From Candidatus Altimarinota bacterium (GTDB taxonomy: Bacteria; Patescibacteriota; Gracilibacteria; Peribacterales; Peribacteraceae): a DNA stretch of 64,000 nucleotides. Shown here piece by piece: positions 1 through 64,000 of this stretch (the stretch's first letter is position 1; every line of letters starts with the position of its first letter). The DNA lies in contig CAVOCY010000001.1 of assembly GCA_963694385.1 (NCBI GenBank), positions 2,186-66,185 of the forward strand. Reading direction: 5' to 3'. Under the pieces are notes generated by a model. The model was given only the letters and a program-made list of their open reading frames with translations, was not told the DNA's origin and did not search any database. Both the position numbers and the translations under genes were made by a program.

Positions 1-13
1 GGAAGGAAAACCT

Positions 14-1165
14 ATGAACCGTGATCGTATCAAAGAGAAGTGGCCTTACTTTGGCTTAAGCTTCCTGTTTGGTGCTATAGCAATTTTTGGAAAGACAAAG
101 AACCTTAGTAACCTTAGTGCCGTGGATTACCTCCTGCTTAGTGCAAAGAATATTGTGTTCTCTGTGCAAAAAATCTTTGTACCTACTGATCTTTCGTTTA
201 TGTATCCACAGAGCACAGCAGTGTCTGTATTTGCACCAGACTTTTATATTCCGATACTTCTTCTGATTGCCGTAGCTGGATTGCTATTTATATTGCGAAA
301 GACACAACCAGTACTACTGTGGTGCACTGCATGGTTTTTGATCTGCATGGCACCAAATTTGCTAACGTATTCACAAAATCGTGACATCATCTTTACCTCC
401 AATCGCTACGTGTATCTCGCATGTATCGGTGTGTTTTTATACATCAGTTCTTTGCTTGTTACACAAAAACGCAACGTCGTACTCGCAGGTTCCATAGTTC
501 TTGTTGGAGCATGTAGCGCACTTACAGTAGCCGAAGCACGTACATGGAGCAGCAGCGAAACGCTTATGCGTAGCAGTCTTCGTGCTGGATACGACCACCC
601 AATCATCCATCAGTACCTTGCTATGTCTTTGCGATCTAAAGGGCAAGACGATGAAGCACTGACAGAATTTATGTTGGCAGCTCAGGCTGGTAACCCACAC
701 AGCTACAAACTTGCAGGGGATATGCAAAAAGAACGTGGTAATCACGATGAGGCAATGCGTCTGTATGAACAAGGTATGGAAGCTGCACGCGTAAGAGGAG
801 CTTATGGATCAACAGATCTTGCTGCACACTTTGAGATTGCAGGGATACGCCTCGCACAAGGAAGACTCCAACAAGCAGAATCCATATTACTAGAAGCTAA
901 AGATCTTGGGGACCATATCGCCAGTGTGCATATCAATTTAGGCACTCTGTATTTACAGACAGGGAATATTGCACGTGCTAAAGAGCACTTGATTACAGCA
1001 ACAAAGCAAAACACATTCTCGGCAGCTGCGTGGTATCACCTCGCATTTGTTTATGGACAAGAAGGAAATCTCGACAAAGCAGAAACAGCACTCAAACGTG
1101 TACTACGGATAGATCCAAACTACGAAGGAGCTGCCGAAAACTTACAACAGATTCAAAACTTGTAA
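14..1165 (+). CDS. Membrane-anchored TPR-repeat protein (may be the C-terminal part of a longer PMT/TMTC-like protein)
   Basis: 383-aa ORF with N-terminal hydrophobic helices, then several 34-aa TPR-like repeats (e.g. AWYHLAFVYGQEGNLDKAETALKRVLRIDPNY). The frame has no stop between nt 2 and the ATG at 14, but a GGAAGGA SD-like motif lies at nt 1-7, so the start is ambiguous. Confidence 0.6.
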   Translation: MNRDRIKEKWPYFGLSFLFGAIAIFGKTKNLSNLSAVDYLLLSAKNIVFSVQKIFVPTDLSFMYPQSTAVSVFAPDFYIPILLLIAVAGLLFILRKTQPVLLWCTAWFLICMAPNLLTYSQNRDIIFTSNRYVYLACIGVFLYISSLLVTQKRNVVLAGSIVLVGACSALTVAEARTWSSSETLMRSSLRAGYDHPIIHQYLAMSLRSKGQDDEALTEFMLAAQAGNPHSYKLAGDMQKERGNHDEAMRLYEQGMEAARVRGAYGSTDLAAHFEIAGIRLAQGRLQQAESILLEAKDLGDHIASVHINLGTLYLQTGNIARAKEHLITATKQNTFSAAAWYHLAFVYGQEGNLDKAETALKRVLRIDPNYEGAAENLQQIQNL

Positions 1166-1166
1166 C

Positions 1167-2906
1167 ATGCGAAAGCACCTCCCCTACATTGGTTTTCTCA
1201 TCGCTTTCCTCGGCATCTTCTTTTATGGGATGAATATGAGTGACATATTGGGTCATGATTATTTCTTTACATTTCCAAGGCTACTTACCGGAAACTGGCA
1301 TTTTGCCCATCAAGGGTTAAAACCTTTTCTCTATACACCACAACTCTGTGGGGGGCTGCCGATATATGCCAATCCACAAGACATGTTCTATTCACTGCCG
1401 CAATTTCTTAGCTTCATTATGGATCCGTGGCGGGCTGTGCTGCTGAGTTTGTGCATGACCATGGTCGTCGGATATACGGGGTGGTACAGAGTCGGTAAAG
1501 ATATTCTTCGACTACCCCTTAGATGGGCTCATGTTCTCGCTCTAGTAATCGTAGCTAATGGCTATTACTTCATGCACATGCTTATTGGGCATATTGTCTT
1601 CCACACTATTCCACTCATTGGATGGGGGCTTTGGTTATTGTTTGATCCACGAACAGATACACGTAAAACTCTCGCGCTTCGATCCTGTGCATTTGCAGCC
1701 CTACTCGCTGTCATGCTGTACTCCGGAGGATACTTTGTGATTGTTCTTTTGATGGGAACGGTGCTCATAGCACTTACTTTTGATCTTTTGCTGAGTAGTA
1801 ATCCACAAAAGCGCTGCAAAACTCTTGGAGCGCGATTATTGATGAGTGCATCCCTCGGCCTCTTTCTCTGCCTCAGCAAATTAATAGCTGTACTTAGTTA
1901 CATGCGCTTTTTCCCGAGAGAGACTCCCTTTGATACATTCCCTAAAGGAGCATCTACCATTGGTTTTTTCTTCAAGTCTCTCTGGGCTATTCCACAGAAT
2001 ACAGCACTGTTTACTAGTGTAAATATGCCCGACTGGGGTGCTATTCATGAGTACAGCCGATTTACATCACCTATTGTTCTTGTTGGTCTTCTTTTGGGAA
2101 TATGGTTTCTCTGGAAACAAAGAAAAGCAATCCAGCAAAACACAACACGCTCTCTTCTGCTCTTAGGTATTTCAGTAGCTCTCATGATCTTCTTTGTGCA
2201 GCTTATCCGAGGATACGGACTACTGGTTACCCCACTCGAAACAGTTCCGTTCTTCTCATCATGGCATGTAATGCTGCGGTTTATGTACATTCCAATTGTG
2301 TTTCTAAGCGGAATTTCTATTTGGACCATTGCGCAAAGCCCTTGGAACAACAATCGATTTGCTTTCACTACAATTGGTATCACTCTTTTTTCTGCGATCT
2401 TTGCATATGCACCAATGCTGCAATCAAAAGATTTTGGTTACACTGTTCCTTATCCACAAATTCAAGAAAATATACGTACGTCGAATTACCGATCTCTCAT
2501 CACAGAAAGAGTAGAGAGTATCCCCGGAGTTTCTGATACACATGGTATTTTTAATGGCTCTACTGCCACTCCTTGTTACGAGCCTGTGTACTGGGGTACA
2601 GGAGGCGTACAGCTAGACCCTCTGTTTATCGGCACTGTTGAAGGGTTATTTGAAGAGCAATTTAATATGTTTAACCCTGCTTGTCTCGTGTATCCAAAAG
2701 CAAATGATTGTACTCCAGGAGATCGTATCGCTTTGGAGGACTACAGCAACCTAGTCGCTTTTACGCATGGGAAACCTACAACATGGAAAGTCTCTGGATG
2801 GCAAAGCCTTGGTAATCTACTAAGTATAGCTACGCTGTTGATTATCATTATTCTGATGACTTCACTCTGCGTTGCACGCATAAAATCCTGTACTATGAGA
2901 GAGTGA
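1167..2906 (+). CDS. Polytopic membrane protein, paralog 1 of 3 (function unknown; GT-C-like glycosyl/polymer transferase is a guess)
   Basis: 579-aa ORF starting 1 nt after the TPR gene stop. It has many hydrophobic helices and shares blocks with the next two ORFs: HLPY..FL..FLGIFF, GHDY..FP.LL.G.WHF..QGL.PF.YTP..CGG.P, WGAIHEYS, N(M/L)(F/Y)NPAC..YP..N.C.PGDRI. It ends in a TM anchor. Confidence 0.75.
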   Translation: MRKHLPYIGFLIAFLGIFFYGMNMSDILGHDYFFTFPRLLTGNWHFAHQGLKPFLYTPQLCGGLPIYANPQDMFYSLPQFLSFIMDPWRAVLLSLCMTMVVGYTGWYRVGKDILRLPLRWAHVLALVIVANGYYFMHMLIGHIVFHTIPLIGWGLWLLFDPRTDTRKTLALRSCAFAALLAVMLYSGGYFVIVLLMGTVLIALTFDLLLSSNPQKRCKTLGARLLMSASLGLFLCLSKLIAVLSYMRFFPRETPFDTFPKGASTIGFFFKSLWAIPQNTALFTSVNMPDWGAIHEYSRFTSPIVLVGLLLGIWFLWKQRKAIQQNTTRSLLLLGISVALMIFFVQLIRGYGLLVTPLETVPFFSSWHVMLRFMYIPIVFLSGISIWTIAQSPWNNNRFAFTTIGITLFSAIFAYAPMLQSKDFGYTVPYPQIQENIRTSNYRSLITERVESIPGVSDTHGIFNGSTATPCYEPVYWGTGGVQLDPLFIGTVEGLFEEQFNMFNPACLVYPKANDCTPGDRIALEDYSNLVAFTHGKPTTWKVSGWQSLGNLLSIATLLIIIILMTSLCVARIKSCTMRE

Positions 2907-4612
2907 AGCTCAATCGTAAACACCTTCCCTATCTCGGATTCCTAGCTGCCTTCCTTGGCATCTTCTTTTGGGGACTGAATGTAGGCGACGCTATCGGGCA
3001 CGACTACAACTACTTCTTCCCTAAGCTTCTCGATGGCAACTGGCACTTTATGCGTCAGGGCCTAGCGCCATTTCTGTATACCCCTCACTACTGTGGAGGG
3101 TTCCCAGAGTTTGGCAACCCGCAATCAATGTACTATAGCCTCCTTCAGATTCTTTCTCTGAAGCTTGATCTATGGATTGCGATGCAACTGGTGATGGCAG
3201 TGGCGATGATGATTGGGTACTGGGGTTGGTATTTATTTGGAAGAGATGTCATCAAACTGCGATGGAACTGGGCGCACGTGTTTGCCTTAATTATTATCGC
3301 ACACGGTTTTTATCTGATGCACATGATGGCAGGACACGCTATTTATTATACGATGCCACTGATAGGACTGCTACTGTGGTTACTGCTTGAACGCACCCGT
3401 GATACTTGGAAATCGTTGATAGCAAAGTCTGCAGCATTTGGATTTATCACTGCGAATATTATTCATAGTGGTGGATTTATGGTCGGTGTTTTTGGTGCCG
3501 CTGCATTTGCAATCTTCTTGGCGCTAGAGTTGATCCTGAATCGAAAAACAATTCGTGATCGATCTCGAGTACTGGGATTACGTATCATTGGATGCACACT
3601 AGCAGCGCTACTGATGAATGGTGGAAAGCTGTATGCCATCTTTAGTTTGATGCGATTTTTCCCGCGTAACTTACCATTTGATCGTCTCGCAGAAGGGTCG
3701 AATACTTTCGGGTATATTTTAAATGCACTCTGGTCTTTTCCGCAGAACGAAGGGCTGTTTGTGCAGTATGGAATCCCTGATTGGGGTGCCATTCATGAGT
3801 ACAGTATGTACCTATCGCCGGTGGTTCTCATCGGGCTGCTCTGTGGAATGTGGTTGATGTGGAAACATCGGAAATTGAACATTCCACTGTTGGTAATCTC
3901 GATCGTGATCGGACTATTCTTTTTCCAATTGATCCAAGGTCATGGTGTATTCGTTACACCACTCGAAGGTCTGCCTATCTTTAAATCCCTCCGGATGAAT
4001 ACGCGATTTGTGTATCCATTTTCGTTTGCTTTGACTGCAGCAGGTGTGTGGAGTTTGAATCGCCTTTCGTCTCACGCCTCACGCCTCACGTACTACGCAT
4101 CACTTCTCACACTCCTCGCCTTTCTGTCCGCGTACGTACCAATGCTGATCGACATAGCACCACCACGGTCTTTGGATTACAGCGAAGTACAATATCACCT
4201 AAAACAAAATGAAGGATTTCTAGACCTTGATGTCAACAGTGTCATTGATATGCGCGGCGAAGGCCAAGCAGAGTTTGTTCCCCTCTTTGCCGGCGCCAAT
4301 CATGTGTACTGCGAAGAGCCTCTACTCTGGGGAGACAAGCCAGAAATGGAACCACTAGAAGCAGGAGATGTGTATTTAGGTTGGGATGATCGGCTGAACC
4401 TCTATAACCCTGCATGTTTTATCTATCCAGAGGTAAATAACTGCAAACCAGGAGATCGTATAGAAGTAGCAGATATGGATAACTTTACACAATTTGTATC
4501 CGGAGAAAAGACGCACTGGAAGGTTCCTATCGTACAAAGAATCCTCAACTGGATAAGTGTGCTGACGCTTATCTCTGCAGCTATCATTGCTGTACTATGG
4601 CGTAGACGATGA
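2903..4612 (+). CDS. Polytopic membrane protein, paralog 2 of 3
   Basis: 569-aa ORF whose GTG start overlaps the upstream stop (GTGA). It carries the same conserved blocks as paralogs 1 and 3. Confidence 0.75.
   Translation: MKLNRKHLPYLGFLAAFLGIFFWGLNVGDAIGHDYNYFFPKLLDGNWHFMRQGLAPFLYTPHYCGGFPEFGNPQSMYYSLLQILSLKLDLWIAMQLVMAVAMMIGYWGWYLFGRDVIKLRWNWAHVFALIIIAHGFYLMHMMAGHAIYYTMPLIGLLLWLLLERTRDTWKSLIAKSAAFGFITANIIHSGGFMVGVFGAAAFAIFLALELILNRKTIRDRSRVLGLRIIGCTLAALLMNGGKLYAIFSLMRFFPRNLPFDRLAEGSNTFGYILNALWSFPQNEGLFVQYGIPDWGAIHEYSMYLSPVVLIGLLCGMWLMWKHRKLNIPLLVISIVIGLFFFQLIQGHGVFVTPLEGLPIFKSLRMNTRFVYPFSFALTAAGVWSLNRLSSHASRLTYYASLLTLLAFLSAYVPMLIDIAPPRSLDYSEVQYHLKQNEGFLDLDVNSVIDMRGEGQAEFVPLFAGANHVYCEEPLLWGDKPEMEPLEAGDVYLGWDDRLNLYNPACFIYPEVNNCKPGDRIEVADMDNFTQFVSGEKTHWKVPIVQRILNWISVLTLISAAIIAVLWRRR
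4071..4090. repeat. (CTCACGC) x2.9 tandem heptamer array inside paralog 2
   Basis: Read directly: ctcacgc ctcacgc ctcacg. It encodes SHASRL in a segment that differs among the three paralogs. Confidence 0.8.
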
Positions 4613-6351
4613 AATTCTCCCGCCAACATCTACCGTACCTCATCCTTCTGGGGTTATTTTTGATCGCATTTTTCTGGGGGCTTTCTGCTGGAATACTTGG
4701 ACATGATTACTTCTACTTCTTCCCAAAGCTTTTGGATGGGAAGTGGCACTTTATGCGCCAAGGCCTTTCGATGTTCTACTACACCCCACACATGTGTGGA
4801 GGATTTCCGGAATATGCCAATCCACAATCTATGTACTACAGTCTGCAGCAATTCCTCGTGCTGTTTTTGGATATGTGGCTCGCTGTTCGTCTTACGATCT
4901 TGATCTCGATGGCTATTGCCTACGTTGGTTGGTATCGCGTAGGACGAGATTTGATCAAGTTGAATCTACACTGGGCACATCTACTGGCTCTGATTATTAC
5001 AGCGCATGGATATCACTTTATGCACATGATTCCGGGGCACGTTGTCTTCCATAGTATGCCTATTATTGGATGGCTGCTTTGGTTGCTGTTTGATCGACGT
5101 CAGCACTCCGTAAAAGAATTGATAGTAAAAGCTGCATGGTTTGCGCTTGCAACTGCCTACATCCTCTATAGCGGTGGCTATATGGTTGCTGTCATGGCAC
5201 TCTTTGCGGTCGTTGCGCTACTGCCATATGAATTGATATTGCACGCTTCTGATCTGCGCTCTCGATTGAAAGTATTCATGAAGAACGTCATTGCCTGTGC
5301 TATTGGTGGAGCACTCATCAACAGCAGCAAGCTCGTTGCTACGTTTAGTTTTCTCAGATACTTTCCGCGAGAGGTACCATTTGAGCGCCTGTGGGATGAC
5401 ACGAGTATCTTGGTCTATATTTTCCGCGCACTGTTTGCTCTACCACAGAACAATGATCTCTACTGGGAGTTTGGTATGGGTAAATGGGGAGCGTTTCATG
5501 AGTACAGCTTCCTCGTATCACCTGTGATTTTGGTCGGTCTTGGCTGCAGCGTGTACCTTCTCTGGAAAAGGCGATCTGCAATCTTGAATCACAAATATCT
5601 ACTGATAGTGACTGCTTTAGTATCAATGATTCTTTTGATGTTCCTCATGCAACTCATGCAAGGATACGGATGGATGGTAACCCCACTCGAGCACCTGCCA
5701 ATATTCAGGGGGCTCCACGTTAATATGCGCTGGCTCTATGCGTTTTCCTTCTTACCTATTATCACTGGAGTGTGGGGTTTGCAGCAGTGCTTTGCACGCT
5801 ACTCACGCAACTTCGTTATTGCAGGAGGAGTAGTGACAATCGTCGCTTTTGTCTGGGGATACTACGGTATTTTGCACACCAATACTCTTCCACGCACACT
5901 GCCCTACCCCGAAATTATTGCAGCCCTAGAGACGCAAGAAGACTACATGGATCTGGATGTCGAAGACGCTTTCGATATGCGTGAAATGGGGCACAGTGGT
6001 TTTATTCCACTCATCTTTGGTGGTAACCACATTTACTGTAGCGAACCGATGTTACTCGGTACTTCGAATGTGCCCGACACAATAACTGTTGGTCCAGTAA
6101 TGCAGGAAAGTAATGGATTTCTGAACATGTATAACCCTGCATGCATGGTGTATCCCAAGGCAAATGATTGTGAATCTGGTGATCGTATTCTTGCATCCGA
6201 CAAAGAGAACCTCGAACGATTTCGCACCGGACAAAAGACAACCTGGAAGATGTCTCCACTCCAACACATCAGCAACTGGATTAGTCTATTTACACTAATT
6301 ACCAGTTTGATAATTATCATTCTACGTAAAAAGTTAACTGTTAATTGTTAA
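4609..6351 (+). CDS. Polytopic membrane protein, paralog 3 of 3
   Basis: 580-aa ORF whose ATG overlaps the upstream stop (ATGA). It carries the same conserved blocks, and its C-terminal codons run into a heptamer repeat. Confidence 0.75.
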   Translation: MKFSRQHLPYLILLGLFLIAFFWGLSAGILGHDYFYFFPKLLDGKWHFMRQGLSMFYYTPHMCGGFPEYANPQSMYYSLQQFLVLFLDMWLAVRLTILISMAIAYVGWYRVGRDLIKLNLHWAHLLALIITAHGYHFMHMIPGHVVFHSMPIIGWLLWLLFDRRQHSVKELIVKAAWFALATAYILYSGGYMVAVMALFAVVALLPYELILHASDLRSRLKVFMKNVIACAIGGALINSSKLVATFSFLRYFPREVPFERLWDDTSILVYIFRALFALPQNNDLYWEFGMGKWGAFHEYSFLVSPVILVGLGCSVYLLWKRRSAILNHKYLLIVTALVSMILLMFLMQLMQGYGWMVTPLEHLPIFRGLHVNMRWLYAFSFLPIITGVWGLQQCFARYSRNFVIAGGVVTIVAFVWGYYGILHTNTLPRTLPYPEIIAALETQEDYMDLDVEDAFDMREMGHSGFIPLIFGGNHIYCSEPMLLGTSNVPDTITVGPVMQESNGFLNMYNPACMVYPKANDCESGDRILASDKENLERFRTGQKTTWKMSPLQHISNWISLFTLITSLIIIILRKKLTVNC

Positions 6352-6353
6352 CT
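6333..6353. repeat. GTTAACT GTTAATT GTTAACT heptamer array / hairpin at a convergent gene junction
   Basis: Read directly. AGTTAAC can pair with GTTAACT. The array spans the stop of paralog 3 (+) and the stop of the M23 gene (-). Confidence 0.8.
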
Positions 6354-6354
6354 G

Positions 6355-7398
6355 CTATTCCAGATACAACACCGGATTCTTCTTGATACCACTGACACGT
6401 ACTTCAAAGTGCACGTGGATTCCTGTGGCACCATACACAAGCCCTGTGTTTCCCATCCAAGCGATTGTTTGTCCGCGTTGTACACGATCCCCTTCTTTGA
6501 CATGCAAATCTTTGTTGTGCCCATAAAGCGTCAGTAGGCCGTTCCCATGATCGACTTCTATCACATTACCGTACCCTCCATTCCATCCCTTATCTGCACG
6601 CACAACTATTCCATCTTCTGCAGCGTAAATCGGTCCCCCAAGTGAGCCACCACTTTTATCCTGCATATCCACAGCAAAGTGGCCTCCGTGGAATCGCTGT
6701 GTGTAGAAACAGGTTATGCTACACGGTTTTTGCAATACTCCTGCAGTTGGCGTTGGCGTAAACGGCGCAGTAGATTTTACTACAACTTCAACTGGCTTCT
6801 TTACTGGCTGTGCTGGATCCTCTGTAGATGGCTGCTCATCTACAGTAGCTACTTGTACCTGTTTTTCGATAATAGGACTTCCATGTGGAACAATCAGCTG
6901 TTGCCCCGCCATAATAAACTCACTCTTCAGTTCGTTCTGCGACATAATTTCATTCATCGGAATATCGTAGAGCTGCGCAATGCGCGAGAGTGTCTGTCCA
7001 CGAGAAACCGTATGAAGTATTCCATCCACTGGCAAAATAAGGAGCTCGTCTCCAGGGCGAATAGGCACTCCTGCCTGCAAGTGGTTTGCCCAACGAATCG
7101 TATCAACAGATACCGGATACCACCGAGAAAGTCGCTCGAGGCTATCGCCATCTTTTACAATATGGATTGTCCCCTTCGCATATGCCCTGCGAGACCCTTG
7201 CCTTGTTAGGGGGGACGTCTTTTTGATAAAACCATCCTCTACCAATAAAAACTTCTGTGCAGCGAGTGTTTGGGTTGGTGGGGCAAGAGCTGCTTTTGGA
7301 ATGTACGGTGGCAAGAGAGATCCTACAAAAAATACGACAACACATGCCACTTGAATACGCCTGATAAGCCAACGATGTGTTGGAGGGACCGGACTCAT
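6355..7398 (-). CDS. LysM-domain M23 family metallopeptidase
   Basis: 347 aa with an N-terminal anchor and two LysM-like segments (HIVKDGDSLERLSRWY.., HTVSRGQTLSRIAQLYDIP..). The C-terminal M23 signature is present (GGYGNVIEVDHGNGLLTLYGH ... GIHVHFEV). Confidence 0.85.
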   Translation of the reverse strand: MSPVPPTHRWLIRRIQVACVVVFFVGSLLPPYIPKAALAPPTQTLAAQKFLLVEDGFIKKTSPLTRQGSRRAYAKGTIHIVKDGDSLERLSRWYPVSVDTIRWANHLQAGVPIRPGDELLILPVDGILHTVSRGQTLSRIAQLYDIPMNEIMSQNELKSEFIMAGQQLIVPHGSPIIEKQVQVATVDEQPSTEDPAQPVKKPVEVVVKSTAPFTPTPTAGVLQKPCSITCFYTQRFHGGHFAVDMQDKSGGSLGGPIYAAEDGIVVRADKGWNGGYGNVIEVDHGNGLLTLYGHNKDLHVKEGDRVQRGQTIAWMGNTGLVYGATGIHVHFEVRVSGIKKNPVLYLE

Positions 7399-8267
7399 GG
7401 TTCAATTCTTGCAACAGGCTCCGGGTCTGTCTCTAGCGCAGAGAGAATCGTACGCATATCTTCATACCGTTGGTTGGAGTTAAAAATAACAACGATATAG
7501 GATTGATCTACTCCTTCTACTACTGATACCAAACACTGTCCCGCATCACTAGTTGTTCCTGTTTTTCCTGCCATCACAGGGCCAACCTCATGCAAAAGTG
7601 CATGCGTGTGATACAACTGAATACTGTCACCTTCATTACTAGCAATCCGCTGCCCTGCACTACTCATGCGACTTGCTATCTCTTCGTAGCGCAAGCTAAA
7701 CATCGTCAGCCAAGCAATGTCTTGTGGTGTCGACCAATGTGCTGGATGATCCAGCCCTGCGGGGTTTCTAAATGATGTCCCCGTCATTCCCAATTGCAAA
7801 GCACGCGTATTCATTTCTCCTACAAAAGCAGAAACAGAACCACTGTGGAATTGTGCAAGTGTCACCGCTGCATCATTTGCAGAATTAATTAAAAGAGCCG
7901 AGAGCAAATCTCCAACATCAAAATGTTTTCCAGGTGGGAGGTATGCTTTGTTCCCCGTTACATCTAGAACACTTTTTGGAACGGTTACGATTTCATTAAG
8001 ATCGTGATTTTCTACAATAATTAGTGCAGTCATAAGCTTTGTAAGGCTCGCCATAGGACGCTGCACCCGTGCTTGCTTTGCATACAATCGCTGCCCACTC
8101 GCTGCATCAAAAATTACTACTCCAGATGCAGAAAGACGGTCTACAAGCTCTATCGCCTCACTTGATGGGGCAATATGCACCTTATCCAATGTAGAAATAT
8201 CAGTAGATATGGCATCTCCAGCCGGAAACAAGCCCAAAAGAAGCACTGATAGGAGCGATCGATACAT
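7395..8267 (-). CDS. D-alanyl-D-alanine carboxypeptidase (S11 / PBP5-like)
   Basis: 290 aa with a signal peptide and the SxxK (SLTKLMT), SxN (NSAND) and KTG (GKTGTT) motifs in canonical order. It overlaps the downstream M23 gene by 4 nt. Confidence 0.85.
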   Translation of the reverse strand: MYRSLLSVLLLGLFPAGDAISTDISTLDKVHIAPSSEAIELVDRLSASGVVIFDAASGQRLYAKQARVQRPMASLTKLMTALIIVENHDLNEIVTVPKSVLDVTGNKAYLPPGKHFDVGDLLSALLINSANDAAVTLAQFHSGSVSAFVGEMNTRALQLGMTGTSFRNPAGLDHPAHWSTPQDIAWLTMFSLRYEEIASRMSSAGQRIASNEGDSIQLYHTHALLHEVGPVMAGKTGTTSDAGQCLVSVVEGVDQSYIVVIFNSNQRYEDMRTILSALETDPEPVARIEP

Positions 8268-8380
8268 CTGTAATAGGATAGTCCTTATCCAAAAGGAGTA
8301 GAAGCGTTATCTTCTATTTCATTGGGAGGTATTTGGTGCCTGGTCAAGCGCTTTCCCTTGGCAGATCAGTAGAAAATTAG

Positions 8381-9289
8381 CTACTGATACATCACCCGAT
8401 CAGCAATACGCAGATCAATGTAGTCTCGTACCTCTTCAAACCCTACTTCTCGAAGGAATGTTCTGTACCGTTCCATTTGTTGCTCTAAGGGATTTCTCAA
8501 ATCAAACCAGAGCTCTTTTCCGTCTATCAATAAATGAAATTCCTGTGCTCGTAAGTACACAGTACGCCTGGACACCTCCTGTCCAAACTGCCGAAGCAAC
8601 GTAAGTTCAGATGCATTCATACGCTCTAAAAATTTTGGTTGAATTAGCAGCGTTCCTGGATCAGGCCGGACCCCCCAGTCCACAATAGAAAACTGTGGCA
8701 GAGTCTCTATGTCACGCGCCGCAGTTGTTGCTATGTAAATACCTTGTTTCGTTAGAAAGTCGATAGAAGTCCCCGTTCCTGTGCCTCCTGCGCTATCAGG
8801 TTCTTCGATATTAAGTCGTGCAACGAGTGGATGTAGTGTAATACGCACGTGCATTGTTCCGGGATAGGTTTTTCCAACAGTAATCTCATCGATGTCTGGA
8901 ATGCTGTCTTGCAGCAAGCTGGCAATTTCAAAAGATGAAAGAAAGAACATATGCCTCCCAAACATTGGCATAAGTGACTCTTGTACTTCTTCTATATCAA
9001 GGCGAGGACTTAAGCGGCTGACCTGAATTTCTCGTACTTGAATCACTGGAGAAAAGAGGAGGAATCCGAATACCAATAGGCCAATTATGATCAATGCAGC
9101 CATTGTCCACCGTACGGCAGATGCTCGAATGTCATCCCGCATCACTTCGATCCTGCGCTTTAGTCTTCGCCATTTCTCCTTTCTACGCTTGCTTTTACGG
9201 TCCATATGGCGCTTTACATAGCGCTTTGTGTCTGGTGAGACACGTCTGGCGTATTTTTTGGGAAGCCGTCGGGATTTTTTGAGGGGCAC
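8381..9289 (-). CDS. ftsQ: Cell-division protein FtsQ/DivIB-like (POTRA)
   Basis: 302 aa with a GTG start. It has a very basic N-terminus, a single TM helix, then a POTRA-like segment (VREIQVSRLSPRLDIEEVQESL...). Confidence 0.6.
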   Translation of the reverse strand: MPLKKSRRLPKKYARRVSPDTKRYVKRHMDRKSKRRKEKWRRLKRRIEVMRDDIRASAVRWTMAALIIIGLLVFGFLLFSPVIQVREIQVSRLSPRLDIEEVQESLMPMFGRHMFFLSSFEIASLLQDSIPDIDEITVGKTYPGTMHVRITLHPLVARLNIEEPDSAGGTGTGTSIDFLTKQGIYIATTAARDIETLPQFSIVDWGVRPDPGTLLIQPKFLERMNASELTLLRQFGQEVSRRTVYLRAQEFHLLIDGKELWFDLRNPLEQQMERYRTFLREVGFEEVRDYIDLRIADRVMYQ

Positions 9290-9341
9290 GGTACCATCTT
9301 AAGTGCTGGAAGTCTTTCCCACAAACCATCACAATGAACTC

Positions 9342-10427
9342 ATGAAACTTGCTATCGTCGCCGACTGGCTCCCTGTCTACGCAGGGGCAGAACATGTCAT
9401 CGCTCAGATGCATCATCTATGGCCAAATGCGCCGATTTTTACGACCGTAGTACATCGATCAAATATTGGCCCACTAGCTACTGCAGATATTCGAACAACC
9501 AGCCTACAAAAATGGTACAAGCTCACAGGAAATCATCAGTGGCTACTCCCATGGATGCCACGTGCAATAGAAACGATTGATCTTCGCGGCTTTGATGTGA
9601 TCTTAAGTTCCTCTCATGCTATTGGTAAGGGAATCATTCCTCCCAGTACTGCACGCCACATTTGTTACTGCCATACACCTATGCGCTACGCATGGGAGAT
9701 GGAAGATGAGTATCTTGATGACTTTAAGATACCGCAGTTTCTTCGTAGAACGATTAAGCAGAAGTTGAAACAGATTCGTAAGTGGGATCTTACTTCTGCA
9801 CAACGTGTCGATCAATTTATCGCAAACTCCACAACAGTGCAGGAACGCATCAAACGGATTTATAATCGTGACTCTGTCGTTATTCACCCCCCAGTTTCTG
9901 AGCGCTTCTTCGAAACCGACAACCGACAACCGACAACCGATTCCTACTATCTTACCGTCGGCCGCCACGTTCCGTACAAGCGAACAGATCTTCTGATAGA
10001 AGCAGCAAACAAGATGAAGATCCCTCTTAAGGTTGGAGGATCAGGAAAAGATTTTGATCGTCTTAAAGCAATGGCAGGACCTACTGTAGAAATGCTTGGC
10101 TTTGTCCCTGATGAGAAACTTCCTGAACTCTACAGCAATGCAAAAGCATTCCTCTTTGCACCGTTCGAAGATGCAGGAGTTGTACCACTAGAGGCGCAAG
10201 CCTGCGGCACTCCCGTCGTTGCATTTGGAAAAGGAGGTGTGCTGGATACCGTAATTGACGGGGAGACAGGGGTCTACTTTGGAGAGCAGACTGTTGATTC
10301 TGTAGTAGATGCTATACAGAAATTTGAGGGGATGCATTTTGATGAGTGTTTGATCCGTAAACATGCCGCTCAGTTCTCTGCAGAGCGGTTTAGAGAGAAG
10401 ATGCTTGAAGTATTTGACAACTTATAA
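9342..10427 (+). CDS. GT4-family glycosyltransferase
   Basis: The N-terminus MKLAIVADWL... is typical, so the internal ATG at 9342 is preferred over the ORF-track start at 9303. The C-terminal E-x7-E region is present (FEDAGVVPLEAQACGTPVVAFGKGG). It contains the heptamer array at 9914-9940. Confidence 0.85.
   Translation: MKLAIVADWLPVYAGAEHVIAQMHHLWPNAPIFTTVVHRSNIGPLATADIRTTSLQKWYKLTGNHQWLLPWMPRAIETIDLRGFDVILSSSHAIGKGIIPPSTARHICYCHTPMRYAWEMEDEYLDDFKIPQFLRRTIKQKLKQIRKWDLTSAQRVDQFIANSTTVQERIKRIYNRDSVVIHPPVSERFFETDNRQPTTDSYYLTVGRHVPYKRTDLLIEAANKMKIPLKVGGSGKDFDRLKAMAGPTVEMLGFVPDEKLPELYSNAKAFLFAPFEDAGVVPLEAQACGTPVVAFGKGGVLDTVIDGETGVYFGEQTVDSVVDAIQKFEGMHFDECLIRKHAAQFSAERFREKMLEVFDNL
9914..9940. 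repeat. (AACCGAC) x3.9 tandem heptamer array inside GT4 gene 1
   Basis: Read directly: aaccgac aaccgac aaccgac aaccga, encoding TDNRQPTTD. It is the reverse complement of the GGTTGTC/CGGTTGT family seen at 12106, 37270 and 45714. Confidence 0.9.
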
Positions 10428-10504
10428 GAAGTAAGTTTTAATGTACTTACTTGTGTTGGTCACGTGTGACCACGGTCTTTTTACACCAGAGCAGGGAGAA
10501 ACTG

Positions 10505-10855
10505 ATGTCTGCCATTTTTGAAAGAACAATGGATGGCGCTCTTGTCATTCTCACAATCAATCGGAAAGTTCTTGCCGGGGCAGTGGACCCCAAGCTATTC
10601 AAAAAAGAGGCGTGTAGTGCAGTCGAAATCTGTACTGAGGGCTACACTGTCCTCATCGATCTCTCTAAAGTAGAGAAAATCGACGTACGCTTTCTTGAAG
10701 TACTGAAAGTCTTGCAAGATCAAGCAGATAGGAACAGCGCGAACTTTGCCCTTCGTGTGGTAAATGCAAACGTTGTAGATGCCATTAAAAGATTCGACGA
10801 GCTCGCTACCATCCAAATAATCGAGGAGGTAACTCGGCTCGTTGCCACCAAATAG
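10505..10855 (+). CDS. STAS-like domain protein (anti-sigma-antagonist fold, tentative)
   Basis: About 116 aa from the ATG at 10505, preceded by GGAGAA. The pattern ..VLTINRKVLAG....F.......GYTVLIDLSKVEKIDVRFLEVL.. resembles STAS/SpoIIAA. There is no partner kinase nearby. Confidence 0.4.
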   Translation: MSAIFERTMDGALVILTINRKVLAGAVDPKLFKKEACSAVEICTEGYTVLIDLSKVEKIDVRFLEVLKVLQDQADRNSANFALRVVNANVVDAIKRFDELATIQIIEEVTRLVATK

Positions 10856-10887
10856 TGATCGTCGGTATAACCACCGATACAAGAAAA

Positions 10888-10921
10888 AGTCCTGCCTCAC
10901 ACTCGAGGCAGGACTGTTTTT
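10888..10921 (+). terminator. Rho-independent terminator
   Basis: An 11-bp stem AGTCCTGCCTC / GAGGCAGGACT with a 6-nt loop, followed by GTTTTT. Confidence 0.8.
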
Positions 10922-10984
10922 AAATTCTACTTCTCACCGCACCCCTGCCTGCCGGCAGATCAGTAGGAGTGCTCTTGTTGGTAA

Positions 10985-11048
10985 TGTGATTGTTGATTGG
11001 TGATTTGTCATTCGATTATGTTGTACTAATCACGTATCACAAATCACG
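10985..11048. repeat. Inverted pair of heptamer arrays: (NGTGATT)x4 / loop / (AATCACN)x3
   Basis: Read directly: TGTGATT GTTGATT GGTGATT TGTCATT ... AATCACG TATCACA AATCACG. It lies in a convergent intergenic spacer. Confidence 0.8.
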
Positions 11049-11095
11049 TGATCTACTTAATACTTCTACAATGCTGGCCGAAGACCCGCGCTGTT

Positions 11096-12082
11096 TTATC
11101 CTCTATCCACTTCTACATCGGTCTCGTCTTCGATCTCTCCGACTAACTCTTCGAGTACATCTTCGAGTGTCACAAGCCCTACAGTGTGGCCGTCTTCTTG
11201 CACAACAGCTTGATGAATGTGCTTGTCGCGAAATAATGCGATCAGTTCATCGCTCCTCATATCAGACTGTACGGTAAGAACCTCTCGTGTAATTGATGCA
11301 ACAGATTCACCACCCTGTTTTTCATACAGTGATTGCAGTACATCTTGCTTTAAGATCATGCCGATAATTTCGTGCATTGATGCACCAAAAACTGGGTATC
11401 TTGAGTGTGCTTCGTGGTCTATCTTCTGCCAGACTTCTTTAATAGAATCTTCGGTATTCACACCAATGATATCTTTGAGTTCCGTCATGATATCTGCTGC
11501 TTTTTTGTCGTTGAGGATGAAGGCACGATGAATCAGTTGCCCTTCGTCACTTTCGATGTGACCTTTGCTACGGCCAATCGTTACAAGAGATCGAATCTGC
11601 TCTTCGGTTCCTACTTTGCGTTCTCCTTTCTTAAATAAATTGGTTACCCATTCTAGGCCAACAATAATCGGAAGCATTACTATAGTCAGTGCCAGAATAA
11701 ATGGTGCTGTTAGTAAGGCAACACGCTCTGCGTAGTGAATACCAATAGCTTTTGGAATAATTTCTGAGAAGACGATGATACCGAATGTGAGTCCTGTAGT
11801 AATCACCGCAAGTATGGCATCACCGTACATGTTGATGACAATCTGACCCACGGTAATAGAACCTACAATGTTTACCACATTGTTCCATACGACGATCGTT
11901 ATTACCGATCTATTCAGCTGCTTGTTTACACGATTCAGTGTCGCAGAACCCATGCGCTTCTTCTGCATTAACGCATGAACCTCTGGGTCAGTAATACTAA
12001 CGAGCGCTGCCTCTGCTCCAGAAAAGAATCCCGAGAAGACAAGGATGATGAATATGACTGTAGCAAGTTCGAACATGGGCAT
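11096..12082 (-). CDS. CNNM/DUF21 + CBS-pair membrane protein (CorC/TlyC-like)
   Basis: 328 aa with an N-terminal DUF21-type membrane domain (FSGFFSGAEAALVS) followed by two CBS-like repeats. Confidence 0.8.
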   Translation of the reverse strand: MPMFELATVIFIILVFSGFFSGAEAALVSITDPEVHALMQKKRMGSATLNRVNKQLNRSVITIVVWNNVVNIVGSITVGQIVINMYGDAILAVITTGLTFGIIVFSEIIPKAIGIHYAERVALLTAPFILALTIVMLPIIVGLEWVTNLFKKGERKVGTEEQIRSLVTIGRSKGHIESDEGQLIHRAFILNDKKAADIMTELKDIIGVNTEDSIKEVWQKIDHEAHSRYPVFGASMHEIIGMILKQDVLQSLYEKQGGESVASITREVLTVQSDMRSDELIALFRDKHIHQAVVQEDGHTVGLVTLEDVLEELVGEIEDETDVEVDRG

Positions 12083-12105
12083 TAGTGTAGCAGATTTCCT
12101 GTACT

Positions 12106-12133
12106 AGTTGTCAGTTCTCGGTTGTCACTTCTC
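12106..12133. repeat. Degenerate heptamer array AGTTGTC AGTTCTC GGTTGTC ACTTCTC
   Basis: Read directly in the divergent spacer between the CNNM gene and nnrD. It belongs to the GGTTGTC family. Confidence 0.7.
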
Positions 12134-12165
12134 AAGAATCATCGATAGCGTGTACACTCTGTCTG

Positions 12166-12942
12166 ATGCAAAGAGATCCTTCCTCCCACAAAGGCGATAA
12201 TGGAAAAGTAGCAGTTGTTGGTGGTAGTACGTACATACACGGTGCACCTATCCTCAATGCGCTAGCTGCTGAGGCGAGCGGGATCGATACACTGAGTATT
12301 TGTTTACCACAGTGCCATAGCGAAGCGGCAAAGAGTTGGACACTGAATGCATTTGTGCATCCGTTTGATGGAGATGATATTGCAGACAGTGATATCGAAT
12401 CTATTTTGGAACTGATCGCCCCACTCGACTGTGTAGTTCTTGGTTCGGGTATCGCCAAAACTGGAGAGCGCGTTCACGCACTCGAAGAAATTATCGCATC
12501 GTGCACAACGCCGATGGTACTCGATGCAACGGCACTCCAAGAAAATACATTAGATCTTGTCCGCGGTAAGCAGGCAATCCTCACTCCCCACCTCGGAGAG
12601 CTCGAACGTATGGGAGTCGAAGAGAATGATTTACAGGACATTGCAAACGAGTATCAGGCGATCATTGTCCTAAAGGGGCAGACAGACAAAGTCTTTAGCG
12701 CACATGCAACGGATGAAATAGCTGGAGGAAACGCAGGGCTTACTACTGGCGGAACAGGTGATGTACTAGCAGGTCTCATCGCTGGACTGATCGCCCAACG
12801 CATGGCATCCGTAGATGCTGCAAAAGATGCGTGTGCCATTCTAAAAAAGGCAGCCGAGAAACTCGAGAAAGAAAAAGGGTACAGCTTCACCGCTACAGAT
12901 GTTGTGGGAGAAATTCCTGCACTGTTAAAGAATCAAAAATGA
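12166..12942 (+). CDS. nnrD: ADP-dependent NAD(P)H-hydrate dehydratase (YjeF C-terminal type)
   Basis: 258 aa with HKGDNGKVAVVGGS..Y.GAP and GGTGDVLAGLIAGL motifs. Confidence 0.85.
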   Translation: MQRDPSSHKGDNGKVAVVGGSTYIHGAPILNALAAEASGIDTLSICLPQCHSEAAKSWTLNAFVHPFDGDDIADSDIESILELIAPLDCVVLGSGIAKTGERVHALEEIIASCTTPMVLDATALQENTLDLVRGKQAILTPHLGELERMGVEENDLQDIANEYQAIIVLKGQTDKVFSAHATDEIAGGNAGLTTGGTGDVLAGLIAGLIAQRMASVDAAKDACAILKKAAEKLEKEKGYSFTATDVVGEIPALLKNQK

Positions 12943-13571
12943 TCACGCTCTTCCCGCAATTTACTGATCGAATAGACTGTCGTTTTTTAACGAAGAATGA
13001 TGATCGCAACGTTCCCGACCCCCGAGTTTGCCTTAATCAAATCCATGGAAATCGCACAATACTTTCTCGCGAACCAATGGAAAGTTCCGAAGAAGCGGAT
13101 GGAGTAATAACTGACCAAAAAGGATTACATCTCTTTATCCGCGCGGCCGACTGTCAGAACTTCGCGGTGTATGATCCGGTGCTCCACATTGGCGGTGTGT
13201 TACATGCCGGATGGAAGGGTATCGTCGCTGGTGCGATACCAGAATTTTTTCGGGTCTTTTCTGATACATTTGAGACTGATATTTCGCAGATTTTTGTCAC
13301 TGCTGGCCCCTCGCTCTGTAAGGCCTGTGCAGAGTTTTCGGACCCCAAATTAGAGCTGCCAGAGATCGATACTCAGTACGTTGATGGGAGGTGCGTAGAT
13401 CTCCAAAAAGTGGCCCAAGATCAAATGGTGGCGGCAGGGGTACTCCCCCAAAATTTCTTTCGGCACCCAGACTGCACCTGTTGCCAACATGAATCGTATT
13501 GGAGTTATAGAGGGGGAGACAGGAAAAGCGTCCAGAATGGGCAATCAAATATGCTTATATTGACGATTTAA
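12939..13571 (+). CDS. pgeF: YfiH/PgeF (DUF152) purine nucleoside phosphorylase / laccase-domain protein
   Basis: The ATG at 12939 overlaps the nnrD stop (ATGA). Motifs RAADCQNFAVYDP, HAGWKG and GPSLCKACAEF are present. Confidence 0.85.
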   Translation: MITLFPQFTDRIDCRFLTKNDDRNVPDPRVCLNQIHGNRTILSREPMESSEEADGVITDQKGLHLFIRAADCQNFAVYDPVLHIGGVLHAGWKGIVAGAIPEFFRVFSDTFETDISQIFVTAGPSLCKACAEFSDPKLELPEIDTQYVDGRCVDLQKVAQDQMVAAGVLPQNFFRHPDCTCCQHESYWSYRGGDRKSVQNGQSNMLILTI

Positions 13572-13651
13572 GTACAAATATCCATTTAATTGACATTTTT
13601 AACTAATTCATTACTATGCTACTAATTATTTAGTATATATAAGGATATCTT

Positions 13652-16600
13652 ATGGCTAAAAAGAAGCGCCCATCACTGGCGAAAGCTGCTGCTGACGCAG
13701 GTCAATTAGACCAGAAAGAACTGCCGGTAGGGAGAGCATGGTTTTTAGAACAACATGCCACAGCCCTTGTTGCTATAGAAACTATCGTTATAAATCTGCG
13801 TAAACGACTCGCAAAAACAGCTGATCGTAAAGGGGGCAGAGATCTTGAACCTCTTTTGGACATTGTCCGTACGCAAATACCAGAAGCAATACGTAATTTG
13901 GCACCTGTAAAAGTTATAAAATTGGATCAAATACAGGGGGCAAATGGGCTTTGTGAATCTATAGAATCACTGGTGGATGATGCACGTAAATCAGTTCCAG
14001 CTGGTCGTTCGAAACTGCAACAGGAACTGCTCCAGCAATTAGGCGATGTACAACAACGAGTGCAAGCACGTGCAGGAGAAATTACAGAGGCGAAGGATGC
14101 AGGACAACAAACGAAGAAGCCCTTCGTGCCAGACTGGGATCCTGTAACTCCTCCAGAGCCTGAAGTTCCTCTTACTCCAGTCGAAGAAGCATATGCGCTT
14201 GTCGATGTATATTCCGAAAAGGAGCGCGCAAAATTTATTGGTGAAAAACTCGTCAATCTTTTGCACGAAAAGTACTGGGATTTTCTTTCGCAAATTAGTG
14301 AACCGCCAATCAATTTATCGGAGCAAGTTACTGCAGGCACTATCAAGAACCTCTCTACTGTATGCATAGCACTGGAGGCTCACATAGGAAAAATATGTGC
14401 AAATGCTCAACCATTAGATTTGCAGGATATGCAACAAGCACTACTACTACCGATATCATTAGAAAAATTCTCTCTGCCACCTGCTATCGAAGGAGCATTA
14501 CACACTACAATAATTAGCTCTCTACGCACATGCATGGATGGCATCTCAGAGGATGAAGAAATGGTCTACATGTTATCGGATATAAAAGAACATATTCGAT
14601 ATGATAATGCGGATGACATACAGACCGTACTTCTCTGGGAAAAAGTAGAACAAGGAGAAGACTTTCCACTGCAACAATTTGAGCGCGAATATATTGCGGG
14701 TAGAACACCCGCAAAACGCAGAAGAATTAAATCAGCAGCCAAAAAGGCTGATCTCTGTGCAGAAATTGCTGTGCATCTCAATACGAAATATCACGGAGGA
14801 TTTTCTCTGCGCTCAATGGCAGATATTCAAAGAATTATGGCTGCATCGATTACACCTAAAAAGAGGCGCCTAGCAGCATCTCCAGTTGTAGCAGATGATA
14901 AGTCAGCAGCATCTCCAGTTGTAGCAGATGATAAGTCAGCAGCAGATCCAGTTGTAGTAGATGAGAAGTCAGCAGCAGATCCAGTTGTAGCAAGGAAGAT
15001 ATCAACATCAGCCCCCGTGAAGTTGCAACCAGAATCGCAACCAGTTATATCGCAACAAGATGCAGCTGCAGTCGCAGCGTTTGCACAAGGTCTTCCTGCT
15101 AGGCCAATAGCACCTGCTAAGGCGCAAGCAGTTAAAGAACAAAGTGTTCTAGAATTTGATAAGCGCGAACTAGATCACATGACGACGTTGATAATCCCTA
15201 CAGGTATTACTGATACTACGGACGTTCGTCTTCATACTGAATTGCGTACTACTCTCTGGAGAAGTCTTAACGCAACTCTCTATGGCGATTCTGATAAAGC
15301 AGTAGAAGAAGTCTACGGCCATACGCTTATGAACCAAGCGATTACTGCTGCCGCTTTATTAAAGCCTGTAGAGGAATACACTCCTACAGTAGCCCCTAAA
15401 TCGGAAGAAGTAGATCCAGATGCTTCAACACAACAAGAGCGCAATGTTGCACTTGCTATGGTTCGATCATGCAAAAAGATTGATACCGCATTAGCTAGAC
15501 GTCTTCGTATGGGAGTGAATATTAAAAGGGGGAAAGACAAGCTATCTCTTCGCGAGATTCCGTTTATCGAAAGTCTGATTGTAGAAACTCTGATAGAGCT
15601 GAAGAGAGAAGATGAAATTGCTACAGCAGGATTATCAACAGTAGTTGTAGAGCCTGTGACTGAAGAAGCTCCTACTGATGTAGAACCTGAGACTGATGTA
15701 CCTGAAGTTGTAGAGCCAGTTGCTGGAATACCTGTAGCTGTAGCTGTAGCTGTAGAGCTAGTGACTGATGTACCTGAAGTTGTAGAGCCAGTTGCTGGAA
15801 TACCTGTAGTTGCAGAACCTGTGATTGAAGAATCTCCTACTGATGTAGAACAAGTAGCTGTAAAATCTGTAGTTGTAACTACAGAAACTGTAGAGCCTGT
15901 AGCTGCTCCCCCTGCTGCAGAAACTGAAATAGAAGGAGAACTAGAACTCGAAGTGTTGCATATAGCTATGCGAGCACGCGCTGCAATGATTGAAGAATGG
16001 ACTACTGTCCAAGCATCTATAAAACGCATCACTGGCGAAGCAAATCAACTAGATGCGCAGCTTGTAGAACTTGAATCACAAGCAGACACACTCGGTGAAA
16101 CAATGGGGAATCTGATAACAGAATTGTTCTCAGCAGAAACGAGTAAACTTTTTAACCACTGTAGGATCGAAATCGACACTGGTGACTTTAAGCAAAGTCC
16201 CCGAGCAGATATACAGCAATCTGCAGAATTTTTGAAGAGTGCAATTACGAAACTTCAAATATTCAAAGATCTACAAGCACAACTAGAAAAAATGCGAGAG
16301 GCTATAAATGCATTACACGAGGAATACAAAACTCTTTCTGGCTCTGCACAACGTGCACAAAAGTTTCACAGCAAAGCAACAAGGGAAACCTTTGGTGTAT
16401 GCATGCAAGAATTCCTACCGGATGAAGACAGAGATCGCCTACAAGAAATTCCAGAATTTATTATGACTCTGGACGCAGCAAAAGAAGAAGTGGGAACTGT
16501 GGATCAAAGCCATATTCGTGGAATGGAATTATCTATAGAACAGGCAGGAATAGGGGTAAAATTCTCAGAAAAAGAACTAGAGAAAGCAAAAATGGGATCA

Positions 16601-17263
16601 AAGCATGACAAACAATCCCCAGCCCAAATCGAACAAATTTTTATTGAGTCTTTACAGATCGTACAGGCATTTTTGAATCCTTCAGCAAAAGCAAAGAAAG
16701 AGCCAGTTCCTAAGCCAGCATCTAAGTCGGCTCCTAAGCCATCATCAAATGGCAGTGCCAATGTCGACAGTCTTCCAGAGCTTACGCTAAGCGAACTGCA
16801 AACATCACTCATAAAGCTTATGACAGCCCAGATAGGAAACAGACATCCTCGACACACGACATGGGGATTTACAGCGGCAACTATTCGAACATTCTGGATC
16901 GAAACCTTTGGGGGCAACGATACTCCCTCAGAAGACGAGATCTGTACTGCGCTCAGTGATGCACAACTCACTGGAGATGTTCCTATACACGCCATGAACT
17001 ACCGTCCTTCAAATACAGAGATGCACGATTTCCGTAGAGCACCGCACTACATGACCAGGTGGGCCAATAAAATCAACGAGATGTTTTTGCCAACACATAG
17101 AATATTTGACTATGCAGAGCAGAATGAAATGGCCCTAAAAGAAGAAGAATTCGATCTACTGAAAACACACCGTGATGCTCAAAAAGCTGATAGACAGAAA
17201 CAGAATTGGGGTGGCAAGAAGAAGAAAACAACGAAGAGGAGAACGGGTGGAAATGATGCGTAA
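13652..17263 (+). CDS. Large (1203 aa) orphan protein: basic termini, coiled-coil-like segments, acidic V/P/E-rich tandem repeats
   Basis: Single long ORF with an AAGGA SD 8 nt upstream and an AT-rich upstream region (TTGACA...TACTAT). I recognise no catalytic motif. Internal 33-nt and 72-nt period repeats are present. Confidence 0.8.
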   Translation: MAKKKRPSLAKAAADAGQLDQKELPVGRAWFLEQHATALVAIETIVINLRKRLAKTADRKGGRDLEPLLDIVRTQIPEAIRNLAPVKVIKLDQIQGANGLCESIESLVDDARKSVPAGRSKLQQELLQQLGDVQQRVQARAGEITEAKDAGQQTKKPFVPDWDPVTPPEPEVPLTPVEEAYALVDVYSEKERAKFIGEKLVNLLHEKYWDFLSQISEPPINLSEQVTAGTIKNLSTVCIALEAHIGKICANAQPLDLQDMQQALLLPISLEKFSLPPAIEGALHTTIISSLRTCMDGISEDEEMVYMLSDIKEHIRYDNADDIQTVLLWEKVEQGEDFPLQQFEREYIAGRTPAKRRRIKSAAKKADLCAEIAVHLNTKYHGGFSLRSMADIQRIMAASITPKKRRLAASPVVADDKSAASPVVADDKSAADPVVVDEKSAADPVVARKISTSAPVKLQPESQPVISQQDAAAVAAFAQGLPARPIAPAKAQAVKEQSVLEFDKRELDHMTTLIIPTGITDTTDVRLHTELRTTLWRSLNATLYGDSDKAVEEVYGHTLMNQAITAAALLKPVEEYTPTVAPKSEEVDPDASTQQERNVALAMVRSCKKIDTALARRLRMGVNIKRGKDKLSLREIPFIESLIVETLIELKREDEIATAGLSTVVVEPVTEEAPTDVEPETDVPEVVEPVAGIPVAVAVAVELVTDVPEVVEPVAGIPVVAEPVIEESPTDVEQVAVKSVVVTTETVEPVAAPPAAETEIEGELELEVLHIAMRARAAMIEEWTTVQASIKRITGEANQLDAQLVELESQADTLGETMGNLITELFSAETSKLFNHCRIEIDTGDFKQSPRADIQQSAEFLKSAITKLQIFKDLQAQLEKMREAINALHEEYKTLSGSAQRAQKFHSKATRETFGVCMQEFLPDEDRDRLQEIPEFIMTLDAAKEEVGTVDQSHIRGMELSIEQAGIGVKFSEKELEKAKMGSKHDKQSPAQIEQIFIESLQIVQAFLNPSAKAKKEPVPKPASKSAPKPSSNGSANVDSLPELTLSELQTSLIKLMTAQIGNRHPRHTTWGFTAATIRTFWIETFGGNDTPSEDEICTALSDAQLTGDVPIHAMNYRPSNTEMHDFRRAPHYMTRWANKINEMFLPTHRIFDYAEQNEMALKEEEFDLLKTHRDAQKADRQKQNWGGKKKKTTKRRTGGNDA
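14873..14992 (+). repeat. 33-nt tandem repeat x3.6 (AASPVVADDKS units) in the 1203-aa gene
   Basis: Units 1 and 2 are identical, and units 3 and 4 are diverged (AADPVVVDEKS). Confidence 0.9.
15691..15809 (+). repeat. 47-nt exact duplicate at 72-nt period (TDVPEVVEPVAGIPV) plus a (GCTGTA)x3-4 run
   Basis: gactgatgtacctgaagttgtagagccagttgctggaatacctgtag occurs at 15691-15737 and again at 15763-15809. Confidence 0.9.
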
Positions 17264-17426
17264 ATAATGGACTTTTCTAGAATTTATGGTAAAGTGCATA
17301 ACCAAGCACCCAAAAACACGCTTGGATTGTTCCTTGGCACTATCGGCGTGCTAATAAAACTAAAACACTGCCCTTCACCTGGGCAACCGCAATGCACGGT
17401 ATGCATACTTAGGAGTTCACGAAGCC

Positions 17427-18278
17427 ATGTCCAGATTACAAACTAGTCGACGACAAGCATTAGTGCTTGCTATGCAAGATCGTGGATTCACGATCAAGCA
17501 GCTTGCGGAATCGGTAGCTGCCAAGCCCGCAAATGTCGCGGATGAAGCGAACCGCATCACTCGAATTCGTAGAAAGGACAAAAAATCTATCCTCCTGCGA
17601 CAGGAGGATGCCGTGCGATACGCGGCAGCTCTCGAAGTTCCCGTCAACCGCCTTCTTGCGGGAGAATTGACCTCCGAAGAAAAAAAATCCAGTGGCGGAT
17701 GCAAAGCAAAATCTGCTGCGCCCAAGGCGGGGAAATCCAAGTTGGAGAAACGAACAGCTGTCCTGAAAACCCGTAAGAAACTGGCTGCAGATCGCTTTAC
17801 AGCTCTGACCACAGCCCTCTGTGGACGTGGTCACGCTGCACTACACAGTCAACTTGAAGCTGCAGGGAAGTTGCAGTGGACAACTGCAATGGTGAAGTCA
17901 TACGTTCGGGGAACACGGTTCCCCAACAAAGACTTCTTGACGGACGTAGCAGAACTTCTGGGTGTGGACCTCAAAACCCTCACCATCCGTGAATCTCCTC
18001 TGGAGAATCTCGGACGAAGACCTGCAACAGTAACACCTGTTGTAACACCGGCTGTATTGTCAGCATTGAATGCAGACACAGGTATTCCTGTGAGGGTGTT
18101 TTGCAACGAACTTCTCGGGGTAAAACACGAAGATCGCATCGTTTTCGACGCTCCTACCCGATCATTTCGGGGACAGAACGTTGAACTCGTACCCAACAAA
18201 GGCGGATTTGACCTCGTCGTGAGAATCCCCGTCACAGGAGACATTTCGAAAAAATTGTTGGGTCTCGTGACCCAGTGA
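17427..18278 (+). CDS. Protein with two XRE/Cro-like HTH modules
   Basis: 283 aa with AGGAG 11 nt upstream. HTH-like module 1 is FTIKQLAESVAAKPANV...VRYAAALEVPVNRLL. Module 2 is WTTAMVKSYVRGTRFPNKDFLTDVAELLGVDLKTL. It is followed by its own terminator. Confidence 0.65.
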   Translation: MSRLQTSRRQALVLAMQDRGFTIKQLAESVAAKPANVADEANRITRIRRKDKKSILLRQEDAVRYAAALEVPVNRLLAGELTSEEKKSSGGCKAKSAAPKAGKSKLEKRTAVLKTRKKLAADRFTALTTALCGRGHAALHSQLEAAGKLQWTTAMVKSYVRGTRFPNKDFLTDVAELLGVDLKTLTIRESPLENLGRRPATVTPVVTPAVLSALNADTGIPVRVFCNELLGVKHEDRIVFDAPTRSFRGQNVELVPNKGGFDLVVRIPVTGDISKKLLGLVTQ

Positions 18279-18305
18279 ACAGCACGCCACCCGCCAACGA
18301 GCAAA

Positions 18306-18337
18306 GCCCCGTACAATCGATGTATGGGGCTTTTCTT
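18306..18337 (+). terminator. Rho-independent terminator after the 283-aa HTH gene
   Basis: Stem GCCCCGTACA / TGTATGGGGC (one G.T pair) with loop ATCGA, followed by TTTTCTT. Confidence 0.75.
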
Positions 18338-18351
18338 AGCACTATAGGCAA

Positions 18352-18379
18352 TTGACTAATGGTCGAAATAGCGTATAAT
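18352..18379 (+). promoter_or_regulatory. Near-consensus sigma70-type promoter
   Basis: TTGACT (18352-18357), a 16-nt spacer, then TATAAT (18374-18379). The ORF-track ATG at 18359 lies inside the promoter, so it is not the real start. Confidence 0.65.
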
Positions 18380-18382
18380 ATT

Positions 18383-18451
18383 GTGCCCATTTGGCAATTT
18401 GGCACATTTTTGTGCCTTTTTTTGCTATTTGGGACGGTCCTTTACACCGTC
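18383..18451 (+). promoter_or_regulatory. Structured leader / operator: alternative hairpins and a T7 tract
   Basis: GTGCC (18383-87), TTGGCA/TTGGCAC direct repeats (18391-18405), then the palindrome GGCACA-TTTT-TGTGCC (18401-18416) followed by TTTTTTT. A second hairpin GACGGT/ACCGTC lies at 18433-18451. Confidence 0.5.
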
Positions 18452-18508
18452 GGCTCACTATACAATTTACCGAATCAATCGGATCACCCAACTCAAAGGA
18501 ACAGTAAA

Positions 18509-19369
18509 ATGAAGAAGACTTCGAAGAAAGAAATGCGAATCGAGAACAAACAGTTCCGAGCAAAGGTCAAGGAAGGCAAGCTGCTCGGGTACTGGGTCAA
18601 CCAGAAGGACTGTGCCGAAAAGATCGGCATACCCCGAAGTACATTTGGAGGATATGCGGCGGGTTTTATTCATGGAGAAAACGTCTTATTGGCAATTGCA
18701 GCAATGCAAAAGCTAATCGACGCAGCTCCACCGCCAAGTATTCCTCCGGCCTCGACAGAACATCCACTTCAAGACCTCCTTCAACGAGGAAAAGACGCGG
18801 GTCTCTGGAAGGCTATCTCGTCCTGTGCGAATGTTCTAAAGAAAGATAGAGACACTATCTCTCGCTACCTCGACATGGAAAAAGAAGGCACTGTCGACGA
18901 TAGTACTATGCGCGAACGGGCTTACTACGCAAAACTCCTCGCAGCAATGCGAAGAAAATTGAGTAAAGGCTCGGCTGCACCACCAGGTGACCTGCCACCG
19001 GAGCGAGGACACCCCTCAGCTCCTGATGGTGTCGTCGCATCTCCGTATTACGACCGGCTCCTTGCCGGCGTTGCGGAGTTCGAGGACCAGAACCTCGGTG
19101 GTGTGCGTTTCGTTCTGACACAAAGAAACTTCAAGAGACTGAAAGGTGTCGTGACGAAACAGGAAGTAGCAGATACCAAGCTTCTCATCGAAGAATTGCG
19201 TCGCAGGTTAAACCTTGTGGCACAAAATAGCGATGAAGAGGTGCGGGCTCTGTGCTACCGCGAACTAGGGCAAGAGCTGGAAGCGCTCTTGAACGCTGCA
19301 GAAATCGTTCAGGAAGTAATTCCAACTGCAGCAGTTGCACGCTTGGAAAAACTTCGAAAAAGTCTCTAA
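18509..19369 (+). CDS. HTH-containing protein (about 286 aa)
   Basis: The start at ATG 18509 (AAAGGA 10 nt upstream) is chosen because the promoter lies downstream of the ORF-track start. The HTH-like segment is VNQKDCAEKIGIPRSTFGGYAAG. The composition is GC-rich. Confidence 0.6.
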   Translation: MKKTSKKEMRIENKQFRAKVKEGKLLGYWVNQKDCAEKIGIPRSTFGGYAAGFIHGENVLLAIAAMQKLIDAAPPPSIPPASTEHPLQDLLQRGKDAGLWKAISSCANVLKKDRDTISRYLDMEKEGTVDDSTMRERAYYAKLLAAMRRKLSKGSAAPPGDLPPERGHPSAPDGVVASPYYDRLLAGVAEFEDQNLGGVRFVLTQRNFKRLKGVVTKQEVADTKLLIEELRRRLNLVAQNSDEEVRALCYRELGQELEALLNAAEIVQEVIPTAAVARLEKLRKSL

Positions 19370-19403
19370 CATTTCTTTTCTCAAATCAGAAAGCTGAAAA
19401 ACC

Positions 19404-21521
19404 ATGGCCAAGAAACAACAAGCTGACAAAAGCGTAAGTGTCGCTCCTGTCATCAACCGCGAACGGGCGTTCCGTTCGGTCTGTCCAAAGTATCGTCCGA
19501 CTCTCACCAGAGTGGTCGAAGCCCTGAGGGAACTCGTGACCAATGGCGAAGATGAGGGTGCGGATGACATCCGTATCTTCATCGAAAAATCGAAGAAGGA
19601 ATTTCGAATCCATGACAATGGTCGTGGATTCGGCGCACGGCAGAAAAAGGGGTTCTTCTGGCTCTTTGAGTCAGAAAAGACGGACCGAAGCGGCAAGAAG
19701 AAACCCACAGGACAACATGGAACAGGGCGACTGCAGACTCTGCGATTTGCAGACTGCATCACTCCGTGTTCCTCCTCGCATGAGGATGCGGGGTTCTACA
19801 AAACGTCTCTCAGCAGAGCTGACGCGCAAGCGATCTGGGAAGGAGACACGACGGCTCGAAAATGGACACCATGTTCCAAGCCGAGTCATTGGCATCTTCC
19901 GCCAAAAGCGCATGGGTCTGTCGTCGACATCACTGTTTCAGATGAGCATTGGAAAGGAATGCCGTCAGTGAAACAGATCATCGATGAATTGGGGAAGCAC
20001 CTCTCACCGCGACTTGAACGGCAAGTCACGGTGAACGGCAAAAACCTCAAACCGAGGGCAGTCGCAAAAAGTTTCACGCAGAGTTTTGATCGAGCTGCGC
20101 TCGAAGAAGAACTCGGCGCGGAAGCAGCTGCGGCGCTCGGCGATTGTCTCGTCGATCTGTACATGCCCGAGAAGTTAGAGAGGGGCAACGACGACATTAA
20201 GTTGGGGGGAGCAAAGAATACAATTTGCTCTCTGTGGGATTTCCTGATGAGTCTGCCCGAAACAGACTTGCAGGATGCCCTCCCTTCGTTGCTGACCTCC
20301 CGAAGTCATCTCTTCGGATACGTCTTCATAGAAGGTCTCAACGAGCACGCTGCCGAGGACCGAAAGACGCTGAAAGACAGCGTCTACGATGGCATGCACA
20401 AACATGTCATCAGGTTCCTGGCGGATGTGGTCGGACCTCTGATCGAAGAAGCCTACGCGAAGAAAGAGGCAGAAGAAGCGAGGTCAAAAAGAAAGAAAAG
20501 CCTCGTGGATTTCTGCAGAGAACTCAAGAAGGCCTTTGACCCTGGCAAGGGCACATTGGCCGACGAGGACTCTGAAGAAACCGTAGAAGACGGCCTCCCC
20601 TCTGGCACAGCGAAAGAGGAAGAGAAAGAAACGAAACGGCCCGCGATCAGTGTAAAGCCGGGATGGTTCCACGCCATCGCGGGAGAAACACAACCAATCG
20701 AGGTTACCTTCCATGAAGGCATCAAAGAGACAGACCTCGAGTGGGTGACGGATGGAGTTAGTGAATGTGGTGCAATTTCTAAGGAAACTGGAAAAAGCAC
20801 GATCTTCACCGCGCAGAAAGTTGGAAGCGGCACGCTGGTCGTTCGCAACAAGCAGGATCACGAGCAGTGTGCGGAAGTCCGCATCCAAGTGGTCGACGAG
20901 AAGAAGTTACAGATCTCGCCGCCGAACGTTCCCGTCGAGCAAGGAAGCACGCAACGCTTCCGCGCCCGAAACCACGAAAGCACGAGTGGGAACATCGGAT
21001 GGAAGTTGGTCACGAAAACGCGTGGAATTCGCCTCTCCAACACGAAGGGGTTGGGAACAACCCTCACCGTCGCGGACGAGGCGAAACTCGGTGTCTACGA
21101 AATCGAATGTTGGGATGTGGACAACGACACCATTCAATGCACGGGAAGATTCGAAGTCGTGCCTGCCGACACTCCCAGCTTCGTGCTGAACGGCAAGACG
21201 TACTACCCCCGCGTGTCAACGGTGCCGCAACCGGAGCCTGTCATCTTGCAACAGGATTGCCTCTTCATGAAAGGAAAGAAGAAAGGCAAGGCTGGCAAGG
21301 TCGAAATCGATTTCGATCACGCAGACTTCAAGAACCTCCTCGCACTTGGCGGGGAAGACGAAGCAACAAGGATGATGATGTTCGAATCGATCATCATCCT
21401 GCATTTGGACAAAGAACTGGCAGCCGGGAACCTCCTCTCCGCCTCGGAGATGACAACCCGGTTCCACGAACTGCGTTCAAAATTCCTTGCAGACCGTGTT
21501 GCTGCAGGGAAAAAGAAGTGA
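19404..21521 (+). CDS. GHKL (Bergerat-fold) ATPase fused to two Ig-like (Big_2-type) domains
   Basis: 705 aa. The N-box E43-LVT-N47-GE-D50, the G1 box D71-NGRGF and the G2 box G103-QHGTG occur in canonical order and spacing. Residues ~414-497 and ~502-586 resemble Big_2 repeats (ISVKPG..AGETQPIEV...WVTDG...FTAQKVGSGTLVV). I see no signal peptide. Confidence 0.7.
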   Translation: MAKKQQADKSVSVAPVINRERAFRSVCPKYRPTLTRVVEALRELVTNGEDEGADDIRIFIEKSKKEFRIHDNGRGFGARQKKGFFWLFESEKTDRSGKKKPTGQHGTGRLQTLRFADCITPCSSSHEDAGFYKTSLSRADAQAIWEGDTTARKWTPCSKPSHWHLPPKAHGSVVDITVSDEHWKGMPSVKQIIDELGKHLSPRLERQVTVNGKNLKPRAVAKSFTQSFDRAALEEELGAEAAAALGDCLVDLYMPEKLERGNDDIKLGGAKNTICSLWDFLMSLPETDLQDALPSLLTSRSHLFGYVFIEGLNEHAAEDRKTLKDSVYDGMHKHVIRFLADVVGPLIEEAYAKKEAEEARSKRKKSLVDFCRELKKAFDPGKGTLADEDSEETVEDGLPSGTAKEEEKETKRPAISVKPGWFHAIAGETQPIEVTFHEGIKETDLEWVTDGVSECGAISKETGKSTIFTAQKVGSGTLVVRNKQDHEQCAEVRIQVVDEKKLQISPPNVPVEQGSTQRFRARNHESTSGNIGWKLVTKTRGIRLSNTKGLGTTLTVADEAKLGVYEIECWDVDNDTIQCTGRFEVVPADTPSFVLNGKTYYPRVSTVPQPEPVILQQDCLFMKGKKKGKAGKVEIDFDHADFKNLLALGGEDEATRMMMFESIIILHLDKELAAGNLLSASEMTTRFHELRSKFLADRVAAGKKK

Positions 21522-21540
21522 GCTGACAAGTAGAGACCCA

Positions 21541-21575
21541 CTCTCCTGGCACATTTGTGTTCAGGAGAGTTTTTT
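21541..21575 (+). terminator. Rho-independent terminator after the GHKL gene
   Basis: Stem CTCTCCTG / CAGGAGAG with a 13-nt loop, followed by TTTTTT. Confidence 0.8.
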
Positions 21576-22016
21576 AGCGTGCCTGAGTAACGTTTTAGTT
21601 CTTACACTGCTCTGATAAGTTGATCAGACTTTTGTTAAGTAGGTTGGGCTAAATGTTAACTTTGCTTACTGGTAGTTCCACCGTACAAACACACGTTTTG
21701 CACTGAGATAAATACCTCACGCAAGCTCTCTTCTTGGACAGTCTACCCCTAGGTCTCTACCATAAGTTCTGTTCTAGATGATTCGTTCTGAATCGGTTAC
21801 GTTTCTTCTCAATCAGCGTTCCCAGGGAGGTTAAATCATGTAGATCTGCGGATCTACGTTGCAACCACCCACCTAACTTACAGGGGACAGGCGTAATCGG
21901 ACGACGATCACCTGGAGATTAGTACACGGATCTAACCTCGCTCAACTGCGGATCACTGCAAGAGTGGGGTTTTTCTTATTCCGCTTCGCAGGATTTTTAT
22001 ATAGGATTACTATCCA

Positions 22017-23126
22017 ATGAAGAATCTCGAAGATCGCCTGACGGCAGCTAACACTCTTCTAGCCCCCTACGCTGTCCCTCACCAGGGAACACTAGGAAGA
22101 AAGGTAAAAGAAGCCCCTGACAGCACGAGGGGCCCATTTGTGCGTGATAGAGATCGTATCGTCTATGCAAAGGAAATGCGGCGTCTTATGGGAAAAACAC
22201 AGGTATTTGTCTCTGGAGAAGGAGACCACAACCGCACAAGACTTACACACACAGCAGAAGTCGTCATTATTAGCCGTAATATTGCACGAGCATTGGGTCT
22301 TAATGAAGATTTGGTGGAATGCATCGCTCTTGCGCATGACTTGGGACATCCTCCTTTTGGTCACTCTGGAGAAGCTGCTCTAAACGCTTGGATGAAAGAC
22401 CATCAATCTTCTTTTGAGCACAACAAGCAATCTCTACGTATCGTCGAGGTTCTTGCTCATCACCCTCCTCTGGCACAAGGGCTCAACCCCAACCGAGAAG
22501 TGTTAGAAGGAATGATGAAACACCGCACACCACATGATAACCCAGAAGATTCCATACCCCGCAATCCTTCTTTAGAAGCACTCGTTGTCAATATCGCAGA
22601 TGAGATCGCCTATACCGGTCACGATGTTGATGATGGACTACGTGAGAACATTCTTACGATGAAAGATCTCAGCCAAGTGGAATTGATTCAATACGCACAA
22701 GCACGAAAAACCCACGCCTCTCTTAATAGCGCCATCGTTGATGCGCTGGTAACAGATCTCTACGCAGAAACCGAGAAACAAATCGACGCGCAGAACATCA
22801 AAACACTTGATGACGTGTATGAGCGATCGGATAACCCTGTGCGATTTTCTACTGATATGCGCAAAAAACTAGATGAGCTTCGCAATTACCTAATGCTAAA
22901 TATGTACTTACATCCGGATGTATTACAAAGAACAGAACATGGAAAACGTATTGTTATCGCATTGTGTGACCACTTCCATAGCACCCCAAATAAACAGGTG
23001 ATGACATTGCAAAAAGCAAATGGCGGTAACCTTGCAGAAGCTGTAAAAGATCACATTGCCGGTATGACCGACGACTATGCTACGGCTACTTTCGAAGCTC
23101 TACCCCCGCAGCAGGAAGATGCTTAA
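22017..23126 (+). CDS. dgt: dGTP triphosphohydrolase-like HD-domain protein
   Basis: 369 aa with RTRLTHTAEV....IALAHDLGHPPFGHSGE and the C-terminal IAGMTDDYA motif. Confidence 0.85.
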   Translation: MKNLEDRLTAANTLLAPYAVPHQGTLGRKVKEAPDSTRGPFVRDRDRIVYAKEMRRLMGKTQVFVSGEGDHNRTRLTHTAEVVIISRNIARALGLNEDLVECIALAHDLGHPPFGHSGEAALNAWMKDHQSSFEHNKQSLRIVEVLAHHPPLAQGLNPNREVLEGMMKHRTPHDNPEDSIPRNPSLEALVVNIADEIAYTGHDVDDGLRENILTMKDLSQVELIQYAQARKTHASLNSAIVDALVTDLYAETEKQIDAQNIKTLDDVYERSDNPVRFSTDMRKKLDELRNYLMLNMYLHPDVLQRTEHGKRIVIALCDHFHSTPNKQVMTLQKANGGNLAEAVKDHIAGMTDDYATATFEALPPQQEDA

Positions 23127-23964
23127 GCGGATTGATATGACCCGCTCCTGTGATAAGTTCGAAGTGTAGATGTGGACCAGTAGAGAGATTACCCGCACCT
23201 GCAGTCCCCGGCATTCCTCCGCTAAGACCAATTGGGTCTCCTCGAAGTACTTGTTGTCCTTTTTCAACATGCAATTCACTGAGATGACCATACAACGTGA
23301 CGTACCCTGCATGCCGCACGGTAATAAAGTTATACCCAAGACCATTGTCGACAACCTCTTCTACTACACCGTCTTCGGCCACAGTCACTGCTGTACTTTG
23401 GATGGCTGGGATATCAATCGCATTATGCTCCATACCAAAGTACCGCTTGTACTCCGGATCTTGGAAGATAGCAGAGATTCCATACGTAGGTTCAACCGGC
23501 CAGCGAATGGTAATAATAGGGTCACTATCACTGAGTGTTGCTGCTGCAAGCCCTGCACGGTTGGCATCCCACATTTCTTTAAACGACTGCACCATCTTGT
23601 CATCAGCTCTGCGCTTTCCTTCTATCAGATCTACGATGAGGCGAAGTCCCTCACGAAATTCTTCGTTAAGTTCTTCACTAAGGTCAGGACCCATAAATTT
23701 GCGCTCTTCTTCTAGAACATTAAGCTGATACTTAAGAATCTCGATGTGTCGCTCGGCAATTTCACTCTCCAGCCTCGCCCTACGTACCTCGTCCTCTGCG
23801 GTGTGAATCGCTATTTGCTGTGGCTCTTCTCCTCCTTGTCCATCAAGTACCTGTGCAGATTGACCACTACTCATCACTGATGAAAGACCAAAAATAGACA
23901 CCCCTACAATCACCAGAAGAGAAAACGGCCGACTAATTTCGATGTGGACAGGCATTGTTGCCAT
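23086..23964 (-). CDS. M23 peptidase with N-terminal anchor and coiled coil (EnvC-like)
   Basis: 292 aa with VRHAGYVTLYGH ... GPHLHFEL. Its 3' end overlaps the dgt 3' end by 41 nt. Confidence 0.8.
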   Translation of the reverse strand: MATMPVHIEISRPFSLLVIVGVSIFGLSSVMSSGQSAQVLDGQGGEEPQQIAIHTAEDEVRRARLESEIAERHIEILKYQLNVLEEERKFMGPDLSEELNEEFREGLRLIVDLIEGKRRADDKMVQSFKEMWDANRAGLAAATLSDSDPIITIRWPVEPTYGISAIFQDPEYKRYFGMEHNAIDIPAIQSTAVTVAEDGVVEEVVDNGLGYNFITVRHAGYVTLYGHLSELHVEKGQQVLRGDPIGLSGGMPGTAGAGNLSTGPHLHFELITGAGHINPLKHLPAAGVELRK

Positions 23965-24048
23965 CTATTGTACCATAGGACATACCTAAAGAATGCAGTG
24001 ACTATGCATTCCCCAATACGCGTCAAACATCTATAATAGTAGAGGTAA

Positions 24049-24126
24049 AGGCGCGTAGCTCAGTTGGTTTAGAGCATCGGTCTCCAAAACCGGGGGTCGT
24101 AGGTTCGAATCCTACCGCGCCTGCCA
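24049..24126 (+). tRNA. trnW: tRNA-Trp (anticodon CCA), CCA end encoded
   Basis: The cloverleaf was folded by hand: acceptor AGGCGCG/CGCGCCT, D stem GCTC/GAGC, anticodon loop CTCCAAA, T arm GTAGG-TTCGAAT-CCTAC. TATAAT lies at 24032-24037. Confidence 0.9.
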
Positions 24127-24145
24127 ATCTCTTACCCCTATTCAA

Positions 24146-24286
24146 ATGACTCACTATATCTGTACCGGTACCTGCAAAGGACAAACCGATGATCCAAGCG
24201 TTGGAACCTGCCAAGCAGAAACGTGTGACAAGCACGGTGAACCTCTGACAACCTGTGAATGCGAAGACGGTAATCACGGAGCGTAA
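24146..24286 (+). CDS. Unannotated 46-aa Cys/His-rich acidic mini-protein (putative metal-binding)
   Basis: It is below the ORF-track cutoff. Translation: MTHYICTGTCKGQTDDPSVGTCQAETCDKHGEPLTTCECEDGNHGA, with 6 Cys including a CxxxC and a CxC pair. It starts 20 nt after the tRNA-Trp and has no obvious SD. Confidence 0.45.
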   Translation: MTHYICTGTCKGQTDDPSVGTCQAETCDKHGEPLTTCECEDGNHGA

Positions 24287-24287
24287 T

Positions 24288-25199
24288 TTACGCACAATGT
24301 TCATGGCTTTTCTCCCAGTCAGAAAAGCCTTTTTTACCAACCTTCCACCTGCCACGTTCTCGGAAGGCAGGGAGAGATTGTTTTTTTGCAGCGTTGGAAA
24401 TCACCTGTGCAGAATGCTTTGGATGGTCAGCGCCGGCGTCACTTACAAATACAATGTCATCCCCTTCGAGATACGCGATACGTTTATGGAAACTCTCTTT
24501 AAGATGCAAAGCAAAAATCAATTCAAATGGCTTTGTGTCACCCTTTCCATCGTATGCCTGTAATGCTGCGTAGTAGTCTTTCTTCTCTTTATTTCTGATG
24601 ATTACCGGAGGGTAACCAATCGTCTTTAATTGAAAATTAAGCAGCGCTCTACCCACACGACCATTCCCATCAAGGAAAGGGTGAATGTGTTCGAATGCGA
24701 GATGAAACAAAATAATTCTATCAAGAATATGCTCCGACTCATCGGCAAAGTCCGCCATCAAATTATCCATAAGACTAGGAAGTTTTTCAGGAGCTGGTGC
24801 TATATGTTTACCAACACGAACGTACTCTTTGGTCCTACGAAAGCATCCTGCAAAATCATCATTAATGTGACTGAGCAGTGTGCCATGCACTAGTAAGATC
24901 ATATCGTTTGAGAGTGATTCATCCTTCTCCAGCTTCGCATTAAGGTACTCGTTTACCTTCCCGAGATTGATCGCTTCGAAGACTTCTCTTTGACTGCTAT
25001 TTGGTGGAAGAGTTTGATGCTCAAGGATTTGCTCGGTTTCGTCTAAGGTAAGCGTAGAATTCTCAATCGCATTAGAGTTAAATACGAGCTCTGGAAGCTC
25101 CGCTTCCTCCAAAAGGGTAAGGAGGGACTCTTTGCCAATTTTACCCTCATCAAAGCGCTTTTGGAGCTCTTCTATGTTGTTTAGTGTAGTTTTGTGCAT
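24288..25199 (-). CDS. Fic-domain protein (AMPylase family) with an N-terminal auto-inhibitory motif
   Basis: 303 aa. The Fic motif HPFLDGNGRVGR lies at aa 172-183. The motif S42-NAI-E46-N47 matches the (S/T)xxxE(G/N) inhibitory helix. Confidence 0.85.
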   Translation of the reverse strand: MHKTTLNNIEELQKRFDEGKIGKESLLTLLEEAELPELVFNSNAIENSTLTLDETEQILEHQTLPPNSSQREVFEAINLGKVNEYLNAKLEKDESLSNDMILLVHGTLLSHINDDFAGCFRRTKEYVRVGKHIAPAPEKLPSLMDNLMADFADESEHILDRIILFHLAFEHIHPFLDGNGRVGRALLNFQLKTIGYPPVIIRNKEKKDYYAALQAYDGKGDTKPFELIFALHLKESFHKRIAYLEGDDIVFVSDAGADHPKHSAQVISNAAKKQSLPAFRERGRWKVGKKGFSDWEKSHEHCA

Positions 25200-25253
25200 T
25201 TAATAGGTGAAAATATGTCTTTATACTATCTTATTCACCTATAAAAGTCAACC

Positions 25254-27620
25254 CTATTTTTTCTTTGCTCCCCATGCCCCCTTCTTTCTTGGTGGTGCAT
25301 TGCGCTTCTTTTCGAGGAGTTCACAGGCTGTAATCAAATCGAGATCCTCTGGGTTAAAACGCTTCGGAACAGAAACGTTTGTCGTTCCATCAGTAATATA
25401 TGGCCCATAGCGACCAGTTTTTACTTCTACATCCCCTTTGGTATTCGGGTCTTTCCCAAGTACTTTAATCGGCTCTGCTTCTTTTTTCTTGCGGTCTTTT
25501 GCCGTCGCTATAAGTTCTTCTGCCTGTGGTAGATCAACTGTTAACGGGTCAACATCTTCTGGAAGGGATACAGTTACTTTTCCCCACTTGATGTACGGCC
25601 CATAGCGACCACGGTTCACCGTCATATCTTCTCCGTCTTTTTGCGTTAATGTACGTGGGAAGCTAAGGAGTGCGAGTGCATCTTCGAGTGTCACTGTTTC
25701 TTTAGTCATACCTGTAGAAAGGCTAGAACTTTTTGGCTTGCCCTTAATCTTTCCATCTTTTACATCTGCAGGAGTTCCTACCTGAATGTACGGGCCGAAA
25801 CGCCCAGTAAGTACGACAATATTAAGACCTGTTTCTTTGTCGACCCCCAGTACTTTTTCTTTAAGGACGTCTTCTTTTTTTACTTCTTTTCCTTTGCTAT
25901 CAACAAGCTTCTTAAATGGGATATAGAATCCTTTAAGGAACGCCGTACGATCTTCTTTTCCTTCGGCAATATCATCCAGCTTGTCTTCCATGTTTGCCGT
26001 GAACTGCAGGCTAACAATGTCAGTAAAATGTTCGGTAAGAAGATCTGTCACCGTGAAGGCAACATCCTCTGGTGCAAGTTGCTTACCATCTTTTCGAATG
26101 TATCCACGTGCTTGCACGGTAGAAATTGTTGGAGCGTATGTACTCGGTCGACCGATACCTTCGTCCTCAAGCTTCTTCACCAGACTCGCCTCTGTGTAAC
26201 GCGGAGGTGGCTTGGTAAAGTGCTGCTCTGGGGTAATCTCTTCCTGCTTTAGGGTTTCTCCTTGTGTAAGTTCTGGAAGGAATTTGTCTCCCGTTTGCTC
26301 ATTTCCTTCTTCGTCATCTTTACGGTGCTGATCTTGTGATGCATCCGTGCTTTCTGTGTAGACACGGTAGTATCCATCAAAGATGACCGTCTGTCCTGTC
26401 GCGCGAAAGATGTACTGAGCAACAGTAATGTCTGCTCCTATTCTTTTGAGTTCTGCCGAAGTCATCTGCGTTGCCATCGTTCTGTTCCAGATGAGTGTGT
26501 AAAGTTTTAGCTGTTGATGATCGAGCACCTCTTTAAGAGAAGCTGGAGTCCGAGACATTTCTGTTGGGCGAATAGCTTCGTGTGCTTCTTGTGCTCCTTT
26601 ACTTTTGGTTTTGTACTTACGAGGAGTAGACAACACATACTCTCGACCATACTGACTTTCGATCGTAGCCTTCGCATCTGTTAGAGCCTTTGCACTTAAG
26701 CTCACACTATCTGTACGCATGTAGGTGATAAGACCTGTGGTCTCTTCTCCTTTACCAAGGCTCATTCCCTCATAAAGTTGCTGGGCTACCACCATTGTCT
26801 GCTTTACAGAGAAACCTAACTTTCGACCTGCTTCTTGCTGCAATGTTGATGTTGTAAATGGCGCTGGAGGATTTTTCTTGAGATCTTTTTCTTCGATCTC
26901 TGCAACGGCCCAATCTTTACCATCGATATCTTTTAATACTTGGTCAGACTCTTCTTGTGATGTTGGCACAAACTTTTTTCCATCCTTCTGACGCAACCCT
27001 GCAGTAAATATTTCTGCATTTTCTTTTGCAAGCTCTGCATCAATCGTCCAATACTCCTCTGCATTAAAGGCTTGAATTTCTCGCTCTCTATCAACAATGA
27101 TACGTACAGCAACCGACTGCACACGTCCTGCAGAGAGTCCGCGGTACACCGTTTTCCAAAGGAATGGGGAAAGCGTGTATCCCACAAGTCGGTCGAGAAT
27201 ACGCCTCGCTTGTTGTGCTTCTACTAACTTATTATCAATCTCTCTTGGACTTGCAACCGCCTCATTAATGGCAGATTTGGTAATCTCATGGAATACAATG
27301 CGTTTTACAGGCTGATCTTTTTTCGGCTTAAGTGCCTGCACAAGATGCCAACCTATAGCTTCTCCTTCCCGGTCTTCATCAGTTGCGATCCAGAGGCATT
27401 CTGCCTCTTTCATCGCCTTACGTAAGGCGGTCACCGTACTCTTTTTTTCATCAGGAATTTCGTACTCTGGCTCGAAGTCACCATCAGTATCTACTGCAAG
27501 ACCTGAGCTTGGGAGATCACGAATGTGTCCCATACTCGCAAGCACGTTGTAGTCTTTCCCCAAAAATTTCTTAATGGTTTTTGCCTTCGTCGGGCTCTCT
27601 ACGATTACAAGTTGTGACAT
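25254..27620 (-). CDS. topA: DNA topoisomerase I
   Basis: 788 aa with a TOPRIM N-terminus (VIVESPTKAKTI), the active-site region ITYMRTDS, C-terminal GR(Y/F)GPYI repeats and a Lys-rich tail. Confidence 0.95.
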   Translation of the reverse strand: MSQLVIVESPTKAKTIKKFLGKDYNVLASMGHIRDLPSSGLAVDTDGDFEPEYEIPDEKKSTVTALRKAMKEAECLWIATDEDREGEAIGWHLVQALKPKKDQPVKRIVFHEITKSAINEAVASPREIDNKLVEAQQARRILDRLVGYTLSPFLWKTVYRGLSAGRVQSVAVRIIVDREREIQAFNAEEYWTIDAELAKENAEIFTAGLRQKDGKKFVPTSQEESDQVLKDIDGKDWAVAEIEEKDLKKNPPAPFTTSTLQQEAGRKLGFSVKQTMVVAQQLYEGMSLGKGEETTGLITYMRTDSVSLSAKALTDAKATIESQYGREYVLSTPRKYKTKSKGAQEAHEAIRPTEMSRTPASLKEVLDHQQLKLYTLIWNRTMATQMTSAELKRIGADITVAQYIFRATGQTVIFDGYYRVYTESTDASQDQHRKDDEEGNEQTGDKFLPELTQGETLKQEEITPEQHFTKPPPRYTEASLVKKLEDEGIGRPSTYAPTISTVQARGYIRKDGKQLAPEDVAFTVTDLLTEHFTDIVSLQFTANMEDKLDDIAEGKEDRTAFLKGFYIPFKKLVDSKGKEVKKEDVLKEKVLGVDKETGLNIVVLTGRFGPYIQVGTPADVKDGKIKGKPKSSSLSTGMTKETVTLEDALALLSFPRTLTQKDGEDMTVNRGRYGPYIKWGKVTVSLPEDVDPLTVDLPQAEELIATAKDRKKKEAEPIKVLGKDPNTKGDVEVKTGRYGPYITDGTTNVSVPKRFNPEDLDLITACELLEKKRNAPPRKKGAWGAKKK

Positions 27621-27670
27621 GTCTGGGAGGGTAGAGAGAAGAGGGTGGGGTTGTCAAAGGAAGACTTGAG

Positions 27671-27727
27671 GAAGTGATGCGTGAAGAGAAATGTGTAATA
27701 CGTACCTTACTCATTACTTCTCACTTA
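27671..27727. repeat. Inverted heptamer arrays: (NNNGTRA)x5 then (TYACNNN)x3
   Basis: GAAGTGA TGCGTGA AGAGAAA TGTGTAA TACGTAC / TTACTCA TTACTTC TCACTTA. Positions 27681-27699 match 58292-58310 at 17 of 19 nt. Confidence 0.75.
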
Positions 27728-27953
27728 CAACTAAAATACCGCTACAGCACTTGCTTTCCCGCCCAAAACATTGCATGGATGTCAAATCAACTTTCCACGC
27801 TGATCATCTTTGGTATTCAGGTAAACTCCGCTTGAGTTAGCCATTTAAATGACTTTTTAAGTGCTATTTTTCTCTGGACCACGTATTTTTGGCTTGCGTA
27901 AGCCCAATGCGAACGTAAACTTTTACTTGAGTTACATCTTTCCCCTTTATCCT

Positions 27954-28235
27954 ATGTCCAAACAGGATATCATTAACGCCATCGCAGACGCCGCTGGAAT
28001 CACTAAGCGATCTGCAGCTGCATCACTTGATGCACTCTGTACACTCGTAACAAAGGAGCTCAAGAAGGGCAACTCTGTTACAATTACTGGTTTCGGAACC
28101 TTCAAGGTTTCTAACCGAGCTGCTCGTACTGGGGTAAACCCACGTAACCCAACGCAGCGTATTTCTATTCCTGCTATGAGGGTTCCATCCTTCAAAGCTG
28201 GTAAGACTCTTAAGGATGCTGTTCGCAGTAGCTAA
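27954..28235 (+). CDS. hup: HU/IHF-family DNA-binding protein
   Basis: 93 aa from the internal ATG: MSKQDIINAIA...GFGTFKVSNRAARTGVNPRNP....IPA. Confidence 0.9.
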   Translation: MSKQDIINAIADAAGITKRSAAASLDALCTLVTKELKKGNSVTITGFGTFKVSNRAARTGVNPRNPTQRISIPAMRVPSFKAGKTLKDAVRSS

Positions 28236-28253
28236 GAGTTTCAATTTAAATGT

Positions 28254-28284
28254 AAAAAGCCTCCTTTTATAGGGGGCTTTTTTC
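28254..28284 (+). terminator. Rho-independent terminator after hup
   Basis: AAAAAGCCTCC-ttttata-GGGGGCTTTTTT. Confidence 0.8.
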
Positions 28285-28323
28285 TTCTCATAAGCAATAA
28301 ACCTCGCTATTCTTGGAGTCAAT

Positions 28324-28872
28324 ATGGACGCCAAGCTTATCGAAGAAACCGTCGGCAATCTCTTAAAGCAGCTAGGTCTGCCTTTTGACTCTATTACAGT
28401 AGAAGAGCGTGAGGATATGACCCATGCAGAGATTACCTCTTCTATAGCAAGTCGTATTATCGGCTGGCATGGCGAGACGCTTAACTCTATTCAGCATCTT
28501 GCAAAGTCTATTATCCGCCAAAAACAAGGATTGGACCGTAGTCCATTTTTAGTACTGGATGTCGATGGCTACCGTGCATCCCAAGAAGCGAAGGTAAAGA
28601 AAATAGCAGACCAGAAAGCAGACTTTGTACGGCGCACCGCAAGCCGTGTGGCCCTTGCCCCTATGAGTCCATACTTCCGTCGTATTGTGCACTTGCACGT
28701 TGCGAATACTCCAGAGCTATCTGATCTTACAACAGAGAGTATTGGAGACGGAGACTACCGTCAGGTAGTACTAAAACTAAAAGATGAGTCTACAAAAATA
28801 CAAGACGGTGAGGAGCTTGCTCCTGTGATTGTCGAAAGTAAGGACGACGGATTGGATAACTTAGATATTTAG
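28324..28872 (+). CDS. Jag/KhpB-like R3H RNA-binding protein
   Basis: 182 aa with a KH-like segment and an R3H region (APMSPYFRRIVHLHV). Confidence 0.7.
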   Translation: MDAKLIEETVGNLLKQLGLPFDSITVEEREDMTHAEITSSIASRIIGWHGETLNSIQHLAKSIIRQKQGLDRSPFLVLDVDGYRASQEAKVKKIADQKADFVRRTASRVALAPMSPYFRRIVHLHVANTPELSDLTTESIGDGDYRQVVLKLKDESTKIQDGEELAPVIVESKDDGLDNLDI

Positions 28873-28920
28873 GGGTGAGGTTGGCCTAGAGAGTGACTTG
28901 GGATGCAGTTATTAAAACTA

Positions 28921-30003
28921 CTATTTGGCTTCCCGAAGCTCTTCGTAAAGCTTTTTCTCTTGGCGGGAAAGCTTTTTTGGGATATCAATACGTACCGTTA
29001 CATAATGATCTCCGAGTCTCGAAGAATTAAGTTGTGGCACACCCTTAGATTTTAAGCGCATCACTTGCCCCGGCTGTGAGCCCGCTGGAATTTTGAGTGT
29101 GATATCTCCGTGTACTGTCGGGATAGAAATTTCTGTACCCAATGTTGCATCTACAACAGAGATAGAAACTTCAGATCGGATATCTGTACCATCGCGCACA
29201 AAGCGGTTATCTGTAACTACTTGAATTATGACAAAAAGATCTCCTGCAGCACCACCTTTTTTACCGGCATTGCCTTGCCCAGAAATACGAAGCGTCTGAC
29301 CGTCATCTATTCCCGCAGGAATATCGAGGGTTAGTTGTGTCTTCTCGCGTTTGATACCTTCACCACTACAATTCTTGCATCGGTGTTCTGGTATTTTCCC
29401 GGCCCCCTCACACTTTGCACACAGTACTGATTGCTGCACGACACCAAAAAATGACTGCGCAGTCCGTGTAATCTGCCCTGTGCCACTGCACTCTGAACAA
29501 CTCGTTACTGATCCACCTTCGGCACCCGAGCCTTTGCAAGGCTTACACGATACATACTTTTCTATGGCGATTGTTTTCTTTGCACCACTCACTACTTCCG
29601 AAAACTCTATGCTGATACGCACCTGAAGATCGGATCCGCGATTGTCAGGCTTACCACCTCTTCTTCCACCTCCACCTCCTCCTCCGCCAAAAAAACTGGA
29701 GAAGATATCACCGAGGTCTCCCATATCACCTTGTTGAAATCCAGAAAAATCAAACCCGCCAGAGCCTTGCCCTCCACCTCCTGGTCCTCCGGCTGAGCCA
29801 AATGTGTCGTACTGCTGCCGGCGTTTTGGATTACCGATGATCTCATACGCCTCATTGATCTCCTTAAATTTCTGCTCTGCCTTCTTATCCCCTTTGTGCT
29901 TATCTGGGTGCCATTCTTTGGAAAGACTACGATATTTCTTTTTAATATCCGCTTCTGAGGCAGATTTGTCTATTCCGAGGATGGAGTAATAGTCTTTGGA
30001 CAT
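28921..30003 (-). CDS. dnaJ: Chaperone DnaJ
   Basis: 360 aa with a J domain (HPD), a G/F-rich linker and four CxxCxGxG zinc motifs. No dnaK or grpE lies adjacent. Confidence 0.95.
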   Translation of the reverse strand: MSKDYYSILGIDKSASEADIKKKYRSLSKEWHPDKHKGDKKAEQKFKEINEAYEIIGNPKRRQQYDTFGSAGGPGGGGQGSGGFDFSGFQQGDMGDLGDIFSSFFGGGGGGGGRRGGKPDNRGSDLQVRISIEFSEVVSGAKKTIAIEKYVSCKPCKGSGAEGGSVTSCSECSGTGQITRTAQSFFGVVQQSVLCAKCEGAGKIPEHRCKNCSGEGIKREKTQLTLDIPAGIDDGQTLRISGQGNAGKKGGAAGDLFVIIQVVTDNRFVRDGTDIRSEVSISVVDATLGTEISIPTVHGDITLKIPAGSQPGQVMRLKSKGVPQLNSSRLGDHYVTVRIDIPKKLSRQEKKLYEELREAK

Positions 30004-30027
30004 GGGTCAAGGGAGAGGATAGTGGAA

Positions 30028-30098
30028 AATGTAATGCGTGACCCGTAATTTGTGATTCGATATTTACGAATCACGAGTTATCAATCGCTAGTCACTTA
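30028..30098. repeat. Inverted heptamer arrays: (NNNGTRA)x5 / (TYACNNN)x5, symmetric about 30063
   Basis: AATGTAA TGCGTGA CCCGTAA TTTGTGA TTCGATA | TTACGAA TCACGAG TTATCAA TCGCTAG TCACTTA. It lies in the divergent spacer upstream of dnaJ. Confidence 0.8.
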
Positions 30099-30165
30099 TT
30101 GTAAAATATTGTATAAATATACATAAACATGAGCTAAAATCCCAGAAATCTGCTATAATATCTTG

Positions 30166-31197
30166 ATGGTTTCAATAAACACACACATTACAAGAAATGC
30201 TTTGCGATGGGCTACCATTGTACTCGGTGTCTTTTCGTTGGCACTAGTAGTGTATGGATTTTCTCGAGGAGGTTTTGCTTCTATAGAGGGGCGTCTTCTT
30301 CCGAAGAGTCAAACACGTAAAATAGAATGGGTGACGATCACTGCTAAGCAGGTACTGTCGGGAGCTACTATCCCTGCAGACCGCAATGTGATTGTTCACA
30401 TACCAGAAGAGATTACACGCATTACCCGTAAGGTACTGTTTGGCCGAAGGGGAGATAATGGACTCAATGGTATGAAAGGTACTCGCTATTGGGGATACTG
30501 CTTTCCACAAAACATTCACGACTCGAGTAATAATGTTCGAAGAGGGTTCCCTGGAGACTTGTTTCTCTCGGAAGCAGAGAGAGAATATCGCCGCCGAGAG
30601 CTTATTGCACAACGTCGTCGTACATTCTCAATATTTGAAAACCTAACAGCAACCGACCTCAATGAAACACAAAATCGATTACAGTCTCGTATCCGACACC
30701 AAGTAGAAATCTTTACTGGTGGAAACACCTGCTATGTTATGACAGAAAAGTCTATCCCTGTCGGAGCAGATACGGATGGTGATGGTCTTAATAACTCACT
30801 CGAGCGTGCGTATGGATCTGATAATAAAAATCCTGATACTGATGGTGATGGAATCCTAGATGGACTCGAAGTATTCCGCTTAGGAAGTCACCCTACCAAG
30901 CGTGATTCTGATGGTGACGGTATTATCGATGGTATCGAAGATGCAAACCGTAATGGTCGCTTTGAGCCTGGAGAAACCAACCCTACAGAATGGGATACCG
31001 ATCGTGATGGTCTCTGTGATGGTATTTGTAAGGTAAACAAAGGACAGGACTTGCGAGGAGAGGACAAAAACCTCAATGGTATCTACGAACCTGACAAAGG
31101 AGAATATAACCCTCGAAATGTCGATAGTGACGGAGATGGCATATTTGATGAGCATGAGGTATATCTCTGTGTTCTTGGTGGAGGTGATGATTGTTAA
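30166..31197 (+). CDS. Membrane-anchored protein with thrombospondin type-3 (Ca-binding) repeats
   Basis: N-terminal TM helix. There are five D(T/S)D(G/R)DG(I/L)xDxxE-type repeats ([59 protein letters not shown]). TATAAT lies at 30154-30159, 6 nt before the ATG. Confidence 0.8.
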
Positions 31198-31225
31198 ATT
31201 TCCTATTTTACTGTATAATAATCAG

Positions 31226-31774
31226 ATGATTAAGAAACTTACACTTACGGCAGCACTAGCGCTCTTGGTAGCTCCTATGTCAGCACTCGCATACTTAAAC
31301 CCTGATGAGGTGCTTCTTAGTCGAGAACTCTTTTTGCCGCCTTCAGCGCGTGAAGGACAAATGCGAACAACATTGCAATCTGGAGAGTCTGCAGCACGTC
31401 GTGAACGAGAACAAGAGCGTGCATTTGAATTACAGAACCCAATTGTTGAAGAGCCAGTATTTGCATCCACTCCGCAAGAGCCACAGCAGTATGGTCTTCC
31501 AGCAGGCGGTTACTACGTCGTTCCTACTGGTGGAGCACCTGCTGCAGGTCTTGGTGACAGTGCGAACCTAGAACTTCTACGCACAATGCGTCTTCTCTCT
31601 CGCATCAACCAGAACCAAGCAACTGCGCAGCTACAGAACGTATTGCACTCCTTTGCAGATGACCTTGCTCCTACTGGAGCTGGAAGTATCGTTGCAGCCC
31701 TTGTTATGGTGGGATGTGTATTCTTTGTTCTACGAAGAGCAAAGAAATCCGAAACTCAAGTGCAGACGTTCTAA
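31226..31774 (+). CDS. Secreted protein with C-terminal TM anchor, unknown function
   Basis: The internal ATG gives the signal peptide MIKKLTLTAALALLVAPMSALA. TATAAT lies at 31214-31219. Confidence 0.6.
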   Translation: MIKKLTLTAALALLVAPMSALAYLNPDEVLLSRELFLPPSAREGQMRTTLQSGESAARREREQERAFELQNPIVEEPVFASTPQEPQQYGLPAGGYYVVPTGGAPAAGLGDSANLELLRTMRLLSRINQNQATAQLQNVLHSFADDLAPTGAGSIVAALVMVGCVFFVLRRAKKSETQVQTF

Positions 31775-31837
31775 GAAGAATTAGAACAATGTTTAGCCCT
31801 GTATTAAGCCATTTTTTTGGTATTTGATCAGAACAGA

Positions 31838-31870
31838 CACCTGTGTCATATACGCAGGTGCATTTTTTTT
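31838..31870 (+). terminator. Rho-independent terminator
   Basis: CACCTG-11 nt-CAGGTG followed by a T8 tract. Confidence 0.7.
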
Positions 31871-31886
31871 GGTACTGTAGTTGCCT

Positions 31887-33524
31887 ATGAACGGACTTTC
31901 ACTCACCGACAAGCATTGGAGCCTACCGGAGCATACCAAGGCGCTCAATGCCTCCCACGTACTTCTGCGACTCTTAAAAGAACGTGATATAGAAGAGAAT
32001 GCAAAACTTATCCCCCCATCGATCTATCCTGATATGCAAAAAGCCAAAGAGCGTATTCGATCTGCAATAGATTCTGGTGAGAAGATTGGCATCTTTGGTG
32101 ACTACGATTGCGATGGTGTGACTGCTACTGCTCAACTGGTGCGATACTTTCGTCGATACAACACTGAGCCTTTCGTACGACTTCCTCATCGTGTGCGTGA
32201 TGGGTACGGACTAAAGCCAGAAACCGCGAAAGAAATTATGGCAGCAGGAGTAAAACTACTGATAACGTGTGACACCGGTATAGCCTCTGTGAAAGAAGTG
32301 GAGATGTTACAAAATGCTGGTATTGATGTGATTGTTACCGATCACCACAGTGTGCACGAAGAGTTGCCGAAAGCGTTTGCGCTGATTCACCCTGCGCTCT
32401 GCTCGCACCCTCTTCCACACCCCGCAGGTGCCGGTGTCGTGTTTGCTCTTATCTTTGCACTTGAGGATGGTAAATGGAACGGGATGAATGAAGACATAGC
32501 ACTAGCAATGTGCGGAACAGTGGGAGACTTAGTACCACTGCGAGGGCACAACCGTACGCTCGTACAATTGGGACTAAAGGCATTTACCCAAATAGAAGGA
32601 GGGCCATTGGGGCAACTGCGAGAACGATGTAAGCCTAAAGATGCACCCATGACTTCGATTGATATTGCCTTCCGCGTTGCGCCACGCATTAACGCTGCTG
32701 GTCGCATGACCGAAGCAGGCATTGCACTGCAAGCTCTACTAGATGGTGGAGATGCTTTGGAGCAACTGGATCTTCTCAATAAACAGCGGCAAGACATCAC
32801 ACGTACTCTGCTAAAAGAAGTTGTGGAAGAATGTGAACAAGATGCAGTACCACCATTAATCGCAAAAATTAGTGGAGACTATCCCCATGGCATTGTCGGA
32901 CTTATTGCCGGACGACTCACAGAACACTTTGGTAAGCCCAGCCTCGTCGCACATACCGATGGTAGAACATGTACCGCATCTCTGCGTAGCCCTCCATGCT
33001 ACAACATTGCAGAAGGCCTTGGTCGTGTAAGTGACCTACTCTTAAGTTACGGTGGACATGCACAAGCTGCAGGTTGCACATTTACGGTGGAGCATTTTGA
33101 AATGTTACGCGATCGATTGATCGAAGATGTACGTGCACATGTCGATGAACAATTACTCGAACCGACTCTGCAGATTGACGCAGTACTTGATGCAACAGAT
33201 ATCACAACAGCCTTCTGTGAAAAATTACAATTACTCGAACCATTTGGACAAGGAAATGCCGAGCCACTATTTTTGTTACGCAATGTCTCACTACAAGATG
33301 CTCGGGCGTGCGGAAAAGATCAGACACACTTGCAAGCGCGCATCAGTGGTATCAAAGCTATTGGTTTTGGCATGGCACACCTTGCAAGCGGTAATGAAAA
33401 GTTTGATGTCGTTGCTCGGATTGGTATTGATGCGTGGAACGGAAAGAAAGAACCGCAGATATTTATCTGTGACCTAGGGGTAGCTGTACAGGCACAAAAA
33501 AAGGCGCACTCTCATGCACCTTAA
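31887..33524 (+). CDS. recJ: Single-stranded-DNA-specific exonuclease RecJ
   Basis: DHH motifs are present: GIFGDYDCDGVTA, ITCDTG, VIVTDHH and GGHAQAAG. Confidence 0.9.
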   Translation: MNGLSLTDKHWSLPEHTKALNASHVLLRLLKERDIEENAKLIPPSIYPDMQKAKERIRSAIDSGEKIGIFGDYDCDGVTATAQLVRYFRRYNTEPFVRLPHRVRDGYGLKPETAKEIMAAGVKLLITCDTGIASVKEVEMLQNAGIDVIVTDHHSVHEELPKAFALIHPALCSHPLPHPAGAGVVFALIFALEDGKWNGMNEDIALAMCGTVGDLVPLRGHNRTLVQLGLKAFTQIEGGPLGQLRERCKPKDAPMTSIDIAFRVAPRINAAGRMTEAGIALQALLDGGDALEQLDLLNKQRQDITRTLLKEVVEECEQDAVPPLIAKISGDYPHGIVGLIAGRLTEHFGKPSLVAHTDGRTCTASLRSPPCYNIAEGLGRVSDLLLSYGGHAQAAGCTFTVEHFEMLRDRLIEDVRAHVDEQLLEPTLQIDAVLDATDITTAFCEKLQLLEPFGQGNAEPLFLLRNVSLQDARACGKDQTHLQARISGIKAIGFGMAHLASGNEKFDVVARIGIDAWNGKKEPQIFICDLGVAVQAQKKAHSHAP

Positions 33525-33543
33525 GCTAAATTTTCTTGTTGGC

Positions 33544-33768
33544 CTAAACTGGGACTAGCGTCCCCTCCATTACAAAGACGTCAACAATAGGGTTTTCTAG
33601 TGCTGCAGAAATCTTGAAAGCAAGAAGTACAGAAGGGTTTGTGTCTCCACGTTCTATACTCATAATTGTTTGACGACTAACACCCGTTCTTAATGCGAGC
33701 TCCTCTTGTGTCATAGATTTTTCGAAGCGGAGACGGCGGATACTATTTTTGAGAACGGCTGTTGGCAT
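33544..33768 (-). CDS. XRE-family HTH transcriptional regulator (74 aa)
   Basis: MTQEELALRTGVSRQTIMSIERGDTNPSVLLAFKISAAL. Confidence 0.85.
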   Translation of the reverse strand: MPTAVLKNSIRRLRFEKSMTQEELALRTGVSRQTIMSIERGDTNPSVLLAFKISAALENPIVDVFVMEGTLVPV

Positions 33769-33871
33769 GAGTGTGAGTGGAAAAAGAAAAGTAAAAAATT
33801 GTTTCCCTTAGTTCGTAGATTGTACTGACTCTTTTTTTGTTTTCAAGAGAAAAATGTCTGTGAATTATATT

Positions 33872-34714
33872 TTACGTTGCAAAAGTTTGGGAAAGAATAA
33901 TAGTAATAATCGAAAGAATAAAAAGATACGGCACAAACCATGCCAAACTTCTACTAATAACAAATTTCCGTAAGAAAATAATAGAAGCAAAGCTAGAAAT
34001 AAATGATGTAGCAACTGCCACGGAAGTGATCTGTAGAGAGGGTAGTATCAGGTCTCCTGTAAAGAGATCAAGTACGGCAAGCGTGCTAGCTCCTGCGATA
34101 ATCGGCACTGCCATGAGAAATGAAAAGTCGAGTGCATCTTTACGATCCAACCCCATCATACGACCTGCAGAGATGGTAAGCCCGCTACGCGAGAGTCCTG
34201 GGATAAGTGCGAGTGCCTGTGTACAACCAATAAAAAATACAGACCGCGTGGTAAGTTTGCTTGGTTCGGATTCTGATGGGTGCAAAAGTTTATGCCATAC
34301 GCTTTGCGTCTTGTGTGGACTGTACTCACCGAGCAATAAAATCATTGCCGTAACTGCAAACGCAAGACCGATACTTAGTAAAGATTGGACGTTGATTGCT
34401 ATCCAGTCTTCTAAAAAAAATCCAGCAAGTGCACCAGGGATCGTTGCGATAACGAGTAGTACCAGCTTGATGGAATGCTGTTCGTCATTTATAAACGGTG
34501 CGCGAGCAAAGGCTATCCATGTTTGTGCATACACCAAAAGTAGTGCAAGCAGTGTTCCAGTATGTAAGAGTGTATTAAGTCCCTGCATGTCTTTGGGTGC
34601 GACGTGAATATTAAAGAGCAGCTCTGCAAGAACAAGATGTCCTGAGCTACTGATAGGGAGGAACTCAGTGATTCCTTGTAGTAAACCTAAGAAGAGAGCG
34701 TGCATTATTGTCAT
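33872..34714 (-). CDS. uppP: Undecaprenyl-diphosphate phosphatase
   Basis: GITEFLPISSSGH and PGLSRSGLTISAG motifs are present. Confidence 0.9.
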   Translation of the reverse strand: MTIMHALFLGLLQGITEFLPISSSGHLVLAELLFNIHVAPKDMQGLNTLLHTGTLLALLLVYAQTWIAFARAPFINDEQHSIKLVLLVIATIPGALAGFFLEDWIAINVQSLLSIGLAFAVTAMILLLGEYSPHKTQSVWHKLLHPSESEPSKLTTRSVFFIGCTQALALIPGLSRSGLTISAGRMMGLDRKDALDFSFLMAVPIIAGASTLAVLDLFTGDLILPSLQITSVAVATSFISSFASIIFLRKFVISRSLAWFVPYLFILSIITIILSQTFAT

Positions 34715-34731
34715 TGTTAAACAGTGTAAAC

Positions 34732-34816
34732 GGAAAGTGGAAAGTGGAAAGTGGAAAGTGGAAAAAGCTACAGTATATTAACTTGATTGTTTTCCGTTTT
34801 CCGTTTTCCACTTCTA
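34732..34816. repeat. (GGAAAGT)x4+1 / 22-nt loop / (GTTTTCC)x3+1 inverted heptamer arrays
   Basis: Read directly. Array B overlaps the stop of the TPM gene. Plus-strand RNA would pair fully using G.U wobbles, whereas minus-strand RNA would have A.C mismatches. Confidence 0.9.
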
Positions 34817-35722
34817 CCAACTACCACCTGCACCCCCACCACCAAAACCACCTCCACCAAAACCACCTCCTCCTCCAGAAGATCCTCCTCTGCCTCCTCC
34901 ACCTATCACCCATATACCTTCTCCACTTTTTTTCTTCTTCTTTTGCTTCTTTAAGAATTCGCGAAATGGCTTATGTTTAAGATAGAGCATAGAAGCGAGA
35001 AAATCTGTAAGTGCCCCGGCGGCTCCAAGAACAATCAGCCCTGTTATTCCTCCAAAGAAGAACCCAAACATCCCCCCAAGAAACCCTCCCTCCCACCATG
35101 ATCTACTTGGTGAAATTGTCAGAAGAACTCCGATAAAGAATTGGTAGAACATAAAGAAGAAGAACAATCCAAACACAGAAAGAATCATCCATAATGGAGT
35201 AGGCACTCCGTCAAGATTCTCTGATATTGATGTACTTGATACCTCGTACTCTCCTCCTATCTGACTTTTGAGTGCGGCCACTCCCGCAGTGATACCTCCA
35301 CTGTAATTCCCACTCTTAAACTCCGGAGTAATTTCTCTGTCGATGATCTGCTTTGCTGCAAGATCGGGTACTGCACCCTCGAGGCCGTATCCCACAGCAA
35401 TAAAAATCTTACGGTCTTCTATGGCGATCAGTAGAAGCAAGCCGTTATCGTTCTCCGCAGAACCGACGCCCCATTCTCGCCCTACTTCTACTGCAGTGTC
35501 TGCTATTACCTCACCATCAAGTGTATTGATGATGAGTATGGCGATCTCGTTACTGGTTTCACCTTTGTAATTTTGCAGATCGATCTCGAGGCTTCGTTCT
35601 TCGTTCGCAGAAAGAACACCTGCGATGTCTGTAACAAACCCGTCAGCTTCTGGCACATCAAACGCATAAGCGTTTGGGGTTAGGGTTAGGGTTAGGGTTA
35701 GGGCAAGGAAAAGAGTTCTCAT
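34814..35722 (-). CDS. TPM-domain (YgcG-like) membrane protein with a Gly-rich tail
   Basis: Signal peptide, then the TPM pattern (V.D.AGVLS..E...L...L....ET.NEIAI..INTLDG...WGVG...DNGLLLLIA...RK..I.VGYGLEG), TM helices and a GGGG-rich C-terminus. Confidence 0.85.
   Translation of the reverse strand: MRTLFLALTLTLTLTPNAYAFDVPEADGFVTDIAGVLSANEERSLEIDLQNYKGETSNEIAILIINTLDGEVIADTAVEVGREWGVGSAENDNGLLLLIAIEDRKIFIAVGYGLEGAVPDLAAKQIIDREITPEFKSGNYSGGITAGVAALKSQIGGEYEVSSTSISENLDGVPTPLWMILSVFGLFFFFMFYQFFIGVLLTISPSRSWWEGGFLGGMFGFFFGGITGLIVLGAAGALTDFLASMLYLKHKPFREFLKKQKKKKKSGEGIWVIGGGGRGGSSGGGGGFGGGGFGGGGAGGSW
35677..35703 (+). repeat. GGG(TTAGGG)x4 hexamer array (five G3 runs) on the template strand of the TPM gene
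   Basis: Read directly. It encodes LTLTLTLT in the signal-peptide region on the minus strand. Confidence 0.9.
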
Positions 35723-36276
35723 TCGAAGTTAACGACTGGAGCATCCTCGGCACCTTCCTGAGACTCAAAGAATTCTTCTGGTCCAAAGCCAAATACTTTC
35801 GCAAGAACGAACGCAGGGAACTGCTTTACGCGAACGTTATAGATACGAACGATCTCATTGTAGTCACGCCGAGAAACAGCAATGCGGTTTTCTGTTCCTT
35901 CGAGTTGAATCATTAAATCACGGTACGCTTGTGTCGCTTGTAGCGTTGGATAGTTCTCGAATGTAAGCATCAAACGTCCAAGTGCACCCTCCATGCCATT
36001 TGCAGCACTTACTTGCGCTGGCCTGCTGCCTGCGTTCATCCACTTAGTCCTTGCTTCTGTTACTTCGACAAAGGTGTCTTTCTCGAATGCAGCTGCACCT
36101 TTTACAGTAGAGACAAGATTAGGGATAAGATCGACACGCCTCTGATACTGCGTTTCTACTTGAGCCCAAGAACCATCGACTGCTTCGTGTGCTGCTACAA
36201 AACCGTTGTAGCCTGTCCACGCCCATCCAAGGATGAGGATAATGATGACAAGTGAGATGATGTGGGAGCGTTTCAT
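35719..36276 (-). CDS. lemA: LemA family protein
   Basis: Start at MKRSHIISL, a single TM helix, then the LemA pattern (YNGFV....V...W.QVE.QYQRR.DLIPNLV..VKG.A.FE...). It overlaps the TPM gene by 4 nt. Confidence 0.85.
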   Translation of the reverse strand: MKRSHIISLVIIILILGWAWTGYNGFVAAHEAVDGSWAQVETQYQRRVDLIPNLVSTVKGAAAFEKDTFVEVTEARTKWMNAGSRPAQVSAANGMEGALGRLMLTFENYPTLQATQAYRDLMIQLEGTENRIAVSRRDYNEIVRIYNVRVKQFPAFVLAKVFGFGPEEFFESQEGAEDAPVVNFE

Positions 36277-36287
36277 AGTAAAGAAAA

Positions 36288-36367
36288 GAATTATGAATGA
36301 AGTATTATGAATTATGAAAAGAAATGCACGCAAATCCTCGTAATTCTTAATTCTTAATTCTTAATTC
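36288..36367. repeat. (GAATTAT-like)x5 / loop / (TTAATTC)x4 inverted heptamer arrays
   Basis: GAATTAT GAATGAA GTATTAT GAATTAT GAAAAGA ... GTAATTC TTAATTC TTAATTC TTAATTC. Array B encodes the last codons of the DUF368 gene. Confidence 0.85.
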
Positions 36368-37228
36368 TCTTGCTGCGACAACTTCTATAACAATTACTAG
36401 CACTGCTCCTAGCGCCATAAATCCAACGACTTGTGCAGTGTCTCCATTCCAATCTGGAATCATGTTTTCTGTTCCTACTTTCCATGGCCAGATTTTTCTG
36501 AGGCTTCCAATCATCAGCCCTGTTAGAAGTGCGACAGTTAAATCGTGATACTTTGCAAAGAGCCATCCAAGTACCTGAGAGAAGAGGACCAAACCTACAA
36601 CAGCACCTATACCGATATATGCGATAGGGCCAACGTCACGATTGTTTACGGCAGAGAGTACAAACTCATACTTACCAAGAAGCACGAGAAGAAATGCACC
36701 AGATACTCCTGGGAGAATCATTGCGCAGATAGTAATAGCTCCACAGAGCACAAGGAACCATGCAGCATCTGGAGTCTGTACAGGCACTAGCCCAACGAGA
36801 ACATACGCAACGGCACATCCAAAGAGTAATGCGATGACGCGACGTGGAATCCATTTCTTTACACGTACGCCTACAACAAAGATTGAAGCAAATACTAATC
36901 CAAAGAAGAAACTCCATACGCGCGTTGGCTCTGTCTCGAGCAAATGCTCTAATGGAGAAGCAAGTAAAGCAGCAGCAAACAGAATTCCTGAGCCAACAGA
37001 AATAAGGAATCCCCATTTTGGGAGTGTAAATGCGTGATGAATTTTGCCGTGGACTATGTCTCGCCAAAATGCTTTCTTTCCGAAGAGGGCAATTGCATCA
37101 ATCAGCTCTTCGTATATTCCTAAAATAAACGCCATTGTTCCTCCGGAAACACCGGGGACAATGTCTGCAGCCCCCATACAGAAGCCACGAAGGAAGAGTC
37201 CGATCTGTCGACGTGCAATATGAATCAT
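36347..37228 (-). CDS. DUF368 family membrane protein (family recently implicated in undecaprenyl-phosphate translocation)
   Basis: GAADIVPGVSGGTMAFILGIYEELI near the N-terminus and a second PGVSGAF motif. It is polytopic. Confidence 0.8.
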   Translation of the reverse strand: MIHIARRQIGLFLRGFCMGAADIVPGVSGGTMAFILGIYEELIDAIALFGKKAFWRDIVHGKIHHAFTLPKWGFLISVGSGILFAAALLASPLEHLLETEPTRVWSFFFGLVFASIFVVGVRVKKWIPRRVIALLFGCAVAYVLVGLVPVQTPDAAWFLVLCGAITICAMILPGVSGAFLLVLLGKYEFVLSAVNNRDVGPIAYIGIGAVVGLVLFSQVLGWLFAKYHDLTVALLTGLMIGSLRKIWPWKVGTENMIPDWNGDTAQVVGFMALGAVLVIVIEVVAARELRIKN

Positions 37229-37269
37229 TGGAGGGATAGTACTAGAGTTTTTACTGTGTTTCTAGTGAT

Positions 37270-37347
37270 CGGTTGTCGGTTGTCGGTTGTCAGAATTCAG
37301 TAAAGATCAAATGTTACTGGCAACAAAGAACTGAAAACTGACAACTC
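37270..37347. repeat. (CGGTTGT)x3 / loop / (GCAACAA AGAACTG AAAACTG ACAACTC) inverted heptamer arrays
   Basis: Read directly. The 24-mer cggttgtcggttgtcggttgtcag is identical to 45721-45744. It lies in the divergent spacer upstream of the hsp20 gene. Confidence 0.85.
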
Positions 37348-37393
37348 GCATTGCCAGGAGGAATTTGCAGAAAAGCATGATTGTTCTGTACCA

Positions 37394-37864
37394 TTGAATG
37401 AAATGACCCCCTCACCCTTCCAAGGAATCTTCAGCGCGTTTGGACAAGAGCAGTCCACACAGACTACCGATGCACTACCGGTGCATGCGGAGAACAAGCC
37501 TGTGGAAGAGGCTGTTATTCGTCCAACAAGTACGCAAACGGGTCAGATTGCCGTAGATATTTATGAGCTTGATACGTACTACATTATTCGTGCTCCTATT
37601 GCTGGTGTAAAACTCAGTGACATTGATATCGAAGTAGATGACAAGGTATTGACCATTCGAGGAGCAAGAAACCCAAGTGATACCATCCCGCAAGACCAGT
37701 ACTACTTGCAGGAATGTTTCTGGGGAGATTTTGAACGCAGTATTACGCTACCGATCTCTATCGATCCTAAAAAAGTAAAAGCAACGTTCTCAAAAGATGC
37801 CATCTTGAAAGTGATCATCCCTAAAGAGGAGAAGGTGAAAATAGTTCGTATTAGTGAAGGATAG
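37394..37864 (+). CDS. Hsp20/alpha-crystallin small heat-shock protein
   Basis: Alpha-crystallin domain (AVDIYE.D.YYIIRAPIAGVK..DIDIEVDDKVLTIRG ... F.R.I.LP). The start is uncertain: TTG at 37394 or ATG at 37403. Confidence 0.85.
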   Translation: MNEMTPSPFQGIFSAFGQEQSTQTTDALPVHAENKPVEEAVIRPTSTQTGQIAVDIYELDTYYIIRAPIAGVKLSDIDIEVDDKVLTIRGARNPSDTIPQDQYYLQECFWGDFERSITLPISIDPKKVKATFSKDAILKVIIPKEEKVKIVRISEG

Positions 37865-37926
37865 AATATAAAGAAATCGAGGAAATCAACGAATTCCAGA
37901 AAATCGAGGATCCTTGTTTTCTTTGA

Positions 37927-38265
37927 TTACTTCGATTTCTTTTTCTGTGTCTTCTTCTTTGCTTTGCTCTTGACTACTTTCTTCACTGTCTTCTTCACTG
38001 CTACTGCCTTTCTCTTAGCAGGAGCTTTCTTCAGCTTTGCGTTTACCTCAGTTGGGATCAATTGCATGCTCTGCAAAACATCCTCTCCTCCCATAACCTG
38101 CCAGTCTACTTCTTTAAGAAGTGCTTTGAAATCTTTAAGAGTCTTCTGTGCGCTCTTTACTTTGTTAGCGTCCGTACTAGAGCCATCAAGAAAGTTCCAA
38201 AGTTCCACCTGCATAAGGTAGAGATTTTGTACTTTGTTCAGTGCTGTTTCTTTCTTGGTAGACAT
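37927..38265 (-). CDS. Small protein with a histone H1-like Lys/Ala-rich tail
   Basis: 112 aa. The C-terminus is KKAPAKRKAVAVKKTVKKVVKSKAKKKTQKKKSK. Confidence 0.55.
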   Translation of the reverse strand: MSTKKETALNKVQNLYLMQVELWNFLDGSSTDANKVKSAQKTLKDFKALLKEVDWQVMGGEDVLQSMQLIPTEVNAKLKKAPAKRKAVAVKKTVKKVVKSKAKKKTQKKKSK

Positions 38266-38505
38266 AATATTTGAAGTAGGAAAATCAGATCATTGTAGCT
38301 GAGATTGGCCAAGAGGTCAATTCTGATGCCTGATGAGGTGATTAATGGACGCGAACTTTACTGCATAAATCGTAAAAGCAAAGAAAAATTCGGGGTTTTT
38401 TGACTATTTTGGATCTTTTACACTATTTACCTATTTGTAAAACATCCGTTTTGTAGCAAAATTCACAATCTTTGGGGCAAAACATCTGATACACTTTCTC
38501 GCGAT

Positions 38506-39363
38506 ATGCCTATCACACAAGCAATATTACCGGTCGCAGGTCTTGGAACACGCTTTCTCCCGTGGACTAAATCTGTTCCTAAGGAGATGTTGCCTATTGG
38601 GAATCAACCAATTATCGCCAAGATTGTTGATGAATGTATAGATGCTGGAATCAAAGATATCTGCTTTGTAATCTCACAAGGCAAAGAAATGATCCCCCAA
38701 TACTTCTACGAAAATCCAGAACTCGAGGAGGAGCTTAAGAAGCGCGGAAAACTAGAACACTTAGGTCACCTCAAAAAATATGACAGTGCGGACTTTCATG
38801 TGGTCTATCAAAATGAATTACATGGAGATGGTCATGCTATTTTACAAGCTGCTGACTGGGTAAATAGCGATGCGGTTGCTGTACTCTTTGGTGATGACCT
38901 CTTTGTAGGAGGCAAATCCGGATTGCAACAATTGATAGATGCTCATAATGCTCTCACTGATGACGAGCAAGGAGCTCTAGTAGCTCTAGAGGCAATCGAC
39001 CCAGCAGATTCCAATCGTTACGGGATTGTTGATCCAGAAAAGAATCACGATACTATTTCTGGCTTGGTTTCTGTAAAAGGGCTTGTAGAAAAGCCAGAGT
39101 CTAACGATGCGCCAAGCAATCTTGGAATTGTAGGCCGTTATATCGTTCCTAAATCAACAATTGATGTCTTACCCAATATTGGCGCAAGTCATGGTGGAGA
39201 AATTCGTTTGATTGATGCATTGATCGAACAACTCGGAAGCATCCCTATACACGGACTGGAATGCGAAGGCACTCGTCTTGATACCGGCACACCAAAAGGA
39301 TACGCACATGCAGTACAGGTGCTGACGGATGTTGGATACGAACGAAATCGATCGGGATTGTAA
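38506..39363 (+). CDS. galU: UTP--glucose-1-phosphate uridylyltransferase
   Basis: AILPVAGLGTRFLPWTKSVPKEMLPI at the N-terminus. Confidence 0.9.
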   Translation: MPITQAILPVAGLGTRFLPWTKSVPKEMLPIGNQPIIAKIVDECIDAGIKDICFVISQGKEMIPQYFYENPELEEELKKRGKLEHLGHLKKYDSADFHVVYQNELHGDGHAILQAADWVNSDAVAVLFGDDLFVGGKSGLQQLIDAHNALTDDEQGALVALEAIDPADSNRYGIVDPEKNHDTISGLVSVKGLVEKPESNDAPSNLGIVGRYIVPKSTIDVLPNIGASHGGEIRLIDALIEQLGSIPIHGLECEGTRLDTGTPKGYAHAVQVLTDVGYERNRSGL

Positions 39364-39683
39364 TTACTCGGATCGGCATACTGCTCGATCATGCAAACAC
39401 CCTGACTGTTGTAATATAAACACCGCTGCGAATGGCTAGAATACGCATAGGAGAAACAACGTATCATGCATCTGCAAAGACAATCAAAATTTACTAGTGA
39501 TTCTTCTTACAGATTGAGAATCAATTTCTTAGAAACACTGATATGCCAATGGAGCACCTCTGTATTGGTTTCTCTGGTAAGAGAAGTTGCTACAGTAAGT
39601 ATCTGGGCTAGGGGGTGAGGTAAATTACTTTTCTCATTTCGCTATTCCTCTAACAACGAGTATACTTTTGCTTACCCTTCCAT

Positions 39684-40292
39684 ATGCAACGACCAATTTT
39701 ACTCGCTTCTGCGACAGTGCTTTCTCTACTATTTTCTTTTGCAATAGTAGATTCTGCTTACGCTACACCTGGAATGGACCCAAATGCTATTCGGAGAATG
39801 AGCCAGCGGAATTTCCGCAGGCCTGTTGGAGAAGCAGAACGCTACCGTCGTAATAAGAGGTCTCTGGAGCGCAGAAATATCGACCAATTTACAACTGGGT
39901 CTGGTTCTATCAATTCGTTTAAAAGAAGATCTGACTATCTTCGTGAGACTCAGCGAAGGCGCATCCAAGAAGACTTAGATAGCAGGGCATACAGTGGAAT
40001 ACGTAGAGTAACTCCACACTTCTGGGACCGTAAAAACCGCTCTTCGGATACAACGATTCGTCGTATTAACGAAGCAAGTCGCAGTGGTGGAATTCGTTTG
40101 CGACGTGGAACTGCATCATTACGACAGTTGCAGGGTATTACTTCTGAAGAAAAAGATGCGCGTATTAATGCTTACAGACAACAGGTACGTGAGGCTGAAA
40201 CAAAGCGCTATAACTTCACCTCTACAAATTGTGTAGAATTAAGTGGAAGGCGACAGGCACAATGCTGGTATGAATGGAGGAGGAGCAACTAG
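39684..40292 (+). CDS. Secreted Arg-rich protein, unknown function
   Basis: 202 aa with the signal peptide MQRPILLASATVLSLLFSFAIVDSAYA. It is very R-rich and overlaps the uvrB stop by 4 nt. Confidence 0.5.
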   Translation: MQRPILLASATVLSLLFSFAIVDSAYATPGMDPNAIRRMSQRNFRRPVGEAERYRRNKRSLERRNIDQFTTGSGSINSFKRRSDYLRETQRRRIQEDLDSRAYSGIRRVTPHFWDRKNRSSDTTIRRINEASRSGGIRLRRGTASLRQLQGITSEEKDARINAYRQQVREAETKRYNFTSTNCVELSGRRQAQCWYEWRRSN

Positions 40293-42271
40293 AGTTCTTT
40301 TTTGAGCATATCAATCTCATCTCGTAGATCTGCTGCTTTTTCGAACTCATAGTTCTGCGCTGCAAGTGCCATTTGGTTTTCCATCTCTTCTACCAAGCGC
40401 TTCTTTTCGTCTTTTGGAATCTTAGTGTGATCGCGCTTAGGTCGACGCAGCTCGAGAGCCTTCTCGCCGTCGGCGATATCGTGAATAGCTTTGATGATCG
40501 TCTTTGGAGTGATGCCGTGTTTTTTATTATGTGCATCTTGAATTTCTCTTCGGCGATCGGTTTCTTCGAGAGCTTGTTTTATGGCATCTGTTTCTTTATC
40601 GGCATACAGCGTGACGTGCCCGTTCACGTTACGTGCTGCACGACCAATGGTTTGGATCAGAGCATCACGTGAGCGAAGGAACCCTTGCTTATCTGCATCG
40701 AGGATGGCGATAAAACTTACCTCTGGCAGGTCGAGTCCTTCTCGTAACAAGTTGATACCTACAATGATATCAATCTGTCCGAGCCTGAGTAATCTGAGGA
40801 TCTCTATACGTTCGAAGGTATCGACATCACTGTGCAAGTAACGCACGGCATACCCTTGGTCTCGTAGATACTCATCCAGTTGCTCTGCGGACTTCTTGGT
40901 AAGTGTTGTAAGTAGCACACGCTCTCCACGATCGATCGTTTCGTTGATCTCTTTGGTGATGTCGTCGATCTGGTTCTTGGTAGGCTTTACCGTAACAATG
41001 GGGTCTAGGAGTCCTGTCGGGCGGATGATCTGCTCTACGATGAATTTCTTTTCCGTGTTTTTGTATTCATACTTTCCTGGCGTTGCAGAAACGTAGATCT
41101 TCTGATGTGTGCGCTGTTCGAATTCATCAAATTTAAGCGGACGGTTGTCTTGTGCACTTGGCAGGCGGAACCCGTATTCGATGAGAGTGTTTTTGCGAGA
41201 CCGGTTTCCCTCGTACATCCCACCCACTTGTGGCACAGAGATGTGTGACTCATCAATGAACATGAGAAAGTCATCGGGGAAGTAATCGAGCAATGTACTC
41301 GGTGGTACATCAGGCTTACCCTTGTTGCTTAAGTAGCGCATGTAGTTTTCGATTCCTGTACAATATCCCGTTTCGAGAAGCATCTCGAGGTCATACTCTG
41401 TGCGTGTCCTGATGCGCTCTGCTTTTCCGCGTTCTCCTGCATCTAGTAGTTGTTTTTCACGAATATCAAGATCGATTTTTATTCCTTCGATTGCTTGGTT
41501 GATCTTTTCTTTGGTGGTTACGTTGTGCGCAGCTGGGAAGACCGTAAATTTCTGAAGATCTGTTATCAGTTCGCCTGTAAAACTATCGACTTCCTGAATC
41601 GTTTCGATTTCATCGAAAGGCATTTCTACTCTAAACACCGTGTCTCCTCCTGGAGGGAAAATTTCTACTGTGTCACCCAGCACATGAAACTGTGACTGGC
41701 GGAACTCCATTCCACTACGGGTGTACTGAATATCAGTCAGTTGCCGAAGTAGCTTATCGCGCTGTAGCTTTTGGCCTCTCTCGAGCGTGATCGCTAGGGC
41801 TTCGTAGTCTGCCACATTACCAAGACCGTAAATACAGCTTACAGACGCGACAACAATTACATCTTTTCTCAAAAGAAGGTTATGCGTTGCTGCATGACGA
41901 TACTTGTTAATTTCATCATTGATCGAAGCATCTTTTTCGATGTACGTATCAGTCGATGGCATATAGGCCTCCGGTTGATAGTAATCGTAATACGAAACGA
42001 AGTAACTTACCGCGTTATCAGGGAAGAATGCTTGGAACTCGCTGCACAGCTGTGCGGCCAATGTCTTGTTGTGTGCAAGTACCAGAGTAGGTCTCTGCAG
42101 CTCTTGGACGATATTTGCAATGGTAAACGTCTTTCCTGTCCCTGTGGCTCCCAAAAGGATCTGATGCTTCTCTTTGGCCTTTATAGTGTCTAAAAGCTTT
42201 GCAATAGCCTCTGGCTGGTCACCAGCGGGTTTAAAATCAGATACGAGCCGGAAGGGAATATCTTTTGACAT
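40289..42271 (-). CDS. uvrB: Excinuclease ABC subunit B
   Basis: Start at MSKDIPFRLVSDFKPAGDQPEAI. Walker A is GATGTGKTF, and helicase motifs and a C-terminal UVR domain are present. TACAAT lies 8 nt upstream of this ATG. Confidence 0.95.
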   Translation of the reverse strand: MSKDIPFRLVSDFKPAGDQPEAIAKLLDTIKAKEKHQILLGATGTGKTFTIANIVQELQRPTLVLAHNKTLAAQLCSEFQAFFPDNAVSYFVSYYDYYQPEAYMPSTDTYIEKDASINDEINKYRHAATHNLLLRKDVIVVASVSCIYGLGNVADYEALAITLERGQKLQRDKLLRQLTDIQYTRSGMEFRQSQFHVLGDTVEIFPPGGDTVFRVEMPFDEIETIQEVDSFTGELITDLQKFTVFPAAHNVTTKEKINQAIEGIKIDLDIREKQLLDAGERGKAERIRTRTEYDLEMLLETGYCTGIENYMRYLSNKGKPDVPPSTLLDYFPDDFLMFIDESHISVPQVGGMYEGNRSRKNTLIEYGFRLPSAQDNRPLKFDEFEQRTHQKIYVSATPGKYEYKNTEKKFIVEQIIRPTGLLDPIVTVKPTKNQIDDITKEINETIDRGERVLLTTLTKKSAEQLDEYLRDQGYAVRYLHSDVDTFERIEILRLLRLGQIDIIVGINLLREGLDLPEVSFIAILDADKQGFLRSRDALIQTIGRAARNVNGHVTLYADKETDAIKQALEETDRRREIQDAHNKKHGITPKTIIKAIHDIADGEKALELRRPKRDHTKIPKDEKKRLVEEMENQMALAAQNYEFEKAADLRDEIDMLKKEL

Positions 42272-42324
42272 GTCGATGTATTGTACAGAGGCCTGATGTA
42301 TGATCAAATAGTCTACTCCCTTTT

Positions 42325-42948
42325 ATGATTAACGCAGAACACGACGATGACAGGCCTATTGCAAAAGATGCGCGTCAATTGCAAGAAGATGCACAAATTA
42401 ATGACATCAAAATGGATGCCTATGAAACCCTCAAGGACCAACTCTCTTCTGCTGATTTCAATAATCTATTTCCTTGTCAGTATAATGCAATAGAAGGCGC
42501 AAAAGCAGATGCCCCTGTTTCGAAGTTGTCATTAGATATGATACTTAAATTTGTTACTCCTGACAAAGAGAGTGATCCAGAACTTTATTATGTTATATCT
42601 CCAAGTATCGGGGTGCTGATTGAAAACAGCCCAGCGGAGTTTAGATCAGCAACGGGAGAGCGTAAGAGGATACAATGGGAAACGGAAACCGTAGATCCTA
42701 TAATATGCGCTAAAGTAATGGGTGAAATAGGAATGCGTCAGGAGAATCGTACTAATCTTGCAAACACACTTCTACTAGGCGCTGCACAGCAATTTCTTGA
42801 AGAGGCAGAAGTAAAAAAACATGATGAGGGATATGGTGCCATATTCGCCGAGCAAACACTGATTAAAGATGCTACAAGACGAGCCTATTGGCGTTTAACC
42901 CATACAGAACTACATGATGCTGATTGGTTGTCATCATTCATGCAATAA
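42325..42948 (+). CDS. Hypothetical protein (207 aa)
   Basis: An ORF fills an otherwise empty gap, and I recognise no motif. Confidence 0.45.
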   Translation: MINAEHDDDRPIAKDARQLQEDAQINDIKMDAYETLKDQLSSADFNNLFPCQYNAIEGAKADAPVSKLSLDMILKFVTPDKESDPELYYVISPSIGVLIENSPAEFRSATGERKRIQWETETVDPIICAKVMGEIGMRQENRTNLANTLLLGAAQQFLEEAEVKKHDEGYGAIFAEQTLIKDATRRAYWRLTHTELHDADWLSSFMQ

Positions 42949-43016
42949 CAGACCTCAAGCGAGAATGTACGATTGGTACTAGCCATAAGCGCCTTAAGTC
43001 CGATATCCTTTAAGGG

Positions 43017-44309
43017 ATGATCGACCTCCAAGACCTCCGCGCCAATCCTAAAGCCTACAAAAAGGCTGCAAAGGATAAAAACCTTACAATTGATATTGAT
43101 GCATTTTTAAAACTAGATGAGAAGCGTAAAGAGTTGATCCCTGCAGTAGAAGATAAACGTGCAAAGCAAAACGAGGCCAACAAGTTGATGCCGAATCTGG
43201 AGGGAGAAGAGAAGCAAAAAATGCTTGCAGAGTTAAAAGTGAAGAGTGAAGAGTTAAAAGTAGCAGAAGCTGAACTTAAAGAAGTAGAAATGCAGTGGAA
43301 GGATATGCAGTACTTATTCCCTTCTGTACCACTCGACAGTGTCCCTGTAGGTAAAGACGAAGAAGGAAACGTCGAGGTACGCAAAGAAGGAGAGCTACCA
43401 ACATTTGATTTTGAACCAAAAGATCACGTTACCCTTGGTGAAGAGCTTGATATTATTGATCTCGTTCGCGGTGCGAAGGTTTCGGGAGCGCGAAACTATT
43501 ACCTGAAAGGTGACGGTGCAAGGCTACAACAAGCAGTGCTCAACTTTACGATGGATCATCTACATGCCAAGGGGTTCGAATTGTTTAGCCCACCACTGAT
43601 GGCAAACTACGAATGCTTTATGGGTACTGGGTTTTTCCCAGGGTCTGATGAAAATCAAATTTATGTTGTTGGTGGCAAAGAAGAAGACGAGATAGTAAGT
43701 GATGATTTGTATTTGATCGGAACATCAGAAGTTACTGTGTGTAGCTACCACAAAGATGAAATCTTGAAGAGCGATGCGCTGCCAAAGCGTTACGCAGGAT
43801 CAAGCAGTTGCTTTCGCAGAGAAGCTGGAACCTACGGAAAAGATACAAAGGGTTTGTACCGTGTGCATCAGTTTGAAAAAGTAGAACAGGTGGTGTTGTG
43901 TAAAGGTGACGTTGACGAAGCCCTCAAGCTATTTGAAGAGATCCGTCAGAATGCAGAAGACGTACTACAAGCACTTAAATTGCCATACCGTGTAATTGAT
44001 GTGTGCACTGGAGACATGGGTAAAGGAAAAGTCTTTATGCAGGACATCGAAACATGGATGCCAAGTCGTGACAGTTACGGCGAGACACACAGTTGTAGCT
44101 ACCTTGGAGACTATCAATCTCGCAGGTTAAATATTCGATATGACGAGGGAGGCGAAAAGAAATTCGTCCATACGCTCAACAACACCTGCATAGCCAGTCC
44201 TCGAATTTTGATCCCAATTATCGAACAATATCAGAATGCCGATGGCACTATTACCGTTCCAGAGGTGTTAAGACCGTATATGGGTGGGCAGGAAGTGATT
44301 GGGAAATAG
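43017..44309 (+). CDS. serS: Seryl-tRNA synthetase
   Basis: N-terminal coiled coil and class II core motifs (FRREAG, GETHSCS..DYQSRRL). Confidence 0.95.
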   Translation: MIDLQDLRANPKAYKKAAKDKNLTIDIDAFLKLDEKRKELIPAVEDKRAKQNEANKLMPNLEGEEKQKMLAELKVKSEELKVAEAELKEVEMQWKDMQYLFPSVPLDSVPVGKDEEGNVEVRKEGELPTFDFEPKDHVTLGEELDIIDLVRGAKVSGARNYYLKGDGARLQQAVLNFTMDHLHAKGFELFSPPLMANYECFMGTGFFPGSDENQIYVVGGKEEDEIVSDDLYLIGTSEVTVCSYHKDEILKSDALPKRYAGSSSCFRREAGTYGKDTKGLYRVHQFEKVEQVVLCKGDVDEALKLFEEIRQNAEDVLQALKLPYRVIDVCTGDMGKGKVFMQDIETWMPSRDSYGETHSCSYLGDYQSRRLNIRYDEGGEKKFVHTLNNTCIASPRILIPIIEQYQNADGTITVPEVLRPYMGGQEVIGK

Positions 44310-44398
44310 CTGTTTGGCTTATGTAAGCCACTTCTTGACTCTTAATCCAACTCTGTTTCTATGCTATAATGTTCTGATACATACAATTTCTACTACCT

Positions 44399-44818
44399 AT
44401 GTTTCTCCTTCTAGCAGGATCCACCGAAATGGCTCGGGCGCTCATCGTTGATGAGTTCCTAGAGAATCATGATGATTGGCGACATCTTGCATTGGAGGAT
44501 ATTCAAGACCAAGAAATTGAAGGTGCTGACGACATGGAGGATGAGGATGTATTTGGATTCCAGATGGCTTTTATGACAATGGTTGCCTGCGAGTGTGCCA
44601 AAGAAGCACATGAAAAAGGTCATCGTATTTTGATTACCTGCCCAGAAAGCGAAATGCTCGAAGGGATTTATAGCGAGATTGAAGATCCCATTATTAGCGT
44701 ATTTCTTGGTATAGAAAATGATGCCGATGGATTTGATCATGTGATAAATAGTAGCGAGAAATCTATGGTAGAAGTGTGTAAACAACTGAATCAAATTATT
44801 CAGGCAACACCTGCATAG
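44399..44818 (+). CDS. Acidic hypothetical protein (139 aa, or from Met11)
   Basis: ORF only. A TGcTATAAT extended -10 lies about 30 nt upstream. Confidence 0.45.
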   Translation: MFLLLAGSTEMARALIVDEFLENHDDWRHLALEDIQDQEIEGADDMEDEDVFGFQMAFMTMVACECAKEAHEKGHRILITCPESEMLEGIYSEIEDPIISVFLGIENDADGFDHVINSSEKSMVEVCKQLNQIIQATPA

Positions 44819-44845
44819 AGTAAGATTTAGAGCTATAATCAATAT

Positions 44846-45220
44846 ATGGACACTTTTTTAATAGCTGATGATTCCGATGCAAAGGGGGACTGGCTAGAAG
44901 CCATGGTAAACAAGTCTGGCGTAGCAACTAAGATCATTCGTGCAACTACGACGGAAGAAGCCAAAGAGTTGATTGATAAAAAGAAGCCCGAGGCTGCCTT
45001 TATTGACTACGAAATGCCATCAGAGAATGGTCCTGCAGTTATCGCCTATTTACGGGAAAAAGTACCTACAGCGAAGATTGCTATGGCGAGTTCCAGTAAT
45101 TCTGATCGATATCAATCTGATGCTACGCAGGCAGGTGCTGAAGCCTATATCTGCACCTCATTTGAGGAGGAGGAAGTCGTAGATACGGTGATGAATTTGC
45201 TGGAGAAATGGAGGATTTGA
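44846..45220 (+). CDS. Stand-alone response-regulator receiver domain
   Basis: 124 aa with the CheY-like pattern (FLIADDSD ... AAFIDYEMP..NG ... KIAMASS). No kinase is nearby. Confidence 0.65.
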   Translation: MDTFLIADDSDAKGDWLEAMVNKSGVATKIIRATTTEEAKELIDKKKPEAAFIDYEMPSENGPAVIAYLREKVPTAKIAMASSSNSDRYQSDATQAGAEAYICTSFEEEEVVDTVMNLLEKWRI

Positions 45221-45280
45221 GTTATTGCGTGATTATTGTAATTATGTTATAATAATACTCGTACACAAAAATCAGTTACC

Positions 45281-45520
45281 ATGTCACATTCAAATAGAAA
45301 TCTTCCTAAGGCTATTGCCCTCTCTCTAGGAGTAGCGCTCATGCTTCCTGTTGCTACCTCCTGGCAGAGTATGTTTGGCTCTATGCATAAGGCTATCGGT
45401 AGCTCTATTACTGTCGATTCTGCTAATGCAGAAAAGGATCGCATGGAAGAGGAGATGGGGCAAATGCGCTTACAAATGGAAAAGCTTACGGAGCTTATCG
45501 GGAAATTGGAGCAAAATTAG
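45281..45520 (+). CDS. Small secreted coiled-coil protein (79 aa)
   Basis: Signal-like N-terminus and a heptad-rich C-terminus. Confidence 0.4.
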   Translation: MSHSNRNLPKAIALSLGVALMLPVATSWQSMFGSMHKAIGSSITVDSANAEKDRMEEEMGQMRLQMEKLTELIGKLEQN

Positions 45521-45565
45521 TAATTCGTGACTAGTGAACTTCTGTAGGAATGATAGTATGCATGA

Positions 45566-46624
45566 GTGAAAATTTTATTTACTCGTTTTCCATTTGAGTC
45601 TGCTAACGGTGGTGCAGAAAATCAGACGACCGTTCTGATGAAAGGATTGATAGATCGTGGACATGAGGTAAGTTTTTTGGGGAGTTGTCCGGTGCTACTT
45701 GATCGGTGTGAGAAGTTGTCGGTTGTCGGTTGTCGGTTGTCAGTAGGAAAACCACCTGTTACAAAGTGGGATGCTATTAGTTTTCTATGGCGTAAATGGA
45801 ATATACGAAAAAAACTGATCGCTACACTGAGAACTGAGAACCTAGAACCGACAACTATTGTCATGCTCAGTCTTACTGAAAAAATTCTTCTTACACCCTA
45901 TGCAGTATCGAAGGGTATAAAAGTGTGTTGGATAGAACATGACACTGTTGGTGATTGGCTTGCGAAAAATCCATCACTCTCGCAACTGCAACACATGAGT
46001 GAGAATGTAACGACTATCTGTGTTTCTGATTTGAGTGCTGATATTTTTAGAAGTCTCGAATATAAAAATGTCATCGGTATTCCTAATGGTGTTGATCTTC
46101 CGCCAGACAATTTTACCAAACATGATTTTGATGAAACATTGCGCGTCGGATGTATAGCGAGACTCAGTAAAGAGAAGGGGGTTGATGTTTTGGTGGAGGC
46201 AATGCGCATGGTCGATAATGCAACACTGCTGATTAATGGAAAAGGTGATGAGTACATCCAAAGCTCTGCAACAGTTTCTGTAAAAGCAGAAGTGCCTGAT
46301 GTAAACGATGTGTACAAAGAGATCGATGTGCTTGTTTTGCCGTCACGAAAAGAAGATCCATTCGGTCTGGTTGTTGCCGAAGCAATGCTTCGGGGCATTC
46401 CAACTATTTGCACTGATGCTTGCGGTATTGCACGGTATCTCTCTGATAATTCTGATACGTTAATTGTTCCTGCGGGCAGCAGCCAAGCCCTAGCTGCAGC
46501 CATAAATCAAATGCAAGACACGGCAACAAGGTCCCGCATTGGCAAGACAGGAAAACGAACTGCAGAAGAAAAATTTACTACCGAGAAGATGATTGATAAT
46601 TACGAAAAGGTGTTGAACGTGTAG
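45566..46624 (+). CDS. GT4-family glycosyltransferase
   Basis: GTG start (MKILFTRFPFESANGGAENQ) and a C-terminal EDPFGLVVAEAMLRGIPTI motif. It contains the heptamer array at 45714-45741. Confidence 0.85.
   Translation: MKILFTRFPFESANGGAENQTTVLMKGLIDRGHEVSFLGSCPVLLDRCEKLSVVGCRLSVGKPPVTKWDAISFLWRKWNIRKKLIATLRTENLEPTTIVMLSLTEKILLTPYAVSKGIKVCWIEHDTVGDWLAKNPSLSQLQHMSENVTTICVSDLSADIFRSLEYKNVIGIPNGVDLPPDNFTKHDFDETLRVGCIARLSKEKGVDVLVEAMRMVDNATLLINGKGDEYIQSSATVSVKAEVPDVNDVYKEIDVLVLPSRKEDPFGLVVAEAMLRGIPTICTDACGIARYLSDNSDTLIVPAGSSQALAAAINQMQDTATRSRIGKTGKRTAEEKFTTEKMIDNYEKVLNV
45714..45741. repeat. (GGTTGTC)x4 tandem heptamer array inside GT4 gene 2
   Basis: agttgtc ggttgtc ggttgtc ggttgtc, encoding LSVVGCRLS. 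Degenerate units extend upstream to about 45683. Confidence 0.9.
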
Positions 46625-46633
46625 AATGCCTCC

Positions 46634-48850
46634 GTGCAAAAAACATTCTTAACCTCTCTGGTTCAAATGCGGGCAAGTATGCCCGCTCTGGTTGTGGTAT
46701 GTTTTTTAATTTCAGGATCTGCCCTTACCCAAAAAACCATTACGTTTGATGAGCCTATTGATGCTCTGAGCGTACGTTTGCCACATGACGATACGCAGGT
46801 GATGATCCAAACTACTGATGGATGGCATCAGTTTGCTATCGAAAAAGAATTTGATCCTCTCATGATGGAGAGTGATCTTGTGATATTCCCAGAACCTGTA
46901 AAAAAGATCGTGATGCGTGGGCAGGTACAAAGTGTTGAACTTCACCCGATCGTTGTGAGTAAAGAGCCTGCCAAGTACAGCCTCGCTGCGACGCAGTTTT
47001 ACCGATCACCAAAGATATTAAGTCGTAAAGACTGGGGAGCAAATGATGAATACCTTTTTCGTGGACCACAAATAGCAAAGAGTGATACGGCTGTTGTCCG
47101 TGGAAATGGTACGAGTACGGGAACGAGTAGTAGCACTAGTAGTAAGCGCGTAGATGACTGCGAAATGAAACAGGTAAACTATCCGAATGACTTTAAGGCG
47201 AGTAACACCGAAACGCATGACGTCTCTGGTAACGAATACCGTTGGGCACAACGCTACTCACCAAAGGTAAAACTACTAGTTGTGCATCACACTGCACAAA
47301 AAGTGGCTGGTGATAACCGTCCCACTGTAGAACGGATGCGTGCACTCTATGAATACCATACCAATAGTCGTGGATGGGGAGACATTGGGTATCACTATGT
47401 TGTTGATGAACAAGGTGGTATTTATGAGGGGCGCAGTGGAGGGAAGAATGTTGTTGGTGGCCATGTGTACTGCGGAAATGTGGGCACTGTGGGCGTAGCA
47501 TTGATGGGAAACTTTGAGGAAGAGCAGCCGACGATACAACAAATTCAATCCTTACAGTGGCTGTTAAATCACCTCGGTGAAACGTATGACATCAACCTAA
47601 ATCGCACTGTGACGTTTCATGGAAAAAATGTAAAAACAATCCTGCGTCATAAAGACCTTATCTCTACAGAGTGTCCTGGATTTTTTATGAGCCATACGGT
47701 TTCACAGGTTCGCAGTAATGTTATCGCTGGAGATTTAATGAAAGGAGTGACATTCCCTAAGATGGCATCGAAAGGGTACAAAGATAAATCTCAAACACGC
47801 TTAAGTACGAGGCTACAGGAAGCAGGACAACAACTCTCTCGCAGATTTTATAGAACCAAAAGACAAATACGTACTGCCACAAGACTAGATAATCCTCGGC
47901 TTTCGTATTATCGAGATCAGCTTGCCGTAAGCACCAACATACAACGCAAACGTTCTCCGAGAACGCAAAGGCCTATGCGACCCACTGGCACACTCTATCG
48001 TCCAACAATTAACAAGCAACAATTAACAATTAACAATACTTCTCAGAATGGCCACATTCGCATTCGTCTGAGTTACACGGGAAACACTGCGGAGATTTCT
48101 TCTACAGAAGTTGCAGATGTAAACGGAAACCGTGCAAAGATCGTTCGCTTTGGTAGAGATGGAAATGTGTGCGTCGCTGTGAGTGGATCGCAAACACTTG
48201 CAGAAGGAGTGGTACGCGTGAACCCAGGGGAAGGAGTGATTACGGTGCAAAGCTGGAAGACAAAGTGGAATAGGTTCCGTGGTGTCATAGAATGCCGCAT
48301 TGTTGATGGGCAACTGGTGCTGATAAATGAGCTGTCACTCGAGGACTACCTTGCAGGACTCTCCGAGCAGCCAGATACAGAGCCACGCGAAAAGCAAAAG
48401 GCATTTGCTGTTGCTGCACGCAGTTATGCTGCGCACTACATGAACCTAAGTAACACCAAATTCCCTGGCAAGCCGTACCACGGCAGTGATACGGGGAAAA
48501 GTTTTCAAAGTTACAGTGGCGTTGCATATGAGGAAGATAACGCGAAGTGGGTACAGTCTGTACTGGATACACAGAACAAAGTAATTATGAAGAATGGCGA
48601 GATCGTGAAGGCAGCGTATTTCTCTTCTGATGATGGACGCACAAGAGCACCTGCAGAAAACGGTTGGAAGAACTTTCCGTTTGCAGAAGTGTTTACCTCC
48701 AAGAAAGACCCGTGGTGCGAAGGGATGACCTTACGCGGACATGGTGTAGGAATGTCTGGCTGTGGCGCAGAGGGGCAAGCCAGACAAGGTAAAAAGTACC
48801 TAGAGATTCTGAAGTACTACTATCCGGGGACAAGCGTTGTTCAGAGGTAG
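46634..48850 (+). CDS. Fusion of an N-acetylmuramoyl-L-alanine amidase (Amidase_2/PGRP) domain and a SpoIID/LytB-like domain
   Basis: 738 aa with a GTG start. Amidase_2 pattern: LLVVHHTA ... GWGDIGYHYVVDEQGGIYEGR ... HKDL..TECPG. SpoIID pattern: LEDYLAGLSEQP...KAFAVAARSYA ... SSDDGRT ... GHGVGMSGCGA. A basic linker lies between the two domains. Confidence 0.8.
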   Translation: MQKTFLTSLVQMRASMPALVVVCFLISGSALTQKTITFDEPIDALSVRLPHDDTQVMIQTTDGWHQFAIEKEFDPLMMESDLVIFPEPVKKIVMRGQVQSVELHPIVVSKEPAKYSLAATQFYRSPKILSRKDWGANDEYLFRGPQIAKSDTAVVRGNGTSTGTSSSTSSKRVDDCEMKQVNYPNDFKASNTETHDVSGNEYRWAQRYSPKVKLLVVHHTAQKVAGDNRPTVERMRALYEYHTNSRGWGDIGYHYVVDEQGGIYEGRSGGKNVVGGHVYCGNVGTVGVALMGNFEEEQPTIQQIQSLQWLLNHLGETYDINLNRTVTFHGKNVKTILRHKDLISTECPGFFMSHTVSQVRSNVIAGDLMKGVTFPKMASKGYKDKSQTRLSTRLQEAGQQLSRRFYRTKRQIRTATRLDNPRLSYYRDQLAVSTNIQRKRSPRTQRPMRPTGTLYRPTINKQQLTINNTSQNGHIRIRLSYTGNTAEISSTEVADVNGNRAKIVRFGRDGNVCVAVSGSQTLAEGVVRVNPGEGVITVQSWKTKWNRFRGVIECRIVDGQLVLINELSLEDYLAGLSEQPDTEPREKQKAFAVAARSYAAHYMNLSNTKFPGKPYHGSDTGKSFQSYSGVAYEEDNAKWVQSVLDTQNKVIMKNGEIVKAAYFSSDDGRTRAPAENGWKNFPFAEVFTSKKDPWCEGMTLRGHGVGMSGCGAEGQARQGKKYLEILKYYYPGTSVVQR
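48006..48040. repeat. CAATTAA CAAGCAA CAATTAA CAATTAA CAATACT heptamer array inside the amidase-SpoIID linker
   Basis: Read directly. It encodes INKQQLTINNT. Confidence 0.85.
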
Positions 48851-48870
48851 TTCTCTTTGTCGCTCATTAT

Positions 48871-48954
48871 CTGAACCATGATTCATAGGATTACAGGATA
48901 AACCTGATTTCATGGAATCTTGGTAATCCTTGAATCATGAAAATCAAGGTTCAG
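48871..48954. repeat. Long imperfect inverted repeat: GATT x4 then AATC x4 at 8-9-nt spacing, with outer arms CTGAACC/GGTTCAG
   Basis: Read directly in the convergent spacer between the amidase gene and metK. Confidence 0.7.
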
Positions 48955-48998
48955 ACAGTGGCAGACAAAGGAAGAAGAATGAAAAGAAGCAATTTCTG

Positions 48999-50168
48999 CT
49001 AAGCAACAGCCTTAATGTCTGCAACAGCACTCTGCAAAGCAGAAATTTGATCTGTCTGTTCCCAAGAAAACTCGGACCGACCGAAGTGTCCGTACGCAGC
49101 TGTTGCCCTGTAGATTGGACGACGAAGATCAAGCGTCTTGATTATGCCCGAAGGCGTCATATCAAACACAGACTTTATTGCAGATTCGATAGCCTTGTCT
49201 TCCACAGTTCCTGTGCCAAATGTTGTGACGTGCACAGACACTGGTTCTGGATAACCGATAGCGTACGCAAGTTGTACTTCGCATCGATCTGCCATGCCTG
49301 CAGCAACGATATTTTTTGCAATGTACCGTGCCATGTATGCACCAGAGCGGTCTTGCTTGTTGGGTACTTTTCCACTGAATGCTCCTCCTCCGTGGCGACC
49401 CATACCACCGTATGTGTCTACGATAATCTTGCGACCTGTGAGCCCTGTGTCTCCGTGTGGTCCACCGATAATGAATGTTCCGGTTTCGTTCACGAGAATC
49501 TTTGTTTGCTCATCGAGATATTCTCCACATACAGGTTTGATTACATTCTCTAGAAGTTCTGATTTGATTTGTTCATGGGTGATACCTTCGTCGTGCTGTG
49601 CAGCCAGAACTACCGTGTCGACACGTAGCGGTTTGTCATTTTCATCATACTCAATCGTTACTTGACTCTTTCCGTCTGGGCGAAGGTAACTGAGCGTTCC
49701 ATCTTTACGGACATCTGTAAGACGCTTCGCAAGTTTGTGTGCAAGCATTATTGGAAGTGGCATGAGCTCTTTGGTCTCGTTACATGCGTATCCAAACATC
49801 AGCCCTTGGTCTCCTGCGCCCTGTGCTTTGTGTGCACCATCACTTTCATCTTCACCTTGGGCTATCTGCGCACTCTGTTCATGAATCGCATTAAGGACGC
49901 TGCAACTCTTGTAGTCGATACCGTAGTCTGCATTGTTATATCCAATATCTTTTAGAACATCACGTGCAACTTTTTGCACATCAACATACGTTGTTGTTGT
50001 GATCTCTCCGCCAACAACAATAAGACCTGTTGTGGTGTAGCATTCGCAGCAACATGCTCCTGTGGGGTCATCTTTCAGCACTGCATCGAGCATTGCATCT
50101 GAGATTTGGTCACATATCTTATCTGGGTGACCTTCGGTTACGGATTCTGAAGTGAAGAAGTATGACAT
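48999..50168 (-). CDS. metK: S-adenosylmethionine synthetase
   Basis: [25 protein letters not shown] and GGGAFSGK motifs are present. Confidence 0.95.
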
Positions 50169-50198
50169 GAGAGTAAGGGGTAGGGTTGGGAATTAGGG

Positions 50199-50340
50199 AA
50201 AAATCACCTCCCTGCGTAGAAGGAAGTGTAGATCTAAGGCTATCTTCCCCCGTTAGGGGCCAGATTTCCCACCATGCCCTCAAGGGGAGGTTGGGGAGCG
50301 ACTTTAAGCGGGCTGGTTCCCTATTCGCTACTCAGGATAG
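50199..50340 (-). promoter_or_regulatory. SAM-I-type riboswitch (aptamer 50240-50340) plus terminator (50199-50227) in the metK leader
   Basis: On the minus strand P1 is CUAUC...GAUAG. J1/2 is CUGAG and P2 contains AGGGAACCAGCCCG. These are followed by CAACC, a P3 hairpin and GGUGGGAAAUCU (compare the consensus GGUGCCAAUUCC). P4 is GCCCC-UAAC-GGGGG, followed by GAAGAUAG. Next comes the hairpin CCUUCCU-7nt-AGGGAGG followed by UGAUUUUU. GGAAG in the P1 3' strand can pair with CUUCC as an antiterminator. Confidence 0.65.
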
Positions 50341-50359
50341 AAACGATGATGTTAAGAGG

Positions 50360-50387
50360 ATTATACGTATCTGCGCGCCTAAATCAA
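50360..50387 (-). promoter_or_regulatory. Putative metK promoter
   Basis: On the minus strand: TTGATT, a 16-nt spacer, then TATAAT, about 20 nt upstream of the riboswitch P1. Confidence 0.5.
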
Positions 50388-50400
50388 GTGGTTTTACGCT

Positions 50401-50646
50401 CTACTTAGCAAACTTGTTGTACAGCCAGGCAAGAACGACACCTCCAATACCAGCGTCTACAAATGCCCAAACAGCACCGACAACAATCCCAATAGGATTT
50501 GCACCAGAACCGATATAGTACTTACTCATCCACGTAACAATGTCTGCTCCATACCCATTTGTCATAGTGAGTACTGCAAGAACTGCGTAACCAGCTGCCC
50601 AGAGGATACCAAGGGCGAGACCAAAGGCTTTAACATCAAGTTTCAT
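50401..50646 (-). CDS. Small membrane protein (about 81 aa)
   Basis: Two or three hydrophobic helices from MKLDVKAFGLALGILWAAGY. Confidence 0.5.
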   Translation of the reverse strand: MKLDVKAFGLALGILWAAGYAVLAVLTMTNGYGADIVTWMSKYYIGSGANPIGIVVGAVWAFVDAGIGGVVLAWLYNKFAK

Positions 50647-50726
50647 AATAGTAAGGGAAGAATAGGTGAATGATATCACACTTCATTAATAGACCGAAGC
50701 ACCACTTTTACACTACAATCCTCTCC

Positions 50727-52154
50727 ATGAGCGAAATCTCAACTTCACATCCATTTACTCTTATCCTCTTTGGAGGATCTGGGCACCTAGCGCAAATCAA
50801 ATTGTATCCAGCGCTCTATGTATTAGCGCTAAAAAAACGCTTACCCAAAGATTACGCCATCGTGGGGTTTGCCCGCAGTGACATGGATGATGCTGCATTT
50901 CGTACACTCGTAGAAAGTGCGATTCGCAAAGAGATGATCGAAGTGACAGAGCCGGCTCTCGAAGAATTTATGTCACACGTGTATTACCAACAGGGTCAGT
51001 ATGATGATGTTGAAGACTATAAGAAGTTATCAGAACGATTAGTGGGTATTGAAAAACAGTGGGCAGTGGGCAGTGGGCAGTGTGTACGCTTGGCATATTA
51101 TTCTGTACCACCAACAGTCTTCGGTGCCATTTCGCATAACTTGTGTGAAGGAAACGTGCATGATGGCAAGATTCCATTTCGTTGTATTGTCGAAAAACCT
51201 GTAGGGCATGACCTTGAAAGTTTTGAAGATATTAAAAAGCAATTGGTTGGATGTTTTGCCGAAGATGAAATCTATTTGCTCGACCACTATCTTGGCAAAG
51301 AAGCGGTGCGTAACATTTACTATTTGCGCCACGCGAATCCTATCTTCGAACGCATTTTAAAAAACACACTGATTGATCACGTAGAAATTACCGCGATGGA
51401 GAACAAGGGGATAGAGGGGAGGGCAGGATACTTCGAAGCTGCAGGAACATTCCGCGATATGTTCCAGTCGCATCTTCTTATGATGGCATCACTGCTAACT
51501 ATGCGCATTCAAAGTGATGAAGACTTGGCTGCAGGACGCGAAGATGCGCTCTCGCAGTTTTATCTCCCTGCTGCAACGGACATGGGGGACATCGCACTCC
51601 AAGCGCAGTACAGCGGGTACCAAGATGAAGACGGTGTAGAAAAAGGATCTCGCACAAATACGTTTGCGTGCCTAAAGCTAATGACACGTATCTCGAAGTG
51701 GGATGGTGTGCCGTTTTATTTGCACAGTGGTAAGAAACTCGAAAAAAAAGAGACGCGTATCAGTATTCAATTCCAAGAGCCTAGACCTGTAGGGGAAGGC
51801 TCTGCTCCAAACCGATTGGATATCATCCTGCAAGGAGAAGCAGGAATGCGTATGCATTTACAGACAAAAATGGGAGGAACGGAGCCTGCATTCCGTCCAC
51901 TCGTTCTCGAAGATCCACTGGTGTGTGTTGGTGACTGTTTGCCAGAACATAGCTTGATGATTTTGGAGGCGATCCATGGAAGGCATCACTGGTTCCTTGA
52001 TTTTGATGAAATTAAAACCTCTTGGAGACTGGTAGATCCTGTACAAAAACATCTTGATGCTTCCGATACTCCTCTACACTCATACAAAGAAGGCAGCAAA
52101 GGCCCAAAGGCTGCAGATCAGTGGATAGAAAAGGATGGAATTGAATGGTTTTAA
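50727..52154 (+). CDS. zwf: Glucose-6-phosphate 1-dehydrogenase
   Basis: Start at MSEISTSHPFTLILFGGSGHLA. EKPVGHD and LDHYLGKE motifs are present. It contains the heptamer array at 51057-51084. Confidence 0.9.
   Translation: MSEISTSHPFTLILFGGSGHLAQIKLYPALYVLALKKRLPKDYAIVGFARSDMDDAAFRTLVESAIRKEMIEVTEPALEEFMSHVYYQQGQYDDVEDYKKLSERLVGIEKQWAVGSGQCVRLAYYSVPPTVFGAISHNLCEGNVHDGKIPFRCIVEKPVGHDLESFEDIKKQLVGCFAEDEIYLLDHYLGKEAVRNIYYLRHANPIFERILKNTLIDHVEITAMENKGIEGRAGYFEAAGTFRDMFQSHLLMMASLLTMRIQSDEDLAAGREDALSQFYLPAATDMGDIALQAQYSGYQDEDGVEKGSRTNTFACLKLMTRISKWDGVPFYLHSGKKLEKKETRISIQFQEPRPVGEGSAPNRLDIILQGEAGMRMHLQTKMGGTEPAFRPLVLEDPLVCVGDCLPEHSLMILEAIHGRHHWFLDFDEIKTSWRLVDPVQKHLDASDTPLHSYKEGSKGPKAADQWIEKDGIEWF
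51057..51084. repeat. (CAGTGGG)x3 + CAGTGTG heptamer array inside zwf
   Basis: Read directly. It encodes QWAVGSGQC just before the conserved R.(F/A)YY(L/S).PP segment. Confidence 0.9.
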
Positions 52155-52163
52155 TACATACCT

Positions 52164-52862
52164 ATGCAATACGATCACATTAAAGCATCATCAGAAGAAG
52201 ACTTTGTTGCGCAAAGTGTAGACATTCTCGTTGCACGTATCTCTCAAGGTATTGATGAGTTTGGTAGCGCCATACTCGGGCTTTCTGGTGGATCAACACC
52301 CCAGCCGATTTACGAGGCACTTGGGAAGCAGCCTATTGACTGGAGCAAGGTGTTTATTTTCTTGGTTGATGATCGCTATATAGAAAGAGATCACAATGAT
52401 AGTAACCAGAAGATGGTGCATGAAACATTGTTGATGCATGCAAAGATTCCCGAAGACCACATTACGTTTCCTGATACGAGTTTGCCTCTTGAGGAATGTA
52501 TTGAGCAGTACGAAGGAGAGCTTGCAGAACTGTTATCGAAAGGCATTCCCCATATTGTCACTCTCGGTCTTGGTAGCGATGGTCACATCGCATCATTATT
52601 TCCTCCTGTGCCAGCGGCAGGCTTTGGCGATCATCTTGTGATTCATACAGAGACTGATGATTTCGCTGTGCATGATCGCATCTCAACCACGATGGTGGTG
52701 ATAGGAAGTGCAGATCGCAAAATCTTTTTCTTAAAAGGAGAAGACAAGAAGTTTGTATGGGATGAAATGATGAAATCTGAAGATGGCGAAGATATGGATC
52801 GCTGGCCTGCAAAAGCAGCACTGCAACTTGGGGGTGGGGTGGTGGTTAGCGCATTTGCTTAA
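52164..52862 (+). CDS. pgl: 6-phosphogluconolactonase
   Basis: GLSGGSTP, VDDRY and LGLGSDGHIASLFP motifs are present. Confidence 0.9.
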   Translation: MQYDHIKASSEEDFVAQSVDILVARISQGIDEFGSAILGLSGGSTPQPIYEALGKQPIDWSKVFIFLVDDRYIERDHNDSNQKMVHETLLMHAKIPEDHITFPDTSLPLEECIEQYEGELAELLSKGIPHIVTLGLGSDGHIASLFPPVPAAGFGDHLVIHTETDDFAVHDRISTTMVVIGSADRKIFFLKGEDKKFVWDEMMKSEDGEDMDRWPAKAALQLGGGVVVSAFA

Positions 52863-53193
52863 TGTGTTTGAAGATCTTGTTTCCGATAACAAGGATAATG
52901 TCTATTCGCCACGGTGCATCGAACTCTTTTTGACTCATCCACTTCCACGCAGCCCTGCGCAGTGCGCGTTTTTTACGGGGAGTCATTCCAAGAGCCGGAA
53001 GAAAGTCTGCATCGTATTGTGAACGTGTTTTAACTTCGGCAAATACGAGCATTCTCTCCTCTTTGTCGTAGGCAATGATATCTATTTCATCACGACCAAG
53101 GCGAACATTGCGATCGTAAATCTTGTAATTACGTTCTTGAAGATACGCTGTAGCTAGCGCTTCTCCTCGCTTTCCTATTTGTAGATGATTCAT
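52846..53193 (-). CDS. yraN: YraN-family (UPF0102) endonuclease-like protein
   Basis: GKRGEALATAYLQERNYKI..RN.R..RDEIDIIA. It has a 17-nt convergent overlap with pgl. Confidence 0.8.
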   Translation of the reverse strand: MNHLQIGKRGEALATAYLQERNYKIYDRNVRLGRDEIDIIAYDKEERMLVFAEVKTRSQYDADFLPALGMTPRKKRALRRAAWKWMSQKEFDAPWRIDIILVIGNKIFKHIKQMR

Positions 53194-53261
53194 AACAAAG
53201 GTGTACGGTTGTCTACTCCATTCTATCGACAGTGCAAGGTGTACACAAGTACACTCGGTCC

Positions 53262-54767
53262 ATGCTTACAAAGTTAACCAGTTTTCAGAGCATCGGGTTA
53301 AAAAGTGAAAGGGTTACTGTCGAAGTCGGCGCAGTGCGCGGTGGTGAAGAGCCTAAGTTCTACATAGTGGGACTAGGGGACACCGCCGTGCAAGAAAGTA
53401 AGCGCCGCGTGCAAATGGCACTGCGCAGTAGTGGATTTAAACTCGCATCTGGGCGCACGATTACCGTTAACCTTGCGCCGGCTAACTTGCGCAAAACAGG
53501 TCCGCGCTATGACCTACCTATTGCACTTGGACTTCTGATTATTAACGGGCAAGTGCTTGTTGATGATAAAAAACTTGCGAGTATGGCATTTCTTGGCGAG
53601 CTCGCATTGGATGGGGGCTTGCGTCACATCAGTGGTGTGCTGCCTGCAGCTATTTCTTGTAGAGACCAAGGAATAAAAACCATTGTTGTTCCTACTGCCA
53701 ATGGTGCAGAGGCTGCGCTGATTCCAGGGTTAAATGTAATTGCAGTCGATAATTTGGAAGAGTTGGTGAATATTCTTAATGGCGAACAAGCGCCAAAGGC
53801 CATCGAACCTCCTGCATCAAGTGTGCTGCCAATCAGTGGCTTAATAGACTTTTCTGATGTGCGCGGACAAGAACACTGCAAGCGTGCACTCGAGATTGCT
53901 GCTGCTGGTGGGCACAATGTACTGATGAGTGGTGCACCTGGCTCTGGAAAAACACTTCTTGCAAAAGCATTTCGCGGAATTTTACCGCCACTGACACAAG
54001 AAGAATCTATTGAAGTCAGTCAGATCTATTCCATCGCAAACTTACTTACAAGCGACAGTCCACTTATAGAAGAGCGACCATTTCGCGTTGTGCATCACAC
54101 TGCTTCGGGAGTTAGTATTGTTGGTGGAGGACAAGTGCCCGGGCCTGGAGAAATAAGCTTGGCCCATAGAGGAGTACTGTTTTTGGATGAGCTTGCAGAG
54201 TTTCCAACACAAGTGCTCGAAGTATTGCGCCAACCTCTCGAAGACAGAACAATTACGATTACGCGCGCAAATGGTAGTGTGAAATTTCCTGCGGACTTTA
54301 TTATGGTGGCGGCAATGAATCCACCTCAATACAGCTCATCATCTGCACGGAAAATTGCGAATCGCATTAGCCAACCACTACTGGATAGAATTGATCTCAC
54401 GATTGATGTGCAACCAGTACCCATAGAAGATTTACAAAAAAAGCCTGATGAAAATGCAGAAACGTCTTCTGTGATTTTAGATCGAGTACTGAAAGCAAGA
54501 ACAAGGCAGTCGAATCGATTTGAAACATTGCCTATTTCTACGAATAAAGAAATGAATGTGAAGCACATCGATACACTTTGCGTACTTGATGAACCTTCGA
54601 AGCAACTCTTAAAAAGTGCTGTAGACCGGCTGGGTCTTTCTGCTCGTGCGTATCATCGCACCATTAAAGTAGCGCGTACTATTGCAGATTTAGCAGATAG
54701 GGAGGATCTAGAGGCAGGACACATCGCAGAAGCACTGCAATATCGACAGAGTATTTGTGGAGAATAA
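53262..54767 (+). CDS. comM: YifB/ComM Mg-chelatase-like AAA+ ATPase
   Basis: N-terminal Lon-like domain, Walker A MSGAPGSGKT, Walker B VLFLDE, and a C-terminal HRTIKVARTIADL segment. Confidence 0.9.
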   Translation: MLTKLTSFQSIGLKSERVTVEVGAVRGGEEPKFYIVGLGDTAVQESKRRVQMALRSSGFKLASGRTITVNLAPANLRKTGPRYDLPIALGLLIINGQVLVDDKKLASMAFLGELALDGGLRHISGVLPAAISCRDQGIKTIVVPTANGAEAALIPGLNVIAVDNLEELVNILNGEQAPKAIEPPASSVLPISGLIDFSDVRGQEHCKRALEIAAAGGHNVLMSGAPGSGKTLLAKAFRGILPPLTQEESIEVSQIYSIANLLTSDSPLIEERPFRVVHHTASGVSIVGGGQVPGPGEISLAHRGVLFLDELAEFPTQVLEVLRQPLEDRTITITRANGSVKFPADFIMVAAMNPPQYSSSSARKIANRISQPLLDRIDLTIDVQPVPIEDLQKKPDENAETSSVILDRVLKARTRQSNRFETLPISTNKEMNVKHIDTLCVLDEPSKQLLKSAVDRLGLSARAYHRTIKVARTIADLADREDLEAGHIAEALQYRQSICGE

Positions 54768-54794
54768 GGACAGACTTCGCTAGTATCCCTCCTG

Positions 54795-55634
54795 ATGCAC
54801 TTCGGAGACGCTTTGACGGCCGCTACAAAGGAGAAATCGCCTGTTTGTGTAGGATTAGATCCAAATGTCAGCAAACTCCCTGAGGGAATCTCTCAGGATG
54901 CAGAAGGAATGCTTACCTTCTGTAAGGGGATTATTGATGCCGTAAAAGACGTAGCCGCCTGTGTAAAACCACAAATGGCCTATTTCGAAGAGTTGGGATG
55001 GGAAGGAATGAGAACATTCTGGGAAACATGTGCCTACGCAAAAGAGCAGGGGCTACTTGTTATCGCAGATGGAAAGCGCAATGACATCGGCTCTACATGC
55101 GAAGCGTACGCAAGGGCATACCTCAATGAACTTAGCCCTATTGATGCGCTAACCGTTTCACCTTACCTCGGTACAGATGGACTTAATCCATTCGTAGAAC
55201 TTGCCTTTAAAAACAACAAGGGAATCTTTGTCCTCGTAAAAACTAGCAACCCGAGTAGCGGTGACATACAAGATTTACCGTGTGGTGACGAAGCAGTGCA
55301 CGAACACATGGCACAGATTGTAGAGGGGATTGCAGCACAAAACTGTGGCCCAGAGTTTCACCTCTCCTGCGTCGGAGCTGTTGTAGGCGCTACGTACCCC
55401 GAAGAGATGAAATACCTCCGCACACTGATGCCACACGTCCCAATTTTGATCCCTGGTTACGGTGCACAAGGTGGAAGCGCTGCAGATATCATTGGAGGAT
55501 TTATTCCAGACGGAACCGGAGCGATAGTAAATTCTTCTCGCGGTATTATCTTTGCAAGTAGTGGAGGCGACTGGAAAGAAGCGGCAGAGAAAGCAGCGTT
55601 GGATATGGCAGAAGACATCAAAAGCGCACTCTAG
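54795..55634 (+). CDS. pyrF: Orotidine-5'-phosphate decarboxylase (type 2)
   Basis: VCVGLDP, KPQMAYFE and DGKRNDIGST motifs are present. Confidence 0.9.
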   Translation: MHFGDALTAATKEKSPVCVGLDPNVSKLPEGISQDAEGMLTFCKGIIDAVKDVAACVKPQMAYFEELGWEGMRTFWETCAYAKEQGLLVIADGKRNDIGSTCEAYARAYLNELSPIDALTVSPYLGTDGLNPFVELAFKNNKGIFVLVKTSNPSSGDIQDLPCGDEAVHEHMAQIVEGIAAQNCGPEFHLSCVGAVVGATYPEEMKYLRTLMPHVPILIPGYGAQGGSAADIIGGFIPDGTGAIVNSSRGIIFASSGGDWKEAAEKAALDMAEDIKSAL

Positions 55635-57281
55635 TTACTTCCATATACTTCCCTCTGCGATGGGATGTGGAAGTTCTATCCAGTTATACGCACCTTGACC
55701 ATCAGTCCATTGAATATGTCCCATGATACCTGGTTCGATGCTCGTAGAAATAATGCCAGGCTCTGCAAGGTCTATCTGCAATATAGGATCTGCAAGTGTC
55801 TCATCGATTTCTAGTTTTCCCCATAGCTGCACAATGATACTTTCGTGCTCTATGACACCAACAGATGCTGGGATATTAAAACAGTTAATATACTTAGAAC
55901 CCTCTGTGGAACACGCCACTGTAATTGTTGAATGAAAAGCACCGAGTGAAAACTGAGAAAGAAGCACACCGTGTTTTTGTGCGATAGAAAATGTCAGATG
56001 ATTAATCTGAAGCTCTGCCCCTTCTAAATGCTCTCCTTCAATTTCAAACTCTCCAAGTAATACACTCTCTCCTTCGCCAATATCCACTACAGGAGGACGG
56101 TTATTACTGACGTTTGTTATATTTGCACTCGCTGTTTGATGTGAAGGATATGCTGTGTCTGTAGCGATAATTTGATAGGATTCATCAAGCCCAAAAGGGC
56201 TTGCGTAGAGAGATATCCACTTTACTTGGATTAGCTCTTCGGGGAATCCTACTGTGACATCTTGCAGTACTGCTTCGATACCAAGAACTTTTCCTTCTAC
56301 GGGGATGATGTAGTTTCCAAATACATTGTCTGCATCCGCCTTCCACGTGCGATCAAATTTATCAAATGTATCAGGTACTAGCTCTGCAATACGTTTACCA
56401 AATTGGTCAGTGAGATACACGCTACGAATGTTTTTTTGCTCTTCACGAAACTTTACTGTGATGTTGCGTATCCAAACAGATTCTGACCGAGGTTGAAAGA
56501 ATCCACTTGCAATAATTTCCCGTGATCCGAGTAGAAGAAAATGGCTTTTTGCAGGGAAAATATGAACCACTTCTGGCTCTTCAATTGACTCTTTTTTTAG
56601 CTCTTCTTCGATCTCCTTCTCTTGTACACGCTCTGCTATCTCTTTGGCAATAACAAGATTTAAACTTTTCTCTGCAAGACGATACGTGTCTAGTTCTCCT
56701 TCTTCGTGCGCACGGTATGCAGCTGCAAGACGTGCCATTTGTCCGCGTGTTATGGAGCGGTCGAATTTGATAGATGAAGGAAGCCCCGTCTTATTAAACT
56801 GTGCAGCGCGTACATATCCTGCATACCATGGTTCGTCATCCGCTGAGAATGCAACGTAGTTATATAACTCTCCCAGAATTTTAAGGGCCTCTGCATAATT
56901 TACTGGTCGTCCTGGTTTAAATTCACCATCCTGATACCCACTTACCATGCCGCGCTTCTTTGCCAAACAAACGTACTGGGAAAACCAGTCATCACTTGAA
57001 ACATCAGGAAAGCAGTTCGCAGAATCCGATTTACTCACACGAACCTTTGGATAACTTAATAATGCAATCTTTAAAAACTCTGCACGGTTGAGTGTTTGAT
57101 TTGGGCGAAACGTCCCGTCGGGGTTTCCTTGTATCGCTCCAATTGATGTCAGCAAACTAATACCTGCAGACTCTGCAGGGATAAACGGTGCATCTGTGTA
57201 GAGCAGGCTTAAGTTGCGGAATTCCAGTGCTGCTACCTGAAATGGAAGAATTAGGCCGATGATGATTGCTGCCCGCTTCAT
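55635..57281 (-). CDS. Secreted protein with three N-terminal SLH (S-layer homology) repeats
   Basis: Signal peptide MKRAAIIIGLILPFQVAA (an alternative ATG lies at 57299). SLH-like repeats include ..GAIQGNPDGTFRPNQTLNRAEFLKIAL, FPDVSSDDWFSQYV..AKKRGMVSGYQDGEFKPGRPVNYAEALKIL and ..ITRGQMARLAA. The stop abuts the pyrF stop. Confidence 0.75.
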   Translation of the reverse strand: MKRAAIIIGLILPFQVAALEFRNLSLLYTDAPFIPAESAGISLLTSIGAIQGNPDGTFRPNQTLNRAEFLKIALLSYPKVRVSKSDSANCFPDVSSDDWFSQYVCLAKKRGMVSGYQDGEFKPGRPVNYAEALKILGELYNYVAFSADDEPWYAGYVRAAQFNKTGLPSSIKFDRSITRGQMARLAAAYRAHEEGELDTYRLAEKSLNLVIAKEIAERVQEKEIEEELKKESIEEPEVVHIFPAKSHFLLLGSREIIASGFFQPRSESVWIRNITVKFREEQKNIRSVYLTDQFGKRIAELVPDTFDKFDRTWKADADNVFGNYIIPVEGKVLGIEAVLQDVTVGFPEELIQVKWISLYASPFGLDESYQIIATDTAYPSHQTASANITNVSNNRPPVVDIGEGESVLLGEFEIEGEHLEGAELQINHLTFSIAQKHGVLLSQFSLGAFHSTITVACSTEGSKYINCFNIPASVGVIEHESIIVQLWGKLEIDETLADPILQIDLAEPGIISTSIEPGIMGHIQWTDGQGAYNWIELPHPIAEGSIWK

Positions 57282-57316
57282 TACGAGGCATTCTACCATA
57301 CGATTTAGTAAATCAA

Positions 57317-57391
57317 GCCCCTGTAGTTCAATGGATAGAACGGCCCCCTCCTAAGGGGCAGATGTAGGTTCGATTCCTACCGGGGGTACCA
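57317..57391 (+). tRNA. trnR: tRNA-Arg (anticodon CCU), CCA end encoded
   Basis: Hand fold: acceptor GCCCCTG/CGGGGGT (with G.U pairs), D stem GTTC/GAAC, anticodon stem GCCCC/GGGGC with loop CTCCTAA, T arm GTAGG-TTCGATT-CCTAC. Confidence 0.9.
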
Positions 57392-57393
57392 TT

Positions 57394-57696
57394 CTAATTC
57401 ATCTCCTGTTCGTTTAAGAGTGCACATGTCATGCCAATTAAGACATTGTCTCTTGTTATACCTCTTCGTAAGAGGTGATCTTGTACCTGTGATGACCTGT
57501 CACCTATTGCACCGCTTTGTTGAGCCTTCCTATCAATAGCTAACAAGAATCGTGCACTGAGTAGCGTGTTTCTATTGCAAATATCTATCATCTCTAAAAC
57601 GTCAGAATAGTAAGGCATTCTCCCTGCATCAATCCCATTTAAAAACTCCTGCATGTTTCTTTCGTCTACTTCTTGTTCTTTCAATGCAGATAACAT
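57394..57696 (-). CDS. Hypothetical protein (100 aa)
   Basis: ORF only. It is tightly packed with the upstream gene. Confidence 0.4.
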   Translation of the reverse strand: MLSALKEQEVDERNMQEFLNGIDAGRMPYYSDVLEMIDICNRNTLLSARFLLAIDRKAQQSGAIGDRSSQVQDHLLRRGITRDNVLIGMTCALLNEQEMN

Positions 57697-57698
57697 GC

Positions 57699-58238
57699 TT
57701 ACTTTGAAGGCTTAAGAATAACGACTTCTCTTCCTTCTACAGGAAGACCTCCTTTAAGCTTGTACTCTTTCTCGATCTCTTTGTCCTGTGCTCCGACAAT
57801 CTTAAGGAGTTCCACAAATGTTTCCTCGTCTTTGGTAGGAAGTGGCACAAGTACTCGTGGATCTACTTCGTCGATGATTTTCTGTGCAATTTTTGTATCA
57901 TCTGCTGGGATGCAGAGGATATCAACATCACCAAGAAGCTGCAGGTTATTATCTGTCCAATCGTGAAGAGGAGTGGAAAGAAATGCTACGCGCACTTTAC
58001 CGTCATCCACTACATAACTCACACGCTGCCCCTCTTCGTGACCAATACCACGAATAGAAACACCACCAATGTCATATTCACCAGGCCAAGAAACAACACC
58101 GGAGCTTACTTCGTCTTCGGGACTTCCAAGAAGAGAGATGTTAGCCTTTTCGTCTGCTTTGGCAGGAAATGCAACAATAACTGTACCGTTGATATCCACC
58201 TTTGTTGTGGTGCCGCCAAGAGAAGTGATTGTGATCAT
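57699..58238 (-). CDS. Hypothetical protein, possibly a degenerate MBL-fold (UPF0173-like) protein
   Basis: 179 aa with beta-rich N-terminal MITITSLGG...VDING..IVAFP. No HxHxDH motif is seen. Confidence 0.35.
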   Translation of the reverse strand: MITITSLGGTTTKVDINGTVIVAFPAKADEKANISLLGSPEDEVSSGVVSWPGEYDIGGVSIRGIGHEEGQRVSYVVDDGKVRVAFLSTPLHDWTDNNLQLLGDVDILCIPADDTKIAQKIIDEVDPRVLVPLPTKDEETFVELLKIVGAQDKEIEKEYKLKGGLPVEGREVVILKPSK

Positions 58239-58284
58239 GTGGAGAGATGGTATGTGAAGTTTGAATGAAGTGCTAGGGATTGAT

Positions 58285-58358
58285 GTAGATTGTGAAGAGA
58301 AATAAGTAATGAGTGAAGAGTAATTATCTATCTTTACTTTTCACTTTTCACTTTTAAC
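58285..58358. repeat. Inverted 7-nt-periodic arrays: GTAG/GTGA/GAAA/GTAA/GTGA/GTAA cores then TTAC/TCAC/TCAC/TAAC cores
   Basis: The cores start at 58285, 58292, 58299, 58306, 58313, 58320 | 58334, 58341, 58348, 58355. Array B encodes the murA C-terminus (KVKSEK). Confidence 0.75.
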
Positions 58359-59686
58359 TCTTGCTTGATGTTTGCTTCTACATGCTCCTGCTTAATAGTT
58401 CTTATAACTTCAGTCGGATCTTCCAGTTCTACCTTCGTAATATTTGCTCCAAGGCTGCGTAACTTATCATCAAGATGATCATATCCACGCTCGATATATC
58501 GTACGTCTGTAATTGTTGTTTCTCCTTCTGCACAGAGTGCAGCAATCACCATAGCAGCACCTGCGCGGATATCATTACTCGCAACTGTGTGACCACGCAA
58601 AGTAGTTGGCCCAATGATCAACGCCTGATGTGAATTGAGAATCTCTATTTGTGCTCCCATTTTTTCCAGCTCGTAGAGATAAGCCATACGACCTTCGAAT
58701 AACCGCTCAAACAAGCGAGATACTCCTGTAGCCTGTGTCATAGCAACACCAAGTGGTGCCTGAAGATCTGTCGGTAATCCTGGGAAGATATTCGTCCGTG
58801 CCTCTATTGCATTGAGTGAGGAGATCTCTCCATCTACAAACAATACTTTTTCTGCTGAGTCGTACTTCCACTCTGCACCCATACGCCTTAGGACATCGAG
58901 AAAGTTTGTAAGATGATCATATTCGGTGTCATGCAAACGCACTTTACCACGTGTAACAAGAGCTGCGATTGCAAGCCCTCCAGCCTCTAGATAATCCGAA
59001 GGAACACGATACTCAGCACACGCAAGTTGCGTGCGACCTCGAACTGTAACGGTGTGCGTTCCGATACCTTCTACTTCTGCACCCATGGCACAGATAAATT
59101 TCTCTACTGCTTGAACGTGTGGTTCTGCAGCTGCCATTTCGATACGTGTTTCCCCTGGTGTCAGTGCCGCTGCAAGAATGGCATTCTCTGTAGCAGTAAC
59201 CGAAAACTCTGGAAGGATAACGTGTCCAGGCTTGAGCGTTCCTTGCAGATGCAACACATCATTACTACTCAAATCTTGCGCTCCGAGTTGTGTCAGTGCA
59301 CGAATGTGCGCTTCTACCGGACGCTTCCCAAGTACACATCCTCCTGGGTAACACATCTCCACTACTCCAAAGCGTGCTAGTAGTGGCCCAAGCAATACGA
59401 TAGAACCACGAAGTTTGGAAACAAGCTCTGCTGGAATTGGTTTGCTTTGTAAATTCTGCGTTTGGATACGTACTGTCCCATCTTCGAAACTTGTCTCGGC
59501 ACCTAGGTAGTTGAGGATCTGTAGCATCACTTTAATGTCCCGCAAAAATGGAACGTTGGTCAGCACTGTCTCTCCTTTACAAAGTACCGACGCAGCAATC
59601 AACGGCAACGCTGCGTTTTTGGATCCACTGATGGTGACGTCTCCTTTGAGGGGCACCCCTCCTTGAATGCGATAACGGATATCCAT
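58334..59686 (-). CDS. murA: UDP-N-acetylglucosamine 1-carboxyvinyltransferase
   Basis: GSKNAALPLIAAS and the active-site Cys context PGGCVLGKRPVEAH. TATAAT lies 8 nt upstream of the ATG. Confidence 0.95.
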   Translation of the reverse strand: MDIRYRIQGGVPLKGDVTISGSKNAALPLIAASVLCKGETVLTNVPFLRDIKVMLQILNYLGAETSFEDGTVRIQTQNLQSKPIPAELVSKLRGSIVLLGPLLARFGVVEMCYPGGCVLGKRPVEAHIRALTQLGAQDLSSNDVLHLQGTLKPGHVILPEFSVTATENAILAAALTPGETRIEMAAAEPHVQAVEKFICAMGAEVEGIGTHTVTVRGRTQLACAEYRVPSDYLEAGGLAIAALVTRGKVRLHDTEYDHLTNFLDVLRRMGAEWKYDSAEKVLFVDGEISSLNAIEARTNIFPGLPTDLQAPLGVAMTQATGVSRLFERLFEGRMAYLYELEKMGAQIEILNSHQALIIGPTTLRGHTVASNDIRAGAAMVIAALCAEGETTITDVRYIERGYDHLDDKLRSLGANITKVELEDPTEVIRTIKQEHVEANIKQELKVKSEK

Positions 59687-59737
59687 AGAGGCAGATTATA
59701 GCGTAAATGGGGTTGGTGAAAGCAAAAGAATTGGGGA

Positions 59738-59796
59738 TTAGTAGCTAGTAGCTAGGAGATAGGGGGCCTAGTCCCAAACTACTAACTACTAGCCCC
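59738..59796. repeat. (TTAGTAG CTAGTAG CTAGGAG ATAGGGG) / loop / (CTACTAA CTACTAG CCCC) inverted heptamer arrays
   Basis: Read directly between the lspA stop and the murA start. AGGGGGC and GCCCCT can also pair. Confidence 0.8.
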
Positions 59797-60216
59797 TTTC
59801 TTCACAAGAAAGGCTTCAACTAGCAATAGGCCCACTCCAACAGTGATAAACGAGTCTGCTACGTTAAAAATAGGAAATGAGCCTATTTGGAAGAAATCTG
59901 TCACATATCCATCACGAAGACGATCTATGATATTCGCTACTCCTCCTCCAATAACGCACCCAAATGCTACTAAACTCAGACGATTCCTCGCTTTAACCGC
60001 CATAGAGCCTACTGCAACAAGAGCAAGTAAGATCAGTATCTCCTGAACCCCGCTTGGAAGCCGAATTCCCCATGCAATACCCGGATTGAGTGAATAGCGA
60101 AGCCCCACAAATGAGCCAACAATCGCTATGCGCTTATCAATCCAGAAATCAGCGGCAATAGCAGCTATTAGGCTACAAATACCCGAAATAACAATGGTTA
60201 TATAGAGGATTCTCAT
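59782..60216 (-). CDS. lspA: Lipoprotein signal peptidase (SPase II)
   Basis: 144 aa with four TM helices and the motifs NPGIAWG, GGGVANIIDR and FNVADS. Confidence 0.85.
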   Translation of the reverse strand: MRILYITIVISGICSLIAAIAADFWIDKRIAIVGSFVGLRYSLNPGIAWGIRLPSGVQEILILLALVAVGSMAVKARNRLSLVAFGCVIGGGVANIIDRLRDGYVTDFFQIGSFPIFNVADSFITVGVGLLLVEAFLVKKGASS

Positions 60217-60349
60217 TGATGAGATGATAGCAGATTAGCCTTAAGATTCCTTGCCCCAGGCAAAGAATCCTGTACAATAAGGTTAAGTTAAGACTGTCTT
60301 ATTGGATAAGACGGTCGGCTTACTGACATATTAATTAATCCACCATCTC

Positions 60350-61723
60350 ATGAAAGCTTCATTCATCGCCGCTATTAACCAAATCTGTTCCGAGAAAAAC
60401 GTTGGTCCAGACCAAGTACTCGATGCCATTAAGCAGGCAATCGCTACTGCCTACCGTAAGGACTACGGAAACAAAGAGCAGGAGATTCGTGTTGATCTTG
60501 AAGAAGGCCGTGACGAGCCGGTAATTCTATTGGTAAAAGAAGTAGTAGAAGAAGTGGAGAACGAAAACTTTGAAATCTCTTTAGCAGAGGCTAAGAAGAT
60601 TAAGAGTGATGCAGAAGAAGGAGATGAGATTACAATGGACGTAACTCCAGATGGATACGGACGTATCGCTGCGCAATCTGCAAAGCAGGTGATCTTGCAG
60701 AAGCTACAAGAAGCAGAGAAGCAGAGCTTGTACGATATGTTTAAAGATCGTGAGCACGAACTTCTTACTGCAACAGTTACAAAAGTAGAACCAAACTGGG
60801 TGACCTTAGAGATAGAAGGCATGACGGTTTCTATGCCATGGCGTGAACAGATTCCTGGTGAGCATTACTACACAGGTAAGCGTATCCGTGTGTACCTTGA
60901 TACTGTTGAGCAAACAGGTAAAGGTCCTCAGCTACGCATCAGCAGAACACACCCAGACCTCGTAAAGAAACTCTTGGAACTAGAAATTCCAGAAGTCCGC
61001 AACGAAGATGTAGAGATTAGAGCGATCGCTCGTGATGCAGGATTCCGTAGCAAGGTTGCGGTAAGTAGCAACCAGCCAAGCATTGATCCTATCGGAGCAT
61101 GTGTTGGACAAAAGGGTGTTCGTATTCAAGCAGTGATGGATGAAATTAACGGAGAACGTGTTGATATGATTGAGTGGAGTGATGATCCTATTAAATTGAT
61201 CTCTACTGCACTACAGCCTGCAGCAATCTCTGCTGTAATTATCGTAAATGGTACAGAGCACCTCGACGAAGAAGGTCGAAAAGTTAAGAAGCGTGCAGCT
61301 GTGTTTGTAGAAGAAGCTCAGCGCCCTATGGCTATCGGTCGTAAGGGGCAAAACATTCGTCTTGCAACAGATCTTACAAGTTTTGAACTCGACATGTACA
61401 ACTACGAAGAGCTCCCTGCCTTTAAGGCCAAGCTTGCAGAGATAAAGGGTGAAGAGATTGAAGTTGTTGAATTTGAGACAGACGAAGATGGTGATGTGAT
61501 TGTAAAAGGAGAATCCGAAGGAGCAGTAGCAGCAGCTGATGAAGGAAAAACAACTGTGAAGCCAAAATCTGCAAAAAAGCCTGAGCCAAAGAAAGAGGTG
61601 GCATCAGCCTCCGCCGAGGCTACGGCCGACAAGGAGGTGACCGAGGAAGCACCAGCTGAAGAAGTAATAGAAAAGGAAATCGAAGAAACCAAGGAAATCG
61701 AGGAAGAGAAGAAGGCTGAATAA
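60350..61723 (+). CDS. nusA: Transcription termination/antitermination factor NusA with an acidic K/E-rich tail
   Basis: N-terminal domain, S1 domain and two KH domains (GACVGQKGVRIQ, AIGRKGQNIRLA). No rimP lies upstream and no infB downstream. Confidence 0.9.
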   Translation: MKASFIAAINQICSEKNVGPDQVLDAIKQAIATAYRKDYGNKEQEIRVDLEEGRDEPVILLVKEVVEEVENENFEISLAEAKKIKSDAEEGDEITMDVTPDGYGRIAAQSAKQVILQKLQEAEKQSLYDMFKDREHELLTATVTKVEPNWVTLEIEGMTVSMPWREQIPGEHYYTGKRIRVYLDTVEQTGKGPQLRISRTHPDLVKKLLELEIPEVRNEDVEIRAIARDAGFRSKVAVSSNQPSIDPIGACVGQKGVRIQAVMDEINGERVDMIEWSDDPIKLISTALQPAAISAVIIVNGTEHLDEEGRKVKKRAAVFVEEAQRPMAIGRKGQNIRLATDLTSFELDMYNYEELPAFKAKLAEIKGEEIEVVEFETDEDGDVIVKGESEGAVAAADEGKTTVKPKSAKKPEPKKEVASASAEATADKEVTEEAPAEEVIEKEIEETKEIEEEKKAE

Positions 61724-61741
61724 TCATTGTGATTACACACT

Positions 61742-61770
61742 ACCGGGGCTTGCATGCTCCGGTTTTTTTA
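61742..61770 (+). terminator. Rho-independent terminator after nusA
   Basis: ACCGGGGC-ttgcat-GCTCCGGT followed by T7-8. It overlaps the stop of the convergent gene. Confidence 0.8.
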
Positions 61771-64000
61771 TTGTCGCTTGTGGCTGTAGAGATATCCTCC
61801 AATCATTACGAGCGAGAGGAGTGTGACTATCGGTAGTGTCTGCTGTGAGGTCCGGACAGTGCTGAGGAGGGATGCTACAATGGAGGAGTTCGTTGGTTCC
61901 ATCACTGTAAGTCCTAATGCTTTTCGGTACGCGTACAACGCACTTTCTGTAAAAGCTGTATCACTTTCTTCTAAAAAGGAAATAGGATCATCCAAATCCC
62001 ATTCAGGCTCTTCCGAGTAACCGCCTGGGTTTAAGGCGTTGGGGATTTGATTCAATAATCGATATGCAGCAATCTGATCTACCAAATCTCGTGACTCTCC
62101 ACGAGCAATTAATTCATCAAGGAATGCTTTTCGTGCACCAAGATTGACAACACCATATTTAATGCAATCTGTGGCCCCTTGAGATGTATCCTGCAAAAGG
62201 AAATTTTCAATGTAATTCAAACGGGTTCGAGTGGGGTGACCACCAGTAGTAACTTGATTGTTTGTGCAGGTAAATTGCGATGAGAATGTTTCATCTTTTA
62301 AGCAAAATCCCTGTATGCAACCGTTGGGGCAATCTTTCCATATACCAGGAATATTAGGATATCGTGCGGCGTCTTTCTGATCTTGTACATTGTAAGAATG
62401 GAGAGGTGGGTGGTCTTCTCCTATGCAAGAGGGCTGATTGACGAAGCAGGGCTTTGCCCCGGTACCAGCGCATGAGTCTACTGCATACCCTATTTTTGTA
62501 CCTAACCCGATGTCTGCAGTAAAGCATGAATCTCTAATAACGTTCTTTATGAGTGTCTTTGAATCATCAGGATACCTAGAAGCATACAATTTTTTGCTAG
62601 GATACCGTTCCGTTGCAATGCTTCCTGGGAACGCGGTCAGATTATCTGGATCACTGTCTTTGCAGGATCTGTAAGCCCCTTGGCAAACGTGCAGTACTTT
62701 TCCTGGTTTTAAACTACTTGGCTCTCCAAATTCTATTTTAAGTCCGATTCCACTGCTATATGTATTGCATGTTGGCTTGCTCATGAAATGATTAATACAC
62801 TCTGGCGCGGAATCTGCAAAATCAAATGTTCCAGATGCTTGTGTCGCAGTTCTTGTTCTAATCAAGTTACATGAACGCCTCTCGCCTCTGCAATACGTTG
62901 TATTCCCATACGATCGCATATCCCTTCGATACACCACCTTGCCATCGATATGATCTGGACACCACGTCGCCGCTAACGTTTCACACTCCTGTCTATCAGG
63001 AACATCTGTTATATGGTCGACATCGTATTCTTCAGTAACAAAGACACAAAGAGCCATTTGACTACTACTTGAGCTACTGGAAGCAGCAACAATTGGCCGA
63101 ACTACTGGTGGATCTGTTGGCAGAGTAAACTGTGCGGAAGGATCTCCTACATATTTACACTGCGTCTCGAAGTCGTCTCTTCGGCGCACAGAGAATGCAA
63201 TACCATCCTGAAGATGTGTGTAATATTCTTTAAAGTTCCATATGCTTCCTGTCCATGTGAAGTACTGCGTATTTCCGTACATATAGAGAATATCTTGATC
63301 GATCTTGAACCCATCGAGATTTAATGCACCAGGATTTGGAGATCGAGAGACTTCTTGTACAGAGAATCCATTGTAGTAAAAGAACCTATACCAAAGGCCA
63401 TTGTTTCCTGAAACCCTTTTGCGAACCAACAGGTGAATCTTTCCATTGTGAGCAACGGCATCTTGAAGACTATAGGTATGTTGAATATTGCCCTGAGTAT
63501 ATACTTCTGGCAAAAACTCGAAATCTTGGACAAATTCTGTTCCATTAAAGCGGTATGCTTTTTTCGCAATAAGATAGATTGTATCGTTAAAGACAACAAT
63601 CTTTGCGAGTGCATCTGGGATATCACCCACCTTCACAAAGGTATCATTTTCACGCTTGTACAGATTGGAGAAGACAGATCGATTCTGCCCAGTGCCTGAG
63701 CTGCCGTAAATTACAACGTAGTCTATTCCGTCGATGGTTTCCATATCGGTAACGTACGACTCACCGAGAGTTCTTTGTGGCACACCCTGATGTACCCACT
63801 CATTATTTACGTATTCGAATAGACCGTTGTTGAGTTCGGATTTATACAAGTGTTCATCAAGGTTAAACATTCTCTGACTTGATACGACAATTTCAGAATC
63901 GGTAATCTCAAACCCATCGAATGTACTAAGAGGAATAGGTGTTTCCATTATCGTCCAGTCTTGCGCGTCTCGACACTCAGCAAGTGTAAAGCGCTGATCT
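61768..64000 (-). CDS. Large Cys-rich surface protein with a C-terminal TM anchor (5' end probably outside the window)
   Basis: 726 aa from the first Met, but the frame stays open to nt 64000. The N-terminal part has beta-propeller/Kelch-like repeats. These are followed by a poly-Ser linker, a domain with more than 20 Cys, and a C-terminal hydrophobic anchor plus HKRQ. Confidence 0.7.
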   Translation of the reverse strand, partial: DQRFTLAECRDAQDWTIMETPIPLSTFDGFEITDSEIVVSSQRMFNLDEHLYKSELNNGLFEYVNNEWVHQGVPQRTLGESYVTDMETIDGIDYVVIYGSSGTGQNRSVFSNLYKRENDTFVKVGDIPDALAKIVVFNDTIYLIAKKAYRFNGTEFVQDFEFLPEVYTQGNIQHTYSLQDAVAHNGKIHLLVRKRVSGNNGLWYRFFYYNGFSVQEVSRSPNPGALNLDGFKIDQDILYMYGNTQYFTWTGSIWNFKEYYTHLQDGIAFSVRRRDDFETQCKYVGDPSAQFTLPTDPPVVRPIVAASSSSSSSQMALCVFVTEEYDVDHITDVPDRQECETLAATWCPDHIDGKVVYRRDMRSYGNTTYCRGERRSCNLIRTRTATQASGTFDFADSAPECINHFMSKPTCNTYSSGIGLKIEFGEPSSLKPGKVLHVCQGAYRSCKDSDPDNLTAFPGSIATERYPSKKLYASRYPDDSKTLIKNVIRDSCFTADIGLGTKIGYAVDSCAGTGAKPCFVNQPSCIGEDHPPLHSYNVQDQKDAARYPNIPGIWKDCPNGCIQGFCLKDETFSSQFTCTNNQVTTGGHPTRTRLNYIENFLLQDTSQGATDCIKYGVVNLGARKAFLDELIARGESRDLVDQIAAYRLLNQIPNALNPGGYSEEPEWDLDDPISFLEESDTAFTESALYAYRKALGLTVMEPTNSSIVASLLSTVRTSQQTLPIVTLLSLVMIGGYLYSHKRQ

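What the first reader, a model, noticed from the sequence alone, without database searches (positions are those of the whole stretch)
30028..30098. A related sub-family: GTRA cores phased every 7 nt, mirrored by TYAC cores, at four or more loci
At 30028-30098 five units NNNGTRA are followed immediately by five units TYACNNN, symmetric about 30063. Only the 4-nt core is conserved, and the 3-nt spacers vary. The same organisation is found at 27671-27727 (upstream of topA), 58285-58358 (between the murA 3' end and the next gene's 5' end) and 10985-11048 (GTGA/TCAC cores). Positions 27681-27699 and 58292-58310 share 17 of 19 nt (GTGAAGAGAAATnnGTAAT), so these copies are homologous. Phased short cores with free spacers resemble arrays bound by oligomeric RNA- or DNA-binding proteins (conceptually like TRAP with spaced GAG/UAG triplets) more than a simple stem. 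Two copies sit in divergent promoter regions of topA/hup and dnaJ.
Basis: seen in the sequence. Interest (0 to 1): 0.6.

Follow-up and report, generated by a model that had tools for sequence, protein, structure and literature searches.

The report
Degenerate heptamer-repeat hairpins in Peribacter spacers
The phased GTRA/TYAC cores are real, but they are worn copies of a very common 7-base tandem-repeat hairpin that fills gene spacers in this uncultured marine CPR bacterium; intact versions of the same hairpin enclose a small gene otherwise known from ribosomal-RNA 'intervening sequences'.

Summary
At 30028-30098, 4 of 5 left units carry GTRA and 3 of 5 right units carry TYAC, symmetric about 30063. 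The other three loci are similar. Four GTRA cores in phase at period 7 occur 27 times in the 0.98-Mb genome against 0 in shuffles.

It is not a separate system. The genome (Candidatus Peribacter, CPR) holds 122 near-perfect period-7 arrays against 0-1 at periods 8, 10 and 11, and 66 intergenic hairpins built from 7- or 9-nt arrays. All four loci fold as hairpins.

Between species the arrays come and go:
- The murA copy is unique to this lineage.
- The topA copy is absent from three congeners.
- The dnaJ copy persists in five species with changed units.

Context is unspecific: divergent, convergent and co-directional spacers are used in proportion to their length.

Both PF05635 (23S-rRNA-IVS protein) genes of this genome sit in the loop of such hairpins. 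One is flanked by GTRA/TYAC arrays. The same holds for 25 of 31 loci across the family.

Best reading: empty, decaying, IVS-like heptamer-array hairpins. A dedicated binding protein is not excluded; the pentameric IVS protein is the candidate.

The parts
30028..30062 (.). 5' arm of the reported hairpin: five 7-nt units NNNGTRA (cores GTAA, GTGA, GTAA, GTGA, GATA)
   Evidence: Read. Pairs with 30064-30098 in the minimum-free-energy fold (-23.1 kcal/mol, z -3.6).
30064..30098 (.). 3' arm: five 7-nt units TYACNNN (cores TTAC, TCAC, TTAT, TCGC, TCAC)
   Evidence: The orthologous arms in four other species keep an array hairpin with different units.
30151..30168 (+). TGCTATAAT extended -10 box followed 6 nt later by the ATG at 30166 of the TSP3-repeat gene: an apparently leaderless promoter downstream of the array
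   Evidence: Invariant in 10 aligned relatives. Genome-wide peak of -10 boxes ending 6-9 nt before the ATG.
27671..27727 (.). Second GTRA/TYAC hairpin (units GAAGTGA TGCGTGA AGAGAAA TGTGTAA / TTACTCA TTACTTC TCACTTA), about 14 nt upstream of the topA -35 box
   Evidence: -15.8 kcal/mol, z -1.9. Absent as a clean indel in L001, L002 and L004; different arrays in L003 and L005.
27628..27657 (-). Likely topA promoter: TTGACA (27652-27657), 18-nt spacer, TACCCT (27628-27633), 7 nt to the ATG at 27620 (leaderless)
   Evidence: Both boxes are conserved in six aligned relatives, with or without the array. This is an inference from the consensus, not mapped.
58292..58361 (.). Third hairpin: GTGAAGA GAAATAA GTAATGA GTGAAGA GTAATTA / loop / TTACTTT TCACTTT TCACTTT TAACTCT. 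The 3' arm supplies the stop codon and the last about 9 codons of murA (minus strand).
   Evidence: -22.5 kcal/mol, z -3.65. G003, G002 and G006 have only the seed TCACTAGTCACTTTT here. The murA model ends about 30 aa before the ORF end.
10977..11058 (.). Fourth hairpin: TGTGATT GTTGATT GGTGATT TGTCATT / AATCACG TATCACA AATCACG
   Evidence: -22.3 kcal/mol, z -2.7. It lies in a 0.68-kb stretch that is absent in G006, G001 and G007.
10886..10925 (.). Canonical bidirectional intrinsic terminator (GTCCTGCCTC...GAGGCAGGAC flanked by A and T runs) after the STAS-domain ORF 10505-10855
   Evidence: Read; STAS_2 hit. It shows that this genome has ordinary terminators besides the array hairpins.

Best explanation
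The four loci are aged, point-mutated members of a genome-wide class of hairpins. Each arm is a tandem array of a 7-nt unit and the two arms are inverted copies of each other.

How I think it works:
- The arrays are born as near-perfect simple-sequence repeats by slippage of 7-nt units.
- They acquire an inverted partner and are tolerated wherever DNA is free. That means between a stop codon and the next promoter or start, upstream of -35 boxes, and in C-terminal tails. The fold-back geometry leaves the flanking signals adjacent.
- They then decay. The paired 4-5-nt core outlasts the unpaired 2-3 nt, which gives the 'conserved core, free spacer' look.

The class is IVS-like. Full copies carry a PF05635 (S23p / 23S-rRNA-intervening-sequence protein, Avd-like four-helix bundle) gene in the loop, and one of these copies is flanked by GTRA/TYAC arrays. 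The window's four copies are empty. When transcribed, such stems would be double-stranded RNA substrates for the RNase III that the genome encodes.

Shown: the periodicity, the hairpins, the turnover between species, the lack of context specificity, and the PF05635 association.

Inferred: origin by slippage and inverted duplication, tolerance by geometry, RNase III processing, and the absence of a locus-specific regulatory role.
For: Genome-wide class:
- Period-7 arrays number 122, against 0 in a Markov shuffle and 0-1 at periods 8, 10 and 11. They are about 3.8-fold enriched in non-coding DNA.
- Perfect arrays of the same units exist elsewhere: (TCACTCA)x6.5, (TCACTCT)x7, (GTGATTG)x4, (TTACTCA)x3.5.
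- All four loci fold as hairpins.
- There are 45 period-7 and 21 period-9 intergenic hairpins.
- Their distribution over divergent, convergent and co-directional spacers (18/12/34) follows spacer length.
- In co-directional spacers the 5' arm starts within -6..+8 nt of the stop codon in 20 of 34 cases. The 3' arm ends 14 nt or less before the next start in 15 of 34.

Turnover:
- The topA array is absent from three congeners.
- The murA array is unique to this lineage.
- The dnaJ array is kept in 5 species with changed units, and a hairpin of -19 to -29 kcal/mol remains.
- The degenerate copies are stable in the population: contigs from four metagenome runs of different studies are identical over 27500-30300.

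PF05635 link:
- Both genes of this genome lie in array-hairpin loops. One is at contig C7:3233-3547, between GTGATGA GTAAAAA GTAATAA GTAA and (TCACTCA)x6.5.
- 25 of 31 PF05635 loci from 30 genomes of the family have bracketing periodic inverted arrays that score above all 113 shifted controls.
- Gene copy number tracks array density (rho 0.70, n=14). Four of five genomes without the gene show 0 arrays in 314 kb.
- RNase III is present.

Literature:
- Over-representation of heptamers and the slippage idea (PMC4679880 and PMC4692102, citing Mrazek 2007).
- Coxiella's S23p-carrying IVS has a 28-bp terminal stem, strain-variable heptameric repeats and RNase III excision (PMC4990558).
Against: - No transcript data exist for this organism, so no RNA-level step is shown.
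- Conservation of GTRAT at 62 of 64 core positions across four species in the dnaJ spacer, while the neighbouring spacer DNA is unalignable, suggests constraint rather than pure decay.
- Two rules are not explained by neutral slippage. First, the 5' arm is always the G-containing arm (42:3 and 20:1 here, 33:0 in G044). Second, GGAAA-family arms are always the hetero pair GTGGAAA/TTTTCCG (18 of 18).
- Hairpin loops hold no remnants of PF05635 genes, and the arms differ at every locus, so 'empty copy of a mobile element' is not demonstrated.
- One genome without PF05635 (G139) has arrays.
Confidence: 0.6

Rival explanations
1. The arrays are binding sites for an oligomeric nucleic-acid-binding protein that reads a 4-5-nt core every 7 nt. 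The concrete candidate is the PF05635/S23p protein, related to a five-chain solved structure, encoded inside full copies. An alternative is a ribbon-helix-helix protein of the omega-repressor type, whose operators are contiguous 7-bp heptads WATCACW.
For: - Core GTRAT is conserved and two positions are free across four species, without covariation.
- The GTRATTN units at 10985 and 30028 read AATCACG/TATCACA on the other strand. That is the ATCAC core of omega heptads (own knowledge of the inc18 plasmid literature; a lead only).
- In both divergent spacers the arrays lie in DNA upstream of the core promoters, where an RNA role is unlikely.
- PF05635 genes are physically enclosed by arrays in 25 of 31 loci and co-vary with array density.
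- The C7 protein matches 2GSC, an entry with five chains, described as a homopentameric toroid in PMC4990558.
Against: - Dozens of unrelated unit sequences share the architecture, but this genome has only two PF05635 genes.
- No omega-family gene was found in 8 genomes of the genus; the control was silent, so this is weak.
- Arrays also lie inside coding regions and in convergent spacers.
- Arrays are present or absent among congeners with no change to the flanking promoter boxes.
Confidence: 0.2
2. The hairpins are functional RNA elements. In a genome without Rho they would act as bidirectional terminators or insulators, or as RNase III processing and stability sites between cistrons.
For: - No rho gene in 8 of 8 genomes of the genus, with the control positive in 12 of 14.
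- RNase III is present.
- The 3' arm is always the pyrimidine-rich arm, as expected for a weak RNA:DNA hybrid in both directions.
- The hairpins abut stop codons.
- The precedent is RNase III excision of IVS stems (PMC4990558).
Against: - The hairpins are as frequent in divergent, promoter-only spacers as expected from spacer length.
- In 15 of 34 co-directional spacers there is no room for a promoter after the hairpin, so termination there would silence the next gene.
- G.U versus A.C mismatches show no bias toward the sense strand: 70 against 77 pairs, 15 against 15 hairpins.
- There is no U tract.
- A canonical terminator sits next to the 10985 hairpin.
- No Rfam family matches.
Confidence: 0.15
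3. The pattern is a chance alignment of short words in AT-rich spacer DNA.
For: Only 4 of 5 and 3 of 5 cores are exact at the reported site, and the z-score of the 27671 fold is weak (-1.9).
Against: 49 against 0.85 and 27 against 0 phased runs in shuffles. Period-8 phasing is absent here and found in only 10 of 121 class genomes, against 42 of 121 for period 7.
Confidence: 0.01

Closest known systems
Heptanucleotide long simple-sequence repeats and cyanobacterial STRR (Mrazek et al. 2007; Mazel et al. 1990; as summarised in PMC4679880 and PMC4692102)
   Same: Tandem 7-nt units. Strong over-representation of period 7 alone. Enrichment in intergenic DNA. Several unit families per genome.
   Different: Here nearly all intergenic arrays are organised as inverted pairs with a fixed G-arm-first polarity. 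The host is a 1-Mb CPR genome. A sizeable share sits in frame inside genes.
Xanthomonas GGGAATC / Nostoc GGGGAYT intergenic heptamer arrays (Rehm et al. 2015, PMC4692102)
   Same: Arrays lie between the same genes in related species but vary in length and sequence. Some are arranged as inverted repeats able to form stem-loops. The S23p whose structure was solved (2GSC) comes from Xanthomonas.
   Different: Those units are G-rich and form quadruplexes. The GTRA units are not G4-prone, and no single unit dominates here.
TAACTGA direct repeats of Beggiatoaceae, cyanobacteria and Bacteroidetes (MacGregor 2015, PMC4679880)
   Same: Heptamer arrays close to start codons in genomes with few canonical ribosome-binding sites. 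A binding protein (S1, Csp, CsrA) was proposed but not found.
   Different: There one unit occurs as direct repeats, with only one inverted set. Here there are many units, mostly inverted pairs, and they are not confined to leaders.
23S rRNA intervening sequences carrying an S23p ORF (Coxiella, Leptospira; PMC4990558)
   Same: A long terminal inverted-repeat stem encloses a PF05635 gene. Heptameric direct repeats of variable number occur in the stem region. RNase III is available.
   Different: The elements here lie in protein-gene spacers, not in 23S rRNA helices. The four window copies have no ORF. The arms are whole arrays and differ from locus to locus.
Omega repressor heptad operators of inc18 plasmids (5'-WATCACW-3', cooperative ribbon-helix-helix binding; own knowledge)
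   Same: Contiguous 7-bp units with a conserved 5-bp core (ATCAC = GTGAT) and 2 variable positions, in direct and inverted orientation, near promoters.
   Different: No omega homologue was found. There are about 17 GTRA loci plus more than 100 arrays of other units. Many are not at promoters.

Membership tests
Heptanucleotide LSSR / STRR-type arrays | Head-to-tail copies of a 7-nt unit, three or more | tested here: met
   The copies are degenerate at the four loci; perfect arrays of the same units occur elsewhere.
Heptanucleotide LSSR / STRR-type arrays | Period 7 over-represented relative to other periods and to shuffled sequence | tested here: met
   122 arrays against 0 (shuffle) and 0-1 (periods 8, 10, 11). 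The same holds in G044, G046 and G064.
Heptanucleotide LSSR / STRR-type arrays | Length and sequence variable between related species at the same spacer | tested here: met
S23p-carrying intervening sequence (IVS) | Terminal inverted repeats forming a long stem | tested here: met
   for the four loci; for the gene-bearing copies.
S23p-carrying intervening sequence (IVS) | PF05635 ORF in the loop | tested here: not met
   The four window loci have loops of 7-16 nt and no ORF, and no PF05635 remnants occur anywhere else in the genome. The feature is met only for C7:3140-3645 and C4:16086-16640.
S23p-carrying intervening sequence (IVS) | Inserted in a 23S rRNA helix | tested here: not met
   All four loci lie between or at the ends of protein genes.
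S23p-carrying intervening sequence (IVS) | Excised from the transcript by RNase III | not testable with these tools
   An rnc gene is present, but no RNA runs are available.
Omega-type heptad operator | Contiguous 7-bp units with an ATCAC core | tested here: inconclusive
   AATCACG TATCACA AATCACG at 11026-11046 and AATCAC at 30069-30074 fit. The GTRAWGA loci (27671, 58285) do not.
Omega-type heptad operator | Cognate omega / ribbon-helix-helix protein encoded | tested here: inconclusive
   PF07764 was not found in 8 genomes, but the control genomes were also silent. Other RHH families were not searched.
TRAP / HutP-type RNA-binding arrays | GAG/UAG triplets with 2-3 nt (TRAP) or 4 nt (HutP) spacers in the 5' leader of the regulated operon | tested here: not met
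   The core is GTRA, not a (G/U)AG triplet. In the divergent spacers the arrays lie upstream of apparently leaderless promoters.
REP/BIME elements mobilised by RAYT | Y1 (IS200/IS605-like) transposase in the genome | tested here: not met
   PF01797 is absent from G000, G003, G004 and G007, with the control positive in 6 of 14.
Intrinsic terminator | GC-rich stem followed by a U tract | tested here: not met
   No T run follows any of the four hairpins. The scan gives no more sites than shuffles. A true terminator lies separately at 10886-10925.

The most novel reading that the evidence does not exclude
The heptamer-array hairpins are the cognate nucleic-acid sites of the S23p/Avd-like four-helix-bundle protein (PF05635) encoded in the loop of full copies. 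This protein, alone or with a polymerase, drives or stabilises 7-nt periodic array formation. If so, the long-unexplained heptamer repeats (STRR and LSSR of cyanobacteria, Xanthomonas, Bacteroidota and Beggiatoaceae) and the function of the IVS proteins would be two sides of one selfish system.
Probability: 0.12. Interest if true: 0.85.

Novelty: new variant of a known kind. Interest (0 to 1): 0.45.

Why it matters
As a regulatory site for topA, hup or dnaJ the finding does not hold up, so annotators should not read these arrays as operators.

The class it belongs to matters more:
- It occupies a large share of the scarce non-coding DNA of a 1-Mb CPR genome.
- It reaches into the ends of essential genes; the last codons and the stop of murA are array-encoded.
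- It obeys two strict and unexplained rules: G-arm-first polarity and hetero-arm pairing.
- It is statistically tied to PF05635 genes, whose function has been unknown since rRNA intervening sequences were described.

That tie makes two old questions directly testable with a purified protein and a few oligonucleotides: why heptamers, and what S23p does.

Tried and rejected
- Rho avoidance as the cause of the G-first polarity: rejected, no rho in the genus.
- RAYT/Y1-transposase mobilisation: rejected for this genome.
- Selection for a sense-strand RNA hairpin, tested by G.U versus A.C mismatches: no bias.
- G-poor leaders as the sole cause of polarity: insufficient, because convergent spacers show 10:2.
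- Species-specific covariation of arms, tested with chimeric folds: inconclusive. Arms are interchangeable because the cores are shared, and G002 was split badly.
- Rfam: only two tRNAs in the window.
- RNA-seq: no runs found.
- Population polymorphism: none at 27500-30300 in contigs of four runs, though contigs hide rare variants.
- Remnants of PF05635 genes in empty hairpin loops: none.
- Consensus promoter and terminator scan: not above shuffles.
- The murA hairpin as a transposed copy of another locus: no full-length match, only array-level similarity.
- Omega repressor gene: not found, but the control was uninformative.
- A cyanobacterial origin, my first guess from the STRR-like look: rejected. 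HIP1 is not enriched and the topA relatives are Candidatus Peribacter.

Full report
**Where this is.** The closest relatives of the window's topA are Candidatus Peribacter / Peregrinibacteria MAGs, at 84-93% amino-acid identity. The assembly has 978 kb in 43 contigs and 43.8% G+C, and the cyanobacterial HIP1 word is not enriched.
- The reported site lies between dnaJ (28921-30003, minus strand) and a TSP3-repeat gene (30166-31197, plus strand).
- The second site lies between topA (25254-27620, minus) and hup.
- The third overlaps the 3' end of murA (58334-59686, minus).
- The fourth lies in a convergent spacer.

**The observation.** The sequence at 30028-30098 reads AATGTAA TGCGTGA CCCGTAA TTTGTGA TTCGATA, T, TTACGAA TCACGAG TTATCAA TCGCTAG TCACTTA. 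So 4 of 5 GTRA cores and 3 of 5 TYAC cores are exact, and the centre at 30063 is right. The other three loci show the same plan with one imperfect unit each.

Three GTRA cores with 3-nt spacers occur 49 times in the genome against 0.85 in dinucleotide shuffles. Four occur 27 times against 0. Other spacings are at shuffle level, except spacer 5, which belongs to nonamer arrays. There are 22 runs at about 17 loci.

The 17-of-19 identity between 27681-27699 and 58292-58310 is exact. However, the shared 12-mer is one substitution away from the family dimer GTGAAGAGTAAT, which occurs at five places in three other loci. The two loci therefore share a unit family, and common descent is not shown.

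**It is one face of a genome-wide class.**
- A core-agnostic scan finds 122 near-perfect period-7 arrays, against none in a Markov shuffle and 0-1 at periods 8, 10 and 11.
There are also many private units.
- With my own gene calls (831 genes, 87% coding), 59 arrays are intergenic, 8 lie on gene edges and 55 lie inside genes. That is about 3.8-fold enrichment in non-coding DNA.
- In intergenic DNA there are 45 hairpins with period-7 arms and 21 with period-9 arms.
- The four loci fold as such hairpins (-23.1, -15.8, -22.5 and -22.3 kcal/mol; z -3.6, -1.9, -3.65, -2.7). Helices of about 5 bp formed by the cores are separated by small internal loops formed by the 'spacers'.

**Behaviour between species.**
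- *topA/hup spacer.* The array is a clean indel. L001, L002 and L004 read GGTATTTGA|CAAC, while the window, L003 and L005 carry unrelated arrays at that point. The flanking TTGACA and TACCCT boxes are conserved in all.
- *murA end.* G003, G002 and G006 have only TCACTAGTCACTTTT. The window has grown a 70-nt hairpin whose 3' arm now encodes the last codons and the stop of murA.
- *10985.* The hairpin lies in a 0.68-kb stretch, with a STAS-domain ORF and a true terminator, that G006, G001 and G007 lack.
- *dnaJ spacer.* Five species keep an array hairpin (-19 to -29 kcal/mol). In four of them the left arm keeps GTRAT at 62 of 64 positions while the other two positions vary. G002 has switched to GGATAGT/TGACTAT, and G001, G004 and G007 have no array.
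- *Covariation.* Swapping arms between species gives folds as good as the native ones, so there is no species-specific covariation.
- *Population.* Contigs from four metagenome runs of different studies are identical over 27500-30300. The degenerate copies are therefore stable.

**Context.**
- Periodic hairpins occur in divergent, convergent and co-directional spacers (18, 12 and 34), roughly in proportion to spacer length.
- In co-directional spacers the 5' arm starts within -6..+8 nt of the upstream stop codon in 20 of 34 cases. The 3' arm ends 14 nt or less before the next start in 15 of 34. The hairpin simply fills the gap between a stop and the next start or promoter.
- This organism has G-poor leaders without a Shine-Dalgarno signal. 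About 17% of genes have a -10 box ending 6-9 nt before the ATG, which suggests leaderless mRNAs.
- The gene at 30166 (invariant TGCTATAAT at 30151-30159) and topA look leaderless. The arrays at 30028 and 27671 therefore lie upstream of those promoters and are not part of those mRNAs.
- Transition mismatches in stems are G.U as often as A.C on the sense strand (70 against 77). I see no sign of selection for a sense-RNA fold.
- There is no rho in the genus, no Y1 transposase in this genome and no Rfam match.

**Two rules I cannot explain.**
- *Polarity.* The 5' arm is the G-containing arm and the 3' arm the C-containing arm in 42 of 45 period-7 hairpins and 20 of 21 period-9 hairpins. Non-periodic hairpins show 29:30. 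The rule holds in all gene contexts and in another genus with quite different units (33:0, G044). It is not significant in another family (11:6, G046).
- *Hetero arms.* All 18 GGAAA-family hairpins pair (GTGGAAA)n with (TTTTCCG)n, which gives two transition mismatches per unit. They never pair with the perfect complement, and their loops are unrelated. Avoidance of long perfect palindromes is a possible reason, but it is not tested.

**The link to IVS proteins.** I followed a lead in earlier notes of this scan and tested it myself.
- This genome has two PF05635 genes, and both sit in the loop of an array hairpin.
  - C4:16133-16486 lies between (GGAAAGT)x4.7 and TTTCCAC arrays.
- In the family, 36 of 41 genomes carry 1-24 copies.
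- Of 31 loci from 30 genomes, 25 have bracketing inverted periodic arrays that score above all 113 shifted controls.
- Array density rises with gene copy number (rho 0.70, p 0.005, n=14, not corrected for phylogeny). Four of five genomes without the gene show no array in 314 kb, and G139 is an exception.
- Across the class, phased GTRA at period 7 occurs in 42 of 121 genomes, against 10 of 121 at period 8. A few lineages prefer octamers.
- The C7 protein matches the Xanthomonas S23p structure 2GSC, which has five chains.
- In Coxiella, the S23p-carrying IVS has a 28-bp terminal stem, strain-variable heptameric repeats and RNase III excision (PMC4990558). RNase III is encoded here.
- Against a simple 'autonomous element and its empty copies' model: loops hold no gene remnants, and the arms differ at every locus.

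**Verdict.** The phasing is real and far beyond chance. The four loci are degenerate, empty members of an abundant IVS-like heptamer-array hairpin class, not a dedicated regulatory array for topA, hup or dnaJ.

The class itself corresponds to known but poorly understood heptamer repeats: STRR and LSSR, Xanthomonas GGGAATC and Beggiatoa TAACTGA (PMC4692102, PMC4679880). The Nostoc preprint 10.1101/2022.06.06.494920 shows only weak regulatory effects for such repeats.

The protein-binding idea survives only in a changed form, with the enclosed PF05635 protein as candidate. I put that at about one in five for binding of any kind, and at about one in eight for the strong version in which the protein creates the arrays.

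Noticed in passing
whole genome; examples in window 34722-34815, 36288-36368, 59739-59796: Polarity rule: in array hairpins the 5' arm is always the G-containing arm and the 3' arm the C-containing arm (42:3 for period 7, 20:1 for period 9; non-periodic hairpins 29:30). It also holds 33:0 in another genus. The only exceptions are GTTAAC-type units.
   Followed up: partly
window 34722-34815 and 17 other loci in the genome: All 18 GGAAA-family hairpins pair (GTGGAAA)n with (TTTTCCG)n, giving two transition mismatches per 7 nt. They never pair with the perfect complement, and their loops are unrelated in sequence and length.
   Followed up: partly
genome contigs C7:3140-3645 and C4:16086-16640 (outside the window): Two highly divergent PF05635 (23S rRNA IVS protein, Avd-like) genes each sit in the loop of a heptamer-array hairpin between housekeeping genes. 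The family is present in 1-24 copies in 36 of 41 genomes of this CPR family.
   Followed up: yes
window 37873-37910, 61674-61705 and about 20 other loci: A nonamer family (GAAATCGAG / CTCGATTTC) forms the same kind of inverted-array hairpins in spacers.
   Followed up: partly
whole genome; window 30151-30168 and 27620-27657: Start-codon upstream regions are G-poor (10-15% G) with no Shine-Dalgarno peak. In about 17% of genes a TATAAT-like box ends 6-9 nt before the ATG, which suggests widespread leaderless mRNAs. topA and the gene at 30166 are examples.
   Followed up: partly
genus level (8 genomes): No rho gene is detectable in any of the 8 genomes of the genus, although the search finds it in 12 of 14 control genomes.
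   Followed up: no
window 10428-11095: A 0.68-kb insert relative to three congeners carries a small STAS-domain ORF (10505-10855), a canonical bidirectional terminator (10886-10925) and the 10985 hairpin. G003 has a different 1.5-kb insert at the same place.
   Followed up: partly
window 58334-58363: The murA ORF runs about 30 aa beyond the family model. Its last about 9 codons and its TAA stop are encoded by the (ACTTTTC)n array, so repeat growth has rewritten the C-terminus of an essential gene.
   Followed up: partly
other genomes of the class (G055, G071, G098): Some lineages carry octamer arrays (for example GTAATCTT and GTAATTGA) in place of, or beside, heptamers. The preferred period therefore depends on the lineage.
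   Followed up: no
genome contig C6:37375-37445: A well-preserved GTRA/TYAC hairpin (AGTAATG x3 / TTACTCT TCACTTA) lies a few hundred bases upstream of the 23S rRNA gene, in the rRNA operon region.
   Followed up: no

What the first reader, a model, noticed from the sequence alone, without database searches (positions are those of the whole stretch)
45714..45741. The same GGTTGTC/CGGTTGT heptamer array sits inside both GT4 glycosyltransferase genes and in two intergenic spacers
(GGTTGTC)x4 lies in frame in GT4 gene 2 (45714-45741). Its reverse complement (AACCGAC)x3.9 lies in frame in GT4 gene 1 (9914-9940). (CGGTTGT)x3 lies in the DUF368/hsp20 spacer (37270-37291), where a 24-mer is identical to 45721-45744. 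A degenerate copy lies at 12106-12133. A 7-nt unit is not a multiple of 3, so gain or loss of one or two units by slippage would frameshift the gene, whereas a change of three units keeps the frame. Simple-sequence-repeat switching of glycosyltransferases is an established phase-variation mechanism in pathogens such as Campylobacter, Haemophilus and Neisseria. Finding the same repeat in both surface-glycan enzymes here suggests ON/OFF or length variation of surface glycosylation. It could alternatively reflect insertion of a mobile repeat into permissive loops.
Basis: partly seen in the sequence, partly recalled or inferred. Interest (0 to 1): 0.62.

Follow-up and report, generated by a model that had tools for sequence, protein, structure and literature searches.

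The report
Heptamer repeat hairpins inside glycosyltransferase genes
Short 7-base tandem repeats, common across this marine candidate-phylum (Peribacteria) genome, sit in frame in flexible loops of two sugar-transferase genes, often as hairpin-forming inverted pairs, and show no sign of being the proposed on/off switch.

Summary
Perfect (GGTTGTC)n arrays lie in frame in both GT4 genes and in the DUF368/hsp20 spacer; a 14-mer search gave 9 hits against 0.27 expected.

The unit is one of many. Period-7 arrays dominate the simple repeats of this marine Peribacteria genome and 81 related loci: 77 arrays against 0 in simulated sequence.

The repeat peptide is not an insertion. In orthologs the same loop has the same length but holds different heptamers (TACGAAA, TTGGCAG, TCACAAA and others).

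The GT4-2 gene is a hotspot: 0.38 arrays/kb, against 0.13 intergenic and 0.024 in other coding DNA, at five recurrent loop sites. The GT4-1 interdomain linker is a second hotspot.

The 45714 array pairs with a degenerate inverted array at 45826-45856 (z = -6.5). This pairing covaries across orthologs that use at least five unit families.

Phase variation is not supported. Arrays have only about 4 units. No length variant or frameshifted allele appears in about 30 contigs, 8 runs or 82 orthologs, and arrays also occur in G6PD, MurA and an amidase.

Best reading: replication slippage plus inverted-repeat template switching writes heptamer arrays into loops that tolerate any sequence of fixed length. 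A selected intragenic hairpin remains possible.

The parts
45714..45743 (+). Arm S1 of an intragenic hairpin. It contains (GTTGTCG)x3.9, perfect over 45715-45741, and is translated as K50-V60 of GT4-2.
45826..45856 (+). Arm S2: a degenerate inverted heptamer array (CTGAGAA CTGAGAA CCTAGAA CCGACAA). It is 24/30 complementary to S1 and is translated as T87-T97 of GT4-2.
45566..46624 (+). GT4-2: a GT-B fold, family 4 glycosyltransferase of 352 aa with unknown acceptor. Across Peribacteria it is a heptamer-array hotspot at about 5 loop sites.
9914..9940 (+). (AACCGAC)x3.9 in the interdomain linker of GT4-1, translated as TDNRQPTTD. No inverted partner nearby (fold z = -0.05).
9342..10427 (+). GT4-1: a family 4 glycosyltransferase. 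The called product is 361 aa, and the ORF is open from 9303.
37269..37293 (+). Intergenic (CGGTTGT)x3.3 array, 110 nt upstream of hsp20. It is 25-nt identical to 45719-45743. Position 37292 is A/G polymorphic between samples.
37328..37350 (+). Degenerate inverted partner (AACTGAAAACTGACAACTC) that pairs with the 37269 array. Hairpin z = -3.8.
12107..12133 (+). Degenerate copy of the same unit family (GTTGTCA GTTCTCG GTTGTCA CTTCTCA). It lies between the CNNM/CBS gene (11096-12082, minus strand) and ORF 12166-12942.
34732..34809 (.). Inverted pair (GGAAAGT)x4.7 and (GTTTTCC)x3 between the TPM-domain gene and bacA. Hairpin z = -5.05. The second arm has one unit fewer in run X10.
36288..36368 (.). 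Inverted pair (GAATTAT)x4.4 and (TAATTCT)x4. The second array encodes the last 7 codons and the stop of DUF368. Hairpin z = -5.2.
48004..48037 (+). (AACAATT)x4.9 in the Amidase_2/SpoIID interdomain linker, a second coding hotspot. L018 has (TACGAAA)x4 at the same place.
51057..51082 (+). (CAGTGGG)x3.7 in a G6PD loop. At the same site and in the same register L016 has AAGTGGA units, and L024 carries a (TGGGGGG)x2.7 array encoding GWGVGGG. Array-less orthologs are 4 aa shorter here.
58336..58359 (-). (GAAAAGT)x3.4 encoding the C-terminal tail and stop codon of a MurA-like (EPSP_synthase family) gene.
59739..59791 (.). Short inverted heptamer pair (TAGTAGC)x2.4 and (AACTACT)x2.1 in an intergenic spacer.
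4071..4090 (+). (CTCACGC)x2.9 inside an unannotated 569-aa ORF.

Best explanation
The (GGTTGTC)n arrays belong to a lineage-wide class of short (3-5 unit) heptanucleotide tandem repeats found throughout Peribacteria, a class of the candidate phyla radiation.

They are most likely made and kept uniform by replication misalignment of two kinds:
- Slippage, or transient misalignment by one 7-nt unit, creates and homogenises direct copies.
- Template switching within one strand, between nearby inverted arms, copies an array as its reverse complement onto a partner site.

The second process overwrites sequence without changing its length. That would explain why arrays come as hairpin-forming inverted pairs, and why they can occupy coding loops without shifting the frame.

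Selection then keeps only outcomes that preserve the reading frame and the loop length. Arrays therefore accumulate where sequence is free but length is fixed: surface loops and the interdomain linker of the two GT-B glycosyltransferases, an amidase/SpoIID linker, a G6PD loop, C-terminal tails and spacers. There they are simply translated into arbitrary peptides with a 7-residue period.

The same unit at several sites in this genome most likely reflects copying between arrays. The 25-nt identity between the hsp20 spacer and GT4-2 includes a variant end unit.

They do not operate as a detectable ON/OFF switch.

Shown here: the class, the hotspots, length conservation, unit turnover, inverted pairing with covariation, and the absence of length variants. 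Inferred: the slippage and template-switch mechanism, and the copying between loci.
For: Period 7 dominates.
- The window has 10 perfect arrays against 0 expected, and none at periods 5 or 8-12.
- In 82 loci (1.33 Mb) there are 77 arrays of period 7, against 22, 5 and 4 for periods 6, 8 and 9, and 0 in simulated sequence.

Same site, different units, same length.
- GT4-2 site 1 holds TTGTCGG, TACGAAA, TTGGCAG, TCACAAA, GAATTAC, AGCTTTC, AATTCGG, AAGTTGC and others.
- The GSC..PPVT segment stays 28 residues in all but two orthologs.

Hotspots.
- 32 of 67 arrays fall in 7% of the DNA, p = 1.5e-19.
- Densities are 0.376/kb in GT4-2, 0.13/kb intergenic and 0.024/kb in other coding DNA.
- Five recurrent loop sites map to helix ends, loops and the interdomain linker of a model with pLDDT 90.5.
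- In GT4-1, 18 of 120 orthologs carry a heptamer-encodable peptide. 18 of 19 hits lie in the same linker, against 0.39 expected anywhere.

Not specific to glycosyltransferases.
- Arrays occur in G6PD (units changing in concert, in register), the amidase linker (11 arrays), and the MurA-like and DUF368 tails.

Inverted partners.
- 17 of 77 arrays have one, against 2 of 154 controls.
- In unrelated metagenome contigs, 19 of 83 have one, against 0 of 166.

S1/S2 hairpin.
- Fold energy is -53.8 against -30.4 +/- 3.6 kcal/mol, z = -6.5.
- S2 is the reverse complement of S1 in 8 orthologs that use at least 5 unit families, including unit-by-unit mirroring in L077.
- RNAalifold finds compensatory changes in 11 of 33 pairs.
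- G-U pairs are few, so the complementarity is at DNA level.

Literature.
- Template switching creates and maintains hairpins and homogenises inverted-repeat arms in coding DNA (PMC8794818, PMC8604942, PMC7202029).
- Heptanucleotide repeats are over-represented in prokaryotes (cited in PMC4679880 and PMC4692102).

Mutability is low to moderate.
- One 7-nt deletion was seen in an intergenic arm, in 1 of the 8 runs laid on that region, and none in coding arrays.
Against: - Array density in GT4-2 is about 3 times that of intergenic DNA. Mere tolerance does not predict this.
- The counts are inflated by shared ancestry, and the arrays were not reduced to independent events.
- The GT4-1 array is 29/29 nt identical between the window and L222, although third codon positions differ at 47%. 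The chance of all 7 unit positions being unchanged is roughly 0.01. This suggests selection on the nucleotide sequence or recent copying.
- The same unit also occupies this site, in another reading frame, in L223 (66% aa identity).
- Covariation of S1 and S2 is equally what a selected RNA or DNA hairpin would show.
- The repair-gene content of the genome (mismatch repair, 3' exonucleases) is unknown.
- Why the period is 7 remains unexplained.
Confidence: 0.55

Rival explanations
1. Selected intragenic hairpin. The inverted heptamer arrays S1 (45714-45743) and S2 (45826-45856) form a 25-35 bp stem in the GT4-2 mRNA or in single-stranded DNA. The stem is kept by selection, for example as an RNase III or decay site, a translation pause between folding units, or a structure affecting replication or transcription. 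The heptamer arrays would then be only the way long stems are built quickly.
For: - The stem is strong: z = -6.5 in the window and -3.3 to -5 in L077, L035, L037 and L026.
- It covaries across at least 5 unit families.
- GT4-2 has more arrays per kb than intergenic DNA.
- The GT4-1 array is conserved at nucleotide level across saturated synonymous divergence.
- Similar hairpins lie between co-directional genes, where REP-like elements act.
Against: - Most orthologs have no arrays (51 of 82).
- L018, L027 and L033 have arrays at both sites that do not pair, so the stem is dispensable.
- In the window the arms have decayed to 24/30.
- The GT4-1 array has no partner.
- G-U pairs are rare, so nothing points to RNA rather than DNA.
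- No expression data could be found.
Confidence: 0.2
2. Phase-variable contingency locus. Slippage by one or two heptamer units switches the two GT4 genes OFF and ON, varying a surface glycan.
For: - The unit is not a multiple of 3, and the arrays lie inside ORFs. The two commonest GT4-2 sites are in the 5' third of the gene.
- Arrays are strongly enriched in this glycosyltransferase across the class.
- Arrays stay perfect while their units change, which needs recurrent turnover within the array.
- One intergenic array differs by exactly one unit between populations.
- Heptanucleotide repeats do mediate phase variation in H. influenzae (PMC2651432).
Against: - The arrays have only about 4 units, whereas the phase-variable H. 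influenzae heptanucleotide tracts vary from 1 to 38 units between strains (PMC2651432).
- The species has one GT4-2 sequence in about 30 contigs, and GT4-1 alleles of equal length.
- No truncated product close to 100% identity appears in the protein searches.
- No indel is seen at either GT4 array in the runs laid on it (8 runs for GT4-2; 4 for GT4-1).
- 0 of 31 array-bearing orthologs is frameshifted. If a fifth were OFF, the chance of seeing none would be about 0.001.
- The same arrays occur in SerRS, G6PD and a MurA-like gene.
- Only assembler contigs, not raw reads, could be inspected, so rare variants cannot be excluded.
Confidence: 0.08
3. Mobile palindromic micro-element (like RPE, REPIN or MITE elements). 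A transposase-driven hairpin repeat inserts, sometimes in frame, into tolerant loops and spacers.
For: - The same unit occurs at 3 perfect and 3 degenerate places in 64 kb.
- A 25-nt identity between two loci includes a variant end unit.
- The architecture is a hairpin of inverted pairs.
- The same unit at the GT4-1 site has a patchy distribution across relatives.
Against: - There is no length gain at GT4-2 site 1.
- The 'loop' between the arms is the most conserved coding segment of the gene.
- At least 8 different units occur among 10 arrays in one window, so there is no family consensus.
- No target-site duplication was looked for or noticed.
- None of the ten window ORFs scanned against Pfam matched a transposase. 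Most window ORFs were not scanned.
- The unit is not unusually common: 21 hits in viral contigs, against 103, 25 and 4 for shuffles of the same composition.
Confidence: 0.06

Closest known systems
Over-represented heptanucleotide simple repeats of prokaryotes. Examples: the long SSRs of Mrazek et al. 2007 as cited in PMC4679880 and PMC4692102; the tandem heptanucleotides of the cyanobacterium Calothrix (mentioned in PMC4692102; called STRR from memory); TAACTGA repeats of Beggiatoaceae, Cyanobacteria and Bacteroidetes (PMC4679880); GGGNATC repeats of Xanthomonas and Nostoc (PMC4692102).
   Same: The unit is 7 nt and the arrays are short (2-6 units, often about 4). They are dispersed, mostly in spacers or overlapping ORF ends, and slippage is the proposed origin.
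   Different: Here there are many units per genome rather than one favoured unit. Arrays sit internally and in frame at orthologous loops, with unit turnover at constant length. A glycosyltransferase gene is a hotspot. Arrays come as inverted pairs that covary. The host is a candidate phyla radiation lineage, for which no such report was found.
Phase-variable SSR contingency loci, such as the H. influenzae tetranucleotide repeats in LPS glycosyltransferase genes and heptanucleotide repeats at hmw and a TonB-receptor gene (PMC2651432).
   Same: The repeat unit is not a multiple of 3 and lies inside or next to a gene, including glycosyltransferases. A one-unit change would shift the frame.
   Different: The H. 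influenzae tracts are much longer (up to 38 units, varying from 1 to 38 between strains) and show ON and OFF alleles. None of this is seen here.
Template-switch (quasi-palindrome) mutations that create and maintain hairpins and homogenise inverted-repeat arms (PMC8794818, PMC8604942, PMC7202029).
   Same: Length-preserving, multi-nucleotide, apparently compensatory changes keep two arms complementary, including inside coding DNA.
   Different: The arms here are heptamer arrays 80 nt apart, with conserved coding sequence between them.
Palindromic repeats tolerated inside genes or operons: Rickettsia palindromic elements inserted in frame, and REP/REPIN elements (both from memory, not checked here).
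   Same: Hairpin-forming repeats that end up translated in surface-exposed, tolerant parts of proteins, or that sit between co-directional genes.
   Different: Those are insertions of one consensus element, with added length and, for REPINs, a dedicated transposase. Here there is no added length at GT4-2 site 1, many unrelated units, and no transposase seen.
Tandem repeats in Borg elements that create disordered regions in proteins (PMC9879509).
   Same: Fast-evolving, independently arising tandem repeats in ORFs that recode flexible protein regions.
   Different: Borg repeats within ORFs have units divisible by 3 (from memory). Here the unit is 7 nt, so the peptide period arises from reading all three frames.

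Membership tests
SSR-mediated phase-variable (contingency) locus | Repeat unit not divisible by 3, inside an ORF or promoter | tested here: met
   7-nt units lie in frame in ORFs 45566-46624 and 9342-10427.
SSR-mediated phase-variable (contingency) locus | Tract long enough to be hypermutable | tested here: not met
   3.9 units (27 nt) here. The H. influenzae phase-variable heptamer tracts vary from 1 to 38 units between strains and reach 6 or more (PMC2651432).
SSR-mediated phase-variable (contingency) locus | Repeat number varies between strains or within populations | tested here: not met
   No length variant in about 30 contigs or in the protein clusters. No indel at the GT4-2 array in 8 runs or at the GT4-1 array in 4 runs of Logan contigs. 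Raw reads were not available, so rare variants remain untested.
SSR-mediated phase-variable (contingency) locus | Both ON and frameshifted OFF alleles among genomes | tested here: not met
   0 of 82 orthologs is frameshifted, 31 of which carry arrays. No truncated product close to 100% identity.
Prokaryotic heptanucleotide SSR class (long SSRs, STRR-like) | Period-7 tandem arrays strongly over-represented relative to other periods and to chance | tested here: met
   10 against 0 in the window. 77 against 0 in 82 loci, with periods 5, 8 and 9 rare.
Prokaryotic heptanucleotide SSR class (long SSRs, STRR-like) | Dispersed, short arrays, mainly in non-coding DNA or at ORF ends | tested here: inconclusive
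   The arrays are dispersed and short (3-5 units). However, 61 of 77 are coding and most of those are internal to ORFs, concentrated in a few loops.
Template-switch (quasi-palindrome) generated inverted repeat | Two nearby arms in inverted orientation whose differences between relatives are multi-nucleotide and mirrored | tested here: met
   S1 and S2 are complementary in 8 orthologs using at least 5 unit families. L077 mirrors three different units.
Template-switch (quasi-palindrome) generated inverted repeat | Individual events reconstructed on a phylogeny as single templated patches | not tested
   This needs denser sampling and a dedicated four-point template-switch model.
In-frame mobile palindromic element (RPE, REPIN or MITE-like) | An insertion that adds length relative to empty sites | tested here: not met
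   GT4-2 site 1 has the same length with and without arrays. The G6PD site gains only 4 aa.
In-frame mobile palindromic element (RPE, REPIN or MITE-like) | One consensus sequence per family, with a cognate transposase | tested here: not met
   At least 8 units among 10 arrays in the window, and 53 units among 77 arrays. None of the ten window ORFs scanned matched a transposase, but most window ORFs and the rest of the genome were not scanned.
GT4 family (GT-B fold) glycosyltransferase | N-terminal Glyco_transf_4 and C-terminal Glycos_transf_1 domains, with two Rossmann-like halves | tested here: met
   Precomputed Pfam hits. AF2 model with pLDDT 90.5 and alternating strand/helix halves. Relatives in the PDB include BshA, PimA and GlgA.
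GT4 family (GT-B fold) glycosyltransferase | A defined substrate, or a role in a surface glycan | tested here: inconclusive
   No NCBIfam equivalog reaches its cut-off. The gene neighbours are cell-wall enzymes (Amidase_2/SpoIID, peptidase S11 and M23), which is only suggestive.

The most novel reading that the evidence does not exclude
The inverted heptamer arrays are not passive debris but a conserved device. A covarying hairpin is embedded in the coding sequence of a Peribacteria glycosyltransferase, with counterparts in other linkers and spacers. It would act in one of two ways. Either it regulates the gene at the RNA or DNA level, or it serves as a self-templating cassette that repeatedly rewrites two protein loops at fixed length. 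The second would be a hairpin-guided loop-recoding mechanism distinct from slippage switches and from diversity-generating retroelements.
Probability: 0.2. Interest if true: 0.8.

Novelty: new variant of a known kind. Interest (0 to 1): 0.6.

Why it matters
This finding shows that a repeat in a glycosyltransferase gene whose unit is not a multiple of three is not, on its own, evidence of phase variation. That reading is easy to reach when annotating uncultured lineages.

It also documents a repeat class that, as far as my literature searches reached, has not been described for candidate phyla radiation bacteria. Its properties are unusual:
- The same protein loop is overwritten in different lineages by different 7-nt arrays at constant length.
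- One enzyme gene carries more arrays per kb than spacers do.
- Arrays come as inverted pairs that covary across species.

If the arrays are only mutational, they give a clean natural system for studying how slippage and template switching generate new peptide sequence and long hairpins in small genomes. If the hairpin is selected, it is a new kind of regulatory or recoding element inside a coding sequence.

Tried and rejected
- The exact-protein look-up of hsp20 from the TTG start found nothing. The ATG start at 37403 worked.
None came from this organism. It therefore could not give the genome-wide count of this unit. It did show that the unit and its inverted pairing are widespread.
- I tested whether GGTTGTC is a globally favoured heptamer. 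In viral contigs it gives 21 hits, against 103, 25 and 4 for three shuffles of the same composition. Rejected.
- I considered an intragenic invertible switch between S1 and S2. Inversion would introduce stop codons, the arms are only 24/30 identical, and no strand-changing joints appear in contigs. Rejected as unlikely.
- The 'joints' 37293->45713 and 34760->45715 in read laying are short contigs that bridge similar arrays, not rearrangements.
- No RNA run holds the region, and no raw-read DNA run is available. Minority alleles and transcript structure could therefore not be examined.
- A bAvd-like gene in L016 hinted at a diversity-generating retroelement. I did not pursue it: heptamer arrays are not adenine-directed mutagenesis, and the gene is absent from the window.
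- The Peribacteria genome paper mentions no such repeats.
Full report
**1. The observation**

- 45715-45741 is a perfect (GTTGTCG)x3.9. The unit that starts at 45714 is AGTTGTC.
- 9914-9940 is (AACCGAC)x3.9, the reverse complement.
- 37269-37291 is (TCGGTTG)x3.3.
- 12107-12133 is a degenerate copy.
- The shared stretch is 25 nt, 37269-37293 = 45719-45743, and includes the non-repeat end GTCAG.

A 14-mer of two units with up to 2 mismatches occurs 9 times, against 0.27 expected.

Both genic arrays are in frame.
- ORF 45566-46624 (352 aa) reads ..CEKLSVVGCRLSVGKPP...
- The ORF ending at 10427 (called product 361 aa, starting at 9342) reads ..FFETDNRQPTTDSYYL...

The DNA is identical in independent assemblies from ENA, JGI, NCBI and Logan.

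**2. Organism and genes**

Close homologs are labelled Candidatus Peribacter, Peribacteraceae or Peregrinibacteria. The population occurs in many marine and seawater metagenomes.

Both proteins have Glyco_transf_4 and Glycos_transf_1 domains. Their relatives in the PDB are distant: BshA, PimA and GlgA for one, WbaZ and a tetrahydrobiopterin glucosyltransferase for the other. No NCBIfam equivalog reaches its cut-off. 'Surface glycan' is therefore an assumption.

**3. One unit among many**

The window holds 10 perfect period-7 arrays of at least 2.8 units, against 0 in simulated sequence. It holds none of period 5 or 8-12. Their units differ: CTCACGC, GGAAAGT, GTTTTCC, TAATTCT, AACAATT, CAGTGGG, ACTTTTC.

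In 82 non-redundant Peribacteria loci (1.33 Mb) there are 77 period-7 arrays. Periods 6, 8 and 9 give 22, 5 and 4, and simulated sequence gives 0. There are 53 canonical units, and the same unit often recurs within one genome.

Over-representation of heptanucleotide repeats in prokaryotes is already known (cited in PMC4679880 and PMC4692102).

**4. Orthologs: same site, same length, other units**

In an alignment of 26 GT4-2 orthologs the repeat peptide is not an insertion. It fills a hypervariable stretch between the conserved GSCPVLL..C and IGxPPVTKW.

The DNA of relatives shows other heptamer arrays at exactly this place:
- (TACGAAA)x4.9 in L014
- (TTGGCAG)x5 in L016
- (TCACAAA)x4.4 in L018
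- (GAATTAC)x4.7 in L027
- (AGCTTTC), (AATTCGG), (AAATTGA), (GCTCAAA), (AAGTTGC), (CCGCGGA) and others further away

The GSC..PPVT segment stays 28 residues in all but two orthologs. Array-free orthologs share a fairly conserved ..CRKRNIPxxELxIG... The arrays therefore overwrite sequence rather than add to it.

**5. Hotspots**

Across 81 loci of about 20 kb each, 32 of 67 perfect arrays lie inside the GT4-2 ortholog, which is 7% of the DNA (binomial p = 1.5e-19). With rough gene calls the densities are 0.376/kb in GT4-2, 0.13/kb intergenic and 0.024/kb in other coding DNA.

The arrays cluster at codons about 47-54, 83-89, 177-191, 232-250 and 315-333. An AlphaFold model (pLDDT 90.5) places these sites as follows:
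- the end of helix 42-50, strand 54-57 and loop 58-66
- the end of helix 67-89 and loop 90-96
- the interdomain linker
- a loop before strand 237-240
- a helix-helix junction

In the GT4-1 family, 18 of 120 orthologs contain a peptide of at least 7 residues that is exactly encodable by a heptamer repeated three times. 18 of the 19 hits fall in the same interdomain linker, against 0.39 expected anywhere, and they use at least 12 units.

Other coding hotspots are the Amidase_2/SpoIID linker (11 arrays) and a G6PD loop. In G6PD the window has CAGTGGG, L016 has AAGTGGA in the same register, and L024 carries a (TGGGGGG)x2.7 array at the same site. This is concerted change of all units. Arrays also encode the C-terminal tails of a MurA-like protein and of DUF368.

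The association with GT4 genes is therefore real but not exclusive. These counts are not corrected for shared ancestry.

**6. Inverted partners and a covarying hairpin**

Of the 77 arrays, 17 have at least 9 nt of the reverse-complement array within 200 nt, against 2 of 154 controls. In 83 unrelated metagenome contigs that carry (GGTTGTC)x3, 19 have such a partner, against 0 of 166 controls.

In the window:
- The 45714 array pairs along its whole length with the degenerate array at 45826-45856. Fold energy is -53.8 against -30.4 +/- 3.6 kcal/mol, z = -6.5.
- The spacer arrays at 37269, 34732/34789 and 36288/36341 are likewise halves of hairpins (z = -3.8, -5.05 and -5.2).
- The GT4-1 array has no partner (z = -0.05).

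Across orthologs, site 2 is the reverse complement of site 1 in the window, L026, L035, L050, L037, L042, L077 and L064. These use at least five unit families. In L077 three different units are mirrored one by one. RNAalifold on six orthologs gives a 20-bp long-range stem, with compensatory changes in 11 of 33 predicted pairs.

G-U pairs are rare (0-4 of about 30), so the complementarity is at DNA level.

L018, L027 and L033 have arrays at both sites that do not pair, and 51 of 82 orthologs have no arrays. The stem is therefore dispensable.

**7. Population data**

The species-level protein clusters contain one GT4-2 sequence, in about 30 contigs. They contain two GT4-1 alleles that differ by N139K, both 361 aa. 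No truncated product close to 100% identity appears.

Logan contigs of 8 runs were laid on the region holding the GT4-2 array and contigs of 4 runs on the GT4-1 array. Neither shows an indel at any coding array, although single-base differences are present nearby.

One intergenic arm (34789, GTTTTCC) lacks exactly one unit in run X10. Position 37292, at the edge of the spacer array, is A or G depending on the sample. Arrays therefore do slip, but slowly.

None of the 31 array-bearing orthologs is frameshifted.

Raw reads were not available, so rare variants remain untested.

**8. A point that the neutral view does not explain**

The GT4-1 array is identical over 29 nt between the window and L222. 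These share 84% aa identity and differ at 47% of third codon positions. The same unit, in another reading frame, occupies the site in L223 (66% aa identity). The closer L224 has (TCACAGA) instead, and two closer orthologs have no array. This points either to selection on the nucleotide sequence or to repeated re-copying of a unit the genome prefers.

**9. Most likely mechanism**

Shown here: a lineage-wide heptamer class; recurrent occupation of loops that tolerate any sequence but have fixed length; unit turnover; inverted pairing with covariation; and no switching.

Inferred: slippage or transient misalignment by one unit creates and homogenises direct copies. Template switching between inverted arms copies an array onto the partner site without changing length. 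This process is documented to create and maintain hairpins and to homogenise inverted-repeat arms in coding DNA (PMC8794818, PMC8604942, PMC7202029).

Because arrays are periodic, a switch can land in any 7-nt register. An array can therefore grow over neighbouring unique sequence at constant length. Selection keeps outcomes that preserve frame and loop length.

The 25-nt identity between the hsp20 spacer and GT4-2 includes a variant end unit, which suggests copying between loci. Why the period is 7 remains open.

**10. Rivals**

- A selected intragenic hairpin fits the covariation and the excess over spacers, but not the stem's absence in most orthologs.
- Phase variation fails on tract length, polymorphism and OFF alleles.
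- A mobile palindromic element fails on length gain, family consensus and transposase.
- An invertible switch is unlikely, because inversion gives stop codons and the arms are only 24/30 identical.

**11. Known relatives and novelty**

The closest known things are the heptanucleotide repeats of cyanobacteria, Beggiatoaceae and Xanthomonas (PMC4679880, PMC4692102), and template-switch hairpins.

MacGregor reports TAACTGA repeats in ORFs mostly at protein ends.

I found no report of heptamer arrays that replace one another at orthologous internal loops, of a glycosyltransferase hotspot, of covarying inverted arrays inside a coding sequence, or of any such repeats in Peribacteria. I rate it a new variant of a known kind.

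Noticed in passing
window 35677-35703: A perfect (GGGTTA)x4.5 array, the vertebrate-type telomere hexamer, lies at the TPM-domain gene / LemA junction. In metagenome contig data its depth jumps to about 10,000, because unrelated telomere-like contigs pile up there.
   Followed up: no
window 37262-37352: The heptamer hairpin lies about 55 nt upstream of the hsp20 start (37403), between divergent genes. That position would suit a 5'-UTR structure such as an RNA thermometer.
   Followed up: no
window 34789-34809: In run X10 the dominant contig lacks exactly one GTTTTCC unit (a 7-nt deletion). This is the only copy-number difference seen at any array in the 8 runs laid on this region.
   Followed up: partly
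window 14872-14992 and 15697-15785: A 33-nt tandem repeat x3.7 and a 42-nt repeat x2.1 lie inside a 1203-aa ORF (13652-17263). Both are in-frame protein repeats of a different kind from the heptamers.
   Followed up: no
window 1167-6351: Three adjacent ORFs of 569-580 aa (1167-2906, 2903-4612, 4609-6351) have no Pfam match. The middle one carries a (CTCACGC)x2.9 array, and the last ends in a (GTTAACT) array.
   Followed up: no
L016 15076-15465: A gene with 23S_rRNA_IVP / bAvd-like hits lies next to the syntenic block of a related marine Peribacter. The bAvd hit hints at a diversity-generating retroelement accessory protein. The gene is not present in the window.
   Followed up: no
L137 10512-10700: A 167-kb metagenome contig (locus GC 42%) carries (AACCGAC) arrays of 10.3 and 16.6 units side by side. 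This tract is far longer than any in Peribacteria.
   Followed up: no
GT4-1 orthologs P0211 and P0237, linker region: The enlarged linker of P0211 encodes two heptamer peptides whose units (CGGAATC and TCCGGAT) are reverse complements, which would be an inverted array pair entirely inside a coding linker. This was inferred from the peptides only. P0237 also has an enlarged linker with one heptamer-encodable peptide (SGIRNQE).
   Followed up: partly
L018 5211-5238 and L014 568-601: The unit TACGAAA appears in the amidase linker of one marine relative and at GT4-2 site 1 of another. A GT4-1 ortholog labelled Kiritimatiellales (P0202) has a peptide encodable by the same unit (EIRNTKY). Units therefore recur across genomes at different sites.
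   Followed up: partly
window 49718-49803: A cluster of linked single-base variants appears in runs X3 and X4, at about 20-55% of depth depending on the position. It marks co-existing strains of this population.
   Followed up: no
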